A stretch of DNA of 64,000 nucleotides from a virus (taxonomy: Duplodnaviria; Heunggongvirae; Uroviricota; Caudoviricetes). The notes under the pieces were generated by a model, which searched no databases, was not told the origin of the DNA, and worked only from the letters and a program-made list of their open reading frames with translations. The translations under genes were made by a program, and so were the position numbers. The stretch lies in the IMG/VR virus record IMGVR_UViG_3300037502_002518, positions 5,712-69,711 of that record. The stretch is one strand, 5' to 3'. The first letter of the stretch is position 1. Each line of letters begins with the position of its first letter. Shown here piece by piece: positions 1 through 64,000 of this stretch.

Positions 1-13
1 GTAAATAAGTATA

Positions 14-55
14 TTGACAAGTTAAACCTTACATGGTACAATGTATCATGTAAGG
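14..55 (+). promoter_or_regulatory. early promoter unit: TTGACA(14-19)-17bp-TACAAT(37-42) with 9-bp inverted repeat CCTTACATG/CATGTAAGG flanking the -10
   Basis: consensus sigma-A hexamers with 17-bp spacer; perfect dyad read directly from the sequence; followed by conserved leader AAATCTGAAATGGAG. Confidence 0.6.
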
Positions 56-74
56 TGAACAAATAAAATCTGAA

Positions 75-647
75 ATGGAGACGATGAAAATGAGACAATT
101 AAACATTAAATTTTTAGAAGAGAATCACAAAGAAATTTTGGAAGTGAATGGTAAGCTATATCAAGAAGTAAAGGATAATTATATTGACGGTGAAATGATG
201 TTTATTTCAGACCAATTAGATATTTTAAGATATTCTTTGGCTGATTGGTCAATTGGTAGTTATAATCATAACTATTTAAATATTAGAGATTATGGTAAGT
301 TTATTCTAGCAGTAAAAGAAATGGAAGAGAGTATTCCTTCTTTAAACGATAGCTACAAGTCATTTATTGAGGATATGGTTGAAAAAGTTTATAAATGTCA
401 TGATACAGAAATGTATACAGAAGAATATGAAAGTTTGTACAGAGAGGTTAAAAATGGGTCTAAATATCTTGCTAATGAAATTGTAAAAAATTGGACTGAA
501 ATTTTAGAGCCAAGCCGAGAAACGATTAAACAATATTTCTATGAATTTTATATTGACGATTATTTTTCTGATAGAGTAGACGATTTTATGATTGACGACG
601 ATATGGTATTGTATGAAAATATTTTAAAATCTTATTCTTGTAAATAA
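75..647 (+). CDS. hypothetical early protein, strongly acidic (D/E-rich C-terminal half); true start may be ATG at 84 or 90
   Basis: 190-aa ORF directly downstream of promoter/RBS; no recognised domain. Confidence 0.5.
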   Translation: METMKMRQLNIKFLEENHKEILEVNGKLYQEVKDNYIDGEMMFISDQLDILRYSLADWSIGSYNHNYLNIRDYGKFILAVKEMEESIPSLNDSYKSFIEDMVEKVYKCHDTEMYTEEYESLYREVKNGSKYLANEIVKNWTEILEPSRETIKQYFYEFYIDDYFSDRVDDFMIDDDMVLYENILKSYSCK

Positions 648-662
648 ACTTTTAAAAAGGTA

Positions 663-707
663 TTGACAATAACGTGTTTCCTTGATATGATTAAGTCAAG
701 GAAACAC
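663..707 (+). promoter_or_regulatory. early promoter unit: TTGACA-17bp-TATGAT with 12-bp inverted repeat GTGTTTCCTTGA/TCAAGGAAACAC around the -10
   Basis: hexamers and perfect dyad seen in sequence. Confidence 0.6.
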
Positions 708-766
708 TGGGTCAAAAAATAAATAAAACGTATGTTTTATCAAAATATAAAAAGGGAGAGATTGAA

Positions 767-943
767 ATGAATAGATTGCAAGTTTTTATTAATAATAAAT
801 GGGAATATGTATTTTGCAGAAATGAATTAAAGAGTTTTCCAGTAATTACAGATGATAAATTAAAGGCTGTTAGGGGAGATGAATATAGTCTACAATATTT
901 TGAAAGCAATTTTGGCAACTTAAAATTTAAAATAAGCAAATGA
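767..943 (+). CDS. hypothetical small protein (58 aa)
   Basis: ORF with RBS AAAGGGAGAG 7 nt upstream, not in supplied track (<60 aa); fits between promoter unit and next gene. Confidence 0.4.
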   Translation: MNRLQVFINNKWEYVFCRNELKSFPVITDDKLKAVRGDEYSLQYFESNFGNLKFKISK

Positions 944-982
944 AAAATCTGTTTTATTAAAACTGAAAGGGAGCTGTTAAAA

Positions 983-1312
983 ATGATTAGCAACGATAGA
1001 AAATTAGAAATTTTAGAAGAGAATGGTCGTATTAGTTGGGAGACGTATATTTATTTGAATCACTTTAACACTAGAACGTGTGGAGTTGATGGTCTGAAAG
1101 AATTGATTAATATTTGCGACAAAAACAACATTGATTTTTATGGAGTATCAAGTTTTTCAAACGGTAAAGAAATAAATGAAATGACAAGATTGTATGGTGT
1201 AGATGAGCGCAAAGTAATTTATTTAGGCTCTTACTATGGCGATTCATTATTTGATGAATATGGCGATGAATCAATCATTGATGATGATAGAATTTATTTA
1301 ATTGTAAAGTAA
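983..1312 (+). CDS. hypothetical early protein (109 aa)
   Basis: ORF with RBS GAAAGGGAG; acidic C-terminus. Confidence 0.5.
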   Translation: MISNDRKLEILEENGRISWETYIYLNHFNTRTCGVDGLKELINICDKNNIDFYGVSSFSNGKEINEMTRLYGVDERKVIYLGSYYGDSLFDEYGDESIIDDDRIYLIVK

Positions 1313-1334
1313 ATAATAATATTTAAATAATGTA

Positions 1335-1382
1335 TTGACAATCACTTAACCTTGTGATAATATATAGTTACAAGGTTAAGTG
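1335..1382 (+). promoter_or_regulatory. early promoter unit: TTGACA-17bp-TAATAT with 13-bp perfect inverted repeat CACTTAACCTTGT/ACAAGGTTAAGTG around the -10
   Basis: seen in sequence. Confidence 0.6.
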
Positions 1383-1420
1383 ATACAAAATAAAACCAAA
1401 AACTGAAAGGAAGTATTAAA

Positions 1421-1744
1421 ATGTTAGAATTAAAAGCATATGAAAGCTTAAGTAAAAATGTAAAGAATGAGATTGAAGACAATCTAGAATTCATGTTTGA
1501 AAAATATGAATCAGTAGAATCATTAATTGAGCAAGGTGAAATTAGATTATTTAATAGAAGTCAATTAATTGAATTTCTATTCTTTGACGATAGCAATAGT
1601 GATAAGAAAACATTGTTAGAATTGTTAAGCACAACAGATACACAGTTTCAAGGCTATAATGATGGATTAGATTATATCGTTCACAATAATTACGACAACG
1701 TTTTTGAATTATCAAATGGCATGTATTTATTTGTATGGCACTAA
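1421..1744 (+). CDS. hypothetical early protein (107 aa)
   Basis: ORF after RBS GAAAGGAAG. Confidence 0.5.
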   Translation: MLELKAYESLSKNVKNEIEDNLEFMFEKYESVESLIEQGEIRLFNRSQLIEFLFFDDSNSDKKTLLELLSTTDTQFQGYNDGLDYIVHNNYDNVFELSNGMYLFVWH

Positions 1745-1788
1745 GATTGAACAATAAAAATAAAAATCTGAAAATGGAGATGTTAAAG

Positions 1789-2010
1789 ATGAAAATTAAA
1801 AACATGGAGTCAAATAAATTTTACGGTGAAGGGGTATATATTCTAGCATACAATGAAGATGGATTAGAAGTAAGGGAAAGACAATACTTTGATAGTCAAG
1901 AAGATTTTAAAGATTGCCTAAAATTTCATGAAAACAATTTTGATTTTGTAGAAATTTTTACAGAGGACTATGCAAAATATCATGGCATTGGCTTTCCAGA
2001 AGGAGATTGA
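1789..2010 (+). CDS. hypothetical early protein (73 aa; track ORF 1735-2010 trimmed to ATG with proper RBS spacing)
   Basis: conserved leader AAATCTGAAAATGGAG then ATG 9 nt after GGAG. Confidence 0.45.
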   Translation: MKIKNMESNKFYGEGVYILAYNEDGLEVRERQYFDSQEDFKDCLKFHENNFDFVEIFTEDYAKYHGIGFPEGD

Positions 2011-2215
2011 ATTTTATAAGTGCAGGCGATTCAATTATCGCTTGCACAAAGGATTATTCAATCCAAAAAAATCTGATAGGGAGATGTTAAAAATGGCAAT
2101 TGATAACAAAGTTTTTGATGAAATTAATTCACAAGCTAGAAAACGAGGTTGTGTTGTCCTAGCAATTAAAGATGATTTACTGGGTCAAGACAATATTAAG
2201 CAGGTAGTACTGTAG
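1970..2215 (+). CDS. hypothetical small protein; probable true start ATG 2083/2092 after RBS GATAGGGAG
   Basis: ORF overlapping previous gene in another frame; start uncertain. Confidence 0.3.
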   Translation: MQNIMALAFQKEIEFYKCRRFNYRLHKGLFNPKKSDREMLKMAIDNKVFDEINSQARKRGCVVLAIKDDLLGQDNIKQVVL

Positions 2216-2363
2216 GACATGAGTAAAGAGGAGTTTATTTATACTCTTTACAATGCGACTGAACAGGCTTTCTTTGGTGGAAAGTATTATAATTATCATT
2301 ACAATTATGACGTGAGTGAAGCTTATGTATTAGCTTTTAAAAACTTTAGGGGTGTGATGAACG

Positions 2364-2639
2364 ATGAATAAAAAAATGAAAGAATATGAATTAGAAAATA
2401 ATTTTAGATATTATGTAAAAGAAAAGCAAATAAGACTTAAAAGATTAGGTAGAAATGTAAAAGTATTTGAGATTTTTAATGACATTGAAAAAGAGACAGG
2501 AATGACGTTTTCTAACATTAAAAGCATTTATCACAATAAAACTAATCCTTCAATTTTTTCCGCACTGTTACTAGCAAAGTATTTTAGAGTAAATGTTGAA
2601 GATATATTTAATATTGAATATGAAAAGGAGAATGATTAA
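2364..2639 (+). CDS. putative helix-turn-helix (XRE-like) DNA-binding protein
   Basis: 91-aa ORF; central segment LKRLGRNVKVFEIFNDIEKETGMTFSNIKSIYHN resembles a Cro/C1-type HTH. Confidence 0.45.
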   Translation: MNKKMKEYELENNFRYYVKEKQIRLKRLGRNVKVFEIFNDIEKETGMTFSNIKSIYHNKTNPSIFSALLLAKYFRVNVEDIFNIEYEKEND

Positions 2640-2640
2640 G

Positions 2641-2802
2641 ATGAAAATGACAATGGAAGAAATTAGAAATAAAAAGAACAAACTATTTGAAATGATTATG
2701 ATTGAAAAGAAAAAAGGTAATGAGCCAAGTAAAGAGTTGGTTAAAGAATATCGCAAGGCACAAAAGCAACACAAACAGATTGTTAAAGAATTATATTATT
2801 AA
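2641..2802 (+). CDS. hypothetical small basic protein (53 aa)
   Basis: ATG preceded by AAGGAGAATGATTAAG; lysine-rich. Confidence 0.4.
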   Translation: MKMTMEEIRNKKNKLFEMIMIEKKKGNEPSKELVKEYRKAQKQHKQIVKELYY

Positions 2803-2817
2803 TTTAAAAAAAATGTA

Positions 2818-2846
2818 TTGACAATAACAATAATGCATGATATGAT
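2818..2846 (+). promoter_or_regulatory. early promoter TTGACA-17bp-TATGAT
   Basis: hexamers seen in sequence; same upstream context (TGTATTGACAATAAC) as other copies. Confidence 0.55.
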
Positions 2847-2883
2847 TAAGTCAAGTTAAAAAACACTTTAGGAGGAATTATAA

Positions 2884-3456
2884 ATGAGAGAAAACAAATT
2901 TATTTTAGGATTCAATGAGCAAGGAAGTTTAGTTTTAGGTAGCTTTAGAATTAGAGAAAATGATTCAAAAAAAGAGTTTTGTGCTTCTTTTGAAGAGGTT
3001 GAGCCTTTTGTCGCAACGGATTCATATATCTTAGAACGTTTAGAAAATTTAGTTGAGGGTATGGATTCAGATTTGAAGTTTGAGATTTGTGAAAGATTTG
3101 ATGTTAGACCTAGTGAGTTAGCTGAAACAATTTATCAATATGATGGAATTGAAAGTGCGGTAGACATATCACTTTTCCCATATTCTTTTGAAGTTGATGG
3201 TGCTGAAGATGATGTTTATTTTGAATCAGGGGGTTGTGGACAGGTGGATGTTTTTGAAGGCTTTGGTGATGGAGATTTATTTGTAAGTGAAGAGTTTTAT
3301 AATTTGATTAGAGACACATGGAAAGAATATCATTTAAATGAAATTCCAGAAGATAAGCTAGAAGAGATGATGGAGCTATATGAAAAAGAAAAAGAAAAAG
3401 ATACAGACAGTTTAATTGTAAAATATTTAGAAAAAAATATTGCTATAGAATTATAA
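2884..3456 (+). CDS. hypothetical early protein, very acidic (190 aa)
   Basis: RBS TTAGGAGGAATT; long D/E/F-rich segments. Confidence 0.5.
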   Translation: MRENKFILGFNEQGSLVLGSFRIRENDSKKEFCASFEEVEPFVATDSYILERLENLVEGMDSDLKFEICERFDVRPSELAETIYQYDGIESAVDISLFPYSFEVDGAEDDVYFESGGCGQVDVFEGFGDGDLFVSEEFYNLIRDTWKEYHLNEIPEDKLEEMMELYEKEKEKDTDSLIVKYLEKNIAIEL

Positions 3457-3475
3457 ATTAATTTTAAAAAATGTA

Positions 3476-3521
3476 TTGACAACAACCTAAGCTTATGATA
3501 TGATATAGTCATAAGCTTAGG
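3476..3521 (+). promoter_or_regulatory. early promoter unit: TTGACA-17bp-TATGAT with 13-bp perfect inverted repeat CCTAAGCTTATGA/TCATAAGCTTAGG
   Basis: seen in sequence. Confidence 0.6.
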
Positions 3522-3544
3522 AAACAATTTAGGAGGTTTTATAA

Positions 3545-3724
3545 ATGGCTAGTAGATATAAAAGAACGTTTAAGTTTTTCGATACAGAAGACCAAGCAAA
3601 AACATTTTGTGATAATGAGAATAAAAATAGTTATATCAAAAAGAATCATAAAGCGACTTATACAGACTGGACAAGTCAAGACGGAAGTGAAAGTAAATTT
3701 GTAGCATGGTACGTAACAAAATAA
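3545..3724 (+). CDS. hypothetical small protein (59 aa)
   Basis: RBS TTAGGAGGTTTT then ATG; not in supplied track (<60 aa). Confidence 0.45.
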   Translation: MASRYKRTFKFFDTEDQAKTFCDNENKNSYIKKNHKATYTDWTSQDGSESKFVAWYVTK

Positions 3725-3753
3725 AATGATGGTTTCATTAAAAATGTTAGAAG

Positions 3754-4014
3754 GTGGATTTTATGCAGAGGTTAAAAAATACTTTCTCTAAAAGATTAAA
3801 AATAGCAAGAAAACAAAGTGGGCTGTCATTAAGGAAATTAGCACCATTAGTTGGGACTACTTATGTTAGCTTAAATCTTTGGGAAAATGGTAAAGCATTC
3901 CCACAAGAGAGATTTATATACAAAATTTCAGAAGTATTGGATGTTAGTTCTGATTGGCTATTAGGTTTTGACAATGAGTATAATTACTGTCCTCATTGTG
4001 GTGAAAAATTGTAA
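3754..4014 (+). CDS. putative HTH XRE-family transcriptional regulator with C-terminal CxxC (alternative start ATG 3763)
   Basis: RLKIARKQSGLSLRKLAPLVGTTYVSLNLWENGKAFP is a classic XRE HTH. Confidence 0.55.
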   Translation: MDFMQRLKNTFSKRLKIARKQSGLSLRKLAPLVGTTYVSLNLWENGKAFPQERFIYKISEVLDVSSDWLLGFDNEYNYCPHCGEKL

Positions 4015-4058
4015 ATAAAAGGATAATTTGATTTGAATTTGAAAGGGGTTGAATTAAT

Positions 4059-4238
4059 ATGAATAAACTTTTGGTGCAAGTTAACTTAGATTACAATGGG
4101 GAGTATGACTTCAACAATTATGGAATGGAAGTCTACTGGGTAGACAAATATTCACAAGACTTGTATGGAATACAAGGAGAATTGACAAAAGGTGAAGTTG
4201 AAAGCATACCATTTGTCATTCATGTTGAATCTAAATAA
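4059..4238 (+). CDS. hypothetical small protein (59 aa)
   Basis: RBS GAAAGGGG then ATG; not in supplied track. Confidence 0.4.
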   Translation: MNKLLVQVNLDYNGEYDFNNYGMEVYWVDKYSQDLYGIQGELTKGEVESIPFVIHVESK

Positions 4239-4268
4239 TAAAACAATTCAAAAAAGGGAGATATTAAC

Positions 4269-4721
4269 ATGGGAAAATCATATGCAGTTTATTTAGTTGA
4301 TTTAGAAAATAATAGTGAAACGTGTATTGGATTCTTTAAGGACAAAGACGATGCAAAAAAGTACTTTAAAAGAGTTGAGCAAGATATTGAAAAAAACAAA
4401 GAACAGGATAAGTGCAAGGCTGTCATGAGGTTGGTGTGGATTATGGCAAAAAAAAGAAATGTGGGAAGCTTAAAAAGGGGTGACAATATGAATACAAACA
4501 AAGAGAAAGAATTCACTTATAATGGTATTAATTGCAAGGTGTCTTATAATAGAACGGTAAAAGAATTTATATTAGAAGTTGAACGGAAAGATGGGTTGCC
4601 AAAGATTGTACTACTTTTTGGAGCTAAAAGATTTAGCCAACGGTCGCTAAAAATTGCTTACGATGTTGCTAACAAACGTGTCCTGCCTTATATGTTTGGA
4701 GAAAAGAAATACTCTCTATGA
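4269..4721 (+). CDS. hypothetical basic protein (150 aa)
   Basis: RBS AAAGGGAG; no recognised domain. Confidence 0.5.
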   Translation: MGKSYAVYLVDLENNSETCIGFFKDKDDAKKYFKRVEQDIEKNKEQDKCKAVMRLVWIMAKKRNVGSLKRGDNMNTNKEKEFTYNGINCKVSYNRTVKEFILEVERKDGLPKIVLLFGAKRFSQRSLKIAYDVANKRVLPYMFGEKKYSL

Positions 4722-4796
4722 GCCTCTAATCGCCTCTGAGGGGCATGCTATTGTAAATAAAACTAAGATTTTATTTATAAATAGTAAACAATGTTG

Positions 4797-4824
4797 TTGA
4801 CAAACAAAATGGTTATGCTATAAT
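4797..4824 (+). promoter_or_regulatory. promoter TTGACA-16bp-TATAAT
   Basis: hexamers seen in sequence. Confidence 0.55.
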
Positions 4825-4846
4825 GATTATATAATCAAAAAAGGAG

Positions 4847-5041
4847 ATGACTTTTATGAATAGCAATAGAGAAGTTGAAAAAATTATAAAATCTATTCAA
4901 AGGGATTTAGAAAAAAACAAGCAGGAGATTAAAGAAGTTGAATATGGTCCAATAGAATACAACTTCATCAATGGCAAGATTAAACAGGCAGAAGATACAC
5001 TTACTTATATAGATATGATGTTAAATGACACTGTATCTTAA
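4847..5041 (+). CDS. hypothetical small protein (64 aa)
   Basis: RBS AAAGGAGATG. Confidence 0.4.
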   Translation: MTFMNSNREVEKIIKSIQRDLEKNKQEIKEVEYGPIEYNFINGKIKQAEDTLTYIDMMLNDTVS

Positions 5042-5068
5042 AATTAATAAAAAAAGTAAATAAGTCTA

Positions 5069-5097
5069 TTGACAAGTTAAAGATGATGTGTTATGCT
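5069..5097 (+). promoter_or_regulatory. early promoter TTGACA-17bp-TATGCT followed by 7-bp dyad TGCTTAA/TTAAGCA and leader AAATCTGAAAGGAAG
   Basis: seen in sequence. Confidence 0.5.
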
Positions 5098-5140
5098 TAA
5101 GTTGTAAGGTTAAGCAAGACAAATTAAATCTGAAAGGAAG

Positions 5141-5425
5141 ATGGTCACTATGATAAACAAAGAAAAGGTACTTAAAAAAGCAGGGGAATTGGGAATGGAG
5201 TTAGGTTGTTATTCAAAGTCGATTGATGACATGACACAACCTCAATTAAAGAAGGTTCTGGATAACATGGAATACGAAGCAGATACAGACGTTTCAATCA
5301 AACGTAAAAAACATGTTGTCCAGATTAGCATTGTAGACTTCAAGGACAGACAAGAGATTGACCTTCTGGCAATCACAAAAGATGAGTTCATTAGTCGATA
5401 CGGAAATGAAAGATACCTAGATTAA
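5141..5425 (+). CDS. hypothetical protein (94 aa; start may be ATG 5150)
   Basis: ORF after conserved leader. Confidence 0.5.
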   Translation: MVTMINKEKVLKKAGELGMELGCYSKSIDDMTQPQLKKVLDNMEYEADTDVSIKRKKHVVQISIVDFKDRQEIDLLAITKDEFISRYGNERYLD

Positions 5426-5452
5426 TTTCTAGGTATCTAAAATAAAAAGGAG

Positions 5453-5671
5453 ATGTTTGAGGTGAGTTTAGATTTTAACGATTTAAAGACAATTGAAATA
5501 ATTCTAAAAGAAGATAAACGTTTTGCACAAAATTCAATTGACTATCGATACAACAAAGCGGGTTCAATTCATTTGTCTGATTCAGATAGAAGGTATGTTG
5601 AATCACAAAAAAACAAGGTTGAATTGATTGATGACCTGTTATCAAAAATTAATACTATAAAGGTTTATTAA
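5453..5671 (+). CDS. hypothetical protein (72 aa)
   Basis: RBS AAAAGGAGATG. Confidence 0.45.
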   Translation: MFEVSLDFNDLKTIEIILKEDKRFAQNSIDYRYNKAGSIHLSDSDRRYVESQKNKVELIDDLLSKINTIKVY

Positions 5672-5685
5672 AAAATAAAAAGGAG

Positions 5686-5901
5686 ATGTTTAAAATGAAC
5701 AAAAATGAAAACAAAACAAACACGTTACTACTGGTAGTTATTGCAGGTGCAATCCTATTCTTTGGGATTTTTGCAATGAACAAGTTTAATGAAAGCGAAG
5801 AAGAAAAAGAACGAGAAGAACGATATGAACAGCTAGAAAAACAGAAAGAAGAGATTGATAAAGTTAACGAGTATTTAGACCTTAGAGAAGAGCTTGAATA
5901 G
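5686..5901 (+). CDS. small membrane protein (one TM helix followed by an E/K-rich tail)
   Basis: hydrophobic stretch LLLVVIAGAILFFGIFAM. Confidence 0.5.
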   Translation: MFKMNKNENKTNTLLLVVIAGAILFFGIFAMNKFNESEEEKEREERYEQLEKQKEEIDKVNEYLDLREELE

Positions 5902-5915
5902 AAGTTAACAATTAG

Positions 5916-5960
5916 TTTACAGCCTACCATTAAAATGTTATAATTTAAATGGTAGGCTGT
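5916..5960 (+). promoter_or_regulatory. promoter unit: TTTACA-17bp-TATAAT with 13-bp perfect inverted repeat ACAGCCTACCATT/AATGGTAGGCTGT spanning from the -35 region to beyond the -10
   Basis: seen in sequence. Confidence 0.55.
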
Positions 5961-5987
5961 ACACAATAAAGCAGGAGATGATGAGAA

Positions 5988-6188
5988 ATGGGAAACTATA
6001 TCTATGATGAGAAGACAGACTTATATTACAAGAAAGAAGTAGAAGACGTCAAAAGTATTGATGATTTATTAGATGAATATAACAATGCAAAAATGCTATA
6101 TAAAATCTTTAATGATGATTCATATCTTGAGAAAATGGAAGAGGTAAAAGAAGAGATGAAAGGGATGATTGATAATGAAAGAAATTAA
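5988..6188 (+). CDS. hypothetical small acidic protein
   Basis: RBS GCAGGAGATG. Confidence 0.45.
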   Translation: MGNYIYDEKTDLYYKKEVEDVKSIDDLLDEYNNAKMLYKIFNDDSYLEKMEEVKEEMKGMIDNERN

Positions 6189-6603
6189 TTTTGATGAGTT
6201 GAAAGAGTTTTTGTTATACAAGAGAATTGCAGAGTGGGACGAGAATACGCTTATCTTAGATGACTTCACATTTATCTCAATCGAATGTACCGATTGGGAT
6301 TGCTGTGCAGGTGCAGGTGGCACATTTTCTGATGTTGAGCTGGATGCAGTTATAACAGACATTAAGATTGGTGATGTAAAAAATATAAATGATTCAGATA
6401 CTGTCGTAAGAGAGATTGAAATGAAAATATTTCATAATCAAAATAAAGTGGTATCTGTAAATGCTGAAGCAAATGCAGGTAACGGTGGATATTATTATAG
6501 TGTAGCATCGGTTGTATTGAGAACAGTATCAAATGGAGAAATGAAATTCAAGTTGATAGGTGCAGATAGAACTTTAGAAGGCACAAAGGAGAGAGTTGGA
6601 TGA
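6169..6603 (+). CDS. hypothetical protein (144 aa)
   Basis: ORF overlapping neighbours by ATGA-type coupling. Confidence 0.5.
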   Translation: MIMKEINFDELKEFLLYKRIAEWDENTLILDDFTFISIECTDWDCCAGAGGTFSDVELDAVITDIKIGDVKNINDSDTVVREIEMKIFHNQNKVVSVNAEANAGNGGYYYSVASVVLRTVSNGEMKFKLIGADRTLEGTKERVG

Positions 6604-6863
6604 AAAAGATAACACCAAGAGAAAAACGAATCATTCACGTTTTGGAAATGAAAGCAAGCAATACAGTTGCATCATCTCACTTTGAGGAGACAGATGAATC
6701 AAGACAATCATACAAAGACTTTACAGAGATATATAGACGTATTATAATGGAAGATGGAGAGGGTTATTATTCAGATGAATTTTTAACGATCGTAGAAAAT
6801 ATTAAAAAACAATTAATCGAAGCATTGAAAGATGTGCATGGAAAAAGATTAGGGAAAAGGTGA
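6600..6863 (+). CDS. hypothetical protein (87 aa)
   Basis: translationally coupled ORF. Confidence 0.5.
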   Translation: MKKITPREKRIIHVLEMKASNTVASSHFEETDESRQSYKDFTEIYRRIIMEDGEGYYSDEFLTIVENIKKQLIEALKDVHGKRLGKR

Positions 6864-6868
6864 ATTAA

Positions 6869-7180
6869 GTGGACAAAGATAAGTTATATCAAGAGAGATT
6901 TGGAAATTATGTGAAAGAGAAATTAAAAATAAGAAATAATTTTATGACTGGAATAGTGAAAAAAATGTCTATTCCAGAATTTGCCAAAGAAGTTGGTGTC
7001 TCAAAGGTATGGATGTATGAAATTATTAATGGCAATAAAAAAGCTTCAGATGAAAACATTGTAAATATATCTAGGGTGTTAGAGTTAGATGAAGTTGAAT
7101 CATTTAAAGTTGCAGGCAGAATTCATCCAGATGATTTAGAAGATTACAAAAAGAAATATTTAAAAAAATATTATTTATAG
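6869..7180 (+). CDS. putative HTH DNA-binding protein
   Basis: segment MSIPEFAKEVGVSKVWMYEIINGNKKASDENIVNISRVL resembles an XRE-type HTH. Confidence 0.45.
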   Translation: MDKDKLYQERFGNYVKEKLKIRNNFMTGIVKKMSIPEFAKEVGVSKVWMYEIINGNKKASDENIVNISRVLELDEVESFKVAGRIHPDDLEDYKKKYLKKYYL

Positions 7181-7495
7181 GTGGTGGTGGTTATGAACAA
7201 ATATAAGATGAGTCCAGAAAAGTACAAAGAACTCAGAAATGTATCAATTAGCAATATAGACCAGAGAGATGATGTTAGACACATTGTAAAAAGAAAAGAT
7301 GATAGGTTTAAATTTGACCTATATCAAGGCAAAAATAATGAGTTTAAAGAGTTGGAATCCAACGAAGAGAAAGAATATAGCATTGTTGACAAATTGATTG
7401 CAAATGTTCTTATGTTCCCCCCTAATAGGGCAGTCAAACGATATTTGTTTTGGACTTTGATATTAGCATTTTTGGGGAATATGTTTTTATTTTAG
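7181..7495 (+). CDS. hypothetical protein with C-terminal TM helix
   Basis: ORF; hydrophobic C-terminus. Confidence 0.45.
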   Translation: MVVVMNKYKMSPEKYKELRNVSISNIDQRDDVRHIVKRKDDRFKFDLYQGKNNEFKELESNEEKEYSIVDKLIANVLMFPPNRAVKRYLFWTLILAFLGNMFLF

Positions 7496-7522
7496 ATAAA
7501 AAAATAAAAAATAATAATATAT

Positions 7523-7562
7523 ATTGACTTTTAAAGAATATTTCTGTATCATTTAGGGTATA
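7523..7562 (+). promoter_or_regulatory. promoter TTGACT-17bp-TATCAT (and a second TATAAT 7557-7562)
   Basis: seen in sequence. Confidence 0.5.
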
Positions 7563-7608
7563 ATAATTGTAAAGGAACAAAGGGGAAAAAAGAAAGGGAT
7601 GGGGGACA

Positions 7609-8568
7609 ATGTTTAATCAAGAATTCAAAAAATCATTCTTAGACACATTCGAGAATGTAAAAACAAAAGAAACGTATTCAAGAATTTTTAAAAATTCAAT
7701 GACACTAGAGACAAAACTAAACAAAGACCTTTACAATTTTTCAAAAGCAGAAATAAATACTTTTCTAAAAGAATATCTAGTAGCTAAAACAAAACAGTCA
7801 ATCAGAACTTACGTCAGTGTTATTTCAAGATATGTATATTTTGCAAACGTTCAAGGGGTGACGGATAACACTGGAGAATATGTAAGCAAAAATCAAAAAT
7901 ACTTCTTTAAATATTTAAACAAAGAGACACAAATATATTTGTCAAAAAGTGAAATAGATTCTATCATCTTAAGCTTAGTAAATGCTCAAGATGCTTTTAT
8001 CATCAGTGCTTTATTCGATGGAATCGAGGGGACTAAAGTTGAAGAGTTAACAAGATTAAAAATTCAAGATATAGATGTTTTATCCAGAGTAGCAAAGGTA
8101 AAAAGTAAAAAAGGGGAAAGAGAAGTATCTATATCAAAAAGAACTGTTGATTTGGCTTTGATGGCAAATGGAGAGGTAGAGTATTATAAAAAGAATGGTG
8201 AATCAGAGCATGAAAGAGACACCATAGAGCTTGTTGAAAATTCACCATATATTTTAAAACCATCGAATTCCAGACCATCAAACGAGGGTTATGTTAGTCA
8301 CTATACAGTTTATAATAGACTTGAGATGATTAAAAGCCTAGAAGAATTTGAAGAGTTAAAAGATGCTTTAACAACAAAAAATATAATGAGAAGTGGTATG
8401 ATTTATGAAGCAAGTAAGATTGTTCAAGAAAATGGTACGTTAAGTCTGGACGATGTGAAAGACATTTGTAAGAAGTATAACGTTAGATACGTTTGGTCAG
8501 TGAATGACTTCTTAAACAAAGATGTGGTTGAATCAATATATGGAACATTGACAAAAGAAGCTGTTTAA
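7609..8568 (+). CDS. hypothetical 319-aa protein; N-terminal part weakly resembles the integrase SAM-like core-binding fold (speculative)
   Basis: long ORF with RBS AAAGGGATGGGGGA; no clear catalytic motifs. Confidence 0.5.
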   Translation: MFNQEFKKSFLDTFENVKTKETYSRIFKNSMTLETKLNKDLYNFSKAEINTFLKEYLVAKTKQSIRTYVSVISRYVYFANVQGVTDNTGEYVSKNQKYFFKYLNKETQIYLSKSEIDSIILSLVNAQDAFIISALFDGIEGTKVEELTRLKIQDIDVLSRVAKVKSKKGEREVSISKRTVDLALMANGEVEYYKKNGESEHERDTIELVENSPYILKPSNSRPSNEGYVSHYTVYNRLEMIKSLEEFEELKDALTTKNIMRSGMIYEASKIVQENGTLSLDDVKDICKKYNVRYVWSVNDFLNKDVVESIYGTLTKEAV

Positions 8569-8607
8569 ATTACTTGTCTACCAAAAGTAGGCAAGTAATT
8601 TTTTTTC
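8569..8607 (+). terminator. rho-independent terminator (13-bp stem ATTACTTGtCTAC/GTAGgCAAGTAAT plus T8)
   Basis: hairpin followed by T-run, immediately after stop of 7609-8568. Confidence 0.75.
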
Positions 8608-8684
8608 AAATAAAGGGTTGCTTTTCCAACAGAGTAATGATAAGATATAAATATAAGTCATCAAATATTGAAAGGGCGGTTTTA

Positions 8685-9089
8685 ATGGAATTAACTTTAA
8701 AAGAGCTAGGGTTTGTAGGTAAAAATTATGAGAACATGAGTCATGTGTTAAGCCTATTAAATGACAATGAGTATTTTGAGTCATATCTGTTAGACAATAT
8801 AGATAATTTAAAAAGCCCACTTGACATTCATCAGTCGTTTAGGTTAGAATTAATTAAGAATAAGCGTTGCACTCAAAAACAGTTTAAAAAATACTTAGAA
8901 AAGGGGTGGGATATAATAGCATATGAGAGTGTGATGTTTTGTAAAATGAACCGCCTTGCAGAAAAGAAATTTAAAAAAATTATTAATTCTGATTTGACCA
9001 ACGATGATTTTTATGATAAGTTAGTAGAGAACAGTTTTGAGTACAGTCCGTTATTGTGTCTCAAAAAAATTGAACAAGAGTTAGCTTAA
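8685..9089 (+). CDS. hypothetical protein (134 aa; track ORF 8574-9089 trimmed to ATG after RBS GAAAGGGCGG)
   Basis: ORF begins downstream of the terminator. Confidence 0.45.
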   Translation: MELTLKELGFVGKNYENMSHVLSLLNDNEYFESYLLDNIDNLKSPLDIHQSFRLELIKNKRCTQKQFKKYLEKGWDIIAYESVMFCKMNRLAEKKFKKIINSDLTNDDFYDKLVENSFEYSPLLCLKKIEQELA

Positions 9090-9216
9090 TAAAATGTTTT
9101 TACTCACGAAAAATTGTGGGTAAAAACGCAACAGTGGAGTGCCAATTAAAATGGTACGTTGGTGAGTGGTTGGTTGGGTCATCAACAAAAATATAACTAA
9201 TGAGGTGGATTTAAAA

Positions 9217-10236
9217 ATGTCAGCAGAAAAAACAAATGGCAAGTTTAAGTTAGAAGGTTTTGTAGAAGGGTTAAATGGGGAATTTGCTTTTCGTGAGGGG
9301 TACACAAAGACAGACAAGCATTACAAGTCTTTATCTTTCTTTGTTCAAACGTCAAAGACAAACAAGATTCGAGTAGAACTGTTTGGTATGGTTCGTGACA
9401 AAGTTAAGGCTTACTCAAGTAAAGCAAAGAAAACAAAAGATGTTAGCTGGGAAGCACGAGACAAAGACCATAAAGATTACAAAGTAATGGGAACAAACAT
9501 TGAGGTAGAGGAAAACGAAAAAGGAAAGCTTGTACGAAAAGTTTTAGTTGAGTACGATGCAATTGATTACTTACGTAAAAATTTAAAAGATGGCGATGCA
9601 GTACGTGTCAATGGTGATGTAGATTTTCAATCATTTGAAGATAAAAACGGTGAAAAAAAATATTCAACAAAATTCCCGTTCCGATATATTAAAAAACTTA
9701 CAGAAGATGAAGCAAAAGAGATTGATTTAACTACTGACAACATTGTTGGAAAGTCAGTATTTGAACAAGACATTATTATCAATGAAGTCGAACGTGATGA
9801 TGATATGGGCAAGCTTTTAGTCCATGTATTTACTGTAAAATACAATGGGGATATTGTTCCTGCAACACTTGTTGTAAATACAGAAGACCTTCCTAAGCTT
9901 GCAAAGAATCTGGAGAAACGCTTAAACTTTGGTGACTTGTTAACTGTATATGGCAATGCAGTCAATATGGCAGTTACAGAGCCATCTGGAGAAGCAGAAT
10001 CAAGCCTAGAAGATGACGAATGGGGCGGAGATGAAGAGCTTGAAGATGAGTTTGACACAATCAATTCTTATGTCAATGAGCTTCAGATTCGTTCAGTCAA
10101 AAAAGGCTCTCACGAACCAAAAATGTATAACGAAGATGATTTAATTAGTAAAGACGAAGATGCATTCAATGGAGACATTGATGAAGATATTGACGAAGAT
10201 TTTGATGATGAAGATGATGAAGACCTTCCATTTTAA
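9217..10236 (+). CDS. ssb: single-stranded DNA-binding protein-like (long form, acidic C-terminal tail ending DEDDEDLPF)
   Basis: RBS AATGAGGTGG; C-terminal acidic tail with terminal hydrophobic-P-F typical of SSB; position before recombinase and helicase. Confidence 0.55.
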   Translation: MSAEKTNGKFKLEGFVEGLNGEFAFREGYTKTDKHYKSLSFFVQTSKTNKIRVELFGMVRDKVKAYSSKAKKTKDVSWEARDKDHKDYKVMGTNIEVEENEKGKLVRKVLVEYDAIDYLRKNLKDGDAVRVNGDVDFQSFEDKNGEKKYSTKFPFRYIKKLTEDEAKEIDLTTDNIVGKSVFEQDIIINEVERDDDMGKLLVHVFTVKYNGDIVPATLVVNTEDLPKLAKNLEKRLNFGDLLTVYGNAVNMAVTEPSGEAESSLEDDEWGGDEELEDEFDTINSYVNELQIRSVKKGSHEPKMYNEDDLISKDEDAFNGDIDEDIDEDFDDEDDEDLPF

Positions 10237-10255
10237 TTTTTAGACGGTGCTAAAT

Positions 10256-10282
10256 AAAATAGGGGATACCCCCCTATTTTAT
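10256..10282 (+). terminator. rho-independent terminator (AATAGGGG...CCCCTATTTT)
   Basis: GC-rich hairpin plus T-run after ssb. Confidence 0.65.
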
Positions 10283-10345
10283 GGCACTTAAACAAGGTAG
10301 GCAAACGCAACTTTTATAAAACAAACGAAAAGGATGAGTGATAAA

Positions 10346-10420
10346 ATGGGACTATTAGATTCAATTAAACCGAATGAACCAAAGGCAGACTTAAAAGATT
10401 ATTTTGTGCTAGTATATGGT
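10346..10420 (+). CDS. Sak4/RecA-like recombination ATPase, exon 1 (MGLLDSIKPNEPKADLKDYFVLVYG)
   Basis: short ORF with RBS AAAGGATGAG; ends in first half of a Walker A motif. Confidence 0.6.
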
Positions 10421-10738
10421 GAATAACTACGCCCCCTTATGTGGTGACATATAAGATGGACACCTGTAAGAATCGGGAAGGCTAAGTTGTAAGATACAAT
10501 ATGCTAATCCGAGCCGAAGTTACAGAGTAACGTTTGTAACAGGCGCAACGCATAGGAATGAAACTGACACAATATAAAAAAGGGTGTAAAATATGGATGT
10601 CAGAATATAAATTTTCCCACGAGACAGGTGCAACTCTATGAGTTGAAAAGATATGCTGAACTGAGGATGAAAAAACATCCTATAATGCGGTGAAAGCCCC
10701 AGAAGTAGAGGATAAAAAGCCTTTACGATAACATTATG
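10421..10738 (+). mobile_element. putative group I self-splicing intron (318 nt, no ORF)
   Basis: interrupts a conserved P-loop; 5' exon ends in U, element ends in G; candidate P7 pairing AACGCATAGG / CTATAATGCGG. Confidence 0.55.
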
Positions 10739-11737
10739 GTAGGAAAATCTGGAAAGACTACGCTTTTTTATGAATTAGCAAAAACAGATTATGTTGGTGG
10801 GCTAGATAAAGCCCTTTTGGTTGGATTTGAAGACGGATTCAAAGCATTACGTGGCATCAATGCAATTAGTATTAACACTTGGAAGGAATTCACAGAACTT
10901 GTAGATGAGTTATGCACTAACAAAAAAAGCCATACATTTGAGTGGATTGGACTAGACACTCTTGATTACCTTTACGATTATGCTACAGATTTTATCGTTA
11001 GACGTGAGCGTGTTGCACGTAAAGATGCAAAAATTAAACAAATTAGTGACATTCCATGGGGAGCTGGATATAAATTAGTTTCCGATGAAGTAGACTCTCA
11101 AATCAAAAAGCTTCAAGCACATGGCTTTGGCTTGTTCGCAATTACTCACGATAAAGAAAAGAAAATTGAACTTAAGAGTGGAGAGTCTTATGATAAGACT
11201 ACACTAACATTATCAAATCGTGCAAAAGATTTATTTGTCAACATGGCAGATTTTATTACCTATATTTCAATTGAAAAAGAAGTTGATGGAGATAATTCTG
11301 TAAAAGAAAATCGCTGGATTTACTTCCGTTCAGATGGAAATATTGAAGCTGGTTCACGATTCACAAATATTGTTGAGCGTGTACCATATGGGGCGGATAA
11401 CTTCTTGAAAGCTTTTGAAGATGCAGTATTGTCATCTTATGATGGAGATGAAGATGCTAAAGATGAAGCAAAGAAAGAACAAAAAGAAGAGAAGTTAAAA
11501 GAAATTGAAAAGATTGAAGACGAAGCAAAAGAAGAAATTGAAAAAGCAAAAGAAATTGAAGAATCTATGACTGATGCTGACATGATTGAATTAATTGGTA
11601 CTTTAATTAATGATATGGATGACACACAAAAAGATGATTTTAAAGTTAAAATCAAATCAGAGTTTGGTAAAATCAATTACAAAAAATACGACTCTGAACA
11701 GTTAGCACAAGCTTTACAAATTGCAAAAAATATCTAA
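10739..11737 (+). CDS. Sak4/RecA-like recombination ATPase, exon 2 (VGKSGKTTLF...)
   Basis: joined product gives Walker A GVGKSGKT; AAA/RecA-like fold features; acidic coiled C-terminal region. Confidence 0.6.
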   Translation, partial: VGKSGKTTLFYELAKTDYVGGLDKALLVGFEDGFKALRGINAISINTWKEFTELVDELCTNKKSHTFEWIGLDTLDYLYDYATDFIVRRERVARKDAKIKQISDIPWGAGYKLVSDEVDSQIKKLQAHGFGLFAITHDKEKKIELKSGESYDKTTLTLSNRAKDLFVNMADFITYISIEKEVDGDNSVKENRWIYFRSDGNIEAGSRFTNIVERVPYGADNFLKAFEDAVLSSYDGDEDAKDEAKKEQKEEKLKEIEKIEDEAKEEIEKAKEIEESMTDADMIELIGTLINDMDDTQKDDFKVKIKSEFGKINYKKYDSEQLAQALQIAKNI

Positions 11738-11750
11738 AAAAAAAACAAAA

Positions 11751-11781
11751 ATGACCGTAGTTTATCTATGGTCATTTTTTA
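11751..11781 (+). terminator. rho-independent terminator (ATGACCGTAG...CTATGGTCAT plus T6), flanked by A-run (possibly bidirectional)
   Basis: 10-bp stem and T-run seen in sequence. Confidence 0.75.
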
Positions 11782-11787
11782 TCTAGG

Positions 11788-11997
11788 GTGATTAATATGG
11801 AAAATTCTTACTATAATCTGGTAGAGGGCATGAATGGGAAAACAAAAATGTATCACATTGTTGATGACAAAGACAGTGAATATGTTAAAACGGTTGAAGT
11901 CGCAACATTTGAAGATGATATGCATGCAAAGATTATATGCGATTTAATGAATATGTGGAACGATGAAATGTTTCTTAGGGTGAGCAAAGATGATTAA
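11788..11997 (+). CDS. hypothetical small protein (69 aa)
   Basis: RBS AGGGTGATTAAT. Confidence 0.45.
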   Translation: MINMENSYYNLVEGMNGKTKMYHIVDDKDSEYVKTVEVATFEDDMHAKIICDLMNMWNDEMFLRVSKDD

Positions 11998-12538
11998 TTG
12001 TATTATAGGGGAAAGCTCAAGTGGAAAAAGCACGATTGAAAATGAGTTGTACAAACTAGGGCTAGATAAGATTACTTCATTCACCACAAGACCAAGAAGA
12101 GATGGAGAGGTTCATGGGATGGACTATTACTTTATTTCTTCTTATGAGTTCAATCTAATGGTGGAAAATGGTCTCTTTTCTGAATATGCTCAATATAGAG
12201 ACTGGATGTATGGACTAAGTTTAACAGACATTGATTATGAAAATATGGATTATGTTGCTGTTGTAACTTTTAAGGGTCTAAAGACGTTAATTGAGACAAT
12301 TGGAAGTGAATATATACGTTCTTTCTATATTGAAGTTCCAGAGAGGGAGCGCATAATCAGACAGCTTAATCGTGGAGACGATGTTGACGAGGTTTTTAGA
12401 CGGTTAAAAGCTGACAGAAAAGACTTTAAGAAAGCTAAAGAATATGTTGACCACATTATTTTGAATAATGATATTGACAAATCCACAAAAGAGATATACA
12501 ATATTATTGTTGATGAAAAGCCAAATAAAATATTATGA
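11990..12538 (+). CDS. guanylate kinase-like (d)NMP kinase
   Basis: P-loop GESSSGKST and the guanylate kinase signature TTRPRRDGEVHGMDYYFIS. Confidence 0.65.
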   Translation: MINCIIGESSSGKSTIENELYKLGLDKITSFTTRPRRDGEVHGMDYYFISSYEFNLMVENGLFSEYAQYRDWMYGLSLTDIDYENMDYVAVVTFKGLKTLIETIGSEYIRSFYIEVPERERIIRQLNRGDDVDEVFRRLKADRKDFKKAKEYVDHIILNNDIDKSTKEIYNIIVDEKPNKIL

Positions 12539-12547
12539 GGTGATTAC

Positions 12548-13168
12548 GTGGGACGACTATTAAAGTGTAAACAATGTGGAGTTAAGGATGTAGAGTATAA
12601 AGACAGGTTTGATAAGATGGAAATTGAATCATCATTAACAAGTGATGGTAAAACGAGGAACTTATACTTTCACAAAGGTGAATGTTGGGAAGAACGTTTA
12701 AAATATAAAGCATTCTTAGAGAAAGAAAAAAAAGATATGGATGACCTTAACTTAACCATAAAAAAGATTCACAGAAGAAAATCTGAAATCCCTGTTGACC
12801 ATTATGTAAAAATTCAAGACTTGAGAAATGGGACAGCACGTTATAGAAAATTTTGGGAGAAGAAGAAAAAAGAAGGTGTGCCTTATAAGGTTATAGAAGA
12901 GGCATACAGAATGTCAAAAGATAAGATTGAATATGCAAGAAGTGCTGGAAAATTTAGAGATACAAATCACGAGCTAGCATATTCTTTCAAGATTGTCTTA
13001 GGTAAAATTGAAGATGCATACAAAAAACTTTCAAAAAATGAAGATGCAGAAAAACGTGCAAAGGGAATGGAAAAACACATTGTCGAAGACATTAAAAATG
13101 ACAATGGTTATAGCTATAAAAAACAGAAAGATAAGTATGATATGAGTGACATTTTTGGTGATGATTGA
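12548..13168 (+). CDS. hypothetical protein with N-terminal CxxC...C zinc-ribbon-like motif
   Basis: 206-aa ORF; CKQCGV...HKGEC. Confidence 0.5.
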   Translation: MGRLLKCKQCGVKDVEYKDRFDKMEIESSLTSDGKTRNLYFHKGECWEERLKYKAFLEKEKKDMDDLNLTIKKIHRRKSEIPVDHYVKIQDLRNGTARYRKFWEKKKKEGVPYKVIEEAYRMSKDKIEYARSAGKFRDTNHELAYSFKIVLGKIEDAYKKLSKNEDAEKRAKGMEKHIVEDIKNDNGYSYKKQKDKYDMSDIFGDD

Positions 13169-13180
13169 GGGGGAATTTAA

Positions 13181-14776
13181 TTGAGTTTAAAGCGTTTAGC
13201 TGAAGAGTCATACAACAAAGAAGCCATGTTGGTGGGAATGTTGTGGAACAACCCAGAGCTTTTTGATTCATATAGTTCAGAGAAGTTAAACAAAAGCACT
13301 TTAGCAAATAAAGTGTGGAAATTTTACTTAGGTCTTGGAAGATATTTGTATGAAGAAAAGCATATCAAAATATTTGATGACATAATGACGATGAGTGTAA
13401 TCAAAGAGCTTGGTCTTGAAGATAAGTATGAGAAGTATGGTGACTTTGAAACAATTGAGTTACTAATGGAAGAAACAAAAGGCAAGGAAATGAATTTTGA
13501 TGGTATTTATGATGAAGTCAAAAAATATGCTCTATTAAGAGGTTATCATAAGTTATTTGGAGATAAAGTCATTGAGCAAAAAGAAGGGTATAACTACAAA
13601 TCAATGCCCAGAGAAGCAATATCAATGTATTGGAACGATATGATTAATGAGATTGATATAGAGCATAACGACTCACAAATTCAAACGTATAATCTTCTAG
13701 AGGGTCTAGATGAATATGTTAACTTGATGGATGAAGAGCCAGACATTGGTATGCCATTCCACCATGGAAAGAAAATGACAGACATGATTAATGGTTGGGC
13801 TTTTGGTACAGTTAGTATTCTTGGTGCTTTCTCTGGGAATGGGAAGTCAAGTATTACAGTAGAGAAGATTGTAATGTCTTGTATTCAAGAAGATGAAAAA
13901 CTTGCAATTATTGCGAATGAGATGGATGTAGACCAATATAGAAAACTACTTCTTATAACAGTAATGGGTGGAGAACTTTATTATAAGTTTAAAGATGAGT
14001 TTTCAAATCCAAGGTTCTCAAGAAAAAATATTAACAGAGGTAATTTTACACCAGAAGAGAAGAAGAAGTTAAAATATGCAGTAGAGTGGGTAAAGGATAA
14101 GATTCAAGGCAAAGAATCATTAATTAAACTTATTCCATTAGAAGATTATACAATGGATAATGTTGAAAAGGTTATGAGAAAGTATCGTAAACGTGGGTTC
14201 AGACGATGGATTGTTGATACAGCAAAGCCATCAGAGAGTGGGAATAAAGAGCGTTGGCAACAGTTTGTTGATGACTTTGATAGGCTTTACAAGATTTCAA
14301 GAAAAGATGCAGGTGGTCTTGATATTGCCACATTTACAACTATCCAACTTGCCGACCACTATGTAGGAAGATACTGGTTAAACGAACAAGCTATTGCAGA
14401 TGGTAAAAAAATTAAAAACGTTGTTGACTTAGTTTGGATGTTGAGACCTATATTCCCTACAGAGTATGAGGGTGCTGACAAAGAGTTACGTGTATATCAG
14501 TGGATTCCTTTTGGTCAAGATGAATTTAACGAAGACGAAAACTATGAAGGCAATGATGATGAAGAAGTCGTAGAAATGGGAGATAGTACAAAGCTTATCA
14601 AGAGACGTGTGAGGTTAAAACATGGGAAGGTTTATTATGCTTTGTTTACCCCTAAAAATAGACGTGGGCAATCGAACCTAACAGGATTAGATGTTTTAAT
14701 CCTAAGTGTTGACTTTAATAGCAATAGATGGACAGAAGTAGGGTATTGTAACAATATTTTTAGAGATGACATCTAG
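13181..14776 (+). CDS. replicative DNA helicase, DnaB-like
   Basis: Walker A GAFSGNGKSS, RecA-like core, size 531 aa, followed by primase. Confidence 0.6.
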   Translation: MSLKRLAEESYNKEAMLVGMLWNNPELFDSYSSEKLNKSTLANKVWKFYLGLGRYLYEEKHIKIFDDIMTMSVIKELGLEDKYEKYGDFETIELLMEETKGKEMNFDGIYDEVKKYALLRGYHKLFGDKVIEQKEGYNYKSMPREAISMYWNDMINEIDIEHNDSQIQTYNLLEGLDEYVNLMDEEPDIGMPFHHGKKMTDMINGWAFGTVSILGAFSGNGKSSITVEKIVMSCIQEDEKLAIIANEMDVDQYRKLLLITVMGGELYYKFKDEFSNPRFSRKNINRGNFTPEEKKKLKYAVEWVKDKIQGKESLIKLIPLEDYTMDNVEKVMRKYRKRGFRRWIVDTAKPSESGNKERWQQFVDDFDRLYKISRKDAGGLDIATFTTIQLADHYVGRYWLNEQAIADGKKIKNVVDLVWMLRPIFPTEYEGADKELRVYQWIPFGQDEFNEDENYEGNDDEEVVEMGDSTKLIKRRVRLKHGKVYYALFTPKNRRGQSNLTGLDVLILSVDFNSNRWTEVGYCNNIFRDDI

Positions 14777-14801
14777 TGCCAAATAAAAAGTTGGTGTAAT
14801 T

Positions 14802-15881
14802 ATGAGTGATTTGAATGAGATTCTAAAAAGAGTGTATGAAGAAGACAAGATTGAAGAAGTCTTGGTAGCTCTTGAATGTGAGAATATAAACAGAGTATCT
14901 GGTCGATTTGAAGCACAATTGCCAGAGAGATTTCATAGTGGAAATAAACGAGCAGTACAAGTTTATGATACAGAAAAACTTCAAAGTAGAGTTAGAAACA
15001 AAGGTGTTTCTGGAAACTTATTCATGCTTATTGGTTTCATTCTTTATGACATAGATGAATTTGAAGTTCTAAAAGATAATTTATTTCAAGTTAAAGCGTG
15101 GTTGTGTAACTTATTTGATTGGGATGAATATTTAGAATTAGGGTATGATTTCTCTGAAGAAAGAAAAGATTACCTACCATTCTTGTCGGAAATAAGAGAT
15201 AAGAGAAAAAAGAGAAAAAATATTTCAAAATCAACATTAAATAAAAAGAATGAACCAATTGATATAGATGTGCTATACCCCCACTTTGATAAGATGCCAC
15301 ATAAAAGATTTATAGAGGATGGCATCTTGGCAAAGACACAAGTTGAATATGGAGTAATGTTTGACAGAATGACAGAAAGAATTGTATTTCCTATCCATGA
15401 TAAAGATGGAAATGTAGTCAGTGTCAAAGGGAGATATGTGGGAAGTGACTTAATCACTTTAGATGAAAAGAAATATATGTTCTTACATTTTCCTTTTGAT
15501 AAACAGCTTGAATTATTTAATTACCACAAAGCTTATGAACACATACAAAAAATGGGAGAAGTTATTGTTTTTGAATCAGAAAAATCATGTATGTTGGCTT
15601 GGCAGTATGGATTTAAACATACTGTAAGCACGATGGGGTATGAAATATCTCCATATCAGTCATTCCTTTTAAGAAAACTAGGGGTCAATATAATTTATGC
15701 TTATGACAAAGGAATTGATTATGATTTTATTAGAAAACAAGCAAAGATAATAAAAACAAGAAAATGTTTTTATATTGATTCTAATGAATTTGAAGAACTA
15801 GATGACAAAGATGCCCCAGTAGACAAAGGAGTTAAATTATGGAAAAAGATTTACGAACAAGGGATGAAATCTATTACTTAA
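14802..15881 (+). CDS. putative DNA primase (Toprim-like region EVIVFESEKSCML)
   Basis: position immediately after helicase; Toprim-like acidic motif; weak. Confidence 0.45.
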   Translation: MSDLNEILKRVYEEDKIEEVLVALECENINRVSGRFEAQLPERFHSGNKRAVQVYDTEKLQSRVRNKGVSGNLFMLIGFILYDIDEFEVLKDNLFQVKAWLCNLFDWDEYLELGYDFSEERKDYLPFLSEIRDKRKKRKNISKSTLNKKNEPIDIDVLYPHFDKMPHKRFIEDGILAKTQVEYGVMFDRMTERIVFPIHDKDGNVVSVKGRYVGSDLITLDEKKYMFLHFPFDKQLELFNYHKAYEHIQKMGEVIVFESEKSCMLAWQYGFKHTVSTMGYEISPYQSFLLRKLGVNIIYAYDKGIDYDFIRKQAKIIKTRKCFYIDSNEFEELDDKDAPVDKGVKLWKKIYEQGMKSIT

Positions 15882-16519
15882 CTTTAGTTAAAATATTATT
15901 CATTTCATTGTTTGTATTTGCAATTTTGAATGCAATCTTATCTCAAAGAGTTGATAAACTGGAAGAAAAAGAAAGTGAGCTACTGTCCAGTGTGGAAACC
16001 AAAGACTTTCAATTAAAAAATTACAACGATGAACTGAACGATATTTACAGCTCATTTCAAGAAGTCAGTATGGAAAGGGACATTCTTGCCATTGAGAATG
16101 AAGAAATATCAAGAGAGAATGGCAAGCTTCAAGAAGCTATTGACATTGAAACAAAGAGAAAAGAAAGAGAAGCAAAAGCTAAAGAGGAGCTTAAAGCTAG
16201 CGGTTCGTGGAAAAACTTTGAGATGACCCATTATACAGCTAATTGTGAGGGATGCTCTGGTATCACCTATTCTGGTCATGATGCACGTCAATCAATATAT
16301 AAGAATGGAAAACGTGTCATTGCAACAGACCCAAATATCATACCTCAAGGTTCTATTGTTGAGATAAATGATGGAGGATTTGTTTTTAGAGCGCAAGCTT
16401 TAGACATTGGTTCAGCAATAAAGGGTAACATTGTAGACCTATTAGTTGATGGAAATCAAAACGCATTAGCCTTGGGTAGAAAAAATGTAAAAATTAGGGT
16501 GATTAGAAGTGGATGGTAA
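15839..16519 (+). CDS. membrane-anchored 3D-domain protein (N-terminal TM, coiled coil, C-terminal MltA/YuiC-like 3D domain)
   Basis: C-terminal motif block HYTANCEGCSGITYSGHDA...IVDLLVDG typical of 3D (Asp-rich) domains; overlaps primase 3' end by 43 nt. Confidence 0.5.
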   Translation: MEKDLRTRDEIYYLTLVKILFISLFVFAILNAILSQRVDKLEEKESELLSSVETKDFQLKNYNDELNDIYSSFQEVSMERDILAIENEEISRENGKLQEAIDIETKRKEREAKAKEELKASGSWKNFEMTHYTANCEGCSGITYSGHDARQSIYKNGKRVIATDPNIIPQGSIVEINDGGFVFRAQALDIGSAIKGNIVDLLVDGNQNALALGRKNVKIRVIRSGW

Positions 16520-16775
16520 AGAAGAGTTTGGACTCACATTTAAAGATGAATTTGACAAAATACTTACAACCTTAGAAGTTAAGTCAAATAATGGCTCTGA
16601 TGAGGGAAAGTATTTAAGCAATGCAAGAAAGAAAAGAATGTCAAAACCAATATTATTTTCAATTGGTGGTTTTGATGGCTCTTATAAAGCAACTAACTAT
16701 TCCGTTACTGTTGACGAGGCAAAAGAAATTGCCAGAGAGTTAAACAGAATGGTTGAATATTTAGAACAAATATAA
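16509..16775 (+). CDS. hypothetical protein, paralog A
   Basis: similar N- and C-terminal blocks to the next ORF. Confidence 0.45.
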   Translation: MDGKEEFGLTFKDEFDKILTTLEVKSNNGSDEGKYLSNARKKRMSKPILFSIGGFDGSYKATNYSVTVDEAKEIARELNRMVEYLEQI

Positions 16776-16794
16776 AACGAAAGTAGGAGAGAAA

Positions 16795-17052
16795 ATGGAA
16801 TTTATTAAATTTGGTGTAACAGTAGAAGATGAATTAGAAAACAAGGTGTCAGTTGGTTCAAATGTCGATTTAGTTGAGACAGGACTATTGACTAAAAAGT
16901 CAATGGATGATGTAAAATCAGAAGATGTATTTTATGTTCATATCAACAATCAGTTCTCAGATGCTTTAGCAGGACTGTCTGTAGAGGGTGCAAAAGCCTT
17001 AGTTGAAGAATTGAACAAAGGGATTGAATTTGTTGAAAAAGTCAATAAATAG
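16795..17052 (+). CDS. hypothetical protein, paralog B
   Basis: C-terminus LSVEGAKALVEELNKGIEFVEKV vs SVTVDEAKEIARELNRMVEYLEQ in preceding ORF. Confidence 0.45.
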   Translation: MEFIKFGVTVEDELENKVSVGSNVDLVETGLLTKKSMDDVKSEDVFYVHINNQFSDALAGLSVEGAKALVEELNKGIEFVEKVNK

Positions 17053-17326
17053 TATTTTGTTTTCGCTAAAAGAAATATTTAGCCTAGCAGTCATGCCTAT
17101 AGTTTTAATAGCTATAGGTGGACTGATTATGTTTGACAAGATTGACAATGTGGGAAACCACATTGTTGGGTTGTCTTTCATGCTTGTTGGCTATCTCTTT
17201 GCTGTTACTATGACATTAGATAGAAATTTAAGGGAAGCCCAAGAAACAAATGGAATACTGTTTAATGTTATAAAAGAAATGGCAGAGGGAAGCGATAATT
17301 ATAGAATTGAATATAAAGAAAAATAG
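17024..17326 (+). CDS. small membrane protein (two TM helices)
   Basis: hydrophobic segments. Confidence 0.45.
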   Translation: MNLLKKSINSILFSLKEIFSLAVMPIVLIAIGGLIMFDKIDNVGNHIVGLSFMLVGYLFAVTMTLDRNLREAQETNGILFNVIKEMAEGSDNYRIEYKEK

Positions 17327-17341
17327 TTGGGAGATTTTTAT

Positions 17342-19039
17342 ATGAAGTGGGTAAAGAAGAATCCTAAGTTGAACTTTGATAAAGATATGACGATTGTAGA
17401 GAAGTTAGCCAAGATAAACAAGGTGGACAATTTATCTGACTGGATGAATCCATCAAGTAAGTTTGAAAATTCACCACATTTGTTAAAAAATATTGATGAA
17501 GCAACACATCGTATTATGCAAGCTGTAAGAGACAATGAGAAAATAGTTATTGGGAGTGACATCGATTCAGACGGGCTTAACTCTGCATCAATCATGTATA
17601 ACTATTTAAAAAACATTTATGATATTGACAACGTTAGTATTGTTCATGCACAACGTTCTGATGGTCATGGACTTGAAACATTTAAAGATAAAGTTGATGA
17701 TGACACAGGGTTACTAATCATTGTCGATTCATCATCTAACTCAATTGATGCAAGTAAAGAAGTTTCAGAGAAAGGTATTGATATTGTTGTTATTGACCAC
17801 CACGATGTGGATGTTGACAATCCATATGTGACTTTAGTCAACTGTAAGATTGGTGACTATCCTAATCCAAACTTAAGTGGTAGTGCCATGGTCTACAAAG
17901 TTTGTCAAGTTATTGATGAGAAAATTGGAGAAGAGTTTGCAGATGATTTTCTTGACTTGGTAGCAATTGGTTTAATTGGTGATGTGATGAGTGTAAGAGA
18001 GATGGAGAACAGGTATCTGATTAACAAAGGAATTAGCCAAATCAACAATAAAGGGCTTAACATCCTTCTAAAGAAGGCAAAAGTTGATACGTATAGAGGA
18101 ATTAGCTCAACAGATATTAGTTTCAAAATATCGCCAATGATTAGTGCATGTTCGAGGTTTGACAAAATCGAGTTAGCAATTGAGTTGTTAACGACAGAAG
18201 ATGAAGACAGAATGAAAAAGCTATCAAAAGAAATGATTGAGTTGAATGAAAGACGTAAATCAGAACAAAAAGAGATGGTTGAGAGGTTTGCAGAAGGTCT
18301 GGATGATAGCAACAATATTATGATTGTTATTACAGATGAGATTGAGTCTGGATTTAGAGGTTTGATTGCATCAGAAGTTGCAAGCAAGTACAATAAGCCT
18401 GCTTTTGTACTTTACCCAATGAAAGATTCAAATGGGGATGTTTTTGAGTATAGTGGCAGTGCCAGAGGAGTTGGAAGCATTCCGCTTAAAGATTTATGCC
18501 AAGATTCTGGATTGTTTAACTTTGCAACTGGGCATCAACTCGCTTTTGGTCTATCATTTGATGCAGATAAATATGATGAAGTTGTAAAATACTTTAATGA
18601 AGTTCTTGACGATAGTGACTTTGAGAAAGTTATCTACTATGACTTAGAAGTTGATGCAAATGAGCTAGAAGAACTAGATTTAAAGGAAATTGAAAAATTC
18701 TCAAGGATTGTTGGAGAAGGATTCAAAGAGCCTAAGTTTAAGGTGACTGGATTGACTCTTGCAGAGAAGGAAACTAAAAAACTTGGCAGTCATGTGAGAG
18801 CAGTCATGGGTAAAAATAAGGATACAGTAAAAATTATTTGTGAGAATGATTTTGCCCTAATGAAGTTTAGAAGCAATGAGGATTTTGCTAAAGATTTAGA
18901 AGATGAATTTTATGGAGATGCATTCATGGTTGAAGTGGAGGCAGTAGGTAGTTTGAACCTAAATGTATTTTATAATTTTGGTACAAAAGTAACAGAGGTA
19001 ACTAAACAAGTTTTCATTGAAGATTATCGTCTGGTGTAA
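17342..19039 (+). CDS. DHH-family phosphoesterase, RecJ-like ssDNA exonuclease
   Basis: DHH motifs DIDSDGLNS and VIDHHD; RBS TTGGGAG. Confidence 0.65.
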   Translation: MKWVKKNPKLNFDKDMTIVEKLAKINKVDNLSDWMNPSSKFENSPHLLKNIDEATHRIMQAVRDNEKIVIGSDIDSDGLNSASIMYNYLKNIYDIDNVSIVHAQRSDGHGLETFKDKVDDDTGLLIIVDSSSNSIDASKEVSEKGIDIVVIDHHDVDVDNPYVTLVNCKIGDYPNPNLSGSAMVYKVCQVIDEKIGEEFADDFLDLVAIGLIGDVMSVREMENRYLINKGISQINNKGLNILLKKAKVDTYRGISSTDISFKISPMISACSRFDKIELAIELLTTEDEDRMKKLSKEMIELNERRKSEQKEMVERFAEGLDDSNNIMIVITDEIESGFRGLIASEVASKYNKPAFVLYPMKDSNGDVFEYSGSARGVGSIPLKDLCQDSGLFNFATGHQLAFGLSFDADKYDEVVKYFNEVLDDSDFEKVIYYDLEVDANELEELDLKEIEKFSRIVGEGFKEPKFKVTGLTLAEKETKKLGSHVRAVMGKNKDTVKIICENDFALMKFRSNEDFAKDLEDEFYGDAFMVEVEAVGSLNLNVFYNFGTKVTEVTKQVFIEDYRLV

Positions 19040-19071
19040 CTTAATAAATTAATTTTACAAAGTTATAGATG

Positions 19072-19101
19072 TTGACCAAATGCCAAATAAAATGTTATAA
19101 T
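19072..19101 (+). promoter_or_regulatory. promoter TTGACC-18bp-TATAAT with TGCCAAATAAAA motif in the spacer
   Basis: seen in sequence; precedes nrd cluster. Confidence 0.55.
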
Positions 19102-19179
19102 AATAAGTACACTCGACACTGCAACTACATATTGTGGTGTCGAGTTGTAAATAAATACAATATATAGGAGGATGGTAAA

Positions 19180-19425
19180 ATGGTAAAGGTTTTTACAAAA
19201 TACGGTTGTCCACAATGTGAGATGACAAAAAAGGTTTTGGATGAAAATGGAGTTGAATATGAGCTGTTTAATGTAGAAGACAATGAGGAAGACTTACACT
19301 ATGTGAAAGAGGTGTTGGGGTACTCGTCTATGCCAGTGGTCGAAATTCGAGATGGAGAAGATGGTTTCAATGAGGCTTTCTCTGGGTTTAGACCCGATAA
19401 ACTAATGTCGTTGAGTTGTAAATAA
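19180..19425 (+). CDS. nrdH: NrdH-type glutaredoxin-like redoxin
   Basis: CPQC active site near N-terminus, 81 aa, precedes nrdI-nrdE. Confidence 0.8.
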   Translation: MVKVFTKYGCPQCEMTKKVLDENGVEYELFNVEDNEEDLHYVKEVLGYSSMPVVEIRDGEDGFNEAFSGFRPDKLMSLSCK

Positions 19426-19426
19426 A

Positions 19427-19798
19427 ATGCTTCTTTTATATATGAGTTTGACTGGGAACGTGAGAGAGTTTGTTGAAAAAACAGGCTTGAAAAATAGAGA
19501 GATAGAGCCTACAAATCCATTCTTTGAAGTTAATGAGGACTTTGTAATTGTAGTTCCATCATATGAAGGATATATAAATGAAGAAGTTGAAGACTTTTTA
19601 TCATATAAAGACAATTCAAAGTTTTTGAGAGGTTTTGCATCAAGTGGAAATTTGAATTTTGATGAACTATTTTGTGTGAATGCAAAGCAGTTGTCAAAGA
19701 AGCTCAATAAACCTCTTTTTTTTAAGTTTGAATATAGTGGTACAGACAGAGATGTTAATTTGTTTTTAGAAAGGTTGGGAGAAATTGAAAAAGGTTGA
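19427..19798 (+). CDS. nrdI: NrdI flavodoxin-like protein
   Basis: N-terminal [13 protein letters not shown] (flavin-binding loop), size, position. Confidence 0.75.
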
Positions 19799-20525
19799 GC
19801 TAAAAAAGGGGAAAGAAAGTGAGAATTATTTTCACTTAAATAATTTGTTAAATATTCCAAAAGATGGAAAGATACAACTAAATAAAGACAAAGAGGCTGT
19901 AAAAGAATATTTCCTTGAGTACGTGAATCCAAATACAATGTTCTTTCATTCATTAGAAGAAAAGTTGGGATATTTGATTGAAAATGATTATATCGAAGAA
20001 GATATGATTAACAACTATAGCAAGGAATTCATTAAAGACTTATTTAAAAAGGCATATGACAAGAAGTTTAGGTTTAAAAGTTTTATGGGAGCATATAAGT
20101 TTTATTCCCAATATGCTATGAAGACAAATGATGGAAAGTGGTTCTTAGAACGATATGAAGACCGTGTTGTCTTTAACGCTTTAAAGCTTGCAATGGGAGA
20201 CGAAAGTTTAGCAGATTCGCTGGTTGAAGAAATGATAAACCAACGTTATCAACCTGCAACTCCAACATTTTTAAATGCAGGGAAAAAGAGACGTGGAGAA
20301 TTTATTTCATGTTTCCTGCTTACAATTGATGACTCTATGAATTCAATTGGACGTGCAATTAATTCTGCTTTGCAACTATCGAAGCGAGGTGGAGGGGTAG
20401 GAATCGGATTATCTAACATTCGTGCCAACAATGACCCAATCAAAGGTGTTGAAGGTTTATCGGACGGTGTTGTTCCTGTCATGAAGTTGTTAGAGGATTC
20501 GTTCTCATATGCCAATCAACTGGGT
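19785..20525 (+). CDS. nrdE: class Ib ribonucleotide reductase alpha subunit NrdE, exon 1
   Basis: [24 protein letters not shown] motifs; ends ...SYANQLG. Confidence 0.8.
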
Positions 20526-20848
20526 TGACATACAGGCTCAGTATAAAACGGGTTAACTGCTGGAACTTCTTTAGAGCTTAATGCGCCACAACGCAACTGG
20601 AAACGGTAATCGTAAAGGCTTAAAAAGTATTAAGATTAGAAAATCAGCATCCACTCCTCTAAGTGTTAAAACATAAGAGGAAGGTTCAACGACTAAGTGA
20701 CAGCAAAAGTGATTTTGTTGTCCGAATCCGTTAAATGTTTAATAAATAACACTCTTTATTAAATATGAAATATATAGTCTGTTCTTTAGGGAGACCTAAA
20801 GAGTGTAGCAGAAATGACTGCACCCCACGTTAGTGGAGTAACAAAAAG
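20526..20848 (+). mobile_element. group I intron 1 in nrdE (323 nt, no ORF)
   Basis: R-like AACGACTAAG and S-like ATATAGTCTG P7 elements; 5' exon ends U, intron ends G; splicing restores ANQLG|QRSGSGVTYL. Confidence 0.7.
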
Positions 20849-21265
20849 CAAAGGTCTGGTTCTGGAGTAACGTACTTGAATATCTTCCACCCAGATGTGA
20901 TTGACTTTCTTGCAGTAAGAAAAGAGAATGCAGATGAAAAGGTTAGAATTAAAACTTTATCTCTTGGTTTAGTTGTCCCAGACAAATATTATGAGCTTGT
21001 AAAAAACAATGAGAATATGTATCTTTTCTCTCCTTATGATGTTGAAAAAGAATATGGAAAACCTTTCTCATATATTGATATTACAAAAGAATATGACAAC
21101 ATGGTTAATAATAAAAATATTCGTAAATCTAAGATTAAAGCGAGAGAATTAGAAACTGAAATTAGTAATCTTCAAAATGAAAGTGGTTATCCTTATATTA
21201 TTAATATTGACCATGCAAACAAAGCCAACCCAGTTCATGGAAAAATTATCCAGAGTAACTTGTGT
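20849..21265 (+). CDS. nrdE: NrdE exon 2
   Basis: ...YLNIFHPDVIDFL ... SNLC. Confidence 0.75.
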
Positions 21266-21542
21266 AAACAAATGCACCTTTAAGTAGGAATGCTTATCGA
21301 AAATCCTGTTAAACGGGGAAACCCTCACTTGAGACAATCCCGTGCTAAATTTATTTGATACATTATGTTTTTTTAAATAATAAATGCCGAACGACTATCC
21401 CACTATGGGAGTACACTACAAGCCTTTGGTGGTGGAAAAGCAGGACATCCAGAACGGATGATGATATAGTCTGCTCTATATGGTGACATATAGCTGTGGT
21501 TAGCCCACGCTCTAATTTTAGCGAGATTAGAGGAACAAAAGG
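21266..21542 (+). mobile_element. group I intron 2 in nrdE (277 nt, no ORF)
   Basis: AACGACTATC and ATATAGTCTG elements; junction restores SNLC|VEIFQV... with the expected 23-residue spacing to DISCNLGS. Confidence 0.7.
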
Positions 21543-22571
21543 GTAGAAATTTTTCAAGTGCAAACGGAGTCAAAAATCAATGATGACCAAACTTATGAAG
21601 TTTTAGGTAGTGATATTTCTTGTAACCTTGGGTCAACCAATATCACAAATTTAATGGAGTCACCAAACTTTGGAAAATCAGTAGAGGTTATGACAAGAGC
21701 ATTAACAAATGTATCTGATATGTCAAGCATTGATTCAGTCCCATCAATAAAAAATGGTAATGATAGATACCACTCTATTGGTCTAGGAATGATGAACCTT
21801 GCTGGGTTCTTAGCAAAAAATCAAATTCATTATGGTAGTGATGAATCACTAGAGTTTGTTGACAAATACTCTATGCTTTTAAATTATTGGACTCTTGTTG
21901 CAAGTAATAAGATTGCAATTGAAAGAGATGAGAAGTTCTATGAATTTGACAAATCAAAGTATGCTAGTGGGGAATATTTTGATGAATACTTTAAGATTTT
22001 AGAACTTGATTTTAAACATGACAAGGTTAAAGGTTTGTTTGGAGGTGTCTATATTCCAACAATGAAAGATTGGAACGTGTTAAAGGATGCTGTTATGACT
22101 TATGGCTTATACTCAGCGTTTAGGCTTGCCACACCTCCGACAGGAAGTATCAGCTACATCAATGAAGCTACAGCTTCAATTCATCCAGTCATTTCAAGAA
22201 TTGAAGAAAGAGTTGAAGGTAAACGTGGTAAAGTTTATTATCCTGCTCCTTATCTTTCAGAAGAAACAATTCCATATTACAAGTCAGCATATGATATTGA
22301 CCAAAGAAAAATTATCGATGTGTATGCTACAGCACAAAATCATATTGACCAAGGTTTGAGTATGACATTATATACAAAATCAAATTTTAATGAAGGTCTT
22401 TATGAATGGAAAGTAGGAACAGCTTATCCTACAGAGAAAACGACAAGAGATTTAAACATTTTCAGAAACTACGCTTGGTCTAAAGGGATTAAGTCAATTT
22501 ACTACATTAGAACGTTTACCGAAGATGGCGATACAATTGGTGCAAACGAATGTGAAAGCTGTAGTGTATAA
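21543..22571 (+). CDS. nrdE: NrdE exon 3 (includes C-terminal CESC)
   Basis: DISCNLGS, C-terminal redox cysteines. Confidence 0.75.
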   Translation, partial: VEIFQVQTESKINDDQTYEVLGSDISCNLGSTNITNLMESPNFGKSVEVMTRALTNVSDMSSIDSVPSIKNGNDRYHSIGLGMMNLAGFLAKNQIHYGSDESLEFVDKYSMLLNYWTLVASNKIAIERDEKFYEFDKSKYASGEYFDEYFKILELDFKHDKVKGLFGGVYIPTMKDWNVLKDAVMTYGLYSAFRLATPPTGSISYINEATASIHPVISRIEERVEGKRGKVYYPAPYLSEETIPYYKSAYDIDQRKIIDVYATAQNHIDQGLSMTLYTKSNFNEGLYEWKVGTAYPTEKTTRDLNIFRNYAWSKGIKSIYYIRTFTEDGDTIGANECESCSV

Positions 22572-22584
22572 GGGGGGAAATGAT

Positions 22585-23538
22585 ATGACAGAAGTTTTTA
22601 AAAGTATTAATTGGAATGAAATTGAAGACCCAGTTGATAAAATGACTTGGGACAAACTGATTAGTCAATTTTGGATTGACACAAGAATGCCAATTTCCAA
22701 TGATTTACCAGACTGGAGAAAGTTAAGTGATAAAGAAAAAGATTTGTTCAATAAGGTATTTGGAGGGCTAACAGCCCTTGACACCTTGCAGTCAGAAGAT
22801 GGAAATGAGCAGATTAAACAAGATGCAAAGACAAAGCATGAAATTGCTGTTTACAACAATATTCAATTTTTTGAGACAATTCATGCTAAAAGTTATAGTT
22901 CAATTTTTAGTACACTTTGCACCCCTAAAGAAATCAAGGAAATTTTTAAATGGACTGAAGACAACGACATGTTGCAATACAAAGCAAAAAGAATTAAAGA
23001 CATCTACCTAAATGGAACTTCTATGCAGAAGAAAATTGCTTCAGTGTTTCTAGAGTCGTTCCTATTCTATAGTGGTTTTTATACACCATTATACTATTTT
23101 GGGAAAGGAAAAATGGTAAACGTTGCAGAAGTAATTAGATTAATCTTGCGAGATGAGTCATCACATGGTGTTTTTATCGGACACAAATTCAACTTAGAGT
23201 ATAAAAAAGCTTCAAAAGAAGAACAAGAAGAAATCAAAAATTGGGCTTACGAATTACTATATGACCTATATAATAATGAAGTTAAATATACAGAGTATCT
23301 TTATGACGAACTTGGATGGACAGAGGACGTTAAAACATTCTTAAGATATAATGCAAACAAAGCATTAATGAACTTAAAGTTGCCAGTTTTGTTTCCAGAT
23401 TCAGCAGAAGACGTTAATCCAATTGTCATGAACGGTATTTCAACCAGTACAAGCAATCAAGACTTCTTTAGTAGTGTGGGTAATGGTTACTTGTTAACAC
23501 CTGTAGAAGATATGAAAGATGAAGATTATAACTTTTAG
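22585..23538 (+). CDS. nrdF: class Ib ribonucleotide reductase beta subunit NrdF
   Basis: ferritin-like di-iron motifs (ESFLFYSGF, RDESSHG); RBS AAGGGGGGAAATGATATG. Confidence 0.8.
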   Translation: MTEVFKSINWNEIEDPVDKMTWDKLISQFWIDTRMPISNDLPDWRKLSDKEKDLFNKVFGGLTALDTLQSEDGNEQIKQDAKTKHEIAVYNNIQFFETIHAKSYSSIFSTLCTPKEIKEIFKWTEDNDMLQYKAKRIKDIYLNGTSMQKKIASVFLESFLFYSGFYTPLYYFGKGKMVNVAEVIRLILRDESSHGVFIGHKFNLEYKKASKEEQEEIKNWAYELLYDLYNNEVKYTEYLYDELGWTEDVKTFLRYNANKALMNLKLPVLFPDSAEDVNPIVMNGISTSTSNQDFFSSVGNGYLLTPVEDMKDEDYNF

Positions 23539-23577
23539 TTATAATCTTCAATATGTAAATATAAGGAGAGTGCTATT

Positions 23578-24228
23578 TTGGCATTAGTTATTAAAAAGGA
23601 CGGTTCAACAAATTACTGGGATAGTGAAAAAATTGTAGAAGCAATTATGAAATCAAGTGATAGAGTAAGCAAGAAAAAGCAACTGACAAAAGAGCAGATA
23701 AAATCCATTGTTGATGGAGTTGAAAAAAATGTATCATCATTTGATACGATTTATACATCAGATATTCACGACATGGTACTGTCTCAATTGCAAATTTTTA
23801 ACAAAAGTGTTTATAGAGAATATAAGATTTATCGTGACTATAAGAAAAAATTTAGCGATTCTTTTATAAATGTCACAGAGTATTCAAACAAGATTGTGTA
23901 CAGTGGGGACAAAGAGAATGCAAACAAAGATTCTACTTTAAATTCAACAAAACAAGCGTTAATTTCAGAGGGCATTATGCGTGAATTCATGAGAAACTTT
24001 GAGCTTAGAAAAGAGTGGGTAAAAGCTCATGATGATGGGTGGATTCACATTCATGATATGGCAAACAGATACCTTGGAGGTATTAATTGTTGCATTTTTG
24101 ATATGGACAATCTACTAAAAGATGGTTTTGAGATGAATGGTTCAAAATACTTTGAACCAAAATCAGCACAAACCGCTTGGGCTGTGATTGGAGATGTGAC
24201 ATTAAGTGCATCTGCGCAACAGTACGGT
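23578..24228 (+). CDS. nrdD: anaerobic (class III) ribonucleotide reductase NrdD, exon 1 (ATP-cone)
   Basis: N-terminal ATP-cone-like sequence; TTG start after RBS AAGGAGAG. Confidence 0.7.
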
Positions 24229-25095
24229 AAATAATTGCCGTAATAAAACCTGCTAACCAGCAAATGCTGGGTGTCTATTAAAAATAGGCTAACGGTGAAA
24301 CCTTAACAGATAATGCTGATGGCAATACCGTGCTTGACTCCATAAATAAATGAAAAGGGGGTGAAAATATGGAAGAAGTTTGGAAGAGTATAGACGATTT
24401 TGAAAATTATATGGTGAGTAACTATGGTAGAGTAAAATCCATCGATAGAATTATAAAAGAAAATGGTAAAAAAGGTTATTTTAAAAAAGGTGTTGTTTTA
24501 AAGGGTCAACCAAATAAAAACAATGGAAGAATATATGTTAACCTATACAACACTAGGGAAAAGAAAATTAAAAATGCGATTGTTGCCAGACTAGTTGCGA
24601 AAGCTTTTATAGACAATCCTAAAAATCTCAGAGAAGTTAATCATATAGATAGAGATGTAACAAATAACCATGTAGACAATTTAGAATGGGTAAGCCCTAA
24701 AGAAAACATGAAACACCTTGAAAATAAATATGGTTTTGATTTTGGCAGAATACCTGTTATTGGAAAACATAAAGAGACTGGGGAAGAAGTTTATTTTTCT
24801 TCAATAAAAAATGCCACTGATTGGCTTAGTGAAAAACAGGGAAAAATTGCTTATGCATCTGGAATAAGCAACTGTTGTAAAAGCACAAGAAAATCTTATA
24901 GAGGATATAAGTGGGAGTCAAGTTTAGAGACTATCGAAAGCATAGATTGACAACAAAAAGCTAGTTGACAATTGAAGAAGCGAGTAGAGTAGGATATGTG
25001 GTGAAATTCCCAATCCGAAACGGCAGGCAACGACTAGCAATCGTTGAAGATATAGTGCAAATAAGTAACCAGTAGGGAAACCTACATCTTATTTG
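24229..25095 (+). mobile_element. group I intron 1 in nrdD (867 nt) carrying an HNH homing endonuclease ORF
   Basis: AACGACTAGC element, structured flanks, internal HNH ORF. Confidence 0.7.
24369..24950 (+). CDS. intron-encoded HNH homing endonuclease (NUMOD4-like N-terminus YMVSNYGRVKS; HNH core EVNHIDRDVTNNHVDNLEWVSPKEN)
   Basis: HNH motif read directly from the sequence; RBS AAAGGGGGTG. Confidence 0.85.
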   Translation: MEEVWKSIDDFENYMVSNYGRVKSIDRIIKENGKKGYFKKGVVLKGQPNKNNGRIYVNLYNTREKKIKNAIVARLVAKAFIDNPKNLREVNHIDRDVTNNHVDNLEWVSPKENMKHLENKYGFDFGRIPVIGKHKETGEEVYFSSIKNATDWLSEKQGKIAYASGISNCCKSTRKSYRGYKWESSLETIESID

Positions 25096-25296
25096 GGTTT
25101 CAGTATTCCAAACATTGAATCAATCGTAGCTCGATATGCCGAAAAATCATATACAACACACTATGAATACTTTATTGACAAAGGTATTGATGATAACAAA
25201 GCTCAAGAGCTTGCTGAAGAAATGACTATTAGAGAGATTGAACAAGGGTATCAAGGGTTTGAAACCAAGTTGAACACTGTCTCAAATTCGCTGGGT
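25096..25296 (+). CDS. nrdD: NrdD exon 2
   Basis: in-frame segment between two introns. Confidence 0.6.
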
Positions 25297-25597
25297 TAGT
25301 TATATGGCTCACCTTACTGTAAACGGTAAGGATAATAGGTGGTGAACCTGCAAAAGCAGGGTGTGTATTAAATTAATATGCTAACGGTAGAACCTAAATC
25401 TTTTGACAAGGCAATACCGTGCCAAGTTTAAAGAGAAATCTTTTTAAAGGTGTAACGACTAAGATGTACGTCCTAAGTGTATACACATATGGATATGAAA
25501 TCTGTACAGACAGAGTGAAATTCTTTGTTTGGAAGCGCCACCCACCTAAAGCTTAAAGCTATGGTGAAGATATAGTCTACACTTATAGAAATATAAG
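25297..25597 (+). mobile_element. group I intron 2 in nrdD (301 nt, no ORF); 5' part closely resembles intron 1
   Basis: AACGACTAAG and GAAGATATAGTCTAC elements; shares AACCTGC-AAAGCAG...CTAACGGT...GGCAATACCGTGC block with intron 1. Confidence 0.7.
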
Positions 25598-26863
25598 GTT
25601 ATTGTGCAAATCCCTTTCGTCTCCATTTCATTTGGTTTAGACACGTCAAAATGGGGCAGAATCATTTCTAAGAAAATGTTGGAAATACGTGAACGTGGTA
25701 TAGGAAGAGACAGGATTTCAGCGGTGTTCCCGAAGCAAATTATGTTTATTCGTAGTGAAATCAACAAAAATGAAGACAGTCCAAATCATGACATTTATTT
25801 AAAAGCAATTGAATGTAGCAGAAAACGTTTGTATCCAGATTATTTAAGCTTAGACTCACCAGAGACGAATAATCTTGCAGAGATTTATGAACGCTCTGGA
25901 CAGGCAGTGATAGCAATGGGATGTAGAGCGTATTTAAGCCCTTATGAATATGAGGGTAAAGAGATTTACAACGGTCGTTTTAACATTGGAGCAGTCAGTT
26001 TAAACTTACCTAAAATGGCAATTGAAGCGAATGGCAACAAAAGTAAGTTTTTAAAATTGATTGATAAATATTCTGAAATGGTTTTTGAAATTCATGAAGA
26101 TTATTACCAAAGACTTTCACAGGTAAAGGCTTCAAGTAACCCACTTCTATTTATGGAAGGTGGCTCATTTAAAAAGCTAAAGGCAGATGAAACAATTGAA
26201 GAGTTACTAAAAGGAGCAACAGCATCATTAGGATACGTTGGTGTTGAAGAAGCAATGGTTGCATTAACTGGGGAAGGAATTACAAAGAATAAAGATTTCT
26301 CCATTGAGACAGTGCAAAGGCTAAAAGATAATGTCAATAAAGCATCAAACAAATACAATAGACTTGGGGCTTTGTACAGTACCCCCGCAGAAAATATTAT
26401 CTACCGTTTTAATAATATTAATCGTGAACAATATGGAGAAATTGACGGTGTAACAACGAGAGAATACATGACAAATTCTTTTCATGTCCCTGTTTTTGAA
26501 GATGTTTCAGTATTAGAGAAGATTGATTTTGAGTCGAACTTTCACTCTATCGCAACAGGTGGAAGAATTTCATATTGTGAGTTCCCTTACAATGTAGATT
26601 CAAAGATTTTAAAACAAGCCATTGATTTTGCAATGGAAAAAGGTTTATACTATGGTGTCAATGTTATTTCAGCAACATGTAATGATTGTTCTCACTCTGG
26701 TGATTTTGAGGATTGCCCAGAATGTGGTTCAGACAATGTGACATCAGTTTCTCGTGTATGTGGATATTTAAGTTTTGGAAAAATTAAAGGGGATTCACGA
26801 TATAACCTTGGTAAGCAAGCAGAGGTAAGAGAAAGAGTAAAACACACATTTGGAGGTTGCTAA
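25598..26863 (+). CDS. nrdD: NrdD exon 3 (glycyl-radical domain, RVCGYL motif, C-terminal Zn site CNDCSHSG...CPECG)
   Basis: glycyl radical motif SRVCGYLS. Confidence 0.75.
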   Translation, partial: VIVQIPFVSISFGLDTSKWGRIISKKMLEIRERGIGRDRISAVFPKQIMFIRSEINKNEDSPNHDIYLKAIECSRKRLYPDYLSLDSPETNNLAEIYERSGQAVIAMGCRAYLSPYEYEGKEIYNGRFNIGAVSLNLPKMAIEANGNKSKFLKLIDKYSEMVFEIHEDYYQRLSQVKASSNPLLFMEGGSFKKLKADETIEELLKGATASLGYVGVEEAMVALTGEGITKNKDFSIETVQRLKDNVNKASNKYNRLGALYSTPAENIIYRFNNINREQYGEIDGVTTREYMTNSFHVPVFEDVSVLEKIDFESNFHSIATGGRISYCEFPYNVDSKILKQAIDFAMEKGLYYGVNVISATCNDCSHSGDFEDCPECGSDNVTSVSRVCGYLSFGKIKGDSRYNLGKQAEVRERVKHTFGGC

Positions 26864-27379
26864 ATGGCTAGAATTCACCAACTGAAAGATGTAGATATGG
26901 ACAATGGTTACTGGGGCTTTTGCACATCAATATGGTTTAATGGTTGTGTTCATGAGTGCAAGGGGTGTTGGAATAGTGAAACATGGGCTGTCAATGACAG
27001 CCTCTATGTTCCTAATGAAGAGATAATTGAAAAAACTGTAGAATATCTTGATAACTACTTTCCAAAAGACTTGAGTATACTTGGGGGAGACCCACTAGCA
27101 CCTTTCAATGTGGATGACACATATGAAATATTGAGTGGAATATTAGAAAAGCGACCACAGACAAGAGTTGTATGTTGGACAGGATACATTTACGAAGCTT
27201 TAATTAAGCATGGATGGGCAGATAAAATTCTTCCAATGATTGATATTTTAATTGATGGTAGATATATTGAGAAGTTGCATGTTGAAGGAAAACCATATGG
27301 CTCTAGTAATCAAAGGATTATAAGATTAAAAGATTCACTAAAAAAAGGGAAGATTATACTCGATGAACAAAAAACATGA
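26864..27379 (+). CDS. nrdG: anaerobic RNR activating enzyme NrdG (radical SAM)
   Basis: CxxxCxxC-like cluster GCVHECKGCWN; coupled to nrdD stop. Confidence 0.75.
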   Translation: MARIHQLKDVDMDNGYWGFCTSIWFNGCVHECKGCWNSETWAVNDSLYVPNEEIIEKTVEYLDNYFPKDLSILGGDPLAPFNVDDTYEILSGILEKRPQTRVVCWTGYIYEALIKHGWADKILPMIDILIDGRYIEKLHVEGKPYGSSNQRIIRLKDSLKKGKIILDEQKT

Positions 27380-27403
27380 ATTTATTTTCATGTTTTTTGT
27401 TTT
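27371..27403 (+). terminator. rho-independent terminator (AAAACATGAA...TTCATGTTTT plus T-run)
   Basis: seen in sequence after nrdG. Confidence 0.65.
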
Positions 27404-27408
27404 ATCTC

Positions 27409-27437
27409 TTGACTTATATTTATTTTAGCATTAGAAT
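27409..27437 (+). promoter_or_regulatory. promoter TTGACT-17bp-TAGAAT
   Basis: hexamers seen in sequence. Confidence 0.5.
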
Positions 27438-27469
27438 GTATATATTGAATGATTTAAAGGAGGGTTTGA

Positions 27470-27814
27470 ATGATTGTAAATACAAGAATGTCTTTTGAAG
27501 TAAGGGAAGCAGGCTTTATCAGAGTTTCCTACTACATTCGCTCTAGGGTAAAAATAAAATTTGTCTTCAACAGTAAAGAGGTGGCTCTTGAAAGCATAAT
27601 AGACTTGTTTGAAGAGTTATCTCCTAAATTGTTGCATAGATATATTGAAAAAATTAAAAATGGTGATGAAAAGATGGTTAAAACAATCAAAAAGATTATA
27701 AGAAAGCGTGTGAAAAATTCTGTAAGTAATTACTTACACGAACAATCTGTTGAGGACATCAACAAAGATTTAGAAGATTATGAAATGAATTTTATTTTAG
27801 ATTATATAGAATAA
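27470..27814 (+). CDS. hypothetical protein (114 aa)
   Basis: RBS AAGGAGGGTTTGAATG. Confidence 0.5.
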   Translation: MIVNTRMSFEVREAGFIRVSYYIRSRVKIKFVFNSKEVALESIIDLFEELSPKLLHRYIEKIKNGDEKMVKTIKKIIRKRVKNSVSNYLHEQSVEDINKDLEDYEMNFILDYIE

Positions 27815-27829
27815 ATACTAAATAAAATA

Positions 27830-27858
27830 TTGACATATAGGCAAACTAGTGGTACAAT
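27830..27858 (+). promoter_or_regulatory. promoter TTGACA-17bp-TACAAT
   Basis: hexamers seen in sequence. Confidence 0.55.
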
Positions 27859-27884
27859 TAATATTGTAGTAAAAAATATAAAAG

Positions 27885-28136
27885 GTGGTAATATTAATGA
27901 CTGAACCAACAAAGTTGTATGTAAAAGACATTATTGATTTTTTGGATTATCGATGGACTATTATGGACGAACCGTTTGTGGTCGTTGGAGATGAGTATAT
28001 TCCTTCACTAAAAGAACATTATGAGAACAAAATTACAGAAATTGCAGAAGAAGAAGGGTATAATTATAAGATTGTGATTACTCCACATAATGATGAGAAA
28101 AAAGGCATGTCAGTATTTACACTAAAGGAATTATAA
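27885..28136 (+). CDS. hypothetical protein (83 aa)
   Basis: RBS AAAGGTGG. Confidence 0.5.
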   Translation: MVILMTEPTKLYVKDIIDFLDYRWTIMDEPFVVVGDEYIPSLKEHYENKITEIAEEEGYNYKIVITPHNDEKKGMSVFTLKEL

Positions 28137-28137
28137 T

Positions 28138-28323
28138 ATGGATTTAATCAAGCCTGTACAATCAATTTCTAGCAATCTATTAGATGTAAAAAATCCAATA
28201 GAATTGTTAAATGGACATGAAACCAAAGAGCCAGATGATATAGTAAAGATTGAATATGATGTTAATAAATATATGATACACAAGATTGTTGATGGGGTAA
28301 TAGAGCTAAAGAAAATCAAATGA
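28138..28323 (+). CDS. hypothetical protein (61 aa)
   Basis: tightly packed ORF. Confidence 0.4.
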   Translation: MDLIKPVQSISSNLLDVKNPIELLNGHETKEPDDIVKIEYDVNKYMIHKIVDGVIELKKIK

Positions 28324-28332
28324 GGTGAGAGC

Positions 28333-28524
28333 ATGAATATTCCAGAAAACGTGAAGAAGTATGCAAGCTATAACATGCATCTTGAATCAGATATGCTTTT
28401 AGAAATTATTAAAAAAAGAAGATTGAATATGGCATATCGAATGACTGACGAAGAAAAGTGGATTGTACAAAACAAAGAGTCTTTTGTAAAATATTTCAAT
28501 AGTGAAAAAGGAGATTCTCAATGA
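28333..28524 (+). CDS. hypothetical protein (63 aa)
   Basis: RBS GAGGTGAGAGCATG. Confidence 0.45.
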   Translation: MNIPENVKKYASYNMHLESDMLLEIIKKRRLNMAYRMTDEEKWIVQNKESFVKYFNSEKGDSQ

Positions 28525-30764
28525 GAAAACTAGTTGTCTTACGTGGCGCTCCTGCCTCTGGAAAAAGCACATTCGTTAAAAACCACAACTTGGAAGACTA
28601 TACAATTAGTACGGACGACATTAGATTACTCTATGGTAGTCCAATAATTGGAGAAGATGGAAATACGTCAATATCTCAAAAAAACAACAAGCAAGTTTTT
28701 GAGTTGATGTTTGATGTTTTAGAACATAGAATGTTGAATGGTGAATTTATTGTTGTTGATGCCACTCACTGCAATAAAAAAGACTTTAACAAGTACAAGT
28801 CATTGGCTAAGTTGCATCGTTACAGAGTTTATGTGGTGGATTTTAACAGAACCTTAGAAGAGTTAAAAGAAAATAACGAAAAGAGAAAATTTACATCTAA
28901 GTTTGTTCCCGAGCATGTAATCGAAAAAATGCACTTTAAACAACAATCTTGGGAGATTCCAAGCTGGGCAAATGTAATAAAGGAAGAAGATTTCCACGAG
29001 TCCATCATTGGAAGTAAGAGATTCAACTATAACAATTGGGAGGAAATTCACCATATTGGGGATATACATGGTTGTTATGATACACTTATGAATTTTGTTG
29101 GTGAATTTTTAAATCCAGAACACCTCTATATCTTTACTGGGGATTTATTTGACAGAGGAGAACAAAATAAGGAAGTTTTAAACTTTATGTTGAACAACTA
29201 TTACAAGGACAATGTTGTTTTTATCGAAGGAAATCATGATACTCCAATGAACTACTATGCTAACAACAGACCAGATTTAATTAAGAATAGAGTGTTCAAA
29301 GAGAGTACAATCCCTCAAATTGAAGAAGGGCTGTCCGACAAAGAGATTGTTGAAATGAAAAGGAAAATTAGACATGCAATGAGACACTTTAAAGATTATG
29401 TTCATTACACTTTTGGAGATGACGATGGAGATAACGTAAAAGTTTTTGTCTCACATGGAGGACTTTCTAACAACCCAATGGTATCAATGTCCATGATTCC
29501 CTCTGTTCAATTCATTAGAGGTGTTGGAGATTACAGTTTAGATATTGACAAGAATTGGTCAGAAAGTAATTCAAACATTTTGCAGATACATGGTCATCGA
29601 AATACTTTTGAACACCCTATTGTGGCAGGAAAGAAATCTGTCAATTTAGAGGGTGGTGTCGAATCTGGTGGAGATTTGCGAGTATACACACTATATAAGA
29701 ACGAGCATGGTCTTGTTTTTCAATATTGTGAAGAATACGATAGCCAAGTAGAATCAAAAAACGAGGTAAAAACAGATGAAGAAAATCTAGTTGATAAAAT
29801 GAGAAACAACAATTTTATTCAAGAAAAACAACTGGGTGACAACATCAGCTCTTTTAATTTTACTAGAAAGGCATTTAAAAAAGGTGTTTGGAATGACTTG
29901 ACAGTAAAGGCAAGAGGATTATTTATAAACACCCACTGTAATGAGATTGTGGCAAGGGGTTACGACAAGTTTTTCAATATAAATGAGGTTGAGTCTACAA
30001 AAGAGGAAAACCTAAAAAGAGGTTTAAAATTTCCTGTTCGTGTATATGAAAAACCAAATGGATACCTTGGTCTTCTTGGATATAATAGTGAAAAAGATGA
30101 GCTTGTATTTGCATCAAAATCACAAACGAATAGTCCTCATGCAAAATGGTTTAAAGAATTATTTTACAAAAAAACAACAGAAATGTCACGATATTATATT
30201 AAGAATTATTTAAAAGAGCATAATTCATCTTTAACGTTTGAAGTAATTTCATTTAATGACCCACACATCATAGAGTATTCAGAAGAGGATATAATCTTAC
30301 TCGATATTATTAAACGTGATATTGATTTTAGCAAAGAGCCTTATGGAAAAGCGGATGGAGATTATAGTTTGTCTGAATCTGTAACAACTCTTGCAGGTAT
30401 TATGGGTTGGAATTGTAAAAAATTACTTGCTATCTTTGGTAGTTATGAACAGTATCATAGTTGGTACAAAAGAGAAATGACCCAAACAACTAAGAAAATT
30501 GAGGGATATGTCATTGAAGACAGCAAAGGGTTTATGTTTAAAATTAAGATGCCATACTATAATTTTTGGAAGCAGATTAGGACAGCAAAAGATATGTATG
30601 CAAAAGGAAATTTGAATATAGATTCACTATATGAAAGAACTCATAATAGACTTGCTACAAAATGGATTATCAATGAATTTGAGAACATAAACAAAGAAGA
30701 ACTGAAGTCAATGTCAATTATTGATTTTAGAAACTATTTTAAAGAGAAAGAAGGAACATTTTAA
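28521..30764 (+). CDS. tri-domain polynucleotide kinase-phosphatase with C-terminal RNA/DNA ligase-like nucleotidyltransferase domain (Pnkp-like RNA repair enzyme)
   Basis: N-terminal P-loop GAPASGKST; calcineurin-type phosphoesterase GDIHGCYDTL, GDLFDRG, GNHD; nucleotidyltransferase motif I KPNGYLGL in C-terminal third. Confidence 0.6.
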   Translation: MRKLVVLRGAPASGKSTFVKNHNLEDYTISTDDIRLLYGSPIIGEDGNTSISQKNNKQVFELMFDVLEHRMLNGEFIVVDATHCNKKDFNKYKSLAKLHRYRVYVVDFNRTLEELKENNEKRKFTSKFVPEHVIEKMHFKQQSWEIPSWANVIKEEDFHESIIGSKRFNYNNWEEIHHIGDIHGCYDTLMNFVGEFLNPEHLYIFTGDLFDRGEQNKEVLNFMLNNYYKDNVVFIEGNHDTPMNYYANNRPDLIKNRVFKESTIPQIEEGLSDKEIVEMKRKIRHAMRHFKDYVHYTFGDDDGDNVKVFVSHGGLSNNPMVSMSMIPSVQFIRGVGDYSLDIDKNWSESNSNILQIHGHRNTFEHPIVAGKKSVNLEGGVESGGDLRVYTLYKNEHGLVFQYCEEYDSQVESKNEVKTDEENLVDKMRNNNFIQEKQLGDNISSFNFTRKAFKKGVWNDLTVKARGLFINTHCNEIVARGYDKFFNINEVESTKEENLKRGLKFPVRVYEKPNGYLGLLGYNSEKDELVFASKSQTNSPHAKWFKELFYKKTTEMSRYYIKNYLKEHNSSLTFEVISFNDPHIIEYSEEDIILLDIIKRDIDFSKEPYGKADGDYSLSESVTTLAGIMGWNCKKLLAIFGSYEQYHSWYKREMTQTTKKIEGYVIEDSKGFMFKIKMPYYNFWKQIRTAKDMYAKGNLNIDSLYERTHNRLATKWIINEFENINKEELKSMSIIDFRNYFKEKEGTF

Positions 30765-31462
30765 TGAATACAGATTTTATTAAAGGGTTAACGAAGCTAA
30801 GTTTTAGCGAAAATGACAATATATTATTTGAGGCAGATGCAAAAGATGTATCATTTGATGCAAATTTAACAAAAGGTTTTAGTATAGATGAATTCCTTGA
30901 GAGACTAACTCTAGTGGATAACCCTTCTAAAATTTCATCTGGTGATGATAGCATTGAAAAAAATGAGGACTACCCTTTTGTTGAAGAGATTTTCACTTAT
31001 GCTTTAAACAATAACATGCTATATTCTGAAGCATATAAAGAGAAATTTCTAAATAAAACACCAAAAAATAAAAAGAAGAACAAACTAAAGGTTTATCTGT
31101 CTGGAGACATGTTCTCTGGATGGCAAGACGATATGCCAGAGCATAAACATATCGAATATATCGACCCACGTAAAGCGCCTCAATCAAGTATGGATGATTT
31201 TGTTAACTGGGATTTAAACAAAGTCAAAGAAGCAGACATTGTATTTTGTCACATGGCATACAACAATCCAAGTGGATTAGGAGCATCTTGGGAATGTTCA
31301 ATCGCTAGTGAGTACGACATTCCAATTATTACTTCTTGGGAAAAGAATTATGTAGACCCATTTTTCGCTTCAAAATCATTATATTTATATCTTGATTTTC
31401 ATGCATCAACTCAAAGACTGATTGAGCTTGTAGAGAAAGAAGTGAAAGAAAAATGTTTCTAG
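30764..31462 (+). CDS. nucleoside 2-deoxyribosyltransferase-fold protein (Rcl/NDT-like), translationally coupled to Pnkp-like gene
   Basis: KVYLSGDMFSGW and NPSGLGASWECSIA resemble the NDT Rossmann-like core; TAATG overlap with upstream stop. Confidence 0.4.
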   Translation: MNTDFIKGLTKLSFSENDNILFEADAKDVSFDANLTKGFSIDEFLERLTLVDNPSKISSGDDSIEKNEDYPFVEEIFTYALNNNMLYSEAYKEKFLNKTPKNKKKNKLKVYLSGDMFSGWQDDMPEHKHIEYIDPRKAPQSSMDDFVNWDLNKVKEADIVFCHMAYNNPSGLGASWECSIASEYDIPIITSWEKNYVDPFFASKSLYLYLDFHASTQRLIELVEKEVKEKCF

Positions 31463-31591
31463 GACTCACATTTGTAGCTTTTATAGTATTTGTAGTTGCC
31501 ATCTTTTGGTTAGCACTAATTCAACTAGAGGTTCATGACAAAGCTAGCCAAAAGTTTGATAAGTTCAACAAAGAAAAATTAGAGGAAAAGG

Positions 31592-32422
31592 ATGATGAAA
31601 ATGTACGATAAGCGGATTAAGTGGGCAATTGGATTAGGTGTAGTATTATTAATTGGAGTAGTATTATTCTTTATGTCATTGACAACAGTTAAACAAGGTC
31701 ATGTTGGAGTTGTTTATTCTGCAAATGGTGGTGTTCAAGGAGAAGTTAAAACACAAGGTGTCCATTTTGTGAAGCCTTGGGAGAAAGTTACTGAATACCC
31801 TGTTGCATTAGAGACAGTCACTTTCGAGAATGTTCCTCTAGCAACACGAGATGGTAAGCCATTATCAATGGAATTGAATTTTAACTACAGCAACGACCCA
31901 CAAGAAGTCGTTAATATCTTTAATAAGTTTAAAGGTGCAACATCAACAGATATTGAACAGTCATTTTTATTATCACGAGCCAAAGATTCTGCACTTGAAG
32001 TGACATCTAAGTATACGATTTTAGAAATCTTCCAAAATCGTGGGGAGATTCAGACAGCAATCTCACAACATTTTACAGATGAGATTGCAAAATATGGTTT
32101 TGTGGTCAGTGATTTTGTAATTGGAACACCTACACCAGACCCACAAACTCAAGAAGCTATCCAACGTGTTGTTGATGCACAGCAAAAGCTTGAAGCCTTA
32201 CGTGTAGAAACACAACAAGCAGAAGAAGAAGCTAAACGCAAGTTGGTTGAGGCTGAGGGTCAAGCGGAGGCAGAGATTGCTCAAGCAAAAGGGACAGCAG
32301 AGTCAAACAAATTAATTCAAGAGTCAATTACACCAGAATTGCTTAAGAAGATGGAGATGGAAGCCAGACAAAAATTTGGATGGGTTGAAGTACAAGGTGC
32401 AGATGCAATTGTTGTAGAGTAA
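31592..32422 (+). CDS. SPFH/band-7 (prohibitin/stomatin-like) membrane protein
   Basis: N-terminal TM, SPFH core, C-terminal coiled-coil EA-rich region. Confidence 0.7.
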   Translation: MMKMYDKRIKWAIGLGVVLLIGVVLFFMSLTTVKQGHVGVVYSANGGVQGEVKTQGVHFVKPWEKVTEYPVALETVTFENVPLATRDGKPLSMELNFNYSNDPQEVVNIFNKFKGATSTDIEQSFLLSRAKDSALEVTSKYTILEIFQNRGEIQTAISQHFTDEIAKYGFVVSDFVIGTPTPDPQTQEAIQRVVDAQQKLEALRVETQQAEEEAKRKLVEAEGQAEAEIAQAKGTAESNKLIQESITPELLKKMEMEARQKFGWVEVQGADAIVVE

Positions 32423-32435
32423 AGGAGATGTTTTT

Positions 32436-33152
32436 ATGGACAAAATAATGGGATATGATAGAGCGCTTGTTGATGGTCTAGTTGCGGAAGAGAACTTTAC
32501 AGAGCTTGCTTATGCGTGGGGACACAAACAACCCGAAGAATTTGAAAAGATTCTACAAGAGTGGTTTGATAACAATATTCCTTTTAGATTGAAGTCAAAT
32601 TCAGAAAACTTCTTTAAAGAAGGGTTGTACTTTATGATAGATGCTCAAAAGGGTAAGACAGATGTTTTCCTATCTGAAGATAAAGATTTTGAAATTGAAG
32701 GGCGAGTATTAAGAAGATTTTTTGACAACAAGACGAATTTGTCTGACTCAATTAAAAATCAATTTGATAAAGAATATAGGGTTGTAACAATTCCCAGTGA
32801 AGTTGGAATGTACATCAATACATGCAAAGAGAATGAGTTAAGGTTAATTGAATCATTATATTATATTGGGAGACGAGCAGAGAGTAATTATTTAGACTTT
32901 GCTGACACTTGGATTATAAATAACCAAAGAGAGTACATTGTTGCCTTCATGATGAACAATTGGAACACTGATGTCCAATATGAATTAAGTGTCACAGAAG
33001 TTGTAGATGAAATTGTTGACAATGGAACACCATTAGGAATGTTTTATATTTCATTTGATGAAATATTGCACACTTTAGATAAAAAACTTTTATCTATGGC
33101 TATCGAAGAGACACGAGAAGAGAATGAAATAAAGTTTTATAAAAAGTTTTAA
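32436..33152 (+). CDS. hypothetical protein (238 aa)
   Basis: RBS AAAGGAGATG. Confidence 0.5.
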   Translation: MDKIMGYDRALVDGLVAEENFTELAYAWGHKQPEEFEKILQEWFDNNIPFRLKSNSENFFKEGLYFMIDAQKGKTDVFLSEDKDFEIEGRVLRRFFDNKTNLSDSIKNQFDKEYRVVTIPSEVGMYINTCKENELRLIESLYYIGRRAESNYLDFADTWIINNQREYIVAFMMNNWNTDVQYELSVTEVVDEIVDNGTPLGMFYISFDEILHTLDKKLLSMAIEETREENEIKFYKKF

Positions 33153-33159
33153 CTGAAAA

Positions 33160-33192
33160 ATACAGTCCAGATTGTGGGCTGTATTTTTTTTA
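33160..33192 (+). terminator. rho-independent terminator (ATACAGtCC...GGGCTGTAT plus T9)
   Basis: seen in sequence. Confidence 0.7.
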
Positions 33193-33212
33193 TTTTTATT
33201 TCAACAAAACAG

Positions 33213-33241
33213 TTGACACCTGCCAAAATAAATAGTATGAT
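33213..33241 (+). promoter_or_regulatory. promoter TTGACA-17bp-TATGAT with TGCCAAAATAAA in spacer
   Basis: seen in sequence. Confidence 0.55.
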
Positions 33242-33265
33242 TAACTTAACTTAAAAGAAAGCGAG

Positions 33266-33487
33266 ATGAAACCATTGAACAAACAAGACTTATTTAACTA
33301 TCATCTAGGTGGAATGAAAGAACAGATTGAATTAAAGAACCAATATGACAAATGGAGAGAAGAAAACGAAGGCGTTCACAATGTTTACTATCCATGGAAG
33401 CTACCAAATGCAACAGAGTTCAATCGGCACAGGGTTCTATTAAATAAGTTAACATTGGAAATTGAACGTGAATTATCTGGTAGGTAA
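33266..33487 (+). CDS. hypothetical protein (73 aa)
   Basis: ORF. Confidence 0.45.
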   Translation: MKPLNKQDLFNYHLGGMKEQIELKNQYDKWREENEGVHNVYYPWKLPNATEFNRHRVLLNKLTLEIERELSGR

Positions 33488-33512
33488 AAGAGTAGTGTAG
33501 AAGGAGAGAAAA

Positions 33513-33752
33513 ATGAAAATATTTATTCAATATGGAATGATAACAGAAGAATATAAAGTGGAATATAATGACTTTGGCAGGGTTAAGCAAGGCATATTGA
33601 AACGACTAGGAAATATAAGTGCATCAAAAAGAGCTGAAAAGGAAAGAACTGTATTAAAAAGAAGGATTAAAGAATCGAGTACGATGGATGATTTTATTTT
33701 TGGAATCGGCACTACGAGATGGAGAGTATGGGTTGAGGAGATGGATAAATGA
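33513..33752 (+). CDS. hypothetical protein (79 aa)
   Basis: RBS GAAGGAGAG. Confidence 0.45.
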   Translation: MKIFIQYGMITEEYKVEYNDFGRVKQGILKRLGNISASKRAEKERTVLKRRIKESSTMDDFIFGIGTTRWRVWVEEMDK

Positions 33753-33949
33753 TTAATAAATTTGAAAATATCTATCTGAAAGCTGAACAAGGAACGTTTG
33801 ACCAAGAATATGTTAGTTTATTAGGGGAAGGTAACTTTGTCACTATGTCAGTGGAGCTACTGGAATCAGAATGTGTAAAGCAAGGCGTGGATTTTAGGAT
33901 GTTTTTAGAATATGCAATAAACAGAAAAGAAGAGGAGATGAAGAAATGA
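33749..33949 (+). CDS. hypothetical protein (66 aa)
   Basis: coupled ORF. Confidence 0.45.
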   Translation: MINKFENIYLKAEQGTFDQEYVSLLGEGNFVTMSVELLESECVKQGVDFRMFLEYAINRKEEEMKK

Positions 33950-34176
33950 TTATAACCAATAAAGAAGCTATACGGTACGACTATAGTAATGACTGTCTGG
34001 TAATAGATGATGAATACCTTGTTGATGAAGATAGATATTCTGTATTAGATATAAAAGAACCTTTAGGAATGAAAGCATTAGGTAGGATTTATTTTCATTC
34101 ATACAGCAATCTTGATTACACGACAGGTGAACCAGTTGAAAAAGCAGTCATTTCTGGTGGAGAACGAGGGGGTTGA
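33946..34176 (+). CDS. hypothetical protein (76 aa)
   Basis: coupled ORF. Confidence 0.45.
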   Translation: MIITNKEAIRYDYSNDCLVIDDEYLVDEDRYSVLDIKEPLGMKALGRIYFHSYSNLDYTTGEPVEKAVISGGERGG

Positions 34177-34426
34177 GGGAAAATACTTAAAACATGGAGT
34201 TAGGGTATACACTGAGGAACAGGTTAAAACAATTATTTTAAAAGGTTTATGCGAAGACAATGAAGAATTAAATCCTAAATTGCCTAATGATGTTTGGGTA
34301 TTATTAGAAGAATTGTCTAACAACAAGGCTAAAAACAAGTCAAAAAGAGCTAAAGACATTCTTCAAAAATATTCAAAAATAGACTTTAGAACAGGAGAGA
34401 AGGATAGTGAATCTAGAAGATATTAA
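34112..34426 (+). CDS. hypothetical protein; start uncertain (overlaps upstream ORF by 65 nt)
   Basis: ORF. Confidence 0.35.
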   Translation: MITRQVNQLKKQSFLVENEGVEGKYLKHGVRVYTEEQVKTIILKGLCEDNEELNPKLPNDVWVLLEELSNNKAKNKSKRAKDILQKYSKIDFRTGEKDSESRRY

Positions 34427-34637
34427 AGATAGATATGTGGATTATGAGTACGATTTTAATTTAAAGAAAGAGCATGTGAATTGGCTCATTGAACAGGCAG
34501 AAAAGATTGAGCAAATCAAAAAGATTGTAATCGAGTCTACAGACACAGATAATTTGTATTTTAATGACGATGGGTCAATTAAGTATTTAGGCGAAAGAGA
34601 AGTTTTAAATGAGATTGAGAGGTTATCAAACAGTTAA
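34407..34637 (+). CDS. hypothetical protein (76 aa)
   Basis: ORF. Confidence 0.4.
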   Translation: MNLEDIKDRYVDYEYDFNLKKEHVNWLIEQAEKIEQIKKIVIESTDTDNLYFNDDGSIKYLGEREVLNEIERLSNS

Positions 34638-34646
34638 ATAAATATT

Positions 34647-35024
34647 GTGACGAAAGGTTGTGACGGAATGCAAAGAAATATTAAGTTTAGAGCATGGCAC
34701 AAAGCAGACAAGAAAATGTATGAGGTATATGGTTTTTCGCAAAATAAATGGTTTTTAAGGGGCAAGAACTTCCCTATGCCATTGGGAGCAATTGAACTAA
34801 TGCAATTTACAGAGCTTAAAGATGTTAATGTTGTTGAAATATATGAAGGTGATATATTAATAGATAGACACAATGAAGAGATTGGTAAAGTTGTTTTTGA
34901 AGATGGGTCGTATTTTTGGGAAACTGAAACATTTACTCAATTTTTAGGTGAGATAAATGATGAAGTAGAAGTCGTTGGGAACATTTGGGAAGATGACGAA
35001 TTGTTAGAGGGGCTAACAAAATGA
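34647..35024 (+). CDS. YopX-like protein
   Basis: N-terminal IKFRAWHK...KMY signature of the YopX family (SPbeta-type phage proteins). Confidence 0.55.
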   Translation: MTKGCDGMQRNIKFRAWHKADKKMYEVYGFSQNKWFLRGKNFPMPLGAIELMQFTELKDVNVVEIYEGDILIDRHNEEIGKVVFEDGSYFWETETFTQFLGEINDEVEVVGNIWEDDELLEGLTK

Positions 35025-35206
35025 GCCTAAACCTATATAGAGAATTAAAAAAGAAAGAAAACAAAACTGAATTAGAATGGTATTTTATCAGACATTATCA
35101 AGCTATAGTAACAATTTCTGAAACTATAATTTCAAATGAAAAATTTAATTTGTCTGATAAGGATGCGATTGAAGAAATTAAGGAATACTTAAGGAATAAT
35201 TTTTAA
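35021..35206 (+). CDS. hypothetical protein (61 aa)
   Basis: coupled ORF. Confidence 0.4.
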   Translation: MSLNLYRELKKKENKTELEWYFIRHYQAIVTISETIISNEKFNLSDKDAIEEIKEYLRNNF

Positions 35207-35219
35207 GAAGGAGTATACA

Positions 35220-35537
35220 ATGATAAAGTTTAAGTGTGAAATAGAAAGAACTGATGAGTTTACCATTGAGTTTGACGATAATGTTATGAATGATGAATGG
35301 CTAAAAGATTTTAAAGATACATTTTTTGATTTTGACACACTAGAAGAACATGCAGAATACATTTCAGAATACTTATCCAAGCATGGGAACGAATTTATCG
35401 AAGGTTATGGCATTCCTTTAGAATTTGGGAAGGAGCCACATTGGGCAGAGAAGAAGTATATTAATTACGCAATTAATATTGTGTATGGTGATAAAACTGT
35501 CCGTACAGATTTATATGAGAAGGTGAATGAGTCATGA
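35220..35537 (+). CDS. hypothetical protein (105 aa)
   Basis: RBS AAGGAGTATACAATG. Confidence 0.45.
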   Translation: MIKFKCEIERTDEFTIEFDDNVMNDEWLKDFKDTFFDFDTLEEHAEYISEYLSKHGNEFIEGYGIPLEFGKEPHWAEKKYINYAINIVYGDKTVRTDLYEKVNES

Positions 35538-35869
35538 GTAAAAAAGAAGAGTTAGCAAAATTAATTTTAGACAATCCAGAACATGAGTTAATCTTCATGT
35601 ATCCATACTCTGAGTCAGATTATGATTTAACTATGGGGACAATCTCATGGTTTGAACTAATAGAGTATTATGCTCCAGATGATAGAGTTTGGTTTAAAGA
35701 TGAAGAAGATGAACTGTTTGAAGAATGGAGCGAAAATATTTTTTTAGAAGAGTATAGCCCATTTGATGATGTTTCAGAGTATGAAATTGACTTGATAGAC
35801 AAAGAAGCACAAAAAATGATAGACAAGATAGAATGGACACCGTGCATTGTAGTCCACATTAGTTCATAA
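35534..35869 (+). CDS. hypothetical acidic protein (111 aa)
   Basis: coupled ORF. Confidence 0.45.
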   Translation: MSKKEELAKLILDNPEHELIFMYPYSESDYDLTMGTISWFELIEYYAPDDRVWFKDEEDELFEEWSENIFLEEYSPFDDVSEYEIDLIDKEAQKMIDKIEWTPCIVVHISS

Positions 35870-35880
35870 GGAGGGATAGT

Positions 35881-36423
35881 GTGAAAACAGAAGACAAAGA
35901 GTTTCTACAACAGCTTAAAGACGAGATGATTAATGGAGAACATGATTATCAAGCAAGTCCAAGGTTTTGGGTTATTATGGACTATAGAGACGAGGTAACA
36001 GCGGAAGGATTTCATAATGATGTTAGGTTGTATGATAACCACGCTTGTCACAAATTTGACAGTGTGGAAGATTATATTGAGGATGTTGAAGAGGCAATCG
36101 AAGATGGTGTCTTTCGTGAAAACTGCTTAGAGGAAATACGTGAATGTATAGATAAAATAAAATCAAGTAATTGTCTCACTGACTCAGACATAGAGGATTT
36201 GTTTGCGCTGGTTGGTGACGAAGAGAATATGGAAATTATCTACACAAAGCAAGAATCATATATTGTGCCTAATACATTATTTTTAACCAAAAAAGAAGCA
36301 AAAGGGTATTTGGAGCGATATGGTTATAATCATACAAATAAAGCCCATACGTATGCTATGACAGCATTAAGAAGTCCAAGTTATGAAAGGTTAATAAAAT
36401 TTATTGAAAATATTGAGGAGTGA
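35881..36423 (+). CDS. hypothetical protein (180 aa)
   Basis: RBS AAGGAGGGATAGTGTG. Confidence 0.45.
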   Translation: MKTEDKEFLQQLKDEMINGEHDYQASPRFWVIMDYRDEVTAEGFHNDVRLYDNHACHKFDSVEDYIEDVEEAIEDGVFRENCLEEIRECIDKIKSSNCLTDSDIEDLFALVGDEENMEIIYTKQESYIVPNTLFLTKKEAKGYLERYGYNHTNKAHTYAMTALRSPSYERLIKFIENIEE

Positions 36424-36770
36424 TAAAAATGGATTGGAAAATGTATATTTTAGTAAATCAAGATATTAAAATTGGGAAAGGTAAGCTTGCAGGTCAAGTA
36501 GGACACGCTGTAGCATCATTTATGTACAACTTTGCATTGGATTATGGGGTAGAAGAATTAGCAGATTATATGGAAAACGACCAGAAAAAAATCATTCTTA
36601 AATGCCCACAAGAAAAACTTGAAGAGCTTGAAGAAGGTGGGTATTTAGCCATTCGAGATAAAGGTTATACACAATTAGAGCCAGATACGTTAACATGTGT
36701 TAACTTTGGGATGTATAGTTGGACAGAAGATGATAAGCCAGACTGGATTAAGGAGCTTAAACTACTATGA
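36420..36770 (+). CDS. Pth2-family peptidyl-tRNA hydrolase-like protein
   Basis: YILVNQDIKIGKGKLAGQVGHAVAS matches the PTH2 core (V-R-DL-MGKGKIAAQC-HAA). Confidence 0.5.
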   Translation: MIKMDWKMYILVNQDIKIGKGKLAGQVGHAVASFMYNFALDYGVEELADYMENDQKKIILKCPQEKLEELEEGGYLAIRDKGYTQLEPDTLTCVNFGMYSWTEDDKPDWIKELKLL

Positions 36771-36866
36771 CAGACCAAGAATTCATTAAAACAATGGAGA
36801 CAATTGCAGGTCGAGAGCTGTCTGACTATGAAAAAATGTTTTGCTTGATGGTTAAGGAGGCGAACT

Positions 36867-37196
36867 TTGCAAATGTCGAAGTTGGCAAAGAGAATAAAAA
36901 GGAAATTTAAAATGTTTAAAGAGAAAATTCGTATCGAATATTTATTCCATAAAAGAATGATTAGAAACATTAGAAAAAACTCTTTACAAAGTAATAGACA
37001 AGTGCTAAAATATATACTAGAAAGAGTTGTTTTACGTAGATGCTCAAGATGTAAAAGCAAAGGACATCTAGAACATCAAAGTTGTGCATATACTGATGAG
37101 ATTAGTAATTATTTTTTTCTTTGTGATGAGTGTCATAAGGAGACGGAAGCTCTCTATCTAGAGATATGGGAAGAATATTGGAGTGGAAGATTATAA
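36867..37196 (+). CDS. hypothetical zinc-finger protein (CxxC...HxxxC...CxxC)
   Basis: ORF; cysteine/histidine pairs. Confidence 0.4.
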   Translation: MQMSKLAKRIKRKFKMFKEKIRIEYLFHKRMIRNIRKNSLQSNRQVLKYILERVVLRRCSRCKSKGHLEHQSCAYTDEISNYFFLCDECHKETEALYLEIWEEYWSGRL

Positions 37197-37346
37197 GGGT
37201 GAAGCTAAAGATTTCTTTGATAGTTTAACAATAGAAGAATTTGTTGAATTGCTAAAAAGTGTCGGACTTGAAGTTGTTGATGCAGTAGATGGTAAGGGTG
37301 GAGTTATTTTTTTAGACAAAATAAAAGACAAAGGAGACAATTAATT

Positions 37347-37730
37347 ATGACAAAAGAAAAAGTGAGAGTACTAAGAATTCTTGAGTATGTTGGAGATAGA
37401 GAATGGGTAGAAAAAACTTTAAAATCAAGCAGTGTGCCAATGAATGGCGATTCATCTATAAACACAGGCAGAGAAAATATTATCAAATCAGCTATTATTG
37501 ATAGTTTCCCAGAAATTTTGAACAATGTTGACAATGATATTGATTCAGACTTAATTGAAGTACACGATAGAGTTGCAATTTACAACAATCAAAAACGAGC
37601 AACACATTTAGGGACAGTTGTTAGTGTTAATGATTTTCGTCCACCAGAACAAAAATATGCTGTTGATGTAGATGGATATGATGATGATGTTTTATTTTTT
37701 GGTGAAGATGATTTGAAAGTTATTAAGTAG
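37347..37730 (+). CDS. hypothetical protein (127 aa)
   Basis: RBS AAAGGAGACAATTAATTATG. Confidence 0.45.
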   Translation: MTKEKVRVLRILEYVGDREWVEKTLKSSSVPMNGDSSINTGRENIIKSAIIDSFPEILNNVDNDIDSDLIEVHDRVAIYNNQKRATHLGTVVSVNDFRPPEQKYAVDVDGYDDDVLFFGEDDLKVIK

Positions 37731-37763
37731 GTGGAAAGTTTCATTAAGAGTAGGTGAAGAGAG

Positions 37764-37940
37764 ATGAGAGAAAAAGTTCTGTTTGATGAAGACCAGAAAA
37801 AGATTAATGGTTCAGTTGAGAATCATGCTATCGGCAGTTATCAAATTGGAGAAATTTCTAAATTAAGTGCAACTTTGTACGATAGTGGTGTAGATGTTGT
37901 TAAGGAATTACAGCGTTTAAAACGTTTTTATCAAGCATAA
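37764..37940 (+). CDS. hypothetical small protein (58 aa)
   Basis: RBS GTAGGTGAAGAGAGATG; not in track. Confidence 0.35.
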   Translation: MREKVLFDEDQKKINGSVENHAIGSYQIGEISKLSATLYDSGVDVVKELQRLKRFYQA

Positions 37941-38066
37941 GATTTCAAATAAAATACAAGTTTTATTGTTGATGATGAGACAACGACCGATGATGTCGAT
38001 AAATTAATTTCGTTTGTAACCAATTTCTTTGACCGAGTATCTGATTACTAGAAAAGGAGAGAAACA

Positions 38067-38453
38067 ATGATACAACCTTATGTTAGTCTACTTGCACAAC
38101 ACAAAAAGGGGAATATGCCCATTTACCGTGAGTTGTTAAAAGAAACGTTTGGGAAAGAATTGACATGGAAAGAGGTGCAAGCACTTGATGAAAGTGTTCA
38201 ACGAACTCTATGTTATGACCTAGAAGAACGAATAACCATTCATGAATCGCCTTATGATATCAAAAAACTAGCTCATGCTATTCAACATTCGAGAAGCGGG
38301 GTTGGCGGAAGTTCTATAACGGCTTTCACTTGTGCCTTTTGTGAGAAAGAAGAATGGTGGGAGAATACAGCCGTACCTAATATCTGTCAGGGTTGTGCAG
38401 AAAAGATGGCGAAAAAAATTGTCGTTAATAATATGACAATCACAAAGGTGTAG
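38067..38453 (+). CDS. hypothetical protein with C-terminal zinc ribbon (CAFC...CQGC)
   Basis: RBS AAAGGAGAG. Confidence 0.45.
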   Translation: MIQPYVSLLAQHKKGNMPIYRELLKETFGKELTWKEVQALDESVQRTLCYDLEERITIHESPYDIKKLAHAIQHSRSGVGGSSITAFTCAFCEKEEWWENTAVPNICQGCAEKMAKKIVVNNMTITKV

Positions 38454-38466
38454 AGGGGGTAATAAA

Positions 38467-38718
38467 ATGTATAGAAAAATAATAGAAATTAATGTAAAAG
38501 ATATTGTAAATATTAACTTTTCTGACCCGACAATTTATGCATTTATTGATGAAGATGCAGAGTATTGCTTTGAATTAAGAAAAGACCGTGCAACTTTGGT
38601 ATGCTTTGATACTAATGAATTACTAGTAAGTGGGGTTATGGAAGATTATAATGGTCTTTGCACTTGGGTAGAGTTTGTTTACTGGGCAGAGCAAAAAGGT
38701 GTATTAGTCAATTATTAG
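38467..38718 (+). CDS. hypothetical protein (83 aa)
   Basis: ORF. Confidence 0.45.
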   Translation: MYRKIIEINVKDIVNINFSDPTIYAFIDEDAEYCFELRKDRATLVCFDTNELLVSGVMEDYNGLCTWVEFVYWAEQKGVLVNY

Positions 38719-38748
38719 ATGGATAAAAGTTAAATTTTATTTAGAGGA

Positions 38749-39267
38749 GTGATTAACATGAAAGCAGAAATATTTGTCCGACAGCCAGTCAAGCTGATTA
38801 AGCCAGTAGTTGAAAGAGATATTTATGACAATACATTTAGGATACACTTATCTTTAGAAAATTCCTTTCAAAGTAAAAAACTTGATGGATATTTTGAAAC
38901 GGATAGACCTACAAATGGTGATTTACTTGAAGTTGGTTATATTATCAATGTATATGGAGAGGAATACAAGATTATAAATCATAAAAATTTTATTCTCCAA
39001 GGAAACAAAGATAACAATTTAAAACTATCTGCCATTGATGTTGAACCAATAAATAGTGAAATGGATGATGATTTTGAAATTAGTCGAGAAAGTTTAGAGT
39101 ATATTTGGAAATCTTTTGAAGAGGTGAATCATTACATTAGTGACTTGGAGAAAGATGTGAAGTTATTTAGAGAGAAAAACAAAGATTTAAGAAAAAGAAA
39201 TGAAAAACTAGAAAAAGAAAATGAAGAACTAGAAAGAGAAAGTTACAAAAAACTTAGATTTTGGTAG
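38749..39267 (+). CDS. hypothetical protein with C-terminal coiled coil (KNKDLRKRNEKLEKENEELERE)
   Basis: RBS TAGAGGAGTG. Confidence 0.45.
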   Translation: MINMKAEIFVRQPVKLIKPVVERDIYDNTFRIHLSLENSFQSKKLDGYFETDRPTNGDLLEVGYIINVYGEEYKIINHKNFILQGNKDNNLKLSAIDVEPINSEMDDDFEISRESLEYIWKSFEEVNHYISDLEKDVKLFREKNKDLRKRNEKLEKENEELERESYKKLRFW

Positions 39268-39662
39268 GTGAGACCATGAATGGTGAGATTGGAGTTATAA
39301 GCAATTCTAGCTACAGGTTGCGGAAAAAGATGGACGACATAATTAAAACAATGGGTGAGAAAGTTGTCGGAGTATACAACCAAGGAGATGTTGAAGTCAT
39401 CTCTCTTGGGAAAAATATGAACATTGTTGGATTTGTTGTAGAAGATACAATGCAAGCGCACCACAAACGTGGTATGAGATTTTCTAACTTGATGGTTGAC
39501 TCAGAAATGAAGTTCGAGAAGCCTCATGGTGATTTTTATGAAGATAATTTTCATAATCTTTCAGAGGTTGTTATCTTCATTATGCTTAGAAAGACTGAAC
39601 TGACTATGGTTGTTTCAAAAAGTACAGAATACAAGTGGAGTCCATACGTGCAATGGTTTTAA
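39261..39662 (+). CDS. hypothetical protein (133 aa)
   Basis: ORF. Confidence 0.45.
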   Translation: MVGETMNGEIGVISNSSYRLRKKMDDIIKTMGEKVVGVYNQGDVEVISLGKNMNIVGFVVEDTMQAHHKRGMRFSNLMVDSEMKFEKPHGDFYEDNFHNLSEVVIFIMLRKTELTMVVSKSTEYKWSPYVQWF

Positions 39663-39692
39663 TCTAATATTAAAATAAAAGGAGAATGTAAA

Positions 39693-40235
39693 ATGACAAA
39701 TAAACAATATTTAAAACTACATGTGGGATACTCTGGCTATTATAGTAATACAGAGATTGATGCCACAATTATTTTGCCAAAAGAATTTTGTGACATGCTT
39801 GAATTTGATTTCCTAAGAGATGGTAAGGAACACGTTGTTTATTCAGATACTGTTTACCTTGGAGAGATTGAAGGAAAATATTCAGAGGTTTATGGAGACC
39901 TAGATGTTGAATTAATCAATGACTCTTATTTAGAAAAAATGAATCAAGTTAAAATAAATGAATTGATAGAAGAAATGGAAGAAAGTTATGGATATTTTGA
40001 AAATTTTTTTGAGATTGCTATTGATGATTCAGACAATGAAGACGAAATTATCGAACAGCTAAATTTGAACGCAAAGAAAAATTGGTACATTTTTAGCGAA
40101 GTATTTGGTAGACAACTAGAAGAATTGAAAGAAAAATATTACAAAAAACTTAAAGTTATTAAAGTAGAAGAAAAGGATTTTGAAGATGCAATAGAAGCCC
40201 TTGAGGAAATTTATATTAAAACTTGGAGTGAGTAA
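39693..40235 (+). CDS. hypothetical acidic protein (180 aa)
   Basis: RBS AAAGGAGAATG. Confidence 0.45.
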   Translation: MTNKQYLKLHVGYSGYYSNTEIDATIILPKEFCDMLEFDFLRDGKEHVVYSDTVYLGEIEGKYSEVYGDLDVELINDSYLEKMNQVKINELIEEMEESYGYFENFFEIAIDDSDNEDEIIEQLNLNAKKNWYIFSEVFGRQLEELKEKYYKKLKVIKVEEKDFEDAIEALEEIYIKTWSE

Positions 40236-40236
40236 A

Positions 40237-40455
40237 ATGGAAGATAAGTACAAAGAAGAGTATACAAAAATGTTAGACAAAGGTTACATCGAAAAAGATG
40301 GCACACCACTTATATGTCCAAATTGTGGTAGTGATGACCTATATGACAAAAATCATCATTATGAAGATGGTAGATTTTTGGTTGAGTATACTGTTTATTG
40401 TGGAGATTGTGGTGAAGATTTTGTTACATGGTCATACGGAAGTTGGAGCATTTAA
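40237..40455 (+). CDS. small zinc-ribbon protein (CPNCG...CGDCG)
   Basis: trimmed to ATG after RBS TGGAGTGAGTAAAATG. Confidence 0.45.
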   Translation: MEDKYKEEYTKMLDKGYIEKDGTPLICPNCGSDDLYDKNHHYEDGRFLVEYTVYCGDCGEDFVTWSYGSWSI

Positions 40456-40465
40456 GGAGGACATA

Positions 40466-40720
40466 ATGAGATATTATAAAGTTAGCACAACAGAGAAGCA
40501 AGTTAAAATGTTTGCTGAAAAATACAATAAAGAATACCAAAAGATGTTGAATGCAGAAGTGCAAGGGAATGAGCCTATGCGACAACACTATAAAAGGGTT
40601 GTAGACACAATGAAAATGTCTTTATCTTTGCTTGGTGTTCATATTGATGGTGTTAATAGACCGACTGAACAAGAAAAAGATTTAGGATTTTCTATTTTAA
40701 AGTTGTGGAGACATGAGTAA
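40466..40720 (+). CDS. hypothetical protein (84 aa; trimmed to ATG after TAAGGAGGACATAATG)
   Basis: strong RBS. Confidence 0.45.
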   Translation: MRYYKVSTTEKQVKMFAEKYNKEYQKMLNAEVQGNEPMRQHYKRVVDTMKMSLSLLGVHIDGVNRPTEQEKDLGFSILKLWRHE

Positions 40721-40791
40721 TGGGTTATCTTTTGAAGGGTAAAACGGTTTATCGTGAAGATGCATTGACATATTAAGGGAGGAAATTTAAA

Positions 40792-41061
40792 ATGTATTAT
40801 TTTGAAGCTAATGAACCGTATTACGCTTTAGGCAAAGCTGATAGTGCAGAGGATTTTATGAAGATTTACAAAGAGGTTGTTTTAGACATTGATGACGAAC
40901 AGAATTTCTTGGCAACAGTTGCAGTCGTTTCTGAGAAATACGCTTGTGTAAAACACGCTCAAGCACTAAAAAAAGATGGTAGTCTCGTTTGGGCTAAAGA
41001 GGTTTTAAAACAACTTGACCAAAATAATGTCATCTTAGTAATTGATGGATGTTTGTCATAG
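40792..41061 (+). CDS. hypothetical protein (89 aa)
   Basis: RBS AAGGGAGGAAATTTAAAATG. Confidence 0.45.
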   Translation: MYYFEANEPYYALGKADSAEDFMKIYKEVVLDIDDEQNFLATVAVVSEKYACVKHAQALKKDGSLVWAKEVLKQLDQNNVILVIDGCLS

Positions 41062-41121
41062 AATGACACCAGAACAGATTATTATTTTAGAAGAATTATT
41101 AAAAGATGAAAGGGAGAATGG

Positions 41122-41601
41122 GTGATGAGTGAAAAAGTAAAAGTCCCAAAATGGTTTGATGAATGGTATAAGAGTTTTGAAGAATCGTGGAGAGGAAGTG
41201 ATGATATAAGACTTTATTACATTTCCAGAATAGGTTTTGGATTTCTTTTCCATGATGGAGAAGACAAAGAGATGCCTATAGAATATTTTGACTATGTTTA
41301 TGAAAATAGAGAAAGGCTTATTAGAGCCATTTTTGACGGTTATGAGATAGAACAAGAGTATATTGAAGTATCTCCTGTCAGAGCATATGAATTTTTCTTT
41401 AATAAAAGCTTTGAAGTTTATTGCAAATATGAAGGCGAGTCAAAGTACCATAGCGTAACTACAGGTGACTTCATTCCTGCCGATATTATAGATTTCAATA
41501 AGAAATTTTACATTAAAAAAGAAGAAAAATCTTTAGAAAAAGCTACGTTTTTCAACATACATTCAAATTATACAGACCTTAGTTTTGGGAAGGAGAAATA
41601 A
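41122..41601 (+). CDS. hypothetical protein (159 aa)
   Basis: RBS AAAGGGAGAATGGGTG. Confidence 0.45.
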   Translation: MMSEKVKVPKWFDEWYKSFEESWRGSDDIRLYYISRIGFGFLFHDGEDKEMPIEYFDYVYENRERLIRAIFDGYEIEQEYIEVSPVRAYEFFFNKSFEVYCKYEGESKYHSVTTGDFIPADIIDFNKKFYIKKEEKSLEKATFFNIHSNYTDLSFGKEK

Positions 41602-41602
41602 T

Positions 41603-41815
41603 ATGCCTAAATATTTTGATTTTCGAGATTATGCAATTAACGACTTTGGAGATTTGGCTTACATGCTAAATGATATTGGTGATAAGTTTGAAGAAGCGGA
41701 AAAAGAGAGAGAAGAAATGACTCAAGAGATTGATAGTTTAGAAAGTGAACTTGAGATGCTAGGAAGTGAAAATTTTGAATTAAGAGAAAAGCTTGAAGAA
41801 CTGGGTGTTTTATAA
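41603..41815 (+). CDS. hypothetical protein with coiled-coil C-terminus
   Basis: trimmed to ATG after GGGAAGGAGAAATAATATG. Confidence 0.4.
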   Translation: MPKYFDFRDYAINDFGDLAYMLNDIGDKFEEAEKEREEMTQEIDSLESELEMLGSENFELREKLEELGVL

Positions 41816-41923
41816 AATGCTAAAATAAATATAAAAAATGCTTCCATTGTGAGTGAAGTTATGATAGAATGTTTGTATAGTAAAAATATGTGAACATTCT
41901 ATTTTTAATGAGGAGGGAAAGTT

Positions 41924-42241
41924 ATGGGGAAAGTAGCAGTTAGCATTTATCATACTTATGGCAAAGGTGATGGCGAAGAGTTGTTTGATAGATATATTAT
42001 TAACAATACAAAAGAAGAACGTGAGGGCATTTTTGAAACTTTTGGCTACGATGATGCCTTAGATAATAAAGAGGATTTCACCAGTGGCAAAATTGACTAT
42101 TTTAGCTTTGATAAGTTCGGAGGAGATTGGGACGAACCAACAGGCGGATGTGTTACACTCGATACAAAAGAAGACCTTATTTCTTACGCAGAAGATGATT
42201 ATAAAAAAGAATTAGCTAAAATTAATGAGCTGTTCGGGTGA
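41924..42241 (+). CDS. hypothetical acidic protein (105 aa)
   Basis: RBS GAGGAGGGAAAG. Confidence 0.45.
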   Translation: MGKVAVSIYHTYGKGDGEELFDRYIINNTKEEREGIFETFGYDDALDNKEDFTSGKIDYFSFDKFGGDWDEPTGGCVTLDTKEDLISYAEDDYKKELAKINELFG

Positions 42242-42272
42242 AAAAATAAAACAATTAAAAGGTGGTAAAATT

Positions 42273-42812
42273 ATGGAAAAAACAAAATTTATTGTCGAGA
42301 GTGTAGAGTTAAAATTTAGTCCTAATATTTACGAAAACCCACCACACATATTAGTTCGCAACTCATATGCTGTAAATCTGTCCGACTCACATCATGTAAA
42401 TCTGTATGAATCACATGTTGAAGAAAATGAGATAAAATTGAATATTGACTCTGACAATTTAAAGGTTAGAGACAAAATAAAAGTTGTAGAAGATGATGGT
42501 TCAACTACAAATTACTTTGTAAAAAATATTGAATCATTTCATATCGCTCCAAAGCATAATGAGCCATATTTAGAAACAGTGGTTTATCTTGAGCCTGCAA
42601 TTTCACGTTATGACGAAAAAGAGATAGTCTTGACTTATCATGAGCTGTGTGACCTTGAAGAAAGAATTATAAGTGAATTAAACAAGCAGAATAAAAAATG
42701 TCAAGAATTGTATCAAAAAAATGGGGATTTGAATCAAAAATTACAAAAACTCAGCAAACAGGCTGAAAAACGCAAGCGAATTTTATCTTTTTGGAAAAAA
42801 CCAAAATTTTGA
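42273..42812 (+). CDS. hypothetical protein with C-terminal coiled coil
   Basis: trimmed to ATG after AAAAGGTGGTAAAATTATG. Confidence 0.45.
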   Translation: MEKTKFIVESVELKFSPNIYENPPHILVRNSYAVNLSDSHHVNLYESHVEENEIKLNIDSDNLKVRDKIKVVEDDGSTTNYFVKNIESFHIAPKHNEPYLETVVYLEPAISRYDEKEIVLTYHELCDLEERIISELNKQNKKCQELYQKNGDLNQKLQKLSKQAEKRKRILSFWKKPKF

Positions 42813-42835
42813 CCCAGTGATTTACTGGGTCAAAC
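42808..42835 (+). terminator. hairpin GACCCAGT...ACTGGGTC (possible terminator; T-run weak)
   Basis: 8-bp perfect stem immediately after stop. Confidence 0.3.
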
Positions 42836-42858
42836 ATGTGTGATTTTGTAAATAAAAG

Positions 42859-44196
42859 ATGGATTTTATTTCGTTGGTAGAAAATGGAGAAAAAGGAGAG
42901 GTTATTTTGAATTTAAACAAAAATGAACTAGAAGCTATTATGATTTTAGATGAGATTAAAAGCACATCATCAAGAAATGACAAAGAGACAATCTTAAAAG
43001 AGCATCAACATCATCAAGAATTTAGACAGATGATTGAATTCTTGCTAGACGATTCAATCACAACAGGTATCAAAACAAAGAAGTTGTCAAAATTTATTGA
43101 CAAGTCAGAAAAAGAAAATGGCATGGGAGGTATTCTTGAAGTTATAGACTACCTAAGAGTTAATAATACAGGTAGTGATAATGACGTTATAGTCGTTACA
43201 AGCTTCCTTCAAGATTTAGAAGATGACTATGACAACCTACAAGAGACCTTATCTCAATTGTTTTGCAAACAGCTTAAAATTGGAGTCACTGTTAAAACTT
43301 TAAATAAAGTATATGGCAAAGGCACTGTCAAAAAGATTGAAGTCATGCTTGCTAAAAAATATGAGGAAGACAAACATAACCTTGACAGCTTTACTTTGAC
43401 AACAAAGCTTGATGGAATCCGATGCATTGCTTTAAAGTTGGACAGTGGTGATGTAAAATTCTTTACACGTCAAGGAAAGCCAATTTTAGGTCTAACAGAA
43501 TTGGAAACGAGTTATGAAATTATGCCAAATGGTTACGCTTATGATGGTGAACTATTACTGAATGAAGACCTACCAAGCGATGAACTCTTCAGAAAGACAC
43601 AAAAGGTTGTCCGTAAAGATGGAGAGAAAAAGAATGTTAAGCACATTCTTTTTGATATGATTCCATTGGTAGAATTTGAAGCTGGTGAATCCACACTAGA
43701 TTATGAAAGTCGAAGAACAATTTTAGAAGCAATGTTTACAGAAGAAAACATTGAAGTAACACCAGTTCTGTATTCTGGCAGTGACAAATCAATGATTGAT
43801 TTTTACCTTAGAGAAGCAGTCCTTGACCAGAAAGAAGGTATTATGATTAACAAAAATGATGGTCTTTACAAAACAAAACGTACAGACGACTTGCTAAAGG
43901 TTAAAGTGTTCCATACGGTTGATTTAGAAATAACTGGATATGGAGAAGGTGAGGGGAAATACAGGGACATGCTAGGTTATCTTGTTGTTGACTACAAAGG
44001 AAACCCTTTACGTGTTGGCTCTGGACTGTCTGATGAAGAGCGTATAATTCTCTTCCGATATGCAGATGAATTAGTTGGAAGAATTGTTGAAGTGTCCTAC
44101 TTTGAGGAATCACAGAATGAAGATGGCAAGTTATCATTGAGATTTCCTGTATTTAAAGGGTTTAGAGATGACAAAGATGAGCCAAGTCATAACTAA
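42859..44196 (+). CDS. ATP-dependent DNA ligase
   Basis: adenylation motif I KLDGIRC (KxDG), size 445 aa, OB-fold C-terminus. Confidence 0.7.
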   Translation: MDFISLVENGEKGEVILNLNKNELEAIMILDEIKSTSSRNDKETILKEHQHHQEFRQMIEFLLDDSITTGIKTKKLSKFIDKSEKENGMGGILEVIDYLRVNNTGSDNDVIVVTSFLQDLEDDYDNLQETLSQLFCKQLKIGVTVKTLNKVYGKGTVKKIEVMLAKKYEEDKHNLDSFTLTTKLDGIRCIALKLDSGDVKFFTRQGKPILGLTELETSYEIMPNGYAYDGELLLNEDLPSDELFRKTQKVVRKDGEKKNVKHILFDMIPLVEFEAGESTLDYESRRTILEAMFTEENIEVTPVLYSGSDKSMIDFYLREAVLDQKEGIMINKNDGLYKTKRTDDLLKVKVFHTVDLEITGYGEGEGKYRDMLGYLVVDYKGNPLRVGSGLSDEERIILFRYADELVGRIVEVSYFEESQNEDGKLSLRFPVFKGFRDDKDEPSHN

Positions 44197-44239
44197 TACA
44201 AGTTTCAAATAAAATTTTTAATAAATGCCAAATAAAAGG

Positions 44240-44268
44240 TTGACTTTTGTTTGGCATTTCGCTATACT
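44240..44268 (+). promoter_or_regulatory. promoter TTGACT-17bp-TATACT preceded by TGCCAAATAAAA (44226-44237), which forms a near-perfect dyad with TTTTGTTTGGCA (44246-44257)
   Basis: seen in sequence. Confidence 0.55.
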
Positions 44269-44306
44269 AAAAGAGTAGTAAAAAACAAGCAAAACAGGAG
44301 GATAAA

Positions 44307-45002
44307 ATGAAAAAACAATATTTTAAAAAAGGTGAAAAAGTTTGGGTAAAGAGCGAAAAGAAAGCAGGAATTGTAAAAGAACTTATTATCAACCCAAATA
44401 AAAAAGAGTTTAAGGCTGAAGTTGAAATCAAAGTTGATGAGAACACAAAGCTTAACAAAAAGGTTGAGTTGAAAGACTTAGAAAAAACATTTGGTAGTAA
44501 AAATCACACTCCTCGACCAACAATTTTAATTGCAAAGACAAGATATGATGCTGTCATTCCAAGTAAAGAGAATGAAGATGCAGGCTATGATGTTTATGCT
44601 TGTTTTGAGGAAGATGAGGTTGTGATTATGCCAAATGAAGTTGCCATGATTGGCACTGGGATTGCAACTTCAATTACAGATGACTGGGTTCTTGTAGTTA
44701 AAGAGCGTGGCTCAACAGGGACTAAAGCAATGTCTGTCCGAGCAGGAATTATCGACTCATCATTCCGAGGTGAGATTTTTGTTCCTATCAATAACACATC
44801 AGACAAGCGTATTGTGATTACAAAATCTGTAGACCAAGTAGAAAAGCATGAGGACAGAATCTTATATCCTTACTCTAAAGCTATTGCACAAATGCTACTA
44901 CTACCTGTTCCAAAGACGAATATTAAAGAGATTTCTTACGAAGATTTACAAAAGATTCCATCTAAACGTGGAACTGGTGCATTAGGAAGCTCAAACAAAT
45001 AA
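44307..45002 (+). CDS. dut: dUTP diphosphatase (long form with N-terminal extension)
   Basis: dUTPase motifs AGYDV, VVKERGSTG, RAGIIDSSFRGEI. Confidence 0.75.
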   Translation: MKKQYFKKGEKVWVKSEKKAGIVKELIINPNKKEFKAEVEIKVDENTKLNKKVELKDLEKTFGSKNHTPRPTILIAKTRYDAVIPSKENEDAGYDVYACFEEDEVVIMPNEVAMIGTGIATSITDDWVLVVKERGSTGTKAMSVRAGIIDSSFRGEIFVPINNTSDKRIVITKSVDQVEKHEDRILYPYSKAIAQMLLLPVPKTNIKEISYEDLQKIPSKRGTGALGSSNK

Positions 45003-45013
45003 GGAGGGATGGC

Positions 45014-45316
45014 ATGAGTAAAACTATTGTTGAAAATGTTAAACATATATTATCAAACAGTGTTGAAGCTAGAAATTCAGATAAAGAACTTATGGTAAAA
45101 TATTGGGAAAAGTTTGACAATATTAACATGTCTGAGGGGAAGATGAGTGTTAAAGCATTTGTTCTCCTCTCAACACCACCAGAGTCAATTGTTCGCTCAA
45201 GACGTTTGATTCAAAGCAATGGGGAGTTTTTACCAACAGAAGAAAGTGTTATTAGAATGAGAAAACTAAGAGAAGTTGCCATGATGGTAGCTACAACAAA
45301 AGGGGAAGTGGTATAA
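45014..45316 (+). CDS. hypothetical protein (100 aa)
   Basis: RBS AAGGAGGGATGGCATG. Confidence 0.45.
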   Translation: MSKTIVENVKHILSNSVEARNSDKELMVKYWEKFDNINMSEGKMSVKAFVLLSTPPESIVRSRRLIQSNGEFLPTEESVIRMRKLREVAMMVATTKGEVV

Positions 45317-45567
45317 TGGCAAGCGTGACAAAAAACAAAGGTAACAAGAAGAACAAATTGATGGTGACGAATGAAGAGTTGAATACAATTCATATTGCTT
45401 TAGCAATTCTGGATTATGAGACTTTTGGTGATGAAATTGAAGAAAAAGGGTTTACTCGTGAAGATTTAGCTGACCCATACAATGTATTCCTTGACCTAGA
45501 CAAAGCAACAAAACTTTACCCATCACCACAAGTTCTTAGCGACATTATTGAGGTAGAAGAGGACTAG
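45316..45567 (+). CDS. hypothetical protein (83 aa)
   Basis: coupled ORF. Confidence 0.45.
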   Translation: MASVTKNKGNKKNKLMVTNEELNTIHIALAILDYETFGDEIEEKGFTREDLADPYNVFLDLDKATKLYPSPQVLSDIIEVEED

Positions 45568-45570
45568 TTT

Positions 45571-45798
45571 ATGACAACAGATGAAGAACTATTAGAAATC
45601 AATTGGGACAGCTTTGATGTCTGTCCCAATTGTAAAAGCAAGAGGGTTAATGACTTAAGACTAAATGATAATATAGCGAATCCAGCGAGTGTAAAAAGTC
45701 ACTCAACAAATAAAAATTCATATTGTATGAATTGTGGGACTGAATGGATTCAAAAAAGAGGAAAAGTTTACCAGATAATCTGGGAACAAATAGATTAG
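45571..45798 (+). CDS. zinc-ribbon protein (CPNCKS...CMNCGTEW)
   Basis: two CxxC pairs. Confidence 0.45.
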   Translation: MTTDEELLEINWDSFDVCPNCKSKRVNDLRLNDNIANPASVKSHSTNKNSYCMNCGTEWIQKRGKVYQIIWEQID

Positions 45799-45810
45799 GA
45801 GTTGAAAAAC

Positions 45811-46698
45811 ATGAGTCAATATGACGTTCAATATGATGCACTATTAAAAGATATTCTTGAAAATGGTTATTCAAACGAGGGTGAATATACAGATGCAAAA
45901 TGGAAAGATGGAACACCTGCTTACACCAAGTCTTTAATTGGGAGACAATTCCGATTTGACAATTCAGAGATTCCTATCCTTACAACAAAGCGTGTTGCAT
46001 GGAAGACAGCTATTGCAGAGATGCTTTGGATTTGGAATATGCGCTCAAATGTTGTACAAGACTTAAGAAACTTAAACATGACATTTAATGGTGGAAAAAA
46101 CAAATCTGTTTGGGATGAATGGGAAAATAAACAAGGTACTATTGGTTTAGCATATGGACACCAACTTGGAGAGATTCACTCAACAATTCCTGTAGAAACA
46201 AAGCTTGGAGTTTTCAACATGGGTGCTGACCAAGTTGACCAATTAATTTGGGGGTTAAAAAACAAGCCTCATTCTAGACGTCATGTTACAGAGATTTGGA
46301 ATGTTAGAGATTTGGATAGAATGATGTTGCCACCATGTGTTCATTTGACCCAATGGCATGTAAAAGGTGGAAAGTTGCATCTAGAAGTAAGAGCTAGAAG
46401 TAGTGATGTAATTTTAGGCAATCCATTTAATGTTACACAATACAGTGTTTTACATCGTATGATTGCACAGGTGACTGGTTATGAATTAGGAGAATTTATC
46501 TTCTATATGGGGGATGTTCATATTTATGACCGACACATTGACCTTGCAAAAGAACAAATGGAACGTGAACAACATCCTGCACCAAAATTATGGATTAATC
46601 CAGAAGTTAAAAACTTTGAGGACTTCCGAATTGAAGACTTTGATTTAATTGATTATAAGCACAGTGGAGACTTAAAAGCGGAGATTGCTATATCATGA
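45811..46698 (+). CDS. thyA: thymidylate synthase (ThyA family)
   Basis: LPPCVH..QWHV and RSSDVILGNPFNVTQY correspond to ThyA active-site regions (Asn retained, uracil-type); followed by DHFR. Confidence 0.75.
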   Translation: MSQYDVQYDALLKDILENGYSNEGEYTDAKWKDGTPAYTKSLIGRQFRFDNSEIPILTTKRVAWKTAIAEMLWIWNMRSNVVQDLRNLNMTFNGGKNKSVWDEWENKQGTIGLAYGHQLGEIHSTIPVETKLGVFNMGADQVDQLIWGLKNKPHSRRHVTEIWNVRDLDRMMLPPCVHLTQWHVKGGKLHLEVRARSSDVILGNPFNVTQYSVLHRMIAQVTGYELGEFIFYMGDVHIYDRHIDLAKEQMEREQHPAPKLWINPEVKNFEDFRIEDFDLIDYKHSGDLKAEIAIS

Positions 46699-47201
46699 TT
46701 GAGATTATTGTAGCTTGTGGGAAACAAGGAGAAATCGGTAAAGACGGAAAGCTTTTGTGGAGCTTAAAGGATGATTTAAAATATTTCAAAGAAGTAACAG
46801 ATGGTCATACTGTAGTAATGGGTTATGAAACATACAAAAGTATTGGCAAGCCATTACCAAATAGAAGAAACATCGTTATAAGTAAGAAACACAAAGATGA
46901 ACTAAAAGAGGGGTCTGGTGTAACATGCATATCTGAAAATGCTGTTAACCAAATTTTGAAGATTAACAATATGTTCCCATCTGAAAAAATCTTTATCATC
47001 GGTGGTCAATCTATATATAATATGTTTGCTGATGTTGCATCTAAACTTCACATTACAATTGTAAATGCTGTATTTAAAGATGCAGACAGGCACTTCCCTG
47101 TATATAGATTAAAACATGCGGACATTAAAGCTGTATTAAAAAAAGAAAAAGATGAAAATAACGAATATGATTTCACAACTTATCTAATAGAGAGGAAGTA
47201 A
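46695..47201 (+). CDS. folA: dihydrofolate reductase
   Basis: IVACGKQGEIGKDGKLLWSLKDDLKYFKEVT and GG..IY motifs; overlaps thyA stop. Confidence 0.75.
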   Translation: MIEIIVACGKQGEIGKDGKLLWSLKDDLKYFKEVTDGHTVVMGYETYKSIGKPLPNRRNIVISKKHKDELKEGSGVTCISENAVNQILKINNMFPSEKIFIIGGQSIYNMFADVASKLHITIVNAVFKDADRHFPVYRLKHADIKAVLKKEKDENNEYDFTTYLIERK

Positions 47202-47204
47202 TGT

Positions 47205-47990
47205 ATGTCTAAAATTCAAGAAGCTTACATTGGAGCTATAGGAACAATGCTTATCCTGTCTCATAATATGGTCGATATTGATGACTCAGAAGTTGATAAG
47301 CTTATGTTGGGACTAAGAAAATCTTTTAAAGAAGATGAAAAAGAAGCCTTAAACTTTACAAAGAAAATGTTTAACACCTATATGGAAGAAATTAACAACT
47401 ATAACACAGAGAAAGATAGCACATCAAACAAAAAAGAAAAAACAGTGCCAAATAAAAAGCCTTCAGTCGGTAAAGAAGTTCACATATGGACTGACGGAAG
47501 CTCAATAAACAATGGCAAAGATGTTGGAGCAGGTGGATGTGGATATGTCATGTTGTTTGGTGATTTTAGAGATATTGACATAGAGACAGAATATGCTGAT
47601 GAAAGTAATGTTGTAACAGGCTATCATGCATCAAAAGAGACTACTAACCAAAGAGAAGAGATTAAAGCTGTAATCTATGGGCTTCAAAAAGTTAAGACAA
47701 ACAAATATCCAATTAAAGTTATGTCTGACAGTGCTTACCTTGTCAATTGTATGAATGATGGTTGGTACAAAAAATGGAAGAAGAATGGTTGGAAAAACTC
47801 TAAGGGTCAAGGTGTTGCAAACAAAGACCTTTGGGAAGATTTGCTTAACATTATAAAAGAGAAGAAACTATCAAGTAAGCTTGAATTTGTAAAAGTAAAG
47901 GGACATAACAAAATCTTTTACAATGAACTTGCTGATGAGATGGCTGGTAAAGCATTAAAAGAATCACGAGAGAATATGAATAAGGAGTGA
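47205..47990 (+). CDS. ribonuclease H (RNase HI-like) with N-terminal extension
   Basis: HIWTDGS...E...D..Y..N core. Confidence 0.6.
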   Translation: MSKIQEAYIGAIGTMLILSHNMVDIDDSEVDKLMLGLRKSFKEDEKEALNFTKKMFNTYMEEINNYNTEKDSTSNKKEKTVPNKKPSVGKEVHIWTDGSSINNGKDVGAGGCGYVMLFGDFRDIDIETEYADESNVVTGYHASKETTNQREEIKAVIYGLQKVKTNKYPIKVMSDSAYLVNCMNDGWYKKWKKNGWKNSKGQGVANKDLWEDLLNIIKEKKLSSKLEFVKVKGHNKIFYNELADEMAGKALKESRENMNKE

Positions 47991-47994
47991 GTTA

Positions 47995-48435
47995 ATGCAT
48001 TATAGTATTGTAAGATTTTACAATGGTAGACTTGCACTCAATCATAGCTGTGAGTTTTGTGAGAACATCCCCTTAGAAAATGTTGATGAACCATGTTTTA
48101 ACTGTGGGATTTCTCAAAGTGAACTTGCTCAAGTTGAAGGTATGATTACAAAAGTAAATAGATATATCGACTTAGCCCAAAAGTTTGATATTCATGGCTT
48201 GCAAGAGTCAGATTACCACAATAAGCCTGTTGAGTTTCAAGCAAGATTAACCAACTTAAGGCTTGGTGATGTAGATGATGTTAAATTTGTTGATGAATAT
48301 CATACAGGGGAACTCAGAGAGCTTAACAAGGTTGCAGGTCAACCATGCCATGTAGTTGTGTACCCACAATATGTCAATAACACTTACGAAGAATACGATG
48401 ATGAGGAGTGGCTTCAAGATGACAGTGAATGGTGA
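47995..48435 (+). CDS. hypothetical protein with CxxC...CxxC
   Basis: ORF. Confidence 0.45.
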   Translation: MHYSIVRFYNGRLALNHSCEFCENIPLENVDEPCFNCGISQSELAQVEGMITKVNRYIDLAQKFDIHGLQESDYHNKPVEFQARLTNLRLGDVDDVKFVDEYHTGELRELNKVAGQPCHVVVYPQYVNNTYEEYDDEEWLQDDSEW

Positions 48436-48451
48436 TGAGAAAGTTTTAGTC

Positions 48452-48742
48452 ATGTCGGAAACGGAATTAGAAGATGGTGTAAGCATTGTATCTTATGAAA
48501 TATTGTTGCAAAAAGACTTAGAGTTACTACAAACACTAATCAAACGTGAGTTCACATTTGAATACACTTTAGGTAAATCAAAATATGTTATCACCCTAGA
48601 TGAAGATGATTTTAAAGTTCTTGGTGATTGTGAAGTTGTAGATAACTTTATAAAATTATTTAATAAAGATTGGATTGGAAATGAAAGATGGTCAGAGATT
48701 GTGTTCTCTGAATATGATAGAATAGAATATATTGGAGAGTAA
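48452..48742 (+). CDS. hypothetical protein (start uncertain; track ORF 48356-48742)
   Basis: ORF. Confidence 0.35.
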   Translation: MSETELEDGVSIVSYEILLQKDLELLQTLIKREFTFEYTLGKSKYVITLDEDDFKVLGDCEVVDNFIKLFNKDWIGNERWSEIVFSEYDRIEYIGE

Positions 48743-48757
48743 AACTCCCCAGAAAGG

Positions 48758-49324
48758 TTGTTTAATTATATGTTAAAAGGTTATTTGGCAAGTCCACTGT
48801 TTACAATTGGAGAACGTTATTTGAATGAAGAGATTGCAAAAATTTTACGAGGAAGTATTAAAGATTTAGAGTTACATGTTCCACAAGAGAATGAAAACAT
48901 TAACGACAAGACACAACATGCTTCATCAATGGAGGTTGCTGAAGCGGATTTAAAACCATTGTCTGATTCTAATTTTGTTATTGCAGTTCTCGATGGAAGT
49001 GAAATCGACTCTGGTGTAAGTGCAGAGATTGGTGTGGCACATGCACTTGGAATCCCAGTAATTGCTTTATTTTCTGACATTCGTCAAGAGGGCAATAAAA
49101 ACAAAGATAAAATTCAAGCATTAGTTTATGACTCAACAGAATCAAGCTTTGCATACAGAAACTTGTTTACCATTGGTCTGATAAAACTTGGCAATGGCAT
49201 CATTGTAAAAACTCTAGAAGAGCTTGAATATGCTGTACGACTTATGTTTGAAGCAAATGAATATGCAGATGATATTAAAGAGTATATTGAAACAAAGAGA
49301 GTGATTCTAAATGAAGAAAAATGA
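48758..49324 (+). CDS. nucleoside 2-deoxyribosyltransferase
   Basis: GYLASPLFT...LDGSEIDSGVSAEIGVAHALGIPVIAL matches the NDT family core. Confidence 0.6.
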   Translation: MFNYMLKGYLASPLFTIGERYLNEEIAKILRGSIKDLELHVPQENENINDKTQHASSMEVAEADLKPLSDSNFVIAVLDGSEIDSGVSAEIGVAHALGIPVIALFSDIRQEGNKNKDKIQALVYDSTESSFAYRNLFTIGLIKLGNGIIVKTLEELEYAVRLMFEANEYADDIKEYIETKRVILNEEK

Positions 49325-49943
49325 AGAGATTGAGATGGAGTTTTTAAAGAAATTAAACAAAATTAGAGGCACAATGTCTGATAGTGACCTCTTGAATAAC
49401 TTGAGTGCTATTCAAGAAATGAATTGGGACAGTGACTACTCTATCTTGAATAACATCTCTCATTCACGACTAGAAAAAATCCTCAATGGTGAGTATGAGA
49501 TTGCAGGGTCAAAATTTAAACGAGATGACTGGGTTACAGTTGAATGGTCTGATTTTGAACACACTACACACAAAGTAAATTCTTGTGTGAATGAACTTGT
49601 TTCAATCAATTTAGCTTACCATTCTGGTGTGTCTAACCATTTACCCCCTGCAGATATTGTAAGATATGCAACAAGTGAAGAAATTAAACAAGAGAAATCT
49701 AGAGCTTTTTGGTATCAGATTGGAAGAAAACCATATGAATATAAAGTCGGTGATATTGTTAAATATAAAGGGTATATTCGTATAGTTAAAGAAGTGAAAA
49801 CGGGTGGTCATGGGAATACAGACCTCATTTTGTCTGAGAGTAATGAAAAACACAATTTTTCATATCACATTGAGAATGTATACTCTGATGATTTAAAGAT
49901 TGTTTCTACAGCAGAAAGACGTTTGGATTGGGAGGAGAAATAA
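49311..49943 (+). CDS. hypothetical protein (210 aa)
   Basis: ORF. Confidence 0.45.
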   Translation: MKKNEEIEMEFLKKLNKIRGTMSDSDLLNNLSAIQEMNWDSDYSILNNISHSRLEKILNGEYEIAGSKFKRDDWVTVEWSDFEHTTHKVNSCVNELVSINLAYHSGVSNHLPPADIVRYATSEEIKQEKSRAFWYQIGRKPYEYKVGDIVKYKGYIRIVKEVKTGGHGNTDLILSESNEKHNFSYHIENVYSDDLKIVSTAERRLDWEEK

Positions 49944-50002
49944 TGGCTAAATTAATATTTAGATATGGAAGTATGAATTCTGCAAAGTCAGCAAATTTAA
50001 TT
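49943..50002 (+). CDS. tdk: thymidine kinase, 5' fragment/exon (MAKLIFRYGSMNSAKSANLI; P-loop), boundary approximate
   Basis: TK N-terminal P-loop read directly; ATG overlaps upstream stop (TAATG); frame terminates 12 codons later. Confidence 0.6.
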
Positions 50003-51517
50003 ATCTCCCGAAAGAAGTCGCCCTCTTCAAGCGTGTAAAAGGCGCATTCAGACGGTAAGGGGGGAGATGAATTTAGGTCAAGCGGTAGATTAAAACTATC
50101 TTTCAATACTTTTTGTGTCAGTTCATAAATTGTACCAGAAAAGCTATTGATATAATTTTTTATTTGACACTTATCAATCACTTCTACTAAGATATTTGGG
50201 AATTCGATTAACTTGGGAACTATTTCCACTGATGTTCTCATCTAATTAGTATATACTAAGAATATGACAAAGGAGGTGACATATAAAATGTTAAAAGCCT
50301 ACAAATATCGACTATATCCAACCGAAAGTCAGAAAGAGTATTTTTCCAATTGTTTTGGTTGCGCTCGATTCATTTACAACAAAATGCTCAGCGACAAAAT
50401 CGACCACTATAAAGAAAACAAGAAAATGCTTTATACCACGCCTGCTAAGTACAAGAAAGAGTTCCCGTTTTTGAAAGAGGTGGACAGTCTAGCATTGGCA
50501 AATGCTAGACAAAATCTGGAAAGAGCTTATAAAAACTTTTTCCGAGACACGTCCGTCGGTTTTCCAAAGTTCAAATCCAAGCACAAGTCGAAATCGAGCT
50601 ACACCACTAACAATCAAGGTGGAAACATTCGTATAGAATACGGAAAAATCAAACTTCCGAAAATCGGATTCGTAAAACTGAAGCAACATAGAATGTTTGA
50701 TGGGGTTATCAAATCTTGTACGATTTCTATGAATAAGTCAGAAAAGTATTTCATTTCTATTCTAGTAAAATCAGAAGAGAAAGAAATGGAAATCACCGAA
50801 AGAAAAATTGGGATTGATTTAGGTATTTCTGATTTTGCGATTACCACGAACGATTTAGGAGAATCCGTTAAATATGATAACCCAAAGTATTTATATAAAT
50901 CAGAAAAGAAACTAAAAAAATACCAACGTTCTTTGTCTCGCAAACAAAAAGGCGGAAAAAACCGCAATAAAGCTCGTATTTAAGTCGCCAAAAAACACGA
51001 AAAGATTGCCAATCAAAGGAAGGACTTCTTGCACAAACTAACTAAACAGATTACGGACGAAAACCAAGTCATCGTAATCGAAACGCTGTCCAGTAAGAAC
51101 CTGATGAAGAACCACAAACTGGCAAAAAGCATTGGTGATGTCAGTTGGTTTGAATTCGTCCGTCAACTTGAATATAAAGCGGAACAAAAAGGTCGTACAA
51201 TTATCAAAGCGGACAGATTCTATCCATCCAGTCAGATTTGTTCCGCCTGTGGACATCGAGATGGAAAAAAAGGCATTGCATATACGAGAATGGGATTGTC
51301 CTAGTTGTGGTGAACACCTTGACCGAGACATCAATGCCAGTAAGAACCTCTTGGCATTAGCCAAGTAAAAGAAAACATATGAGGCAGGGACTGCCTTTTG
51401 AGCCTACCCCATATCCGATTCCTCTGTCTACATGACATTCGTGCAGACAAGAATGGAGTTAGTAGGAAGCCCCACTTTAAAATTTTAAGAATTTAAGTAG
51501 TGGGCAGTTCACTCATG
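50003..51517 (+). mobile_element. IS200/IS605-family (IS1341-like, tnpB-only) element or IStron-like intron inserted in tdk (boundaries approximate)
   Basis: 1.5-kb insert between tdk halves: 260-nt 5' non-coding, TnpB ORF, 150-nt 3' hairpin-rich non-coding; no TnpA. Confidence 0.6.
50264..51368 (+). pseudogene. tnpB: tnpB (OrfB, RuvC-like RNA-guided nuclease family) disrupted by an in-frame TAA (50981-50983) and a frameshift at an A7 run (51265-51271)
   Basis: N-terminal YKYRLYPT; RuvC-I GIDLGI, RuvC-II VIVIETL, zinc finger CSACGH...CPSCG, Ruv[13 protein letters not shown]. Confidence 0.75.
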
Positions 51518-52027
51518 CAACATTACAACTATGAAAGCGGTGGAAAAAACACATTAGTTTTCAAACCATCTGTTGATACAAGAAGTGACAAAGTAACATC
51601 TCGTGCTTTATATACCGAGATAGAAACAGATTATATTGTTGGACAGAAGGAATATAACTCAATGTTGCCTATTGTCTTACATCATATGCCTAGAGTTGTA
51701 TTTGTTGATGAATCCCACTTCTTAGACAAGCAACAGATTGAAGAATTAGCTATCATAGTTGACAAAATTGGTGTAACCGTCCAAGCTTTTGGTCTTATGA
51801 CAAACTTTAAAGGAGAACTCTTTGAAGGAAGTAAAAGACTTGTTGAATTATCAGATGTTGTAGAAAGGGTTCGTTCTGAGTGTACAGAGTGTTCTAATGA
51901 GGGAATTATGAATGCAAGATATATTGGTGGCAAACTACAGACAGATGGAGATACAGTTATGATTGGTGCTGAAGAAAAGTACAAAGTCTTATGTAGACGT
52001 TGCTACATGAAAGCTATGCAAGAATAA
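51518..52027 (+). CDS. tdk: thymidine kinase, 3' fragment/exon (...YNYESGGKNTLVFKP ... C-terminal zinc ribbon CTECS...CRRC), boundary approximate
   Basis: TK core and C-terminal Zn ribbon. Confidence 0.6.
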   Translation, partial: QHYNYESGGKNTLVFKPSVDTRSDKVTSRALYTEIETDYIVGQKEYNSMLPIVLHHMPRVVFVDESHFLDKQQIEELAIIVDKIGVTVQAFGLMTNFKGELFEGSKRLVELSDVVERVRSECTECSNEGIMNARYIGGKLQTDGDTVMIGAEEKYKVLCRRCYMKAMQE

Positions 52028-52031
52028 ATTA

Positions 52032-52075
52032 AAAGGTAAAGTTTGTGAGATAATCATAGACTTTACCTTTTTGTT
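52032..52075 (+). terminator. terminator hairpin AAAGGTAAAG...CTTTACCTTT (19-nt loop) plus TTTTTGTT
   Basis: seen in sequence after tdk. Confidence 0.55.
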
Positions 52076-52076
52076 A

Positions 52077-52085
52077 TGGTATAAT
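52077..52085 (+). promoter_or_regulatory. extended -10 promoter TGgTATAAT followed by TGCCAAATAAAA (52093-52104)
   Basis: seen in sequence upstream of polymerase. Confidence 0.45.
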
Positions 52086-52123
52086 GTAATTGTGCCAAAT
52101 AAAATACTAAGGAGGAATTATTA

Positions 52124-55100
52124 TTGTTAGATTCAAGTAATTTTGCAAGCCTGCATTGCCACTCGCATTTTTCGCTTCTCGACTCAATCATGAGTCCAGA
52201 AGACATTGTAAAACAAGCAAAAGAATTGGGCTATAAGGCTGTGGCTGTAACGGAACACGGAAATATGCATTCATTTATTGATGGATACAAAGAAGCTAAA
52301 AAGCAGGGGATTAAGTATATCTTTGGGTCTGAAGTTTATGAGACAGACGACATGGATTATAAAGAGTCAGATGCAAGTCGATACCACTTGCTTTTGTTAG
52401 CTAAAAATGAGACAGGATTAAAAAACTTATTCAAAGTTGTGTCTGAGGGTTCGACAAGAGGTTTCTATGGTAAGCCTCGTATTGATAGAGAACTACTATC
52501 GGAACACTCAGAAGGTCTTATTGCAACAAGCGCTTGCCTTGCGAGTAGATTGATGAGGTTGCTTCAACAGGGCTATTGTCCATGTTGCAAACAAAGCAAT
52601 GGTGAACATAAAGAGTCGTGCGACAACGATGAAGTGTTTGAACCAAAGTGGGAAGAAGCCAAAGAAGAATTACAAAAATATAAAGACATTTTTGGTGACG
52701 ATTTCTACATTGAAATTCAATCACATGATACTCACGACCAAAAGATTGGGAATCAGCGTATTCTTCAATTGGCAAAAGAAACGGATACAAAATTTATTTT
52801 GACATTTGATGCTCACATGCCAGATGGCAGTGAAAAAACGCTTGATATTCATAGACGTTTTATTGAAGTTAGTCAAAAAGGTCGTGAAGTTGGAGAGACT
52901 TATATTGGTTGCTACCAACAAGATATGGAAACGGTTTATGATACCTTAGTCCCTCAAATTGGACAAGAAGATTTAGAGCAAGCTATTTTAAATACTGGAG
53001 CTTTAGCAGATTCATGTGAAGACATTGAATTGGACTTAAACAGACCACCAATTATGCCTCATATTGAATTCCCAAAAGAGTATAAGTCAGATGTTGACTA
53101 CTTAAAAAAGCTTGTCAATGATGGGTGGAAAGAAAGGGAAATCCACAAAAAAACAAAAGAAGAACAAAAGGTTTATAAAGAACGTGTTCTTCATGAGATG
53201 GACATTTTAGAAAAGCTTGATTATGCAGGTTATTTCCTTATCATTCACAAATTTATGAATGAATTTAGAAAGCAAGGTATTCCATTAGGCTGGGGACGTG
53301 GGAGTGCGGCTGGGTCTTTAGTCCTGTATTTAATTGGTGTAACCAATGTAGATAGTGTTTATTGGGATTTAGATTTCTCTAGGTTTGCCAACTTAGGAAG
53401 GCGACAAATGGCTGATGTTGATATTGATATTTCAAAAGCCAAACGTGGAGAAGCCTTAAAAATAACAGATGATTTATTTGGAAATAAAAAAGTTGCACAC
53501 TTGTGTACATTTAATTCTTTCTCACCAAAAGTAGCAATTAAAGACTTGGGGAAAGTATTTGACCAAAGCGAAGATAGTCCATATTTTGGAAAGATTCCAT
53601 ATTCAATGAGGGAACGTGCATCTGGACTAATCACTGATGGTTCTAACATTGAAGACGTTTTAGAAGCATCTGGTGAGCTTAGAAGAATCAAGGAAAAGTT
53701 TCCACTGTGGATTGAATATGCACAAGAACTTCAAAACTTACCTAAATCTGTAGGTTCTCATGCTTCTGCAATCATCATTGCCAACGAAGACATTGTAAAT
53801 TATGCACCTGTTATGTATAACAAAGATGGTCGTGTAATGATGCAAGTTGAAATGGGGAATGCAGAAAAAGACTTGGGACTGGTGAAGTTTGATTATCTTG
53901 GACTTGAGAGTTTAGACGTGGTAAATGAGACTTTATCTCTTTTAGGAAAAGGGTGGGAAGATTTATTTGACATTCCATTTGACGATATAAGTACATTAAA
54001 AAACATTTATGCGAAAGGTAACACACTAGGAGTTTTTCAAATGGAATCACAAACCCCAAGAAAAATATTTGAAGACATGTATGAGGGGATTCCAGAAGAT
54101 AAATTTTCTATCAATGATGTTGTTGCTGTAAATGCTTTAAACAGACCTGCTGTATTGAGTCTTGGAATGCACAACAACTACATCAAAGGGAAAAGAGACG
54201 AATCAGAAGTGTCATACATTCACGAAGACCTTAGACCTATCTTAAATGAGACATATGGTGTTCTCTTATATCAAGAAGAAGCTTTGAATGTTTTTAGACT
54301 TGCAGGATTCCCAGAAGAAGAGGTAGACGTTGCCAGAAGGTGTCTGCGTGAGGACACAATGGTACACATGTCTGACGGAACACAGAAAAAGATAAAAGAT
54401 ATTAAAGTTGGAGATTATGTGTTGAGTTACAATGAGCGTGGAGTATCTGAACCAAAAAGAGTTAACAAAGTTTTTTTCAATGGGAAAAAGTATGTAAACA
54501 GATATTTGACAGAAGAAGGACATGAGATATTTTCAACAAAAGACCATCACGTTTTAGGTCTTAATGGATTCGACAGGATTGAAAATTTTAAAGTTGGTGA
54601 CTGTTTAATGACACCAAAAGAAAGTGTTCTCCCCCAATATGTTCCAACAATAATAAAAAATATCGAAAACAGCATTGAATTTTGTGATGTATATGACATT
54701 GAAGTTGAAGATAACCACAATTATATTGCGAATGATATAATTGTTCACAACTCAATTGGTAAGAAGATTCCAGAAGAGATGGACAAACTATACGACAAAT
54801 TTTCTAGTGGTCTTAAAAAAATAGGATGGAATAAGTTGCAAATAAAGGAAACTTGGGAATTGATTGCTTCACAAGCGACTTACAGCTTTAATAAATCACA
54901 TTCCGCCAGCTATGCAATTCTGTCCTTTGTTATGGCTTATCTAAAAAACCACCATCCAAAAGAGTTTATAACCGCCTTATTGACAGATAAAAGGGGAAAC
55001 TTTGAAGATACATCTCTGTATATTGATGAGGCAAACAGAATGGGGATAAAGGTTTTAGAACCAAATATAAACACATCCAATTTGGCATACACTATATCTG

Positions 55101-55939
55101 ATGAAGGTATTGTATTTGGACTAAGCTCAATTAAGGGTGTTGGCTCTAGTGCAGAGACAATTGTCGAAGAACGAAATACAAACGGTGAATTTAAAGATTT
55201 AGAAGACTTTCTTTCTAGAGTCAAGTCAGACAAGACAGTCACAATCGCACTAATTAAATCTGGTGCTTTTGGACAGGAGAAAAATGAGCTTTTAAAAAGA
55301 TACTTTGAATTTATTTACACTCCTACTTTGTGGAAAGAGAGAAAAACATCTCCATCTAGGAAAGAGTTGCAGAAATTCATTCCAGACTTATCACTAGAGG
55401 ACTTTAAATCTATGACAAAAGAGGATAGAATGGACACATTCAATAAATATAAACATGAGGTTTACAAAAAGTCTGAAGAAAAAAGAAAAATGAACCAATG
55501 GAATGACTTTAAAGACAAGTATATCTCTCATGATGAGTCTATGTATGAGTATGAAACATTGTCAATATTCATCAATGGTAATCCATTTGACCCATACAAA
55601 AACATTATCAAACCATTTGATAAATTTAAAGATGGTTCAGATAAAATACTTGTGGCAGGAACTATTACTGATATACAGAAAAAGAAAGATAAAAACAATA
55701 ACCAATTTGCTTACATTAGCCTATTGACTCCATATGATGGAATTATAGAAGGTCTTGTGTTTGCAGGAGTATATTCAGAAGTTTCTGACATGATTAAAAA
55801 GGGGAACAATATTGTATGTATCTCTAAAAAGAGTGGAAGTCAATTCATACCCAAGAAGATGAAATCTTTTGATGACTGGAAAGAGGTGATAAGACGAAAG
55901 AAGGAAAGAAAAGAAAAGATTGAAAAACTTAAGAAGTAG
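52124..55939 (+). CDS. DNA polymerase III alpha-like (DnaE-type, N-terminal PHP domain) replicative polymerase, contains a mini-intein
   Basis: PHP motif HCHSHFSLLDS...VTEHGNM; DnaE motifs; TTG start after AAGGAGGAATT. Confidence 0.75.
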   Translation: MLDSSNFASLHCHSHFSLLDSIMSPEDIVKQAKELGYKAVAVTEHGNMHSFIDGYKEAKKQGIKYIFGSEVYETDDMDYKESDASRYHLLLLAKNETGLKNLFKVVSEGSTRGFYGKPRIDRELLSEHSEGLIATSACLASRLMRLLQQGYCPCCKQSNGEHKESCDNDEVFEPKWEEAKEELQKYKDIFGDDFYIEIQSHDTHDQKIGNQRILQLAKETDTKFILTFDAHMPDGSEKTLDIHRRFIEVSQKGREVGETYIGCYQQDMETVYDTLVPQIGQEDLEQAILNTGALADSCEDIELDLNRPPIMPHIEFPKEYKSDVDYLKKLVNDGWKEREIHKKTKEEQKVYKERVLHEMDILEKLDYAGYFLIIHKFMNEFRKQGIPLGWGRGSAAGSLVLYLIGVTNVDSVYWDLDFSRFANLGRRQMADVDIDISKAKRGEALKITDDLFGNKKVAHLCTFNSFSPKVAIKDLGKVFDQSEDSPYFGKIPYSMRERASGLITDGSNIEDVLEASGELRRIKEKFPLWIEYAQELQNLPKSVGSHASAIIIANEDIVNYAPVMYNKDGRVMMQVEMGNAEKDLGLVKFDYLGLESLDVVNETLSLLGKGWEDLFDIPFDDISTLKNIYAKGNTLGVFQMESQTPRKIFEDMYEGIPEDKFSINDVVAVNALNRPAVLSLGMHNNYIKGKRDESEVSYIHEDLRPILNETYGVLLYQEEALNVFRLAGFPEEEVDVARRCLREDTMVHMSDGTQKKIKDIKVGDYVLSYNERGVSEPKRVNKVFFNGKKYVNRYLTEEGHEIFSTKDHHVLGLNGFDRIENFKVGDCLMTPKESVLPQYVPTIIKNIENSIEFCDVYDIEVEDNHNYIANDIIVHNSIGKKIPEEMDKLYDKFSSGLKKIGWNKLQIKETWELIASQATYSFNKSHSASYAILSFVMAYLKNHHPKEFITALLTDKRGNFEDTSLYIDEANRMGIKVLEPNINTSNLAYTISDEGIVFGLSSIKGVGSSAETIVEERNTNGEFKDLEDFLSRVKSDKTVTIALIKSGAFGQEKNELLKRYFEFIYTPTLWKERKTSPSRKELQKFIPDLSLEDFKSMTKEDRMDTFNKYKHEVYKKSEEKRKMNQWNDFKDKYISHDESMYEYETLSIFINGNPFDPYKNIIKPFDKFKDGSDKILVAGTITDIQKKKDKNNNQFAYISLLTPYDGIIEGLVFAGVYSEVSDMIKKGNNIVCISKKSGSQFIPKKMKSFDDWKEVIRRKKERKEKIEKLKK
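54341..54751 (+). mobile_element. mini-intein (137 aa, no endonuclease domain) in the polymerase: CLREDTMVH...IIVHN followed by S
   Basis: N-terminal Cys, block B TKDHH, C-terminal VHN+Ser; flanking extein ARR|SIGKKIPEEM matches the conserved DnaE RRAMGKKKPEEM region. Confidence 0.75.
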
Positions 55940-55985
55940 GTAAATTCCATTTAATTTTTCTACCCCTCCAGCCTAGATTGATTAA

Positions 55986-56609
55986 ATGGGAGATGTTATT
56001 TTGAAAGAAGAATTATCATTTGTTGCACCACTTCCTATAAGTGTAAATGCAATGTATATAAACCAATCGTTCTACAACAAGAAAACAAAACAATACCAAC
56101 CTACAGGAAAACGAATTTTAACAAAGAAAGGTAAAGAAATTAAGTCAAAGATTAGAGCTAAGGCAATTATGGCTGTAAAAGAGTCTACTTGGGACAAAGA
56201 AGTTTTATCTGATACAAAAGTATACATGGATGTTGTTGTTTACTTTAACAAGAAAGGTAGAGATGCTGACAACATCCTAAAATCTTTGCAAGATTCTCTC
56301 CAAGGAGTTGTATTTAACAATGACAGTCAAGTATTGCCTAGAGTTGTGAGAGTCCTTTACAGTAAAAAGAATCCTAGAGTAAAAGTTAAATTTAGACCTG
56401 TTAAATATATTGGGATGTTTGATAATGAAGAGCAATTGGAAGAATTTGAAACAAGGTGTAAAATTGGGGAAGAACTTGGATGTTCAAGATATAGGGATGG
56501 CTCTTGCTCTATATTAAAAGAACTTAAAGAAGGGTTTGAAAGAGAAGAATACGACAAGAAGAGTAATGTATGTTCCTCTTTTAAAGCAAGAAAAACACCT
56601 AAAAAATAA
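55986..56609 (+). CDS. rusA: RusA-family Holliday junction resolvase
   Basis: GRDADNILKSLQDSLQGVVFNNDSQV matches the RusA catalytic region. Confidence 0.6.
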   Translation: MGDVILKEELSFVAPLPISVNAMYINQSFYNKKTKQYQPTGKRILTKKGKEIKSKIRAKAIMAVKESTWDKEVLSDTKVYMDVVVYFNKKGRDADNILKSLQDSLQGVVFNNDSQVLPRVVRVLYSKKNPRVKVKFRPVKYIGMFDNEEQLEEFETRCKIGEELGCSRYRDGSCSILKELKEGFEREEYDKKSNVCSSFKARKTPKK

Positions 56610-56617
56610 TATGTATA

Positions 56618-56647
56618 AAGAGTAGGCATATGCCTACTCTTTTGTTT
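56618..56647 (+). terminator. terminator hairpin AGAGTAGGCA ta TGCCTACTCT at the point of convergent transcription
   Basis: 10-bp perfect stem, T-run on + side. Confidence 0.65.
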
Positions 56648-56897
56648 CTTCAATAATATTTTGAACCAAGTCAATTACAGATGCAACAATCATAGCAATT
56701 TGCTTTGAAGTTACTACTTTTTTTACATCTATAGGGAGTCCATTATAGAGACCTTTTACAATTTCTGCTTCATTCTTAACTAGATTGTTTGTAACTGCAT
56801 CTGCCAAGAATTTATATACTTGCTTTGGTCTAAAGAAATACATTGCTAAACCGATTAACACTACCAGTCCATAACCTACATATTCCATAAAAAACAC
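56634..56897 (-). CDS. small membrane protein (N-terminal TM), possibly holin-associated
   Basis: hydrophobic N-terminus; adjacent to endolysin. Confidence 0.45.
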   Translation of the reverse strand: MFFMEYVGYGLVVLIGLAMYFFRPKQVYKFLADAVTNNLVKNEAEIVKGLYNGLPIDVKKVVTSKQIAMIVASVIDLVQNIIEETKE

Positions 56898-56910
56898 TCC
56901 ATTCTTTTTA

Positions 56911-57978
56911 TTATTTTACTCTAATATTTTGATTTGGATAAATAATATACTTTGGAGCTTTAACCTGTGGGTTAAGCTTCTTAATTTCATCTAAACTAAT
57001 GTTGTGTTTTTCTGCAATCTTTCCTAATGAGTCGCCAGATTTTACAACATAATTTTTGACTTTACTTCCTTTGATTTTAAGCTTTTGACCAACTCTAATG
57101 ATATTAGGGTTTGCAATTTTATTATCTCTAGCAATCTTTGCTGTTTTCACTCCAAAGTCTTGAGCAATTTTAGATAATGAATCTCCTGCTCTAACTACAT
57201 AGATAACTTCGTCACTATCTTTTTTGGCATCTTCAATCATATTTTTTAAAGCTTTTTTAGAGTTAGCACCATATAAACCATCAACAGCAATTTTAGCTTT
57301 CTTTTGCATAGCTTTTAGGGCATCTTCACTTTCATTTCCAAAATGACCATCTGCACCAAATTTAGGTAATTTAAACCCTGCTTTGATTAGGAGTTCTTGC
57401 ATTTCTTTTACGTCTTCGCCTTTGTCTCCGTTTTCTAAATACCCTTTAGATGTTGAAGCTGGAGCTTTAGATGGGTTTTGACCCATCTCTTCTTTGACCA
57501 TATTAATGAAATCTGTCCAACTAATACCATCTTTATTTGCACGAATTTCTCTTGGACAATTTTTTCCACTCCAGTCATTATGTTGCTTGATGTTTTCTAC
57601 TGGAATATTCTCCTGTTTTGCAATTTGAGCTACAACGTTAGCTGTATTTTCAATTGCTTTCTTGTAATTTCCATCCGAGTTAACACATGCTTCTACAGCA
57701 ATAGAATGCATATTACCGTCTCCACGACCGTCTCCAGCATGGAAGCAACTTACATCATAATCAAATGATTGAATTGCCTCTTTGTCATCAACTTGTAAAT
57801 GCCAAGATGCCACCCTTACACCATTTCTTGATTGTAAATTTGCATGTGCTTGAGCATCTGCACCTTTGGATGTATTCCCAGTTGTGTGAACTGTAATATA
57901 TTTCTTTTTATTTAGACGACCATATGACTTATCTTTAACTACACTCTCTGGAACAATTTGCTTTTTAATTTTAACCAT
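56911..57978 (-). CDS. endolysin: N-acetylmuramoyl-L-alanine amidase (amidase_2/PGRP), PG_binding_1 and two LysM domains
   Basis: amidase_2 core (ITVHTTGN...ASWH...CFHAG), PG-binding DKGEDVKEMQELL, LysM repeats YVVRAGDSLSKIA and YVVKSGDSLGKIA. Confidence 0.85.
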   Translation of the reverse strand: MVKIKKQIVPESVVKDKSYGRLNKKKYITVHTTGNTSKGADAQAHANLQSRNGVRVASWHLQVDDKEAIQSFDYDVSCFHAGDGRGDGNMHSIAVEACVNSDGNYKKAIENTANVVAQIAKQENIPVENIKQHNDWSGKNCPREIRANKDGISWTDFINMVKEEMGQNPSKAPASTSKGYLENGDKGEDVKEMQELLIKAGFKLPKFGADGHFGNESEDALKAMQKKAKIAVDGLYGANSKKALKNMIEDAKKDSDEVIYVVRAGDSLSKIAQDFGVKTAKIARDNKIANPNIIRVGQKLKIKGSKVKNYVVKSGDSLGKIAEKHNISLDEIKKLNPQVKAPKYIIYPNQNIRVK

Positions 57979-57995
57979 AAAAACATCTCCTTTTT

Positions 57996-58259
57996 TTATT
58001 TTTCTTTTGTATATCCTTCACGCTTATGAGCTAGTTCAAACAGTCCTGTACCTGCCAATCCTGCAATTGCACCAGCCCAAGCCCTTGAAGCTAAATCTAA
58101 ATCCCCAATTGGGTAAGCTAAAACACCAATAATAATGCCAACAAAAAAGCTTACTGAGGGGACAATATTCTTTCTGATGTTGAATGTTTTTTTTATCAGC
58201 TCTACTACTGCTGTTACTACAGGAAGTAGAACAGTTCCAAACATTAAAACCTCATTCAT
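57996..58259 (-). CDS. holin (two TM helices, charged C-terminus)
   Basis: 87 aa, TM topology, immediately upstream of endolysin. Confidence 0.65.
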   Translation of the reverse strand: MNEVLMFGTVLLPVVTAVVELIKKTFNIRKNIVPSVSFFVGIIIGVLAYPIGDLDLASRAWAGAIAGLAGTGLFELAHKREGYTKEK

Positions 58260-58609
58260 TAATATTCACTCCTATCTTTTTTGAACCTCATTAGCTCTAC
58301 TTTCAACTCTTGATTTACTTGTTGAAGTCTATTAACTTCTCTACTTAATTTTCCTATTTCTCTATTTGCTTGAGAAAGCTCTTTGTGTAAACTTGCTATC
58401 TCGAACCTGTACGAAGCTAGCTCATTTTTATAGCCATCTATTGTCTCCCTTAACTCAGCTCTAAATTGCTTTTCGTCCTCAGATAGTTGTTGTCTATCGT
58501 TTATTGCCAAATCTTTATCGTTGTTGTTTTTTGATATAAAAAAAGTAAAAACAGATGACACTAGACCAACTAAAGCTGGGACAAAAACGCTGATTAAGTC
58601 TTCATTCAT
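58259..58609 (-). CDS. membrane-anchored coiled-coil protein (possible lysis accessory/spanin-like)
   Basis: N-terminal TM then heptad-rich sequence. Confidence 0.4.
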   Translation of the reverse strand: MNEDLISVFVPALVGLVSSVFTFFISKNNNDKDLAINDRQQLSEDEKQFRAELRETIDGYKNELASYRFEIASLHKELSQANREIGKLSREVNRLQQVNQELKVELMRFKKDRSEY

Positions 58610-58986
58610 TGTGTTTTTTGACCTCCTATCTTATATGAGAGCCAAAAAGCAAAGAGTGACGTAACATAATAAGTGATTCCAGTGCTGTAAATTCCCGATT
58701 GAATACTAGATATTAAAAACATTGTGGCTACACCAGACCAAACAAACGATGTAATTGACAAACTTGCAATTTTTAGCTTCTTCTCTTTTTGAATCATTGA
58801 ATATAACTGGAATAAACTTACCAGTATTAATGCAATCCCCCAAATCTCTTCTCTTGCTACCAGACTCATTGGCTCATAAGCTCTATTATCAAATGTATTA
58901 TTTGGCAATAGTAGAATTAAGCCAAAAACAAACATTTGGGAAATAAAGTATGTTTCAATAGGTCGAAAACTCTTTAACAAATTCAT
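58606..58986 (-). CDS. polytopic membrane protein (about 4 TM)
   Basis: hydrophobic segments. Confidence 0.4.
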   Translation of the reverse strand: MNLLKSFRPIETYFISQMFVFGLILLLPNNTFDNRAYEPMSLVAREEIWGIALILVSLFQLYSMIQKEKKLKIASLSITSFVWSGVATMFLISSIQSGIYSTGITYYVTSLFAFWLSYKIGGQKTQ

Positions 58987-59088
58987 ATTTCTACCCTCCT
59001 TTGTAAAAAAGCCCTTACACTATAATAGTGGCTTCTATAGAAAAATGTGAAAGACTCAATCCTTTGTGAAGACTAAGCCTTTCTCTAT

Positions 59089-61032
59089 CTACATAATGAA
59101 GTAGTATCCTGTTCTAGTTGAGCTTGCATCTACTGCAATTCTAGCATTTAAGTCGCTAACTCCAACCACCCTTGGATAGAATATTGCATCTATGTCTTTC
59201 CAATCAATTGCTCTAGGAGCAAAAGTCCCATCAATGTCCCTTCTAGATATACCTAACATTGCTGATAAGTCATCATGAATTCTAGGTTGGACAAAAGCAT
59301 CAATTTCTGGTCTAGAAGTTAAGAATATTGCATTGACAACATCTGTTTCATTTCTTCGGACAACAAATGTTGCATCAATATTGTCGTGATATTTTACTTC
59401 TAATTTAGCATCAATTTTTGGTCTAGAAGTTAAGAAGACTGCACCAATGTCTGACTTGCCTAAAGCTCTAACATAGAATGTTGACTCAATATCGTCTTCT
59501 GCATAAATCATAGCTCTAAATGTCGCATCAATTTCTGGTTTTGTTGATACTAAAATAGAAGAAAGGTCTTCATTTTCTCTTTGTCTAACAATGAATGTCG
59601 CATCTATATTACTATGTGATTTAACTTCTAATATTGAATCAACCTCTTGTCTTGACACTCCAAATGTTGCATCAATATCTTCTGTTTCTGCTTGTTGCAC
59701 AACAAATGTACCATCTAAATGCTTATAGAATCTAACTTCAAGCATTGAATCAATTTCTGGTCTAGAAGTTAAGAACCTCGCACCTAAGTCGGACTCTCCT
59801 AACGCTCTAACATGGAGTGTTGCATCAATATTTTCATGATGTTTTACTTCAAATGTTGACTCCAAATCTGGTTTAGATACATTTAACATAGAATCTAAGA
59901 AGTCAAATCTTGGAATCTTTGTAAGTAAAGTACCATCTAAATCAGAATTTCCTGTTGCATAGTTAAAGAATATTGATGTTAAATCTGGTCTACTAACATA
60001 GAAGAAAGCTTGCAAATCAGTAGGATATGGTGTATCATATCTATGAGCATAGAAAGTTGCACTTAAATCATCAAATCCATATGTTGAATGAACTTCAAAT
60101 GTTGCATCCAAATCTGACGTTCCTGTTCCTACAGCAAATAACGTTGCATCTAATGTGTCATCGCCATAACTTTGAACTCTACTGTCATAGTATTTAAGAT
60201 ATAGATGAGAAGGGTTGTGATTTTCTTTTGTTAAGAAAGTGTTTGTCTTGTTGAATTGACCGACTTCAAATATTGCGAATCCAAAGTCTTCCTCTTCATC
60301 TCTTACAATTCTATTAACATAGTCCATGAAGTCAAATTCAATATATTTATCTTCTTTGTTATGGATAAATGTATCAGAAATTACTTCGCTTGAAGCAGGT
60401 CTACTTGCATAAGTGATACCTGTTTCTGTCCACATTCTTGTAACTTTTCTTAACTCAATTTGAGTGCCATCTTTTAATGTACCAGCATAATTAAGTCTTA
60501 ATTTCGCTTCTTCAAATACAGTTGACGGTTCAAATTGTTCTAAGTCAAAATCAACATATGAAATAAAGTCTTCTCCGTAACCTCTACCAACTTCCATACC
60601 ATTAATTGTACCAAAGTTAACATAAGTGTATTCGTTACTATTTCTAACATTGGCATCTTTTATTGGCGGTAGGTCAACTTCAATTCTTGGTGGTTCATAA
60701 AGGTCAAACAAACCAAACATTCTTGCACTAGGTCTAACCTCTAAAGTTGCAGGAATATCTGAAGGAGACATAATCATAATTGTAGAGTCTAGACTGGACT
60801 CACTTCCGTACATGACTTCAAATGTTGCATCTAAATCTTCATATCTCTCTACTCTTGGACTAAATATTGCATCTAAATCATTATTTCTAGGAAGATAAAC
60901 AGTAAAGAAAGCATTTAGTGTGTCATCTCCTAGTGCATATAAAGTAAAATCCCCAAACATTTTATTGTTTGGGGATACGAATAGGAGACTATTTAAATCA
61001 TTACTATCATCTTTCCAAATAATCTCACTCAA
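59089..61032 (-). CDS. putative tail fibre/receptor-binding protein with about 26 tandem 12-residue repeats (consensus x-D-[IL]-D-A-T-F-x-V-x-x-x)
   Basis: 647-aa ORF; repeat visible in protein and as a degenerate 36-nt DNA periodicity 59.3-60.2 kb. Confidence 0.55.
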   Translation of the reverse strand: MSEIIWKDDSNDLNSLLFVSPNNKMFGDFTLYALGDDTLNAFFTVYLPRNNDLDAIFSPRVERYEDLDATFEVMYGSESSLDSTIMIMSPSDIPATLEVRPSARMFGLFDLYEPPRIEVDLPPIKDANVRNSNEYTYVNFGTINGMEVGRGYGEDFISYVDFDLEQFEPSTVFEEAKLRLNYAGTLKDGTQIELRKVTRMWTETGITYASRPASSEVISDTFIHNKEDKYIEFDFMDYVNRIVRDEEEDFGFAIFEVGQFNKTNTFLTKENHNPSHLYLKYYDSRVQSYGDDTLDATLFAVGTGTSDLDATFEVHSTYGFDDLSATFYAHRYDTPYPTDLQAFFYVSRPDLTSIFFNYATGNSDLDGTLLTKIPRFDFLDSMLNVSKPDLESTFEVKHHENIDATLHVRALGESDLGARFLTSRPEIDSMLEVRFYKHLDGTFVVQQAETEDIDATFGVSRQEVDSILEVKSHSNIDATFIVRQRENEDLSSILVSTKPEIDATFRAMIYAEDDIESTFYVRALGKSDIGAVFLTSRPKIDAKLEVKYHDNIDATFVVRRNETDVVNAIFLTSRPEIDAFVQPRIHDDLSAMLGISRRDIDGTFAPRAIDWKDIDAIFYPRVVGVSDLNARIAVDASSTRTGYYFIM

Positions 61033-61095
61033 TTTAATTCACTTCCTATCCATTGTATTGGATGGAGATAATACTAGCTTCCACTAGTATCTTCT

Positions 61096-62586
61096 TCATA
61101 TTTTATTTGCAAATACAGCAATCTCAAACTCGCCACCCATTTTGGGTTGTGCATCAATTCTTGTTGCCAATCTTACCCAGAAGTTTACACTTTCACCACT
61201 TTGTAAGATAGTTCCATCCCATTTTAGTTCTGGACTCGCAACAAATGGGCTTTCATTTTTGCTTAATTCAACAGTTACACCTTCATGACCTACGAATGAT
61301 GTGATTCTTGGGTCACTTACAGCATAGCCATGATTGTTTTTCATTACAACATTATAAGCTTGTGTAACTTGACCTGCTGTGATAGCTCCCATCTTCAGAT
61401 ACTTAAGGACTTCTCCAACGTTAGTTGAGTATTGTCCACCCAATGGGTCAGTAAATACAAGACCATAATACGTACCGATGAAGCTTGTATTCCAAAAATC
61501 ACTTCTGCCCCATGCATCTTTGAACTCAATTTCAATTGTGTTGTTTACATCAAAATTAATCAGATGGTTTGGAATCGTATAAGAGATACTTAATGGAGAA
61601 TTTTCCAGCTCTGTAAACTCTTCTACACCCATTGTTGGAAATACTACTTGACCATTCAGACGGATAAGATATTGCACTTTTCCACTATCTGCATCATCAA
61701 TTTGGGCAAGTAAGTTACCACCAGAATATTCCACATTAATTGTTGACACTGTATTTAAAATATATAAACTCATGTTATCAATTTTTGGAGTAGAATCAGC
61801 AACATACTGGTCAACACTTACACTGTGGATTTCAGATACATTATAGGTGTGAACGTCCTCTTCTAGATAGAACGCAATTGTCATACCATCTCTTCCAAAC
61901 TTGTCTCCAATGTTTGGAATCAACTCTAGGTCACTCAAGTTCATACCTTTTTGTTTGACCTCATCTGGAATGTTGATATTAACTGAATCCCACACCCCTC
62001 TATCGAAATCATAATATGTCCACGATGTGCCACCAGTAAATGAAACTACCGTTTTATTTACCGAATTTGACGATTCTGTGAACTCTGAGGAAATTTTGTC
62101 AACATAGGAAATAACCTGTGTTGGACTGGATAAAACTGCTACTTGAGGATTTGGTAAAGCACCCAAATTTAGTGTCCTAGTAGAATTTTCTTCGTCTGTC
62201 CACGTCACGAGGTCAAAATCTCCATCAATTTCATCTAATGGCGAATAATTCGCATCAAATTCAATTTTTGTCGGTTCAGTCACCCCTAAATTATCAGTAT
62301 AATACATGATGTTCATGCTGTCGCCCATTTCGTCATATAGCGTGAATGGGTTAGTTTCTACAGTAAATAAAACCTCTGTTTTATTTACATCCTCTGTATA
62401 GAATGAGATTGTTGGACTGTCTAATTCCTGCCATGCTGACTCTGGAATTGCTTCTACGACTACAAGTTCCATACCAAAATCAATATAGTCCTGTTCAGTT
62501 GGGGTTGTACCTATTGACTGCCAAGTTGTACCATCATAGTACTTGTAGTCAGAGCTGGACGAAATTAATACTTTATTTACTGCCAT
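61096..62586 (-). CDS. putative tail/baseplate structural protein (496 aa)
   Basis: large ORF between two fibre-like genes, shared leader AGATAGGAAGGTGATT. Confidence 0.45.
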   Translation of the reverse strand: MAVNKVLISSSSDYKYYDGTTWQSIGTTPTEQDYIDFGMELVVVEAIPESAWQELDSPTISFYTEDVNKTEVLFTVETNPFTLYDEMGDSMNIMYYTDNLGVTEPTKIEFDANYSPLDEIDGDFDLVTWTDEENSTRTLNLGALPNPQVAVLSSPTQVISYVDKISSEFTESSNSVNKTVVSFTGGTSWTYYDFDRGVWDSVNINIPDEVKQKGMNLSDLELIPNIGDKFGRDGMTIAFYLEEDVHTYNVSEIHSVSVDQYVADSTPKIDNMSLYILNTVSTINVEYSGGNLLAQIDDADSGKVQYLIRLNGQVVFPTMGVEEFTELENSPLSISYTIPNHLINFDVNNTIEIEFKDAWGRSDFWNTSFIGTYYGLVFTDPLGGQYSTNVGEVLKYLKMGAITAGQVTQAYNVVMKNNHGYAVSDPRITSFVGHEGVTVELSKNESPFVASPELKWDGTILQSGESVNFWVRLATRIDAQPKMGGEFEIAVFANKI

Positions 62587-62653
62587 TAAATCACCTTCCT
62601 ATCTTGTCTTAAATCTAAATAAAATTCAGCTTTTATTTAGATTTATATTTTTT

Positions 62654-63901
62654 CTACTTTACATTTAAACTCTTAATGTATTTGTCTACTGGTTGTTCAA
62701 ATACTTTTCCATTACCTAGTGTGGCTGATGTGTTGTTAATGTATTGTTTTTGTGCCATTTTCTCTTGTGGGTTGATTACTTGTGTTGTCACCATGCCATG
62801 ATTGATGAAGTCTTGTTCTGTTTTGGAAGGAAGTTGTTTTAATGTAGTATTTTGACCAAACATCTCTAATTCTTGCACAACAACATAAGATGCAAACCCA
62901 TTATTAGAATTTATATTTAACCTATACATTTTATATTTTGTAAAGTTAATAAAACTAAATTCTCTCGTTTCTGCTTGCGACCAATTAGTTTCATCTATCA
63001 CTGTGTGTAAAGTATTAATATCATCAACAAAACCATCATTACTTCCTTCGAATGTCCAGTTTTTTGGAGATTCCCCAACACTTGTTCCTCTTGATGTTAC
63101 TTTATATTTGTTTATAATTGTAGGATTTTCAAATTCATATTGCAACCATCCTGTATTTACTCCTTCTGATGAAGCCCATCCACTAGCAGGACCAGAGCCT
63201 TTTATTTTGTCAAATGCCTTCCATGCAAAATAATCAGAACTATATTCAGAGCTTGCACTAGCTATACCTTTTGGTGCAGTATTGCTTGTCATTGTTGGTA
63301 CTAAATTGACTTCTTCAACCTTTTCTAAACTCAACGAATTGCCAGAGCTTGATGAAATCAATATTTTTTTTTGAAATCCATAAGGTTTGTATCCCTCTGG
63401 AATAGTGTAATTTAAATTGTCTTCATTGGTTAATATCGTTGCCCCAACACCTCGGGTAGAAGAACCAGATGTTAAAAAAGGGTAAACTGCATCATATTGA
63501 CTATAATCATCACCCGTATATACTCCTTGAGGTACACCATTTTTAAAAAATTCTATTTTATTATTGTCTATATCAATAGCAACGCCAATCACATCAGATG
63601 TTGTAAAAGACATACCATAACTTATATTTTCTGGATAGATGTTACCACTTGTATAATATGATGTTGATTTTGGATATAAAAATTTAGAATCACTATGTGT
63701 TAAAACTCCACTGTCTGACACTCCAATAAGGTGGAGATTTCCACCAGATAAGTTAGATATTTCCCAATACCATTTGCCAGACGTTAATCCAACACTACCT
63801 AAAACAGCATTACTCAGATTGGGAACACTTGCTGTCATATTATTATTACTCAGAGTGACATTACTCGTTTTCAAATCAGCACTCCATGAATATTCTTCCA
63901 T
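62654..63901 (-). CDS. putative receptor-binding protein with SPRY-like and discoidin (F5/8 type C)-like domains
   Basis: GKWYWEISNLSGG...HLIGVS (SPRY signature) and C-terminal NWTFEGSNDG...WSQAE block. Confidence 0.5.
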   Translation of the reverse strand: MEEYSWSADLKTSNVTLSNNNMTASVPNLSNAVLGSVGLTSGKWYWEISNLSGGNLHLIGVSDSGVLTHSDSKFLYPKSTSYYTSGNIYPENISYGMSFTTSDVIGVAIDIDNNKIEFFKNGVPQGVYTGDDYSQYDAVYPFLTSGSSTRGVGATILTNEDNLNYTIPEGYKPYGFQKKILISSSSGNSLSLEKVEEVNLVPTMTSNTAPKGIASASSEYSSDYFAWKAFDKIKGSGPASGWASSEGVNTGWLQYEFENPTIINKYKVTSRGTSVGESPKNWTFEGSNDGFVDDINTLHTVIDETNWSQAETREFSFINFTKYKMYRLNINSNNGFASYVVVQELEMFGQNTTLKQLPSKTEQDFINHGMVTTQVINPQEKMAQKQYINNTSATLGNGKVFEQPVDKYIKSLNVK

Positions 63902-64000
63902 TCAATCACCTTCCTATCTTCAATAAATTACTACACTTATAGCTAAATAAAATCTTTATTTTATAAAATGCACTTAATCGCCTGCATTTAAAATTTATAG

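Follow-up and report, generated by a model that had tools for sequence, protein, structure and literature searches.

A putative class-1 mini-intein in the fingers of a phage DnaE-type DNA polymerase

Inteins of DNA polymerase III alpha subunits are well documented, and intein-bearing DnaE genes, the fingers as a hot spot of insertion and even the exact insertion site described here are already present in the literature and in databases. The survey of Novikova et al. (2016, PMC4760082) counts 116 Pol III alpha inteins, and a 75-residue stretch of the fingers contains their insertion points a-d and g. Such inteins are also reported from actinobacteriophages, in a paper that describes mini-inteins, endonucleases in decay and inteins that are identical within exteins that differ (bioRxiv 10.1101/2025.01.02.630785). 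Some alleles at the site described here carry database names such as 'DNA polymerase III alpha subunit/intein/homing endonuclease' (JGI/IMG), and the allele of Holdemanella porci (WP_418583575.1) is labelled 'LAGLIDADG family homing endonuclease'. Here, we compare with these systems an insert in the DNA polymerase gene of an uncultured tailed phage, which is located in a 64,000-nt stretch of DNA (the window).

The host gene of the insert (Table 1) is an ORF of 1271 codons plus stop with TTG as start codon, and its product has a calculated mass of 146.1 kDa. The N-terminus of this protein (MLDSSNFASLH) agrees with that of its homologue P0002 (MLDSSLMASLH). In addition to Intein_splicing, the Pfam domains PHP (167 bits), DNA_pol3_alpha (216 bits), DNA_pol3_finger (106 bits) and HHH_6 (78 bits, aa 974-1051) were detected in the precursor, and TIGR00594 scored 734.7 bits at a cut-off of 434.35. 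These matches, which exceed the family thresholds, assign the predicted protein to the DnaE-type C-family polymerases with PHP, palm/thumb, fingers and HhH parts. Alignment to the Taq enzyme (3e0d) indicated that the Asp triad of the palm is conserved (MADVDID and KFDYLGL in the phage protein, MPDIDTD and KMDFLGL in Taq), and for E. coli Pol III alpha D401, D403 and D555 are the catalytic residues (PMC11253446). With its intact ORF, its strong Shine-Dalgarno sequence and its conserved catalytic triad the host gene looks functional. It is located in a module of phage replication and nucleotide metabolism, together with ligase, ThyA, RNase H, TK and RusA. The phage has a G+C content of 33% and its nearest isolates (Alicyclobacillus phage KKP_3916, 47.7%; Brevibacillus phage Sundance; Clostridium phage Amboise) infect Bacillota. 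When the polymerase gene was compared with deposited phages by megablast, no match was obtained. An exact 50-mer spanning the N-junction likewise had no match in IMG/VR or in the GTDB species genomes, and an exact protein look-up placed the window in contig _23164 (73,190 bp) of the Logan assembly SRR11566350.

Table 1. Positions of the intein, of its host gene and of their sequence motifs in the window
Feature	Position	Strand	Basis or remark
Precursor gene, predicted DnaE-type (C-family) DNA polymerase III alpha with intein	52124..55939	+	ORF list, Pfam, TIGR00594
Shine-Dalgarno sequence AAGGAGG	52109..52115	+	Direct sequence reading; 8 nt 5' of the polymerase TTG start
N-extein, 739 aa: PHP, palm, thumb, initial fingers	52124..54340	+	End ...EEVDVARR
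Putative catalytic Asp motif ADVDID	53411-53428	+	Aligned to Taq Pol III alpha MPDIDTDF
Putative catalytic Asp motif KFDYLGL	53885-53905	+	Aligned to Taq Pol III alpha KMDFLGL
Putative class-1 mini-intein, 137 aa, 15.9 kDa	54341..54751	+	HMMs, PDB matches, AlphaFold model, intein-less homologues
Cys1 (TGT), block A nucleophile	54341-54343	+	
Block B, T66-K-D-H69	54536-54547	+	Precursor aa 805-808
Loop PKESVLPQY, intein residues 92-100, putative endonuclease scar	54614..54640	+	Allele alignment, model confidence
Blocks F/G, VYDIEVEDNHNYIANDIIVHN	54689-54751	+	Penultimate His, terminal Asn
His-Asn (CAC-AAC), intein end	54746-54751	+	
Ser+1 (TCA), extein nucleophile	54752-54754	+	
C-extein, 395 aa plus stop: remaining fingers, HhH domain, C-terminal region	54752..55939	+	Begins SIGKKIPEEM
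FNKSH motif in the C-extein	54887-54901	+	Precursor aa 922-926

A sequence-only reading of the window had placed a 137-aa mini-intein in this gene, and this observation was confirmed to the base. The insert comprises exactly 411 nt (137 aa), is in frame with the polymerase and is flanked by ...EEVDVARR upstream and by SIGKKIPEEM downstream, with the junction at precursor aa 739|877. Its removal leaves a calculated product of 1134 aa (130.2 kDa), and thus the sizes given in that reading for precursor and product were correct. Pfam Intein_splicing (PF14890, gathering score 35.8) scored 43.4 bits with the whole protein and 54.0 bits (E 2.1e-14) with the insert alone. The models of the intein N-terminus (TIGR01445, 28.2/34.1 bits, cut-off 24.5) and of the intein C-terminus (TIGR01443, 36.2/35.0 bits, cut-off 15.6) were also matched. 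This intein signal is far beyond chance. The best phmmer matches in the PDB were the mini-inteins of Ssp DnaB (1mi8, E 1.5e-10) and Npu DnaB (4o1r, E 1.5e-9). In block B, TKDH was aligned to TGNH of the Npu DnaB intein and to TANH of the Ssp DnaB intein, and blocks F/G read VYD119IEVEDNH126NYIANDIIVH136N137. Pfam and NCBIfam scans of the insert detected no endonuclease family between blocks B and F. By these profiles the insert is a mini-intein, which consists of the splicing domain only and carries neither a LAGLIDADG, an HNH nor any other endonuclease domain. It does not belong to the class of LAGLIDADG homing-endonuclease inteins, since the embedded domain is absent.

Endonuclease ORFs that are out of frame or antisense have been described for some phage and cyanobacterial inteins. 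For the intein of the window, a single reverse-strand ORF of 85 aa (54266-54523) overlaps, and this candidate was dismissed because it is small and DNA of 33% G+C often contains mechanical ORFs of such a length. Base composition gave no sign of a recent invasion, since the G+C content of the intein (0.326) is not distinctive when compared with that of the extein (0.353 ± 0.023 in 411-nt segments).

AlphaFold modelled the intein as one compact all-beta domain with a pLDDT of 92.8 and a pTM of 0.86. In a Foldseek search of the PDB the best match was the Npu DnaB intein (4o1r, TM 0.92, rmsd 1.3 A), followed by the mini-inteins of Ssp DnaB and Mtu RecA, and all of the top 50 matches were intein, BIL or hedgehog HINT domains. 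The predicted structure is that of a HINT fold. The only stretch modelled with low confidence comprises residues 91-100 (mean pLDDT 74). HMMs, PDB matches, model and Foldseek search agree with the intein identity, the Cys start, the TxxH motif, the HN end, Ser+1 and the lack of an endonuclease, as they had been read from the letters.

Comparison with intein-less homologues had been suggested together with that reading, and here we found that the closest polymerase homologues, P0001 (66% identity) and P0002 (65%), are precisely without the 137 residues. Both proteins read NARR|SIGKKI at the junction, continuing ...SIGKKIPEEM, and with its 1134 aa P0002 has the length predicted for the spliced polymerase of the window. 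On the DNA level, the empty site of L003 reads ...GCAAGAAGG|TCAATTGGG... and the corresponding site of the window ...GCCAGAAGG|[411 nt]|TCAATTGGT.... The motif RR-[A/S]-[I/M]-GKK was uninterrupted in 77 of the 120 best homologues, and the exteins are predicted to rejoin to this host consensus, as had been claimed. A gapless alignment of the spliced junction was obtained with the E. coli enzyme (Pol III alpha, 2hnh), where RR corresponds to R709-R710, which we take to have a role in binding the incoming dNTP, and Ser+1 to A711; the E. coli consensus quoted in the sequence-only reading (LRRAMGKKKPEEM) was correct. The insertion point is the equivalent of E. coli R710|A711 in the fingers, and two papers place the R709-R710 region in the fingers near the active site (PMC4760082, PMC11253446).

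In other polymerases the same site (RR|[S/C]IGKK) is occupied by inteins of different sizes. Full LAGLIDADG alleles with the endonuclease PF14528 were present in P0005 (434 aa) and P0048 (430 aa), partly deleted alleles in P0039 (192 aa) and P0042 (185 aa) and a mini allele in P0046 (139 aa), the mini size ranging from 129 to 153 aa over the relatives. A native, non-intein insertion, which had been named as evidence against an intein, was not found among the homologues, and the occupied sites carry recognisable inteins, some of them with LAGLIDADG domains. The extein of P0005 is 64% identical to that of the window and its splicing domain 55%; for the splicing domains of the other aligned alleles identities of 42-47% were calculated. 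Across the allele alignment, residues C1, T66, H69, D119, H126, H136 and N137 were invariant and the +1 residue was either Ser or Cys. When the window intein was aligned with P0005, P0048, P0039, P0042 and P0046, the endonuclease insertion (~300 aa) fell wholly between residues 93 and 94 of the window intein. The alleles at this site form a decay series, which leads from full LAGLIDADG inteins via partly deleted forms to mini-inteins. Since alleles exist in every stage of decay, the window intein represents a final stage of the homing cycle, in which the endonuclease is gone.

When 1.84 billion representatives were scanned exhaustively with HMMER, 4315 matches were obtained, and at least 17 further cluster representatives, both full-size and mini, had the flanks xxR[R/K]|C...HN|C[I/F][G/A/S]KK. 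When the intein alone was compared with a word-indexed set of 5.8 billion proteins, none of the 31 candidates was significant, which reflects the sensitivity limit of the index and not absence of relatives. A tblastn search with the intein detected no DnaE-borne relative in 50,697 deposited phage genomes.

Taken together, we consider it highly probable that the insert is a genuine class-1 mini-intein in the fingers of a phage DnaE, which splices from a 146-kDa precursor and which lost its endonuclease after homing. Translation would yield this precursor, in which Cys1 would undergo an N-S acyl shift. The thioester would then be attacked by Ser+1 (transesterification), and Asn137, aided by His136, would cyclise and thereby free the intein (15.9 kDa). 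After a final O-N shift the exteins would be joined by a native peptide bond (...DVARR-SIGKK...), and the polymerase would have a mass of 130 kDa. Splicing to this product is likely because all class-1 catalytic residues are intact, and we infer splicing competence from the conserved residues and the intact host gene. It is also reasonable to assume that polymerase activity depends on splicing, as the sequence-only reading had claimed. The splicing efficiency could be low or condition-dependent, because the -1 residue is Arg and because the loop left by the endonuclease deletion was modelled with low confidence. Historically, a LAGLIDADG-bearing intein would have homed into the site of an ancestor and the endonuclease domain would have been deleted later on. 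The remaining splicing domain would be immobile and would have been kept since loss of splicing would inactivate the polymerase, which we assume to be essential.

Among sibling phages, the polymerase may be free of elements or carry the mini-intein; in other siblings the mini-intein is accompanied by a group I intron, or a full intein occurs together with what appears to be an intron with an endonuclease. For L002, Rfam was negative on the second interruption of its DnaE, and the intron call was based solely on exon continuity and splice-site nucleotides. The window phage also has another decayed mobile element, a broken TnpB at 50264-51304. The sibling L006 has the same intein with one synonymous difference in 411 nt, and its exteins differ from those of the window at 81 of 3405 nt. 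Over the whole protein there are 13 amino-acid changes, none of them in the intein, and this pattern points to purifying selection across the entire polymerase gene. The low-divergence tract includes 58 codons of the N-extein besides the intein, and the sequences begin to differ again exactly at the C-terminal splice junction. Because low divergence extends into these N-extein codons, the tract looks like a recombination block rather than like selection on the intein.

That the mini-intein is more than a stranded relic, being kept as a replication gate by conditional splicing or still moving without an endonuclease of its own, appears unlikely; the second option is suggested by the low divergence of the intein relative to the exteins and by the return of divergence at the splice junction. 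As a conditional switch, the intein would splice at a rate that responds to a cue (redox via Cys1 with Cys88/Cys115, temperature or metal ions) and would gate the onset of phage replication. In addition to Cys1 the intein has internal cysteines at positions 88 and 115, which, like the near-identity of the intein in two diverged phages, are consistent with such a role. Conditional splicing has been documented in other replication-protein inteins, examples being the mycobacterial DnaB intein with zinc (PMC7360933) and the P. horikoshii RadA intein (PMC4513877). However, the sequence has no feature specific for regulation, Cys88 and Cys115 are outside the invariant set of the allele alignment, many siblings live without the intein, and the near-identity is shared by the adjacent N-extein codons as in a recombination block. 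We consider this switch quite unlikely.

Alternatively, the element might be an intein by descent that no longer splices, so that DnaE would effectively be a pseudogene and the phage would replicate with another polymerase. Loss of the endonuclease implies that the element is old and immobile, other mobile elements of this phage, such as the TnpB, are decayed as well, and splicing of the window intein is a prediction from its sequence. However, none of the class-1 catalytic residues is lost and all of them are invariant in the allele alignment, and the 3.8-kb ORF has kept its Asp triad and its Shine-Dalgarno sequence and contains neither a frameshift nor a stop. The 81 extein differences of L006, which changed so few amino acids and none in the intein, also argue against a dead gene, and this scenario is very unlikely.

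A pattern scan of the GTDB species genomes with the intein alignment detected no cellular DnaE with the window allele. It yielded 80 loci with identities of at most 37% (at most 51% over short partial segments), and the 26 loci for which the flanks were read had non-polymerase contexts, BIL or PT-HINT-like, in Gly-rich or secreted proteins. These distant HINT/BIL-like domains and weak sub-threshold matches to PT-HINT, Hint and Vint would fit a native, non-intein HINT-type domain (BIL-like or pretoxin-HINT), which is either retained in the mature polymerase or only cleaves, but this reading is hardly tenable and largely refuted by the empty sites and the endonuclease-bearing alleles: BIL and PT-HINT domains are not placed inside conserved host motifs and typically do not combine C1, HN and a +1 nucleophile, whereas the insert has the full set, its exteins restore the consensus exactly, other alleles of the site contain LAGLIDADG homing endonucleases, which are characteristic of true inteins, and curated thresholds were passed by intein models only.

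For annotation, our preferred reading of a splicing mini-intein means that the gene should be described as coding for a DnaE precursor, which contains an intein of 137 aa and yields a mature product of 1134 aa, and not as an oversized polymerase. Its practical value is modest. The intein is a possible tool, being a compact natural Cys1/Ser+1 mini-intein of 137 aa compared with the 142-aa Npu DnaB chain (4o1r). The allele series of this site, with full, half-deleted and minimal forms, could be useful for the engineering of inteins and for work on endonuclease loss, and the sibling set would allow study of self-splicing elements competing for one gene, if the polymerase is essential as assumed. 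The window intein is an ordinary member of a known family, and knowledge of inteins is unchanged by it.

Among solved structures, the nearest are the DnaB mini-inteins of Ssp and Npu (1mi8, 6frg, 4o1r; TM 0.89-0.92, 27-31% identity), which share the class-1 chemistry with Cys1, TxxH and HN. Their host is the replicative helicase DnaB and not a polymerase, and the Ssp DnaB mini-intein was engineered by deletion from an intein of 429 aa, whereas that of the window is a natural mini-intein. The cyanobacterial DnaE intein (Ssp, Npu; 1zd7, 4kl5) resides in the same host family and in the same fingers hot spot and has the HINT fold (TM 0.85-0.87). It is, however, split over two genes, splices in trans, has Cys+1 and is 19-25% identical to the window intein, which is encoded by one contiguous ORF and is not of the naturally split cyanobacterial type. 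By our own reading the cyanobacterial split intein adjoins FNKSH, about 50 residues downstream of the window site, and presumably corresponds to site a of the survey introduced above. The window site (E. coli R710|A711) is 50 residues away from H760 of FNKSH, beside which we read site a, and because of this distance it most likely belongs to the 75-residue stretch of the fingers given in that survey. The survey covered cellular genomes (Novikova et al., 2016, PMC4760082), whereas the window intein is from a phage. The inteins of actinobacteriophages are likewise found in phage DnaE-type polymerases, but their hosts are Actinobacteria, in contrast to the 33% G+C phage of the window with its nearest isolates on Bacillota.

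The closest systems are the same-site DnaE alleles from uncultured phage-like contigs and Holdemanella porci assemblies (P0005, P0048, P0046, P0130 and others), which share both host protein and insertion point with the window intein. Their splicing domains are homologous (42-55% identity) and share the residues of blocks A, B, F and G, and the C-termini are near-identical (NHNY[I/V]AN[D/N]I[I/L]VHN). Most of these alleles have a LAGLIDADG domain, either of ~300 aa or partly deleted, which the window intein lacks. They mostly carry Cys+1, in contrast to the Ser+1 of the window and of its nearest clade (P0005). With at most 55% identity to the same-site alleles, the window intein represents a distinct lineage.

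The sequence-only reading had placed a 137-aa mini-intein in the DnaE-type polymerase, and when checked on the window sequence its coordinates, quoted peptides and both protein sizes (1271 and 1134 aa) were correct. The insert measures exactly 411 nt (137 codons) and is in frame, and without it the protein has 1134 residues and reads EEVDVARR-SIGKKIPEEM across the junction. The polymerase ORF involves PHP, DNA_pol3_alpha, DNA_pol3_finger and HHH_6 domains (Pfam), TIGR00594 yielded 734.7 bits (cut-off 434), and the aspartates of its palm motifs MADVDID and KFDYLGL lined up with the catalytic ones of Taq Pol III alpha. Around the spliced junction the protein aligns to E. coli Pol III alpha (2hnh) with no gap, RR corresponding to R709-R710 and the first C-extein residue (+1 Ser) to A711. 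The insert thus lies inside the fingers domain, some 50 residues ahead of the FNKSH motif, in which the steric-gate histidine (H760) is located. From structural papers on Pol III alpha we assume that R709 and R710 touch the incoming nucleotide.

Coordinates of the polymerase gene, its intein and neighboring or related elements (window positions unless a locus is named)
Feature	Position	Strand	Remarks
DnaE-type polymerase ORF	52124..55939	+	TTG start, 1271 aa (ORF list)
AAGGAGG before polymerase start	52109-52115	+	read from sequence
Intein Cys1 codon TGT	54341-54343	+	sequence
Intein terminal His-Asn, CAC-AAC	54746-54751	+	sequence
+1 Ser codon TCA	54752-54754	+	sequence
nrdE-like gene	19785-22571	+	ORFs 19785-20528, 20876-21283, 21558-22571
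Group I introns in nrdE-like gene	20507-20801; 21256-21493		Rfam 52.5 and 84 bits (gathering score 50)
nrdD, interrupted	23578-26863	+	
nrdD N-terminal part	23578-24234	+	ATP-cone + NRDD positions 1-104
Homing-endonuclease-like ORF within nrdD	24369-24950	+	NUMOD4 + HNH_3
nrdD C-terminal part	25604-26863	+	NRDD 155-562, glycyl radical
747-aa fusion	28521-30764	+	AAA_33 P-loop kinase, metallophosphatase, T4-type RNA ligase 1 domain
Broken TnpB	50264-51304	+	HTH_OrfB_IS605 + OrfB_IS605 in ORF 50264-50983; zinc-ribbon TNB domain in ORF 51029-51304
DnaE group I intron (sibling phage)	L006 3396-3665 (ENA ERZ27247441 k141_430023); window equivalent ~53902/53903		Rfam + ORF restoration
Second DnaE interruption	L002 ~8488-9960 (Logan ERR14721148_86)		
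KKP_3916 DnaE region	L001 1501-7980 = OQ846916.1 57954-64433		annotated solely as six 'hypothetical proteins'
Group I intron in KKP_3916 DnaE region	L001 3805-4138		Rfam 70.6 bits
HNH_3-type endonuclease ORF	L003 2171-2869; L004 574-1272		232 aa

Profiles, structure comparison and catalytic residues all identify the insert as an intein. It scored 43.4 bits in context and 54.0 bits alone with Pfam Intein_splicing (gathering score 35.8), TIGR01445 and TIGR01443 were both above their cut-offs, and the top sequence matches with solved structures were the Ssp DnaB (E 1.5e-10) and Npu DnaB (1.5e-9) mini-inteins and also the gp41-1 intein. The AlphaFold model, for which a four-sequence allele alignment served as input, consisted of one all-beta domain (mean pLDDT 92.8) and matched the Npu DnaB intein in Foldseek with a TM of 0.92 and an rmsd of 1.3 A; the top 50 Foldseek hits were without exception inteins, bacterial intein-like domains or hedgehog HINT domains. 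No residue of the class-1 catalytic set is missing (Cys1, T66-x-x-H69 of block B, D119 and H126 of block F, H136-N137 of block G, Ser+1), and the set is invariant in all aligned alleles. It had also been claimed that the insert lacks an endonuclease domain, and here no endonuclease family was detected and 137 residues are too short to hold one. The mini-intein assignment is thus supported by the profile scores, the full catalytic set and the alleles found at the same site.

Among the lines of evidence, the comparison with homologues is the strongest. In 77 of the best 120 polymerase homologues the motif RR-[A/S]-[I/M/V]-[G/S]-KK is uninterrupted, with Ala (67) or Ser (10) at the +1 position. 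The homologues nearest to the window protein, P0001 (66% identity) and P0002 (65% identity, 1134 aa), have the sequence NARR-SIGKKI (the hyphen marks the insertion point) and are therefore exact empty-site alleles, in which the Ser needed for splicing is already present; in nucleotides, too, the unoccupied site of L003, the contig carrying P0002, lines up beside both window junctions. Among the same 120 proteins, 14 are interrupted by an insert exactly here. Inteins with a LAGLIDADG domain were observed in P0005 (434 aa; extein 64% identical to the window) and P0048 (430 aa), inserts with differing internal endonuclease deletions in P0039 and relatives (192 aa) and in P0042 (185 aa), and a 139-aa mini-intein in P0046. 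The window intein is 55% identical to the splicing halves of P0005 and 42-47% identical to those of the others. The endonuclease of the large alleles is inserted between its residues 93 and 94, and this loop is the sole low-confidence stretch of the AlphaFold model. A textbook homing cycle thus seems to be seen at every stage, the window intein representing its endonuclease-free end. Intein identity roughly follows extein identity (55% vs 64% for P0005, 42-47% vs about 40% for the P0046/P0048 clade), which suggests long residence and not a recent jump between distant hosts.

As to the mechanism, the 146-kDa precursor would fold and the intein would run the four-step class-1 reaction, in which an N-S acyl shift at Arg739-Cys1 would be followed by transesterification to Ser+1, cyclisation of Asn137 and an O-N shift. 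Splicing would thereby yield a free intein of 15.9 kDa and a polymerase of 130 kDa in which RR and S are joined by a native peptide bond. The unspliced precursor is expected to be inactive since the intein sits within a strictly conserved fingers motif adjoining the active site, and this would explain why an immobile intein has been kept intact. That intein and polymerase are still functional is supported by the preserved catalytic residues, by the 3.8-kb ORF, which is unbroken, and by the comparison with the sibling phages L006-L008, which carry the same mini-intein. Here, the extein differs at 81 of 3405 nt but the whole protein at only 13 amino acids, and the intein shows a single, synonymous difference in its 411 nt.

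A conditional-splicing role of the intein has a low probability, as nothing in its sequence points specifically to regulation. Between the window and L006, the intein and the last 58 N-extein codons are nearly identical (2 differences in about 585 nt), and 7 differences occur in the first 22 C-extein codons (aa 878-898; compared region 54341-54820). Since the low divergence takes in these N-extein codons and then ends at the C-terminal junction, we interpret this stretch as a recombination block and not as an effect of selection on the intein. The coincidence of its boundary with the splice junction could be accidental or could reflect intein transfer, and for a recent lateral transfer of the intein we see a small possibility. 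A splicing-dead relic fits poorly with the conservation pattern, and the alleles with an empty site or with an endonuclease effectively rule out a non-intein HINT domain.

The window, with a G+C of 33%, belongs to a 73-kb contig assembled from run SRR11566350. The polymerase gene is located in a replication and nucleotide-metabolism module, preceded by ATP-dependent ligase, ThyA, RNase H, nucleoside deoxyribosyltransferase and thymidine kinase and followed by RusA and, on the opposite strand, a lysis cassette with endolysin (amidase_2, PG_binding_1, LysM) and holin. The nearest isolated phages by polymerase similarity, Alicyclobacillus phage KKP_3916 (47.7%), Clostridium phage Amboise (37.5%) and Brevibacillus phage Sundance (37.4%), infect Bacillota. 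The contigs of P0005 (L002) and P0002 (L003) share the gene order of the window, and thus related phages are polymorphic for presence or absence of the intein. A broken TnpB (IS605 OrfB / Cas12f-like), which shortly precedes the genes for thymidine kinase and DnaE, looks like a decayed IS200/605-type element; among the genes called in the short stretch upstream of the L006 counterparts, no OrfB Pfam match was obtained. In the intein-less siblings L003 and L004 (P0002) an HNH_3-type endonuclease ORF, of which the window has no counterpart upstream of DnaE, overlaps the DnaE start. The 747-aa fusion is a Pnkp/RNA-ligase-like RNA repair protein.

The window phage and its siblings hold a rich set of self-splicing elements. 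Two group I introns split the large subunit gene of a class Ib ribonucleotide reductase (nrdE-like). The anaerobic enzyme gene (nrdD) is also interrupted, either by an intron or because a free-standing endonuclease may have fractured it; Rfam at gathering threshold found no intron in this region. In L006-L008, DnaE additionally contains a group I intron of 270 nt with no ORF in it. In L006 it splits the codon after KFDMLG, the palm motif holding the third catalytic Asp, and scored 27.6 bits with Rfam Intron_gpI (E 3e-5), which is below gathering. The 5' exon ends with U and the intron with G; gene callers cut this DnaE into products of 593 and 700 aa, and once the intron is removed, an ORF of exactly 3816 nt results, collinear with the window. 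The differences between window and L006 cluster around the intron site (46 of 82 nt at aa 557-681), a pattern resembling co-conversion. On L002, a second DnaE interruption (~1.47 kb) was observed about 50 residues downstream of the intein, directly after the FNRSH codon for the steric-gate His; the exon resumes with SVSYGLL. It holds a 377-aa LAGLIDADG-like ORF, and its ends (5' exon U, intervening sequence G) are those of a group I intron; Rfam gave no match to it. The DnaE of KKP_3916, the closest from an isolated phage, matches as four pieces over 6.5 kb. Because of this, the Rfam intron and the annotation as 'hypothetical proteins' only, the gene seems to be intron-split and unannotated in the published genome.

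When 1.84 billion cluster representatives were searched exhaustively with the intein by HMMER, 4315 matches at E <= 1e-3 were obtained. The closest single-intein representatives inspected (39-48% identity) were mostly DnaE-like, with flanks xxR[R/K]-C...HN-C[I/F][G/A/S]KK; such DnaE-like proteins form at least 17 clusters, in which full-size (415-437 aa) as well as mini (129-153 aa) inteins occur. Some are automatically named 'DNA polymerase III alpha subunit/intein/homing endonuclease' (JGI/IMG), and one (RefSeq WP_418583575.1) is called 'LAGLIDADG family homing endonuclease [Holdemanella porci]'. By tblastn, no DnaE-borne relative of the window intein was found in 50,697 deposited phage genomes. 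According to PMC4760082, Pol III alpha ranks with the bacterial proteins richest in inteins (116 inteins), and several insertion points form a hot spot in a 75-residue stretch of the fingers. Inteins at further sites were described in metagenomic DnaE genes (PMC2677866), and actinobacteriophage Pol III alpha inteins were reported in 2025 (bioRxiv 10.1101/2025.01.02.630785). The kind of intein is thus already known and its insertion site is occupied in public data; what is new is this member, whose closest relative found shares no more than 55% identity with it.

Follow-up and report, generated by a model that had tools for sequence, protein, structure and literature searches.

A phage protein combining a CBM96 domain with a three-unit, 37-residue repeat is a probable distal tail adhesin

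The protein encoded at the boundary of the tail and lysis genes in the window (the whole 64,000-nucleotide stretch of Caudoviricetes DNA that was analysed) is probably a distal tail adhesin built on a previously undescribed solenoid-type repeat family. It consists of a short N-terminal run of repeats, a CBM96 / DNRLRE carbohydrate-binding domain and a long C-terminal repeat array (Table 1). This array is probably a stackable beta-solenoid, gaining or losing one 37-residue layer at a time. To the reading as a whole, in which the last tail protein is a CBM96 adhesin or fibre with a single-chain solenoid of 37-residue layers, three strands to a layer, we give an even chance.

Table 1. The gene, the parts of its product and the neighbouring features. 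Positions refer to the window, residues to the encoded protein.
Feature	Position	Strand	Details	Basis
ORF	59089..61032	(-)	647 aa, TTG start, stop codon included	ORF listing
Shine-Dalgarno-like AGGAAG	61042..61047	(-)	9 nt 5' of TTG start	sequence reading
N-terminal repeat region	60718..60999	(-)	residues 12-105, about 6 D-h-D-A-T-h-x-V units	PSSM parse
CBM96 / DNRLRE carbohydrate-binding beta-sandwich	60196..60678	(-)	residues 119-279	Pfam, NCBIfam, AF2, Foldseek
C-terminal repeat array	59113..60156	(-)	residues 293-640, 27 beta-strand units, about 9 triplets	PSSM parse
Super-repeat missing in P0002	59338..59448	(-)	residues 529-565	global alignment, single exact 37-aa gap
Conserved C-terminal tail	59092..59112	(-)	...TRTGYYFIM-COOH	conservation in homologues
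Terminator-like hairpin	59049..59083	(-)	15-pair stem then T-run, begins 6 nt past stop codon	consensus scan, sequence
Upstream partner gene	61096..62586	(-)	496 aa; phrog_16766 (C-terminal part), phrog_10667	PHROG scan
Tail-module protein	62654..63901	(-)	415 aa, SPRY + F5/8 type C (discoidin)	Pfam
Downstream lysis cassette	56911..58986	(-)		Pfam, source-contig gene list
Two small membrane or coiled-coil ORFs	58606-58986, 58259-58609	(-)	lysis cassette	
A118-type holin	57996-58259	(-)	lysis cassette	
Amidase_2 + PG_binding_1 + 2x LysM endolysin	56911-57978	(-)	lysis cassette	

The open reading frame given in the preliminary description is real. Its TTG start is preferred because the homologues conserve an 'SPNNxMxGxF' motif upstream of the internal ATG (M25), from which the JGI protein P0001, 100% identical to ours, was called. 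Inspection of the sequence upstream of that ATG revealed no Shine-Dalgarno-like site, and M25 was ruled out as the start on both grounds. The protein matched phrog_11333 in a PHROG profile scan (E 8.5e-86, residues 61-635), as did its homologues P0010, P0033, P0004 and P0008; PHROG 11333 is a family of unknown function. No signal-peptide-like hydrophobic stretch was seen by eye at the N-termini of the protein and nine homologues. If the family members are unsecreted, the sugar-binding module would reach the cell surface only on the virion or after lysis. At the very C-terminus the family has the motif Y-x-[FY]-I-[MLIF], with Y643 and I646 almost unchanged across 33 homologues; most of the top 150 family representatives end in this way too, proteins of 2000-3600 aa among them. 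The tail is a candidate solenoid cap or attachment peptide.

Residues 119-279 are a CBM96 / DNRLRE beta-sandwich by sequence as well as by fold. They matched Pfam PF24517 with E 1.8e-19 (70.6 bits, cut-off 26) and the DNRLRE model NCBIfam NF033679 with E 1.4e-20 (74 bits, cut-off 34), and a PDB profile match was obtained with 8wab (E 2.4e-11). The AF2 model of the domain has pLDDT values of 80-92, and Foldseek matched it to 8wab (E 2.5e-8, target-normalised TM-score 0.78) and 7vbo (E 4.9e-6). It superposes on both structures, namely the chondroitin-sulfate-binding module 8wab and TM6-N4 of the alginate lyase Dp0100 (7vbo), at about 20% identity. The CBM96 prototype binds alginate through basic groove residues, and CBM96 domains are otherwise known from surface proteins and from secreted polysaccharide lyases (PMC9971899); chondroitin sulfate binding is given in the description of PDB entry 8wab. 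Unlike 7vbo and 8wab, the domain studied here resides in a phage tail-module protein, is flanked by repeats and is accompanied by neither a visible signal peptide nor a catalytic domain, none having been detected in the protein with Pfam or NCBIfam. This domain, which the preliminary description had overlooked, carries most of the functional inference.

The preliminary description had reported a near-continuous array of about 26 copies of a 12-residue DxDATFxV repeat from about residue 290 onwards, with a 36-nt periodicity in the DNA. The array, its core and the existence of a periodicity all stood, with 27 units counted between residues 293 and 640, whereas the fixed 12-residue unit and the 36-nt period did not. 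Over 32 units the core reads D-[LI]-D-[ASG]-T-[FL]-x-V, with Asp at position 1 in 18/32 and at position 3 in 19/32, Leu or Ile at position 2 in 30/32, Ala, Ser or Gly at position 4 in 32/32 and Phe or Leu at position 6 in 29/32. Positions 2, 4, 6 and 8 are hydrophobic or small, and positions 1, 3, 5, 7 and 9 are polar. Units are 14 (11 times), 11 (8 times), 12 (5 times), 15 (once) or 17 (once) residues long, 12.8 on average. The true period is a triplet of units, 11 + 12 + 14 = 37 residues: BLOSUM autocorrelation reached 0.53 at lag 37 (z=11.9), against a maximum of -0.40 over all lags in the shuffled protein (n=300), with z values of 3.9 at lag 12, 7.7 at lag 14 and 4.4 at lag 25. The periodicity, whose absence had been named as contrary evidence, is significant. 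Clean super-repeats of 37-39 residues occupy residues 378-414, 415-451, 452-488, 489-527 and 528-564. The units N-terminal to CBM96, which had also been overlooked, are bracketed by two copies of P-x-N/A-[KR]-M-F-G-x-F (residues 20-29 and 100-109).

This three-unit hierarchy is a property of the family. The unit types A, B and C (11, 12 and 14 aa) are conserved in 33 homologues, where a tight turn with the conserved sequence S-[KR]-P-[DE] comes after unit A, Pro being present in 86% of 97 super-repeats; super-repeats in the family are spaced by 37 (77 times), 39 (39 times) or 41 residues (18 times). A survey of unit lengths covered 199 arrays in about 157 proteins, most of which represent clusters at 50% identity. 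Here the probability that two units are equally long was 0.55, 0.47 and 0.42 at distances of 3, 6 and 9 units and 0.23-0.31 at the remaining distances, and the 11-residue unit came back three units later in 480 of 662 cases. Multiples of three are over-represented among the unit counts C-terminal to CBM96 (47/29/18 for remainders 0/1/2).

At the DNA level, the 36-nt periodicity was insignificant (z=1.7) and the real period is 111 nt (z=9.2); it shows up in five related 60-nt copies, spaced 111 nt apart and 60-78% identical. Tandem Repeats Finder reported no array inside the ORF. The suggestion that copy number varies between isolates held for the relatives compared, in which the number of repeats does differ. 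A close relative at 77-83% identity is shorter by exactly one super-repeat; five pairs of relatives differ by exact 37-residue indel blocks and two further pairs by indels totalling 37 or 74 residues, with no 2-unit (about 25 aa) indels among the relatives compared, and the lengths of the 33 closest homologues cluster at 571-574, 603-611, 644-652 and 680-689 aa. Between our protein and P0002, identity is 91-94% in the N-terminus and CBM96 and 40-70% in super-repeats 1-3. The copy number thus changes in whole 37-residue blocks, not in 12-mers. Slippage, put forward earlier as the mechanism, is unlikely because the super-repeats share only 52-69% nucleotide identity; unequal recombination is the likelier cause. 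We note that the whole-triplet size of the indels could merely mirror where the DNA homology lies, without any structural constraint.

The view that the repeat is not a named family was borne out, as no Pfam, NCBIfam or PDB entry matches it. Searches with the whole protein returned CBM96 alone from Pfam (E<=1) and the DNRLRE domain alone from NCBIfam; with 12 repeat-only sequences, no Pfam family was matched by more than one member (E<=10), and PDB sequence profiles gave nothing better than E=0.23 on the repeats. The Pfam PbH1, Beta_helix, pectate-lyase, SufBD and curlin models did not match either the protein (E<=1) or the 12 repeat-only sequences (E<=10), and thus no sequence match to a known beta-helix tailspike family, which had been named as contrary evidence, was obtained. 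Likewise, there were no Pfam matches to collagen G-X-Y, pentapeptide, hexapeptide LbH or RTX GGxGxDxUx repeats, and the units have no periodic Gly. A profile of the repeats alone recovered at least 523 protein clusters at the 50% identity level, with CBM96 present in 142 of the top 150.

Megablast against deposited phages found no near relative, the best tblastn identity among them being 28.9%. PHROG 11333 includes gp367 of Bacillus phage G, gp53 of Brevibacillus phage Sundance, the Jenst and SecTim467 homologues, ORF173 of Psychrobacillus phage Perkons, gp064 of Bacillus phage SP-15 (4401 aa), gp86 of Listeria phage LIS04, and Paenibacillus 'DNRLRE domain-containing proteins' on genome contigs (presumed prophages). 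These share with our protein the layout of repeats, CBM96 and repeats, a super-repeat of 37-41 residues and usually the C-terminal Y-x-F-I-M, at 22-34% full-length identity. Unlike our protein, those of SP-15 and LIS04 carry the module twice, within proteins of 3567-4401 aa that extend beyond it; the 'pectate lyase' label of SP-15 gp064 corresponds to a weak Pel9A-like match that lies beyond the shared module, in the N-terminal residues 14-111 of that protein. One 4226-residue protein without CBM96 (P0190) was set aside, since it has a different 12-residue 'STLxV' repeat and is only marginally similar. The literature searched on DNRLRE/CBM96 in phages and on Sundance, SP-15, Perkons and phage G yielded nothing on the function or structure of the family; its one published mention that we found concerns gp367 of phage G, described as a 'conserved hypothetical ORF' (PMC12484599).

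Gene order makes the previously suggested tail-fibre role plausible, for a fibre or an adhesin. At four loci (the source contig, Sundance, a Paenibacillus silvae contig and Perkons) the gene is the last of the tail module, in distal position, preceded by YomF_N, SPRY/discoidin and phrog_16766-like genes and followed by holin and amidase genes; the P. silvae genome contig is a presumed prophage. In SP-15 and LIS04, the family gene adjoins a phrog_16766-like gene in the order found in the window, and for phage G gp367 co-localisation of a phrog_16766-type family with phrog_11333 has been stated (PMC12484599). The upstream partner in the window has no Pfam domain, and the SPRY/discoidin protein beyond it matched phrog_17517 'tail protein' with E 2.8e-50. 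The terminator-like hairpin marks the end of the tail transcription unit; it and a promoter-like site lie between the gene and the lysis cassette, on the side away from the tail genes. The same stretch was the only hit of Tandem Repeats Finder, as a 17-nt x2 repeat.

Fold prediction was confident for CBM96 alone. In a full-length AF2 run (monomer, 33 aligned sequences), the repeats had pLDDT values of 30-55, and strands in the N-terminal repeats were placed at residues 38-47, 53-57, 66-75, 81-89 and 95-101 with pLDDT 50-57. A second run on four super-repeats, with 46 four-super-repeat segments of family members cut at super-repeat boundaries, gave a monomer of mean pLDDT 49 and pTM 0.42. Both runs showed one strand per unit at low confidence, and the low-confidence repeat model (pLDDT about 50) resembles parallel beta-solenoids. 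Foldseek matched the full model to PDB entries through CBM96 only and returned nothing below E 0.01 in BFVD for the repeat model. To tell parallel stacking from an antiparallel meander, opposite charges were sought between units 1, 2 or 3 apart, and no geometry showed a positive enrichment. Side-chain-volume covariation at the inward positions was uninformative because the same-position correlation was uniform, about 0.1, at every distance. Neither analysis yielded a stacking or cross-core signal, for or against.

Two other arrangements of the repeats have to be weighed against the single-chain, three-strand coil. Phage fibres are usually trimers, and the repeats might form a homotrimeric fibre, either an intertwined triple beta-helix or a beta-prism with faces from three chains. 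Even with 33-46 aligned sequences the AF2 monomers had low confidence for the repeats in both runs, as obligate oligomers typically do, and amphipathic strands with a single hydrophobic face require a partner surface. However, in an intertwined threefold-symmetric fibre a single-unit indel would do no more than turn the chain through 120 degrees and ought to be tolerated, whereas the indels seen are whole triplets and the unit counts favour multiples of three. Moreover, three unit types with differing turn lengths recur with period 3 throughout the family; an intertwined trimer would stack unlike turns on one another, whereas the stacking of like on like fits a single-chain coil. We regard the trimer as unlikely on this evidence. 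A side-by-side, tailspike-like trimer of single-chain solenoids is a separate matter and is compatible with the single-chain model. The second arrangement, which we consider quite unlikely, is a flattened two-sheet beta-solenoid similar to SufB/SufD or curli, with two units (about 25 residues) per turn and the 37-residue period as a trace of duplication. It would account for the above-chance signal at lag 25, and a small inward residue at position 4 facing a large one at position 6 across the core would keep the thickness even. Against it, the period-3 unit lengths and the S-[KR]-P turn at every third unit extend over about 157 proteins, mostly 50%-identity cluster representatives, a breadth that recent duplication alone would not be expected to give. 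Along each edge, turns of unequal length would also alternate irregularly, indels of two units were not seen, adjacent units showed no cross-core volume anticorrelation, and the AF2 repeat model is of low confidence.

Placement on the virion may be questioned as well. The protein could instead be a cytoplasmic accessory factor released by lysis, for instance a depolymerase scaffold or a factor that binds wall or capsule, with host or neighbouring cells as its target. The gene does lie exactly at the tail/lysis boundary, CBM96 domains otherwise occur in secreted lyases and surface proteins (PMC9971899), and in the literature we found no virion proteomics evidence for gp367, nor proteomic or genetic data on virion presence or adsorption for any family member. 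Nevertheless, the hairpin and promoter-like site set a boundary on the lysis side of the gene and not on its tail side, the gene travels with tail-module genes (phrog_16766, discoidin/SPRY) across distant phages, and SP-15 and LIS04 embed the module in proteins whose size and gene order lead us to regard them as tail-fibre-like. No catalytic domain was detected either. On the whole such a non-virion role appears improbable.

From these results, a hypothesis regarding the function of the protein may be proposed. The phage would be a large long-tailed one of Bacillales, and the gene would encode the distal, final protein of its tail module, most likely acting as a host-surface adhesin or fibre. 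Behind the short N-terminal repeats, the CBM96 beta-sandwich would bind a cell-wall or capsular polysaccharide and be followed by a rigid single-chain parallel beta-solenoid. Each 37-residue layer would be one coil of three beta-strands contributed by units A, B and C; about nine such layers would follow CBM96, and the aromatic C-terminus (GYYFIM) may close the stack. Since the 111-nt blocks are diverged copies of one another, unequal recombination between them could add or remove whole layers. Divergence between close relatives is fastest in the central layers, and this may adjust the reach of the protein or its surface specificity.

The repeat is present in at least 523 clusters, including proteins of 2000-4400 aa, yet it is absent from Pfam, NCBIfam and the PDB. 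Genes for it occur in the cultured phages G, SP-15, LIS04, Sundance, Jenst, SecTim467 and Perkons, and in every one of them the protein has either no annotation or a wrong one. Defining the family by the three-unit 37-residue beta repeat, CBM96 and Y-x-F-I-M would name the last tail gene of these phages, supply a testable role in host-polysaccharide adhesion and help to predict or engineer host range; a naturally length-quantised beta-solenoid scaffold would also become available for structural study. More tentatively, and with considerable doubt, the D-h-D-[SGA]-T-h-x-V units may represent an undescribed class of beta-solenoid with an unusually wide coil of 37-41 residues, three near-equivalent strands in quantised arcs of 11, 12 and 14 residues, a length of 13 being almost never used, putative Ca2+-binding Asp ladders and an aromatic C-terminal cap. 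With CBM96 they would make up the receptor-binding organelle, tunable in length, of many as yet uncharacterised long-tailed and jumbo phages of Bacillales, phage G and SP-15 included.

No new biological principle is involved, since both tail proteins with beta-solenoids and fibres that bear CBMs have been described before. Parallel beta-solenoids such as the SufB/SufD core, curli CsgA, UpaB-type autotransporter passengers and right-handed beta-helix tailspikes are likewise modular in length and consist of stacked short parallel strands with alternating inward hydrophobics, as proposed for our repeats, which have no sequence relationship to them (Pfam up to E<=10). The coils of SufB/SufD, curli, autotransporter and tailspike solenoids are about 18-25 residues long, and the helices of catalytic tailspikes have far less regular repeats; the proposed coil differs in its 37 residues, its three near-identical strands of 11, 12 and 14 residues and its S-K/R-P-D/E turn. 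The VxGxxxxx triple beta-helix of T4 gp5 and the 15-residue triple beta-spiral of adenovirus also build viral attachment organelles from short beta repeats with alternating hydrophobics, but their repeat lengths and motifs are different and, unlike the repeats described here, they have no period-3 hierarchy.

The tandem array noted in the preliminary description of the window protein, a tail-fibre candidate with about 26 copies of a 12-residue DxDATFxV repeat and a 36-nt periodicity in its DNA, was partly confirmed: a repeat exists, but the period and extent given for it were wrong. In residues 293-640 the BLOSUM autocorrelation peaked at a lag of 37 residues (0.53, z=11.9; across 300 shuffles no lag exceeded -0.40), while lags 14 and 12 reached z=7.7 and z=3.9, respectively. 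At the DNA level, z was 9.2 at a lag of 111 nt and 1.7 at 36 nt; a repeat finder returned a 60-nt family spaced by 111 nt (60-78% identity), and Tandem Repeats Finder detected no array within the ORF. Using a position matrix seeded with the obvious copies and then iterated, we parsed 27 units in residues 293-640 and about 6 further units, previously missed, in residues 12-105. The unit core is D-[LI]-D-[ASG]-T-[FL]-x-V-[RK/S]. Unit lengths vary, being 14 (11 times), 11 (8 times), 12 (5 times), 15 and 17 (once each), with a mean of 12.8, so the repeat is not a 12-mer; the units are grouped as triplets of 11+12+14 = 37 aa (e.g. residues 378-414, 415-451, 452-488 and 528-564), here called super-repeats.

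Period 3 is a structural feature of the whole family. In 97 super-repeats from 33 proteins three distinct unit types were found: A, h-D-S-x-h-x-h-S-[KR]-P, with Pro in 86%; B, [DE]-L-x-[SGA]-x-h-x-V-[RK]; and C, D-h-D-[GSA]-T-h-x-[VI]-[RK]. Successive super-repeats are spaced by 37 (77 cases), 39 (39) or 41 (18) residues. The 5490 units parsed in about 157 proteins include 955 of 11, 1623 of 12 and 2176 of 14 residues, length 13 being nearly absent (60/5157 spacings), and this quantisation suggests a few discrete turn geometries. Across 199 arrays, the probability of equal unit length was 0.55, 0.47 and 0.42 at distances of 3, 6 and 9 units and 0.23-0.31 at other distances; the best period was 3 in 134 arrays, and of 662 cases, 480 had the 11-aa unit recurring at three-unit spacing. 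The unit count after the carbohydrate-binding domain CBM96 is enriched for multiples of three (remainders 0/1/2 = 47/29/18), and C-terminal region lengths group in steps of about 37 aa.

Judged by its sequence, the repeat is not a known family, as had been proposed. The whole window protein matched CBM96 alone in Pfam at E≤1, no Pfam family was matched by more than one of 12 repeat-only sequences at E≤10, and the best PDB profile match to the repeats had E=0.23; among PHROGs, the protein belongs to phrog_11333, labelled 'unknown function' (E 8.5e-86). Word-indexed searches yielded about 33 full-length homologues of 27-34% identity, mainly Paenibacillus 'DNRLRE domain-containing proteins', and P0002 (77-83%, by alignment used). 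With tblastn, relatives of 22-29% identity were found in Brevibacillus phages Sundance, Jenst and SecTim467, Psychrobacillus phage Perkons, Bacillus phages SP-15 and G (gp367), Listeria phage LIS04 and Lysinibacillus phage LC76P1. An exhaustive HMM search of 1.84 billion representatives with a repeat-only profile lacking CBM96 gave 523 clusters at E≤1e-3, of which 161 reached E≤1e-30; some of the proteins are 2000-4448 aa long, and the profile matches them in as many as 12 stretches. CBM96 also occurs in 142 of the 150 best matches (one copy in 121, two in 20, three in 1), and the giant proteins scanned carry two each and no more. Most of these top 150, proteins of 2000-3600 aa included, end in Y-x-[FY]-I-[MLIF]-COOH, a candidate cap, attachment peptide or assembly signal; SP-15-like giants run on beyond the module. 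One further match, P0190 (4226 aa), lacks CBM96 and fits the profile weakly; its very regular 12-aa repeat, S-T-L-x-V-x-x-A-x-T-L-x, is different and has a super-period of 54 aa. P0190 probably belongs to another family. The repeat family of the window protein is undescribed, with an unusual three-unit hierarchy of 37 aa.

Overlooked earlier was a CBM96/DNRLRE domain at residues 119-279, matched by Pfam PF24517 (70.6 bits, cut-off 26) and NCBIfam NF033679 (74 bits, cut-off 34) and modelled by AF2 with pLDDT 80-92. The model can be superposed on 8wab, a module that binds chondroitin sulfate (E 2.5e-8), and on 7vbo, one that binds alginate (E 4.9e-6). The CBM96 prototype is a Ca2+-containing beta-sandwich whose basic groove holds the alginate chain (PMC9971899).

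The repeats themselves were modelled at pLDDT 30-55 in the full protein. Four super-repeats were also modelled on their own, from 46 aligned stretches of four super-repeats each, with ends placed at super-repeat boundaries; this gave pLDDT 49, pTM 0.42 and 12 strands; one strand per unit is thus AF2's construction at low confidence and does not imply a correct model. Positions 2, 4, 6 and 8 of the unit are hydrophobic or small and alternate with polar residues, a pattern of inward and outward side chains that fits a solenoid. An intertwined C3 helix was considered as well; the period-3 unit types and the gain or loss of whole triplets argue against it, because single-unit shifts would be symmetric there, and fit three strands per coil with like stacked on like. 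Charge and volume covariation between units gave no informative signal on geometry. Such whole-triplet changes are seen in P0002, which differs from the window protein by a single exact 37-aa gap (window residues 529-565), and in the Paenibacillus pairs (49-76% identical) P0012/P0009, P0025/P0013, P0013/P0017 and P0019/P0018, likewise with exact 37-aa gaps; in other pairs the gaps total 37 or 74 aa. By length, the 33 closest homologues fall into groups of 571-574, 603-611, 644-652 and 680-689 aa. The repeat number therefore varies, as anticipated, but the proposed replication slippage is unlikely, since super-repeats are only 52-69% identical in nucleotides; copies are more likely gained or lost through unequal recombination between like units. 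The window protein and P0002 are 91-94% identical over the N-terminus and CBM96 but 70, 65 and 40% identical in super-repeats 1, 2 and 3, so the central layers evolve fastest or are exchanged.

Features of the window protein gene and its surroundings
Feature	Position	Strand	Remarks
ORF	59089-61032	-	647 aa from TTG codon; coordinates agree with the preliminary description
Conserved C-terminal tail	59092-59112	-	Y-x-[FY]-I-[MLIF]-COOH, likewise at C-termini of homologues P0052-P0194
Terminator-like hairpin	59049-59083	-	15-pair stem and T-run; 6 nt past stop codon
Promoter-like site	59051-59022	-	after terminator-like hairpin
496-aa protein	61096-62586	-	5' neighbour; matches phrog_16766 and phrog_10667; no Pfam domain
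SPRY and F5/8 type C (discoidin) protein	62654-63901	-	upstream; matches phrog_17517 'tail protein'

The TTG is preceded, at a distance of 9 nt, by the ribosome-binding site AGGAAG. The public gene call P0001 (JGI contig Ga0310129_0000135, 117 kb), 100% identical, starts at M25, an internal ATG with no ribosome-binding site in front of it on reading the sequence. This start was set aside and the TTG retained, because homologues keep the motif SPNNxMxGxF upstream of M25, with N23 nearly invariant. A second terminator-like hairpin within the coding region (60949-60976, minus strand; 11 pairs, ATCCCCAAACAATAAAATGTTTGGGGAT and a T-rich tail) spans this ATG, and could be due to chance or be a regulatory or alternative-start feature. 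Elsewhere in the window, which has 33% G+C and nothing closely related to it among deposited phages, an intein in the DNA polymerase III alpha gene at 52124-55939 (+) is indicated by Pfam hits precomputed for the source contig, with PF14890 Intein_splicing among PHP, DNA_pol3_alpha and HHH_6. An IS605-family OrfB/TnpB-like gene is seemingly split into two ORFs, at 50264-50983 (+) with HTH_OrfB_IS605 and OrfB_IS605 and at about 51104-51304 (+) with Cas12f1-like_TNB.

The part of phrog_16766 ('regulator of chromosome condensation') matched by the 496-aa neighbour is its C-terminal third. Co-localisation of this family with phrog_11333 has been reported (PMC12484599), and the neighbour may be a structural partner of the window protein. 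SPRY, discoidin and CBM96 make three putative glycan- or ligand-binding modules within the last three tail genes; a YomF_N protein is encoded farther upstream on the source contig. The terminator stretch coincides with a 17-nt x2.1 tandem repeat of Tandem Repeats Finder, and the promoter-like site is followed by two small ORFs, an A118-type holin and an amidase-LysM endolysin. This gene order is repeated in Sundance, Perkons and a prophage-like Paenibacillus silvae genome contig; in SP-15 and LIS04 the module sits within a giant protein, next after an RCC1-like gene. Sundance, Jenst, SecTim467 and Perkons are long-tailed siphophages (PMC4909266; PMC13245101). No hydrophobic stretch resembling a signal peptide was seen on inspection of the N-termini of the window protein and nine homologues. 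In the Perkons tail module, a 'reverse transcriptase' gene (MT325768.1 90877-91953; L006 3093-4169) lies two genes upstream of ORF173 and may belong to a diversity-generating retroelement or a group II intron; none is present among the genes called within about 10 kb of the window's gene in either direction.

Read most economically, the protein would be a distal tail adhesin or fibre, with a polysaccharide-binding module on a rigid, length-adjustable repeat body, its virion location and ligand being what we infer. The initial interpretation is partly supported: the repeat is unnamed and a tail-fibre role plausible, the 12-residue unit is abandoned and slippage is unlikely. Beta-solenoid-type phage tail proteins with a carbohydrate-binding module are a known kind of object, to which the window protein belongs; it is the repeat family itself that is undescribed.
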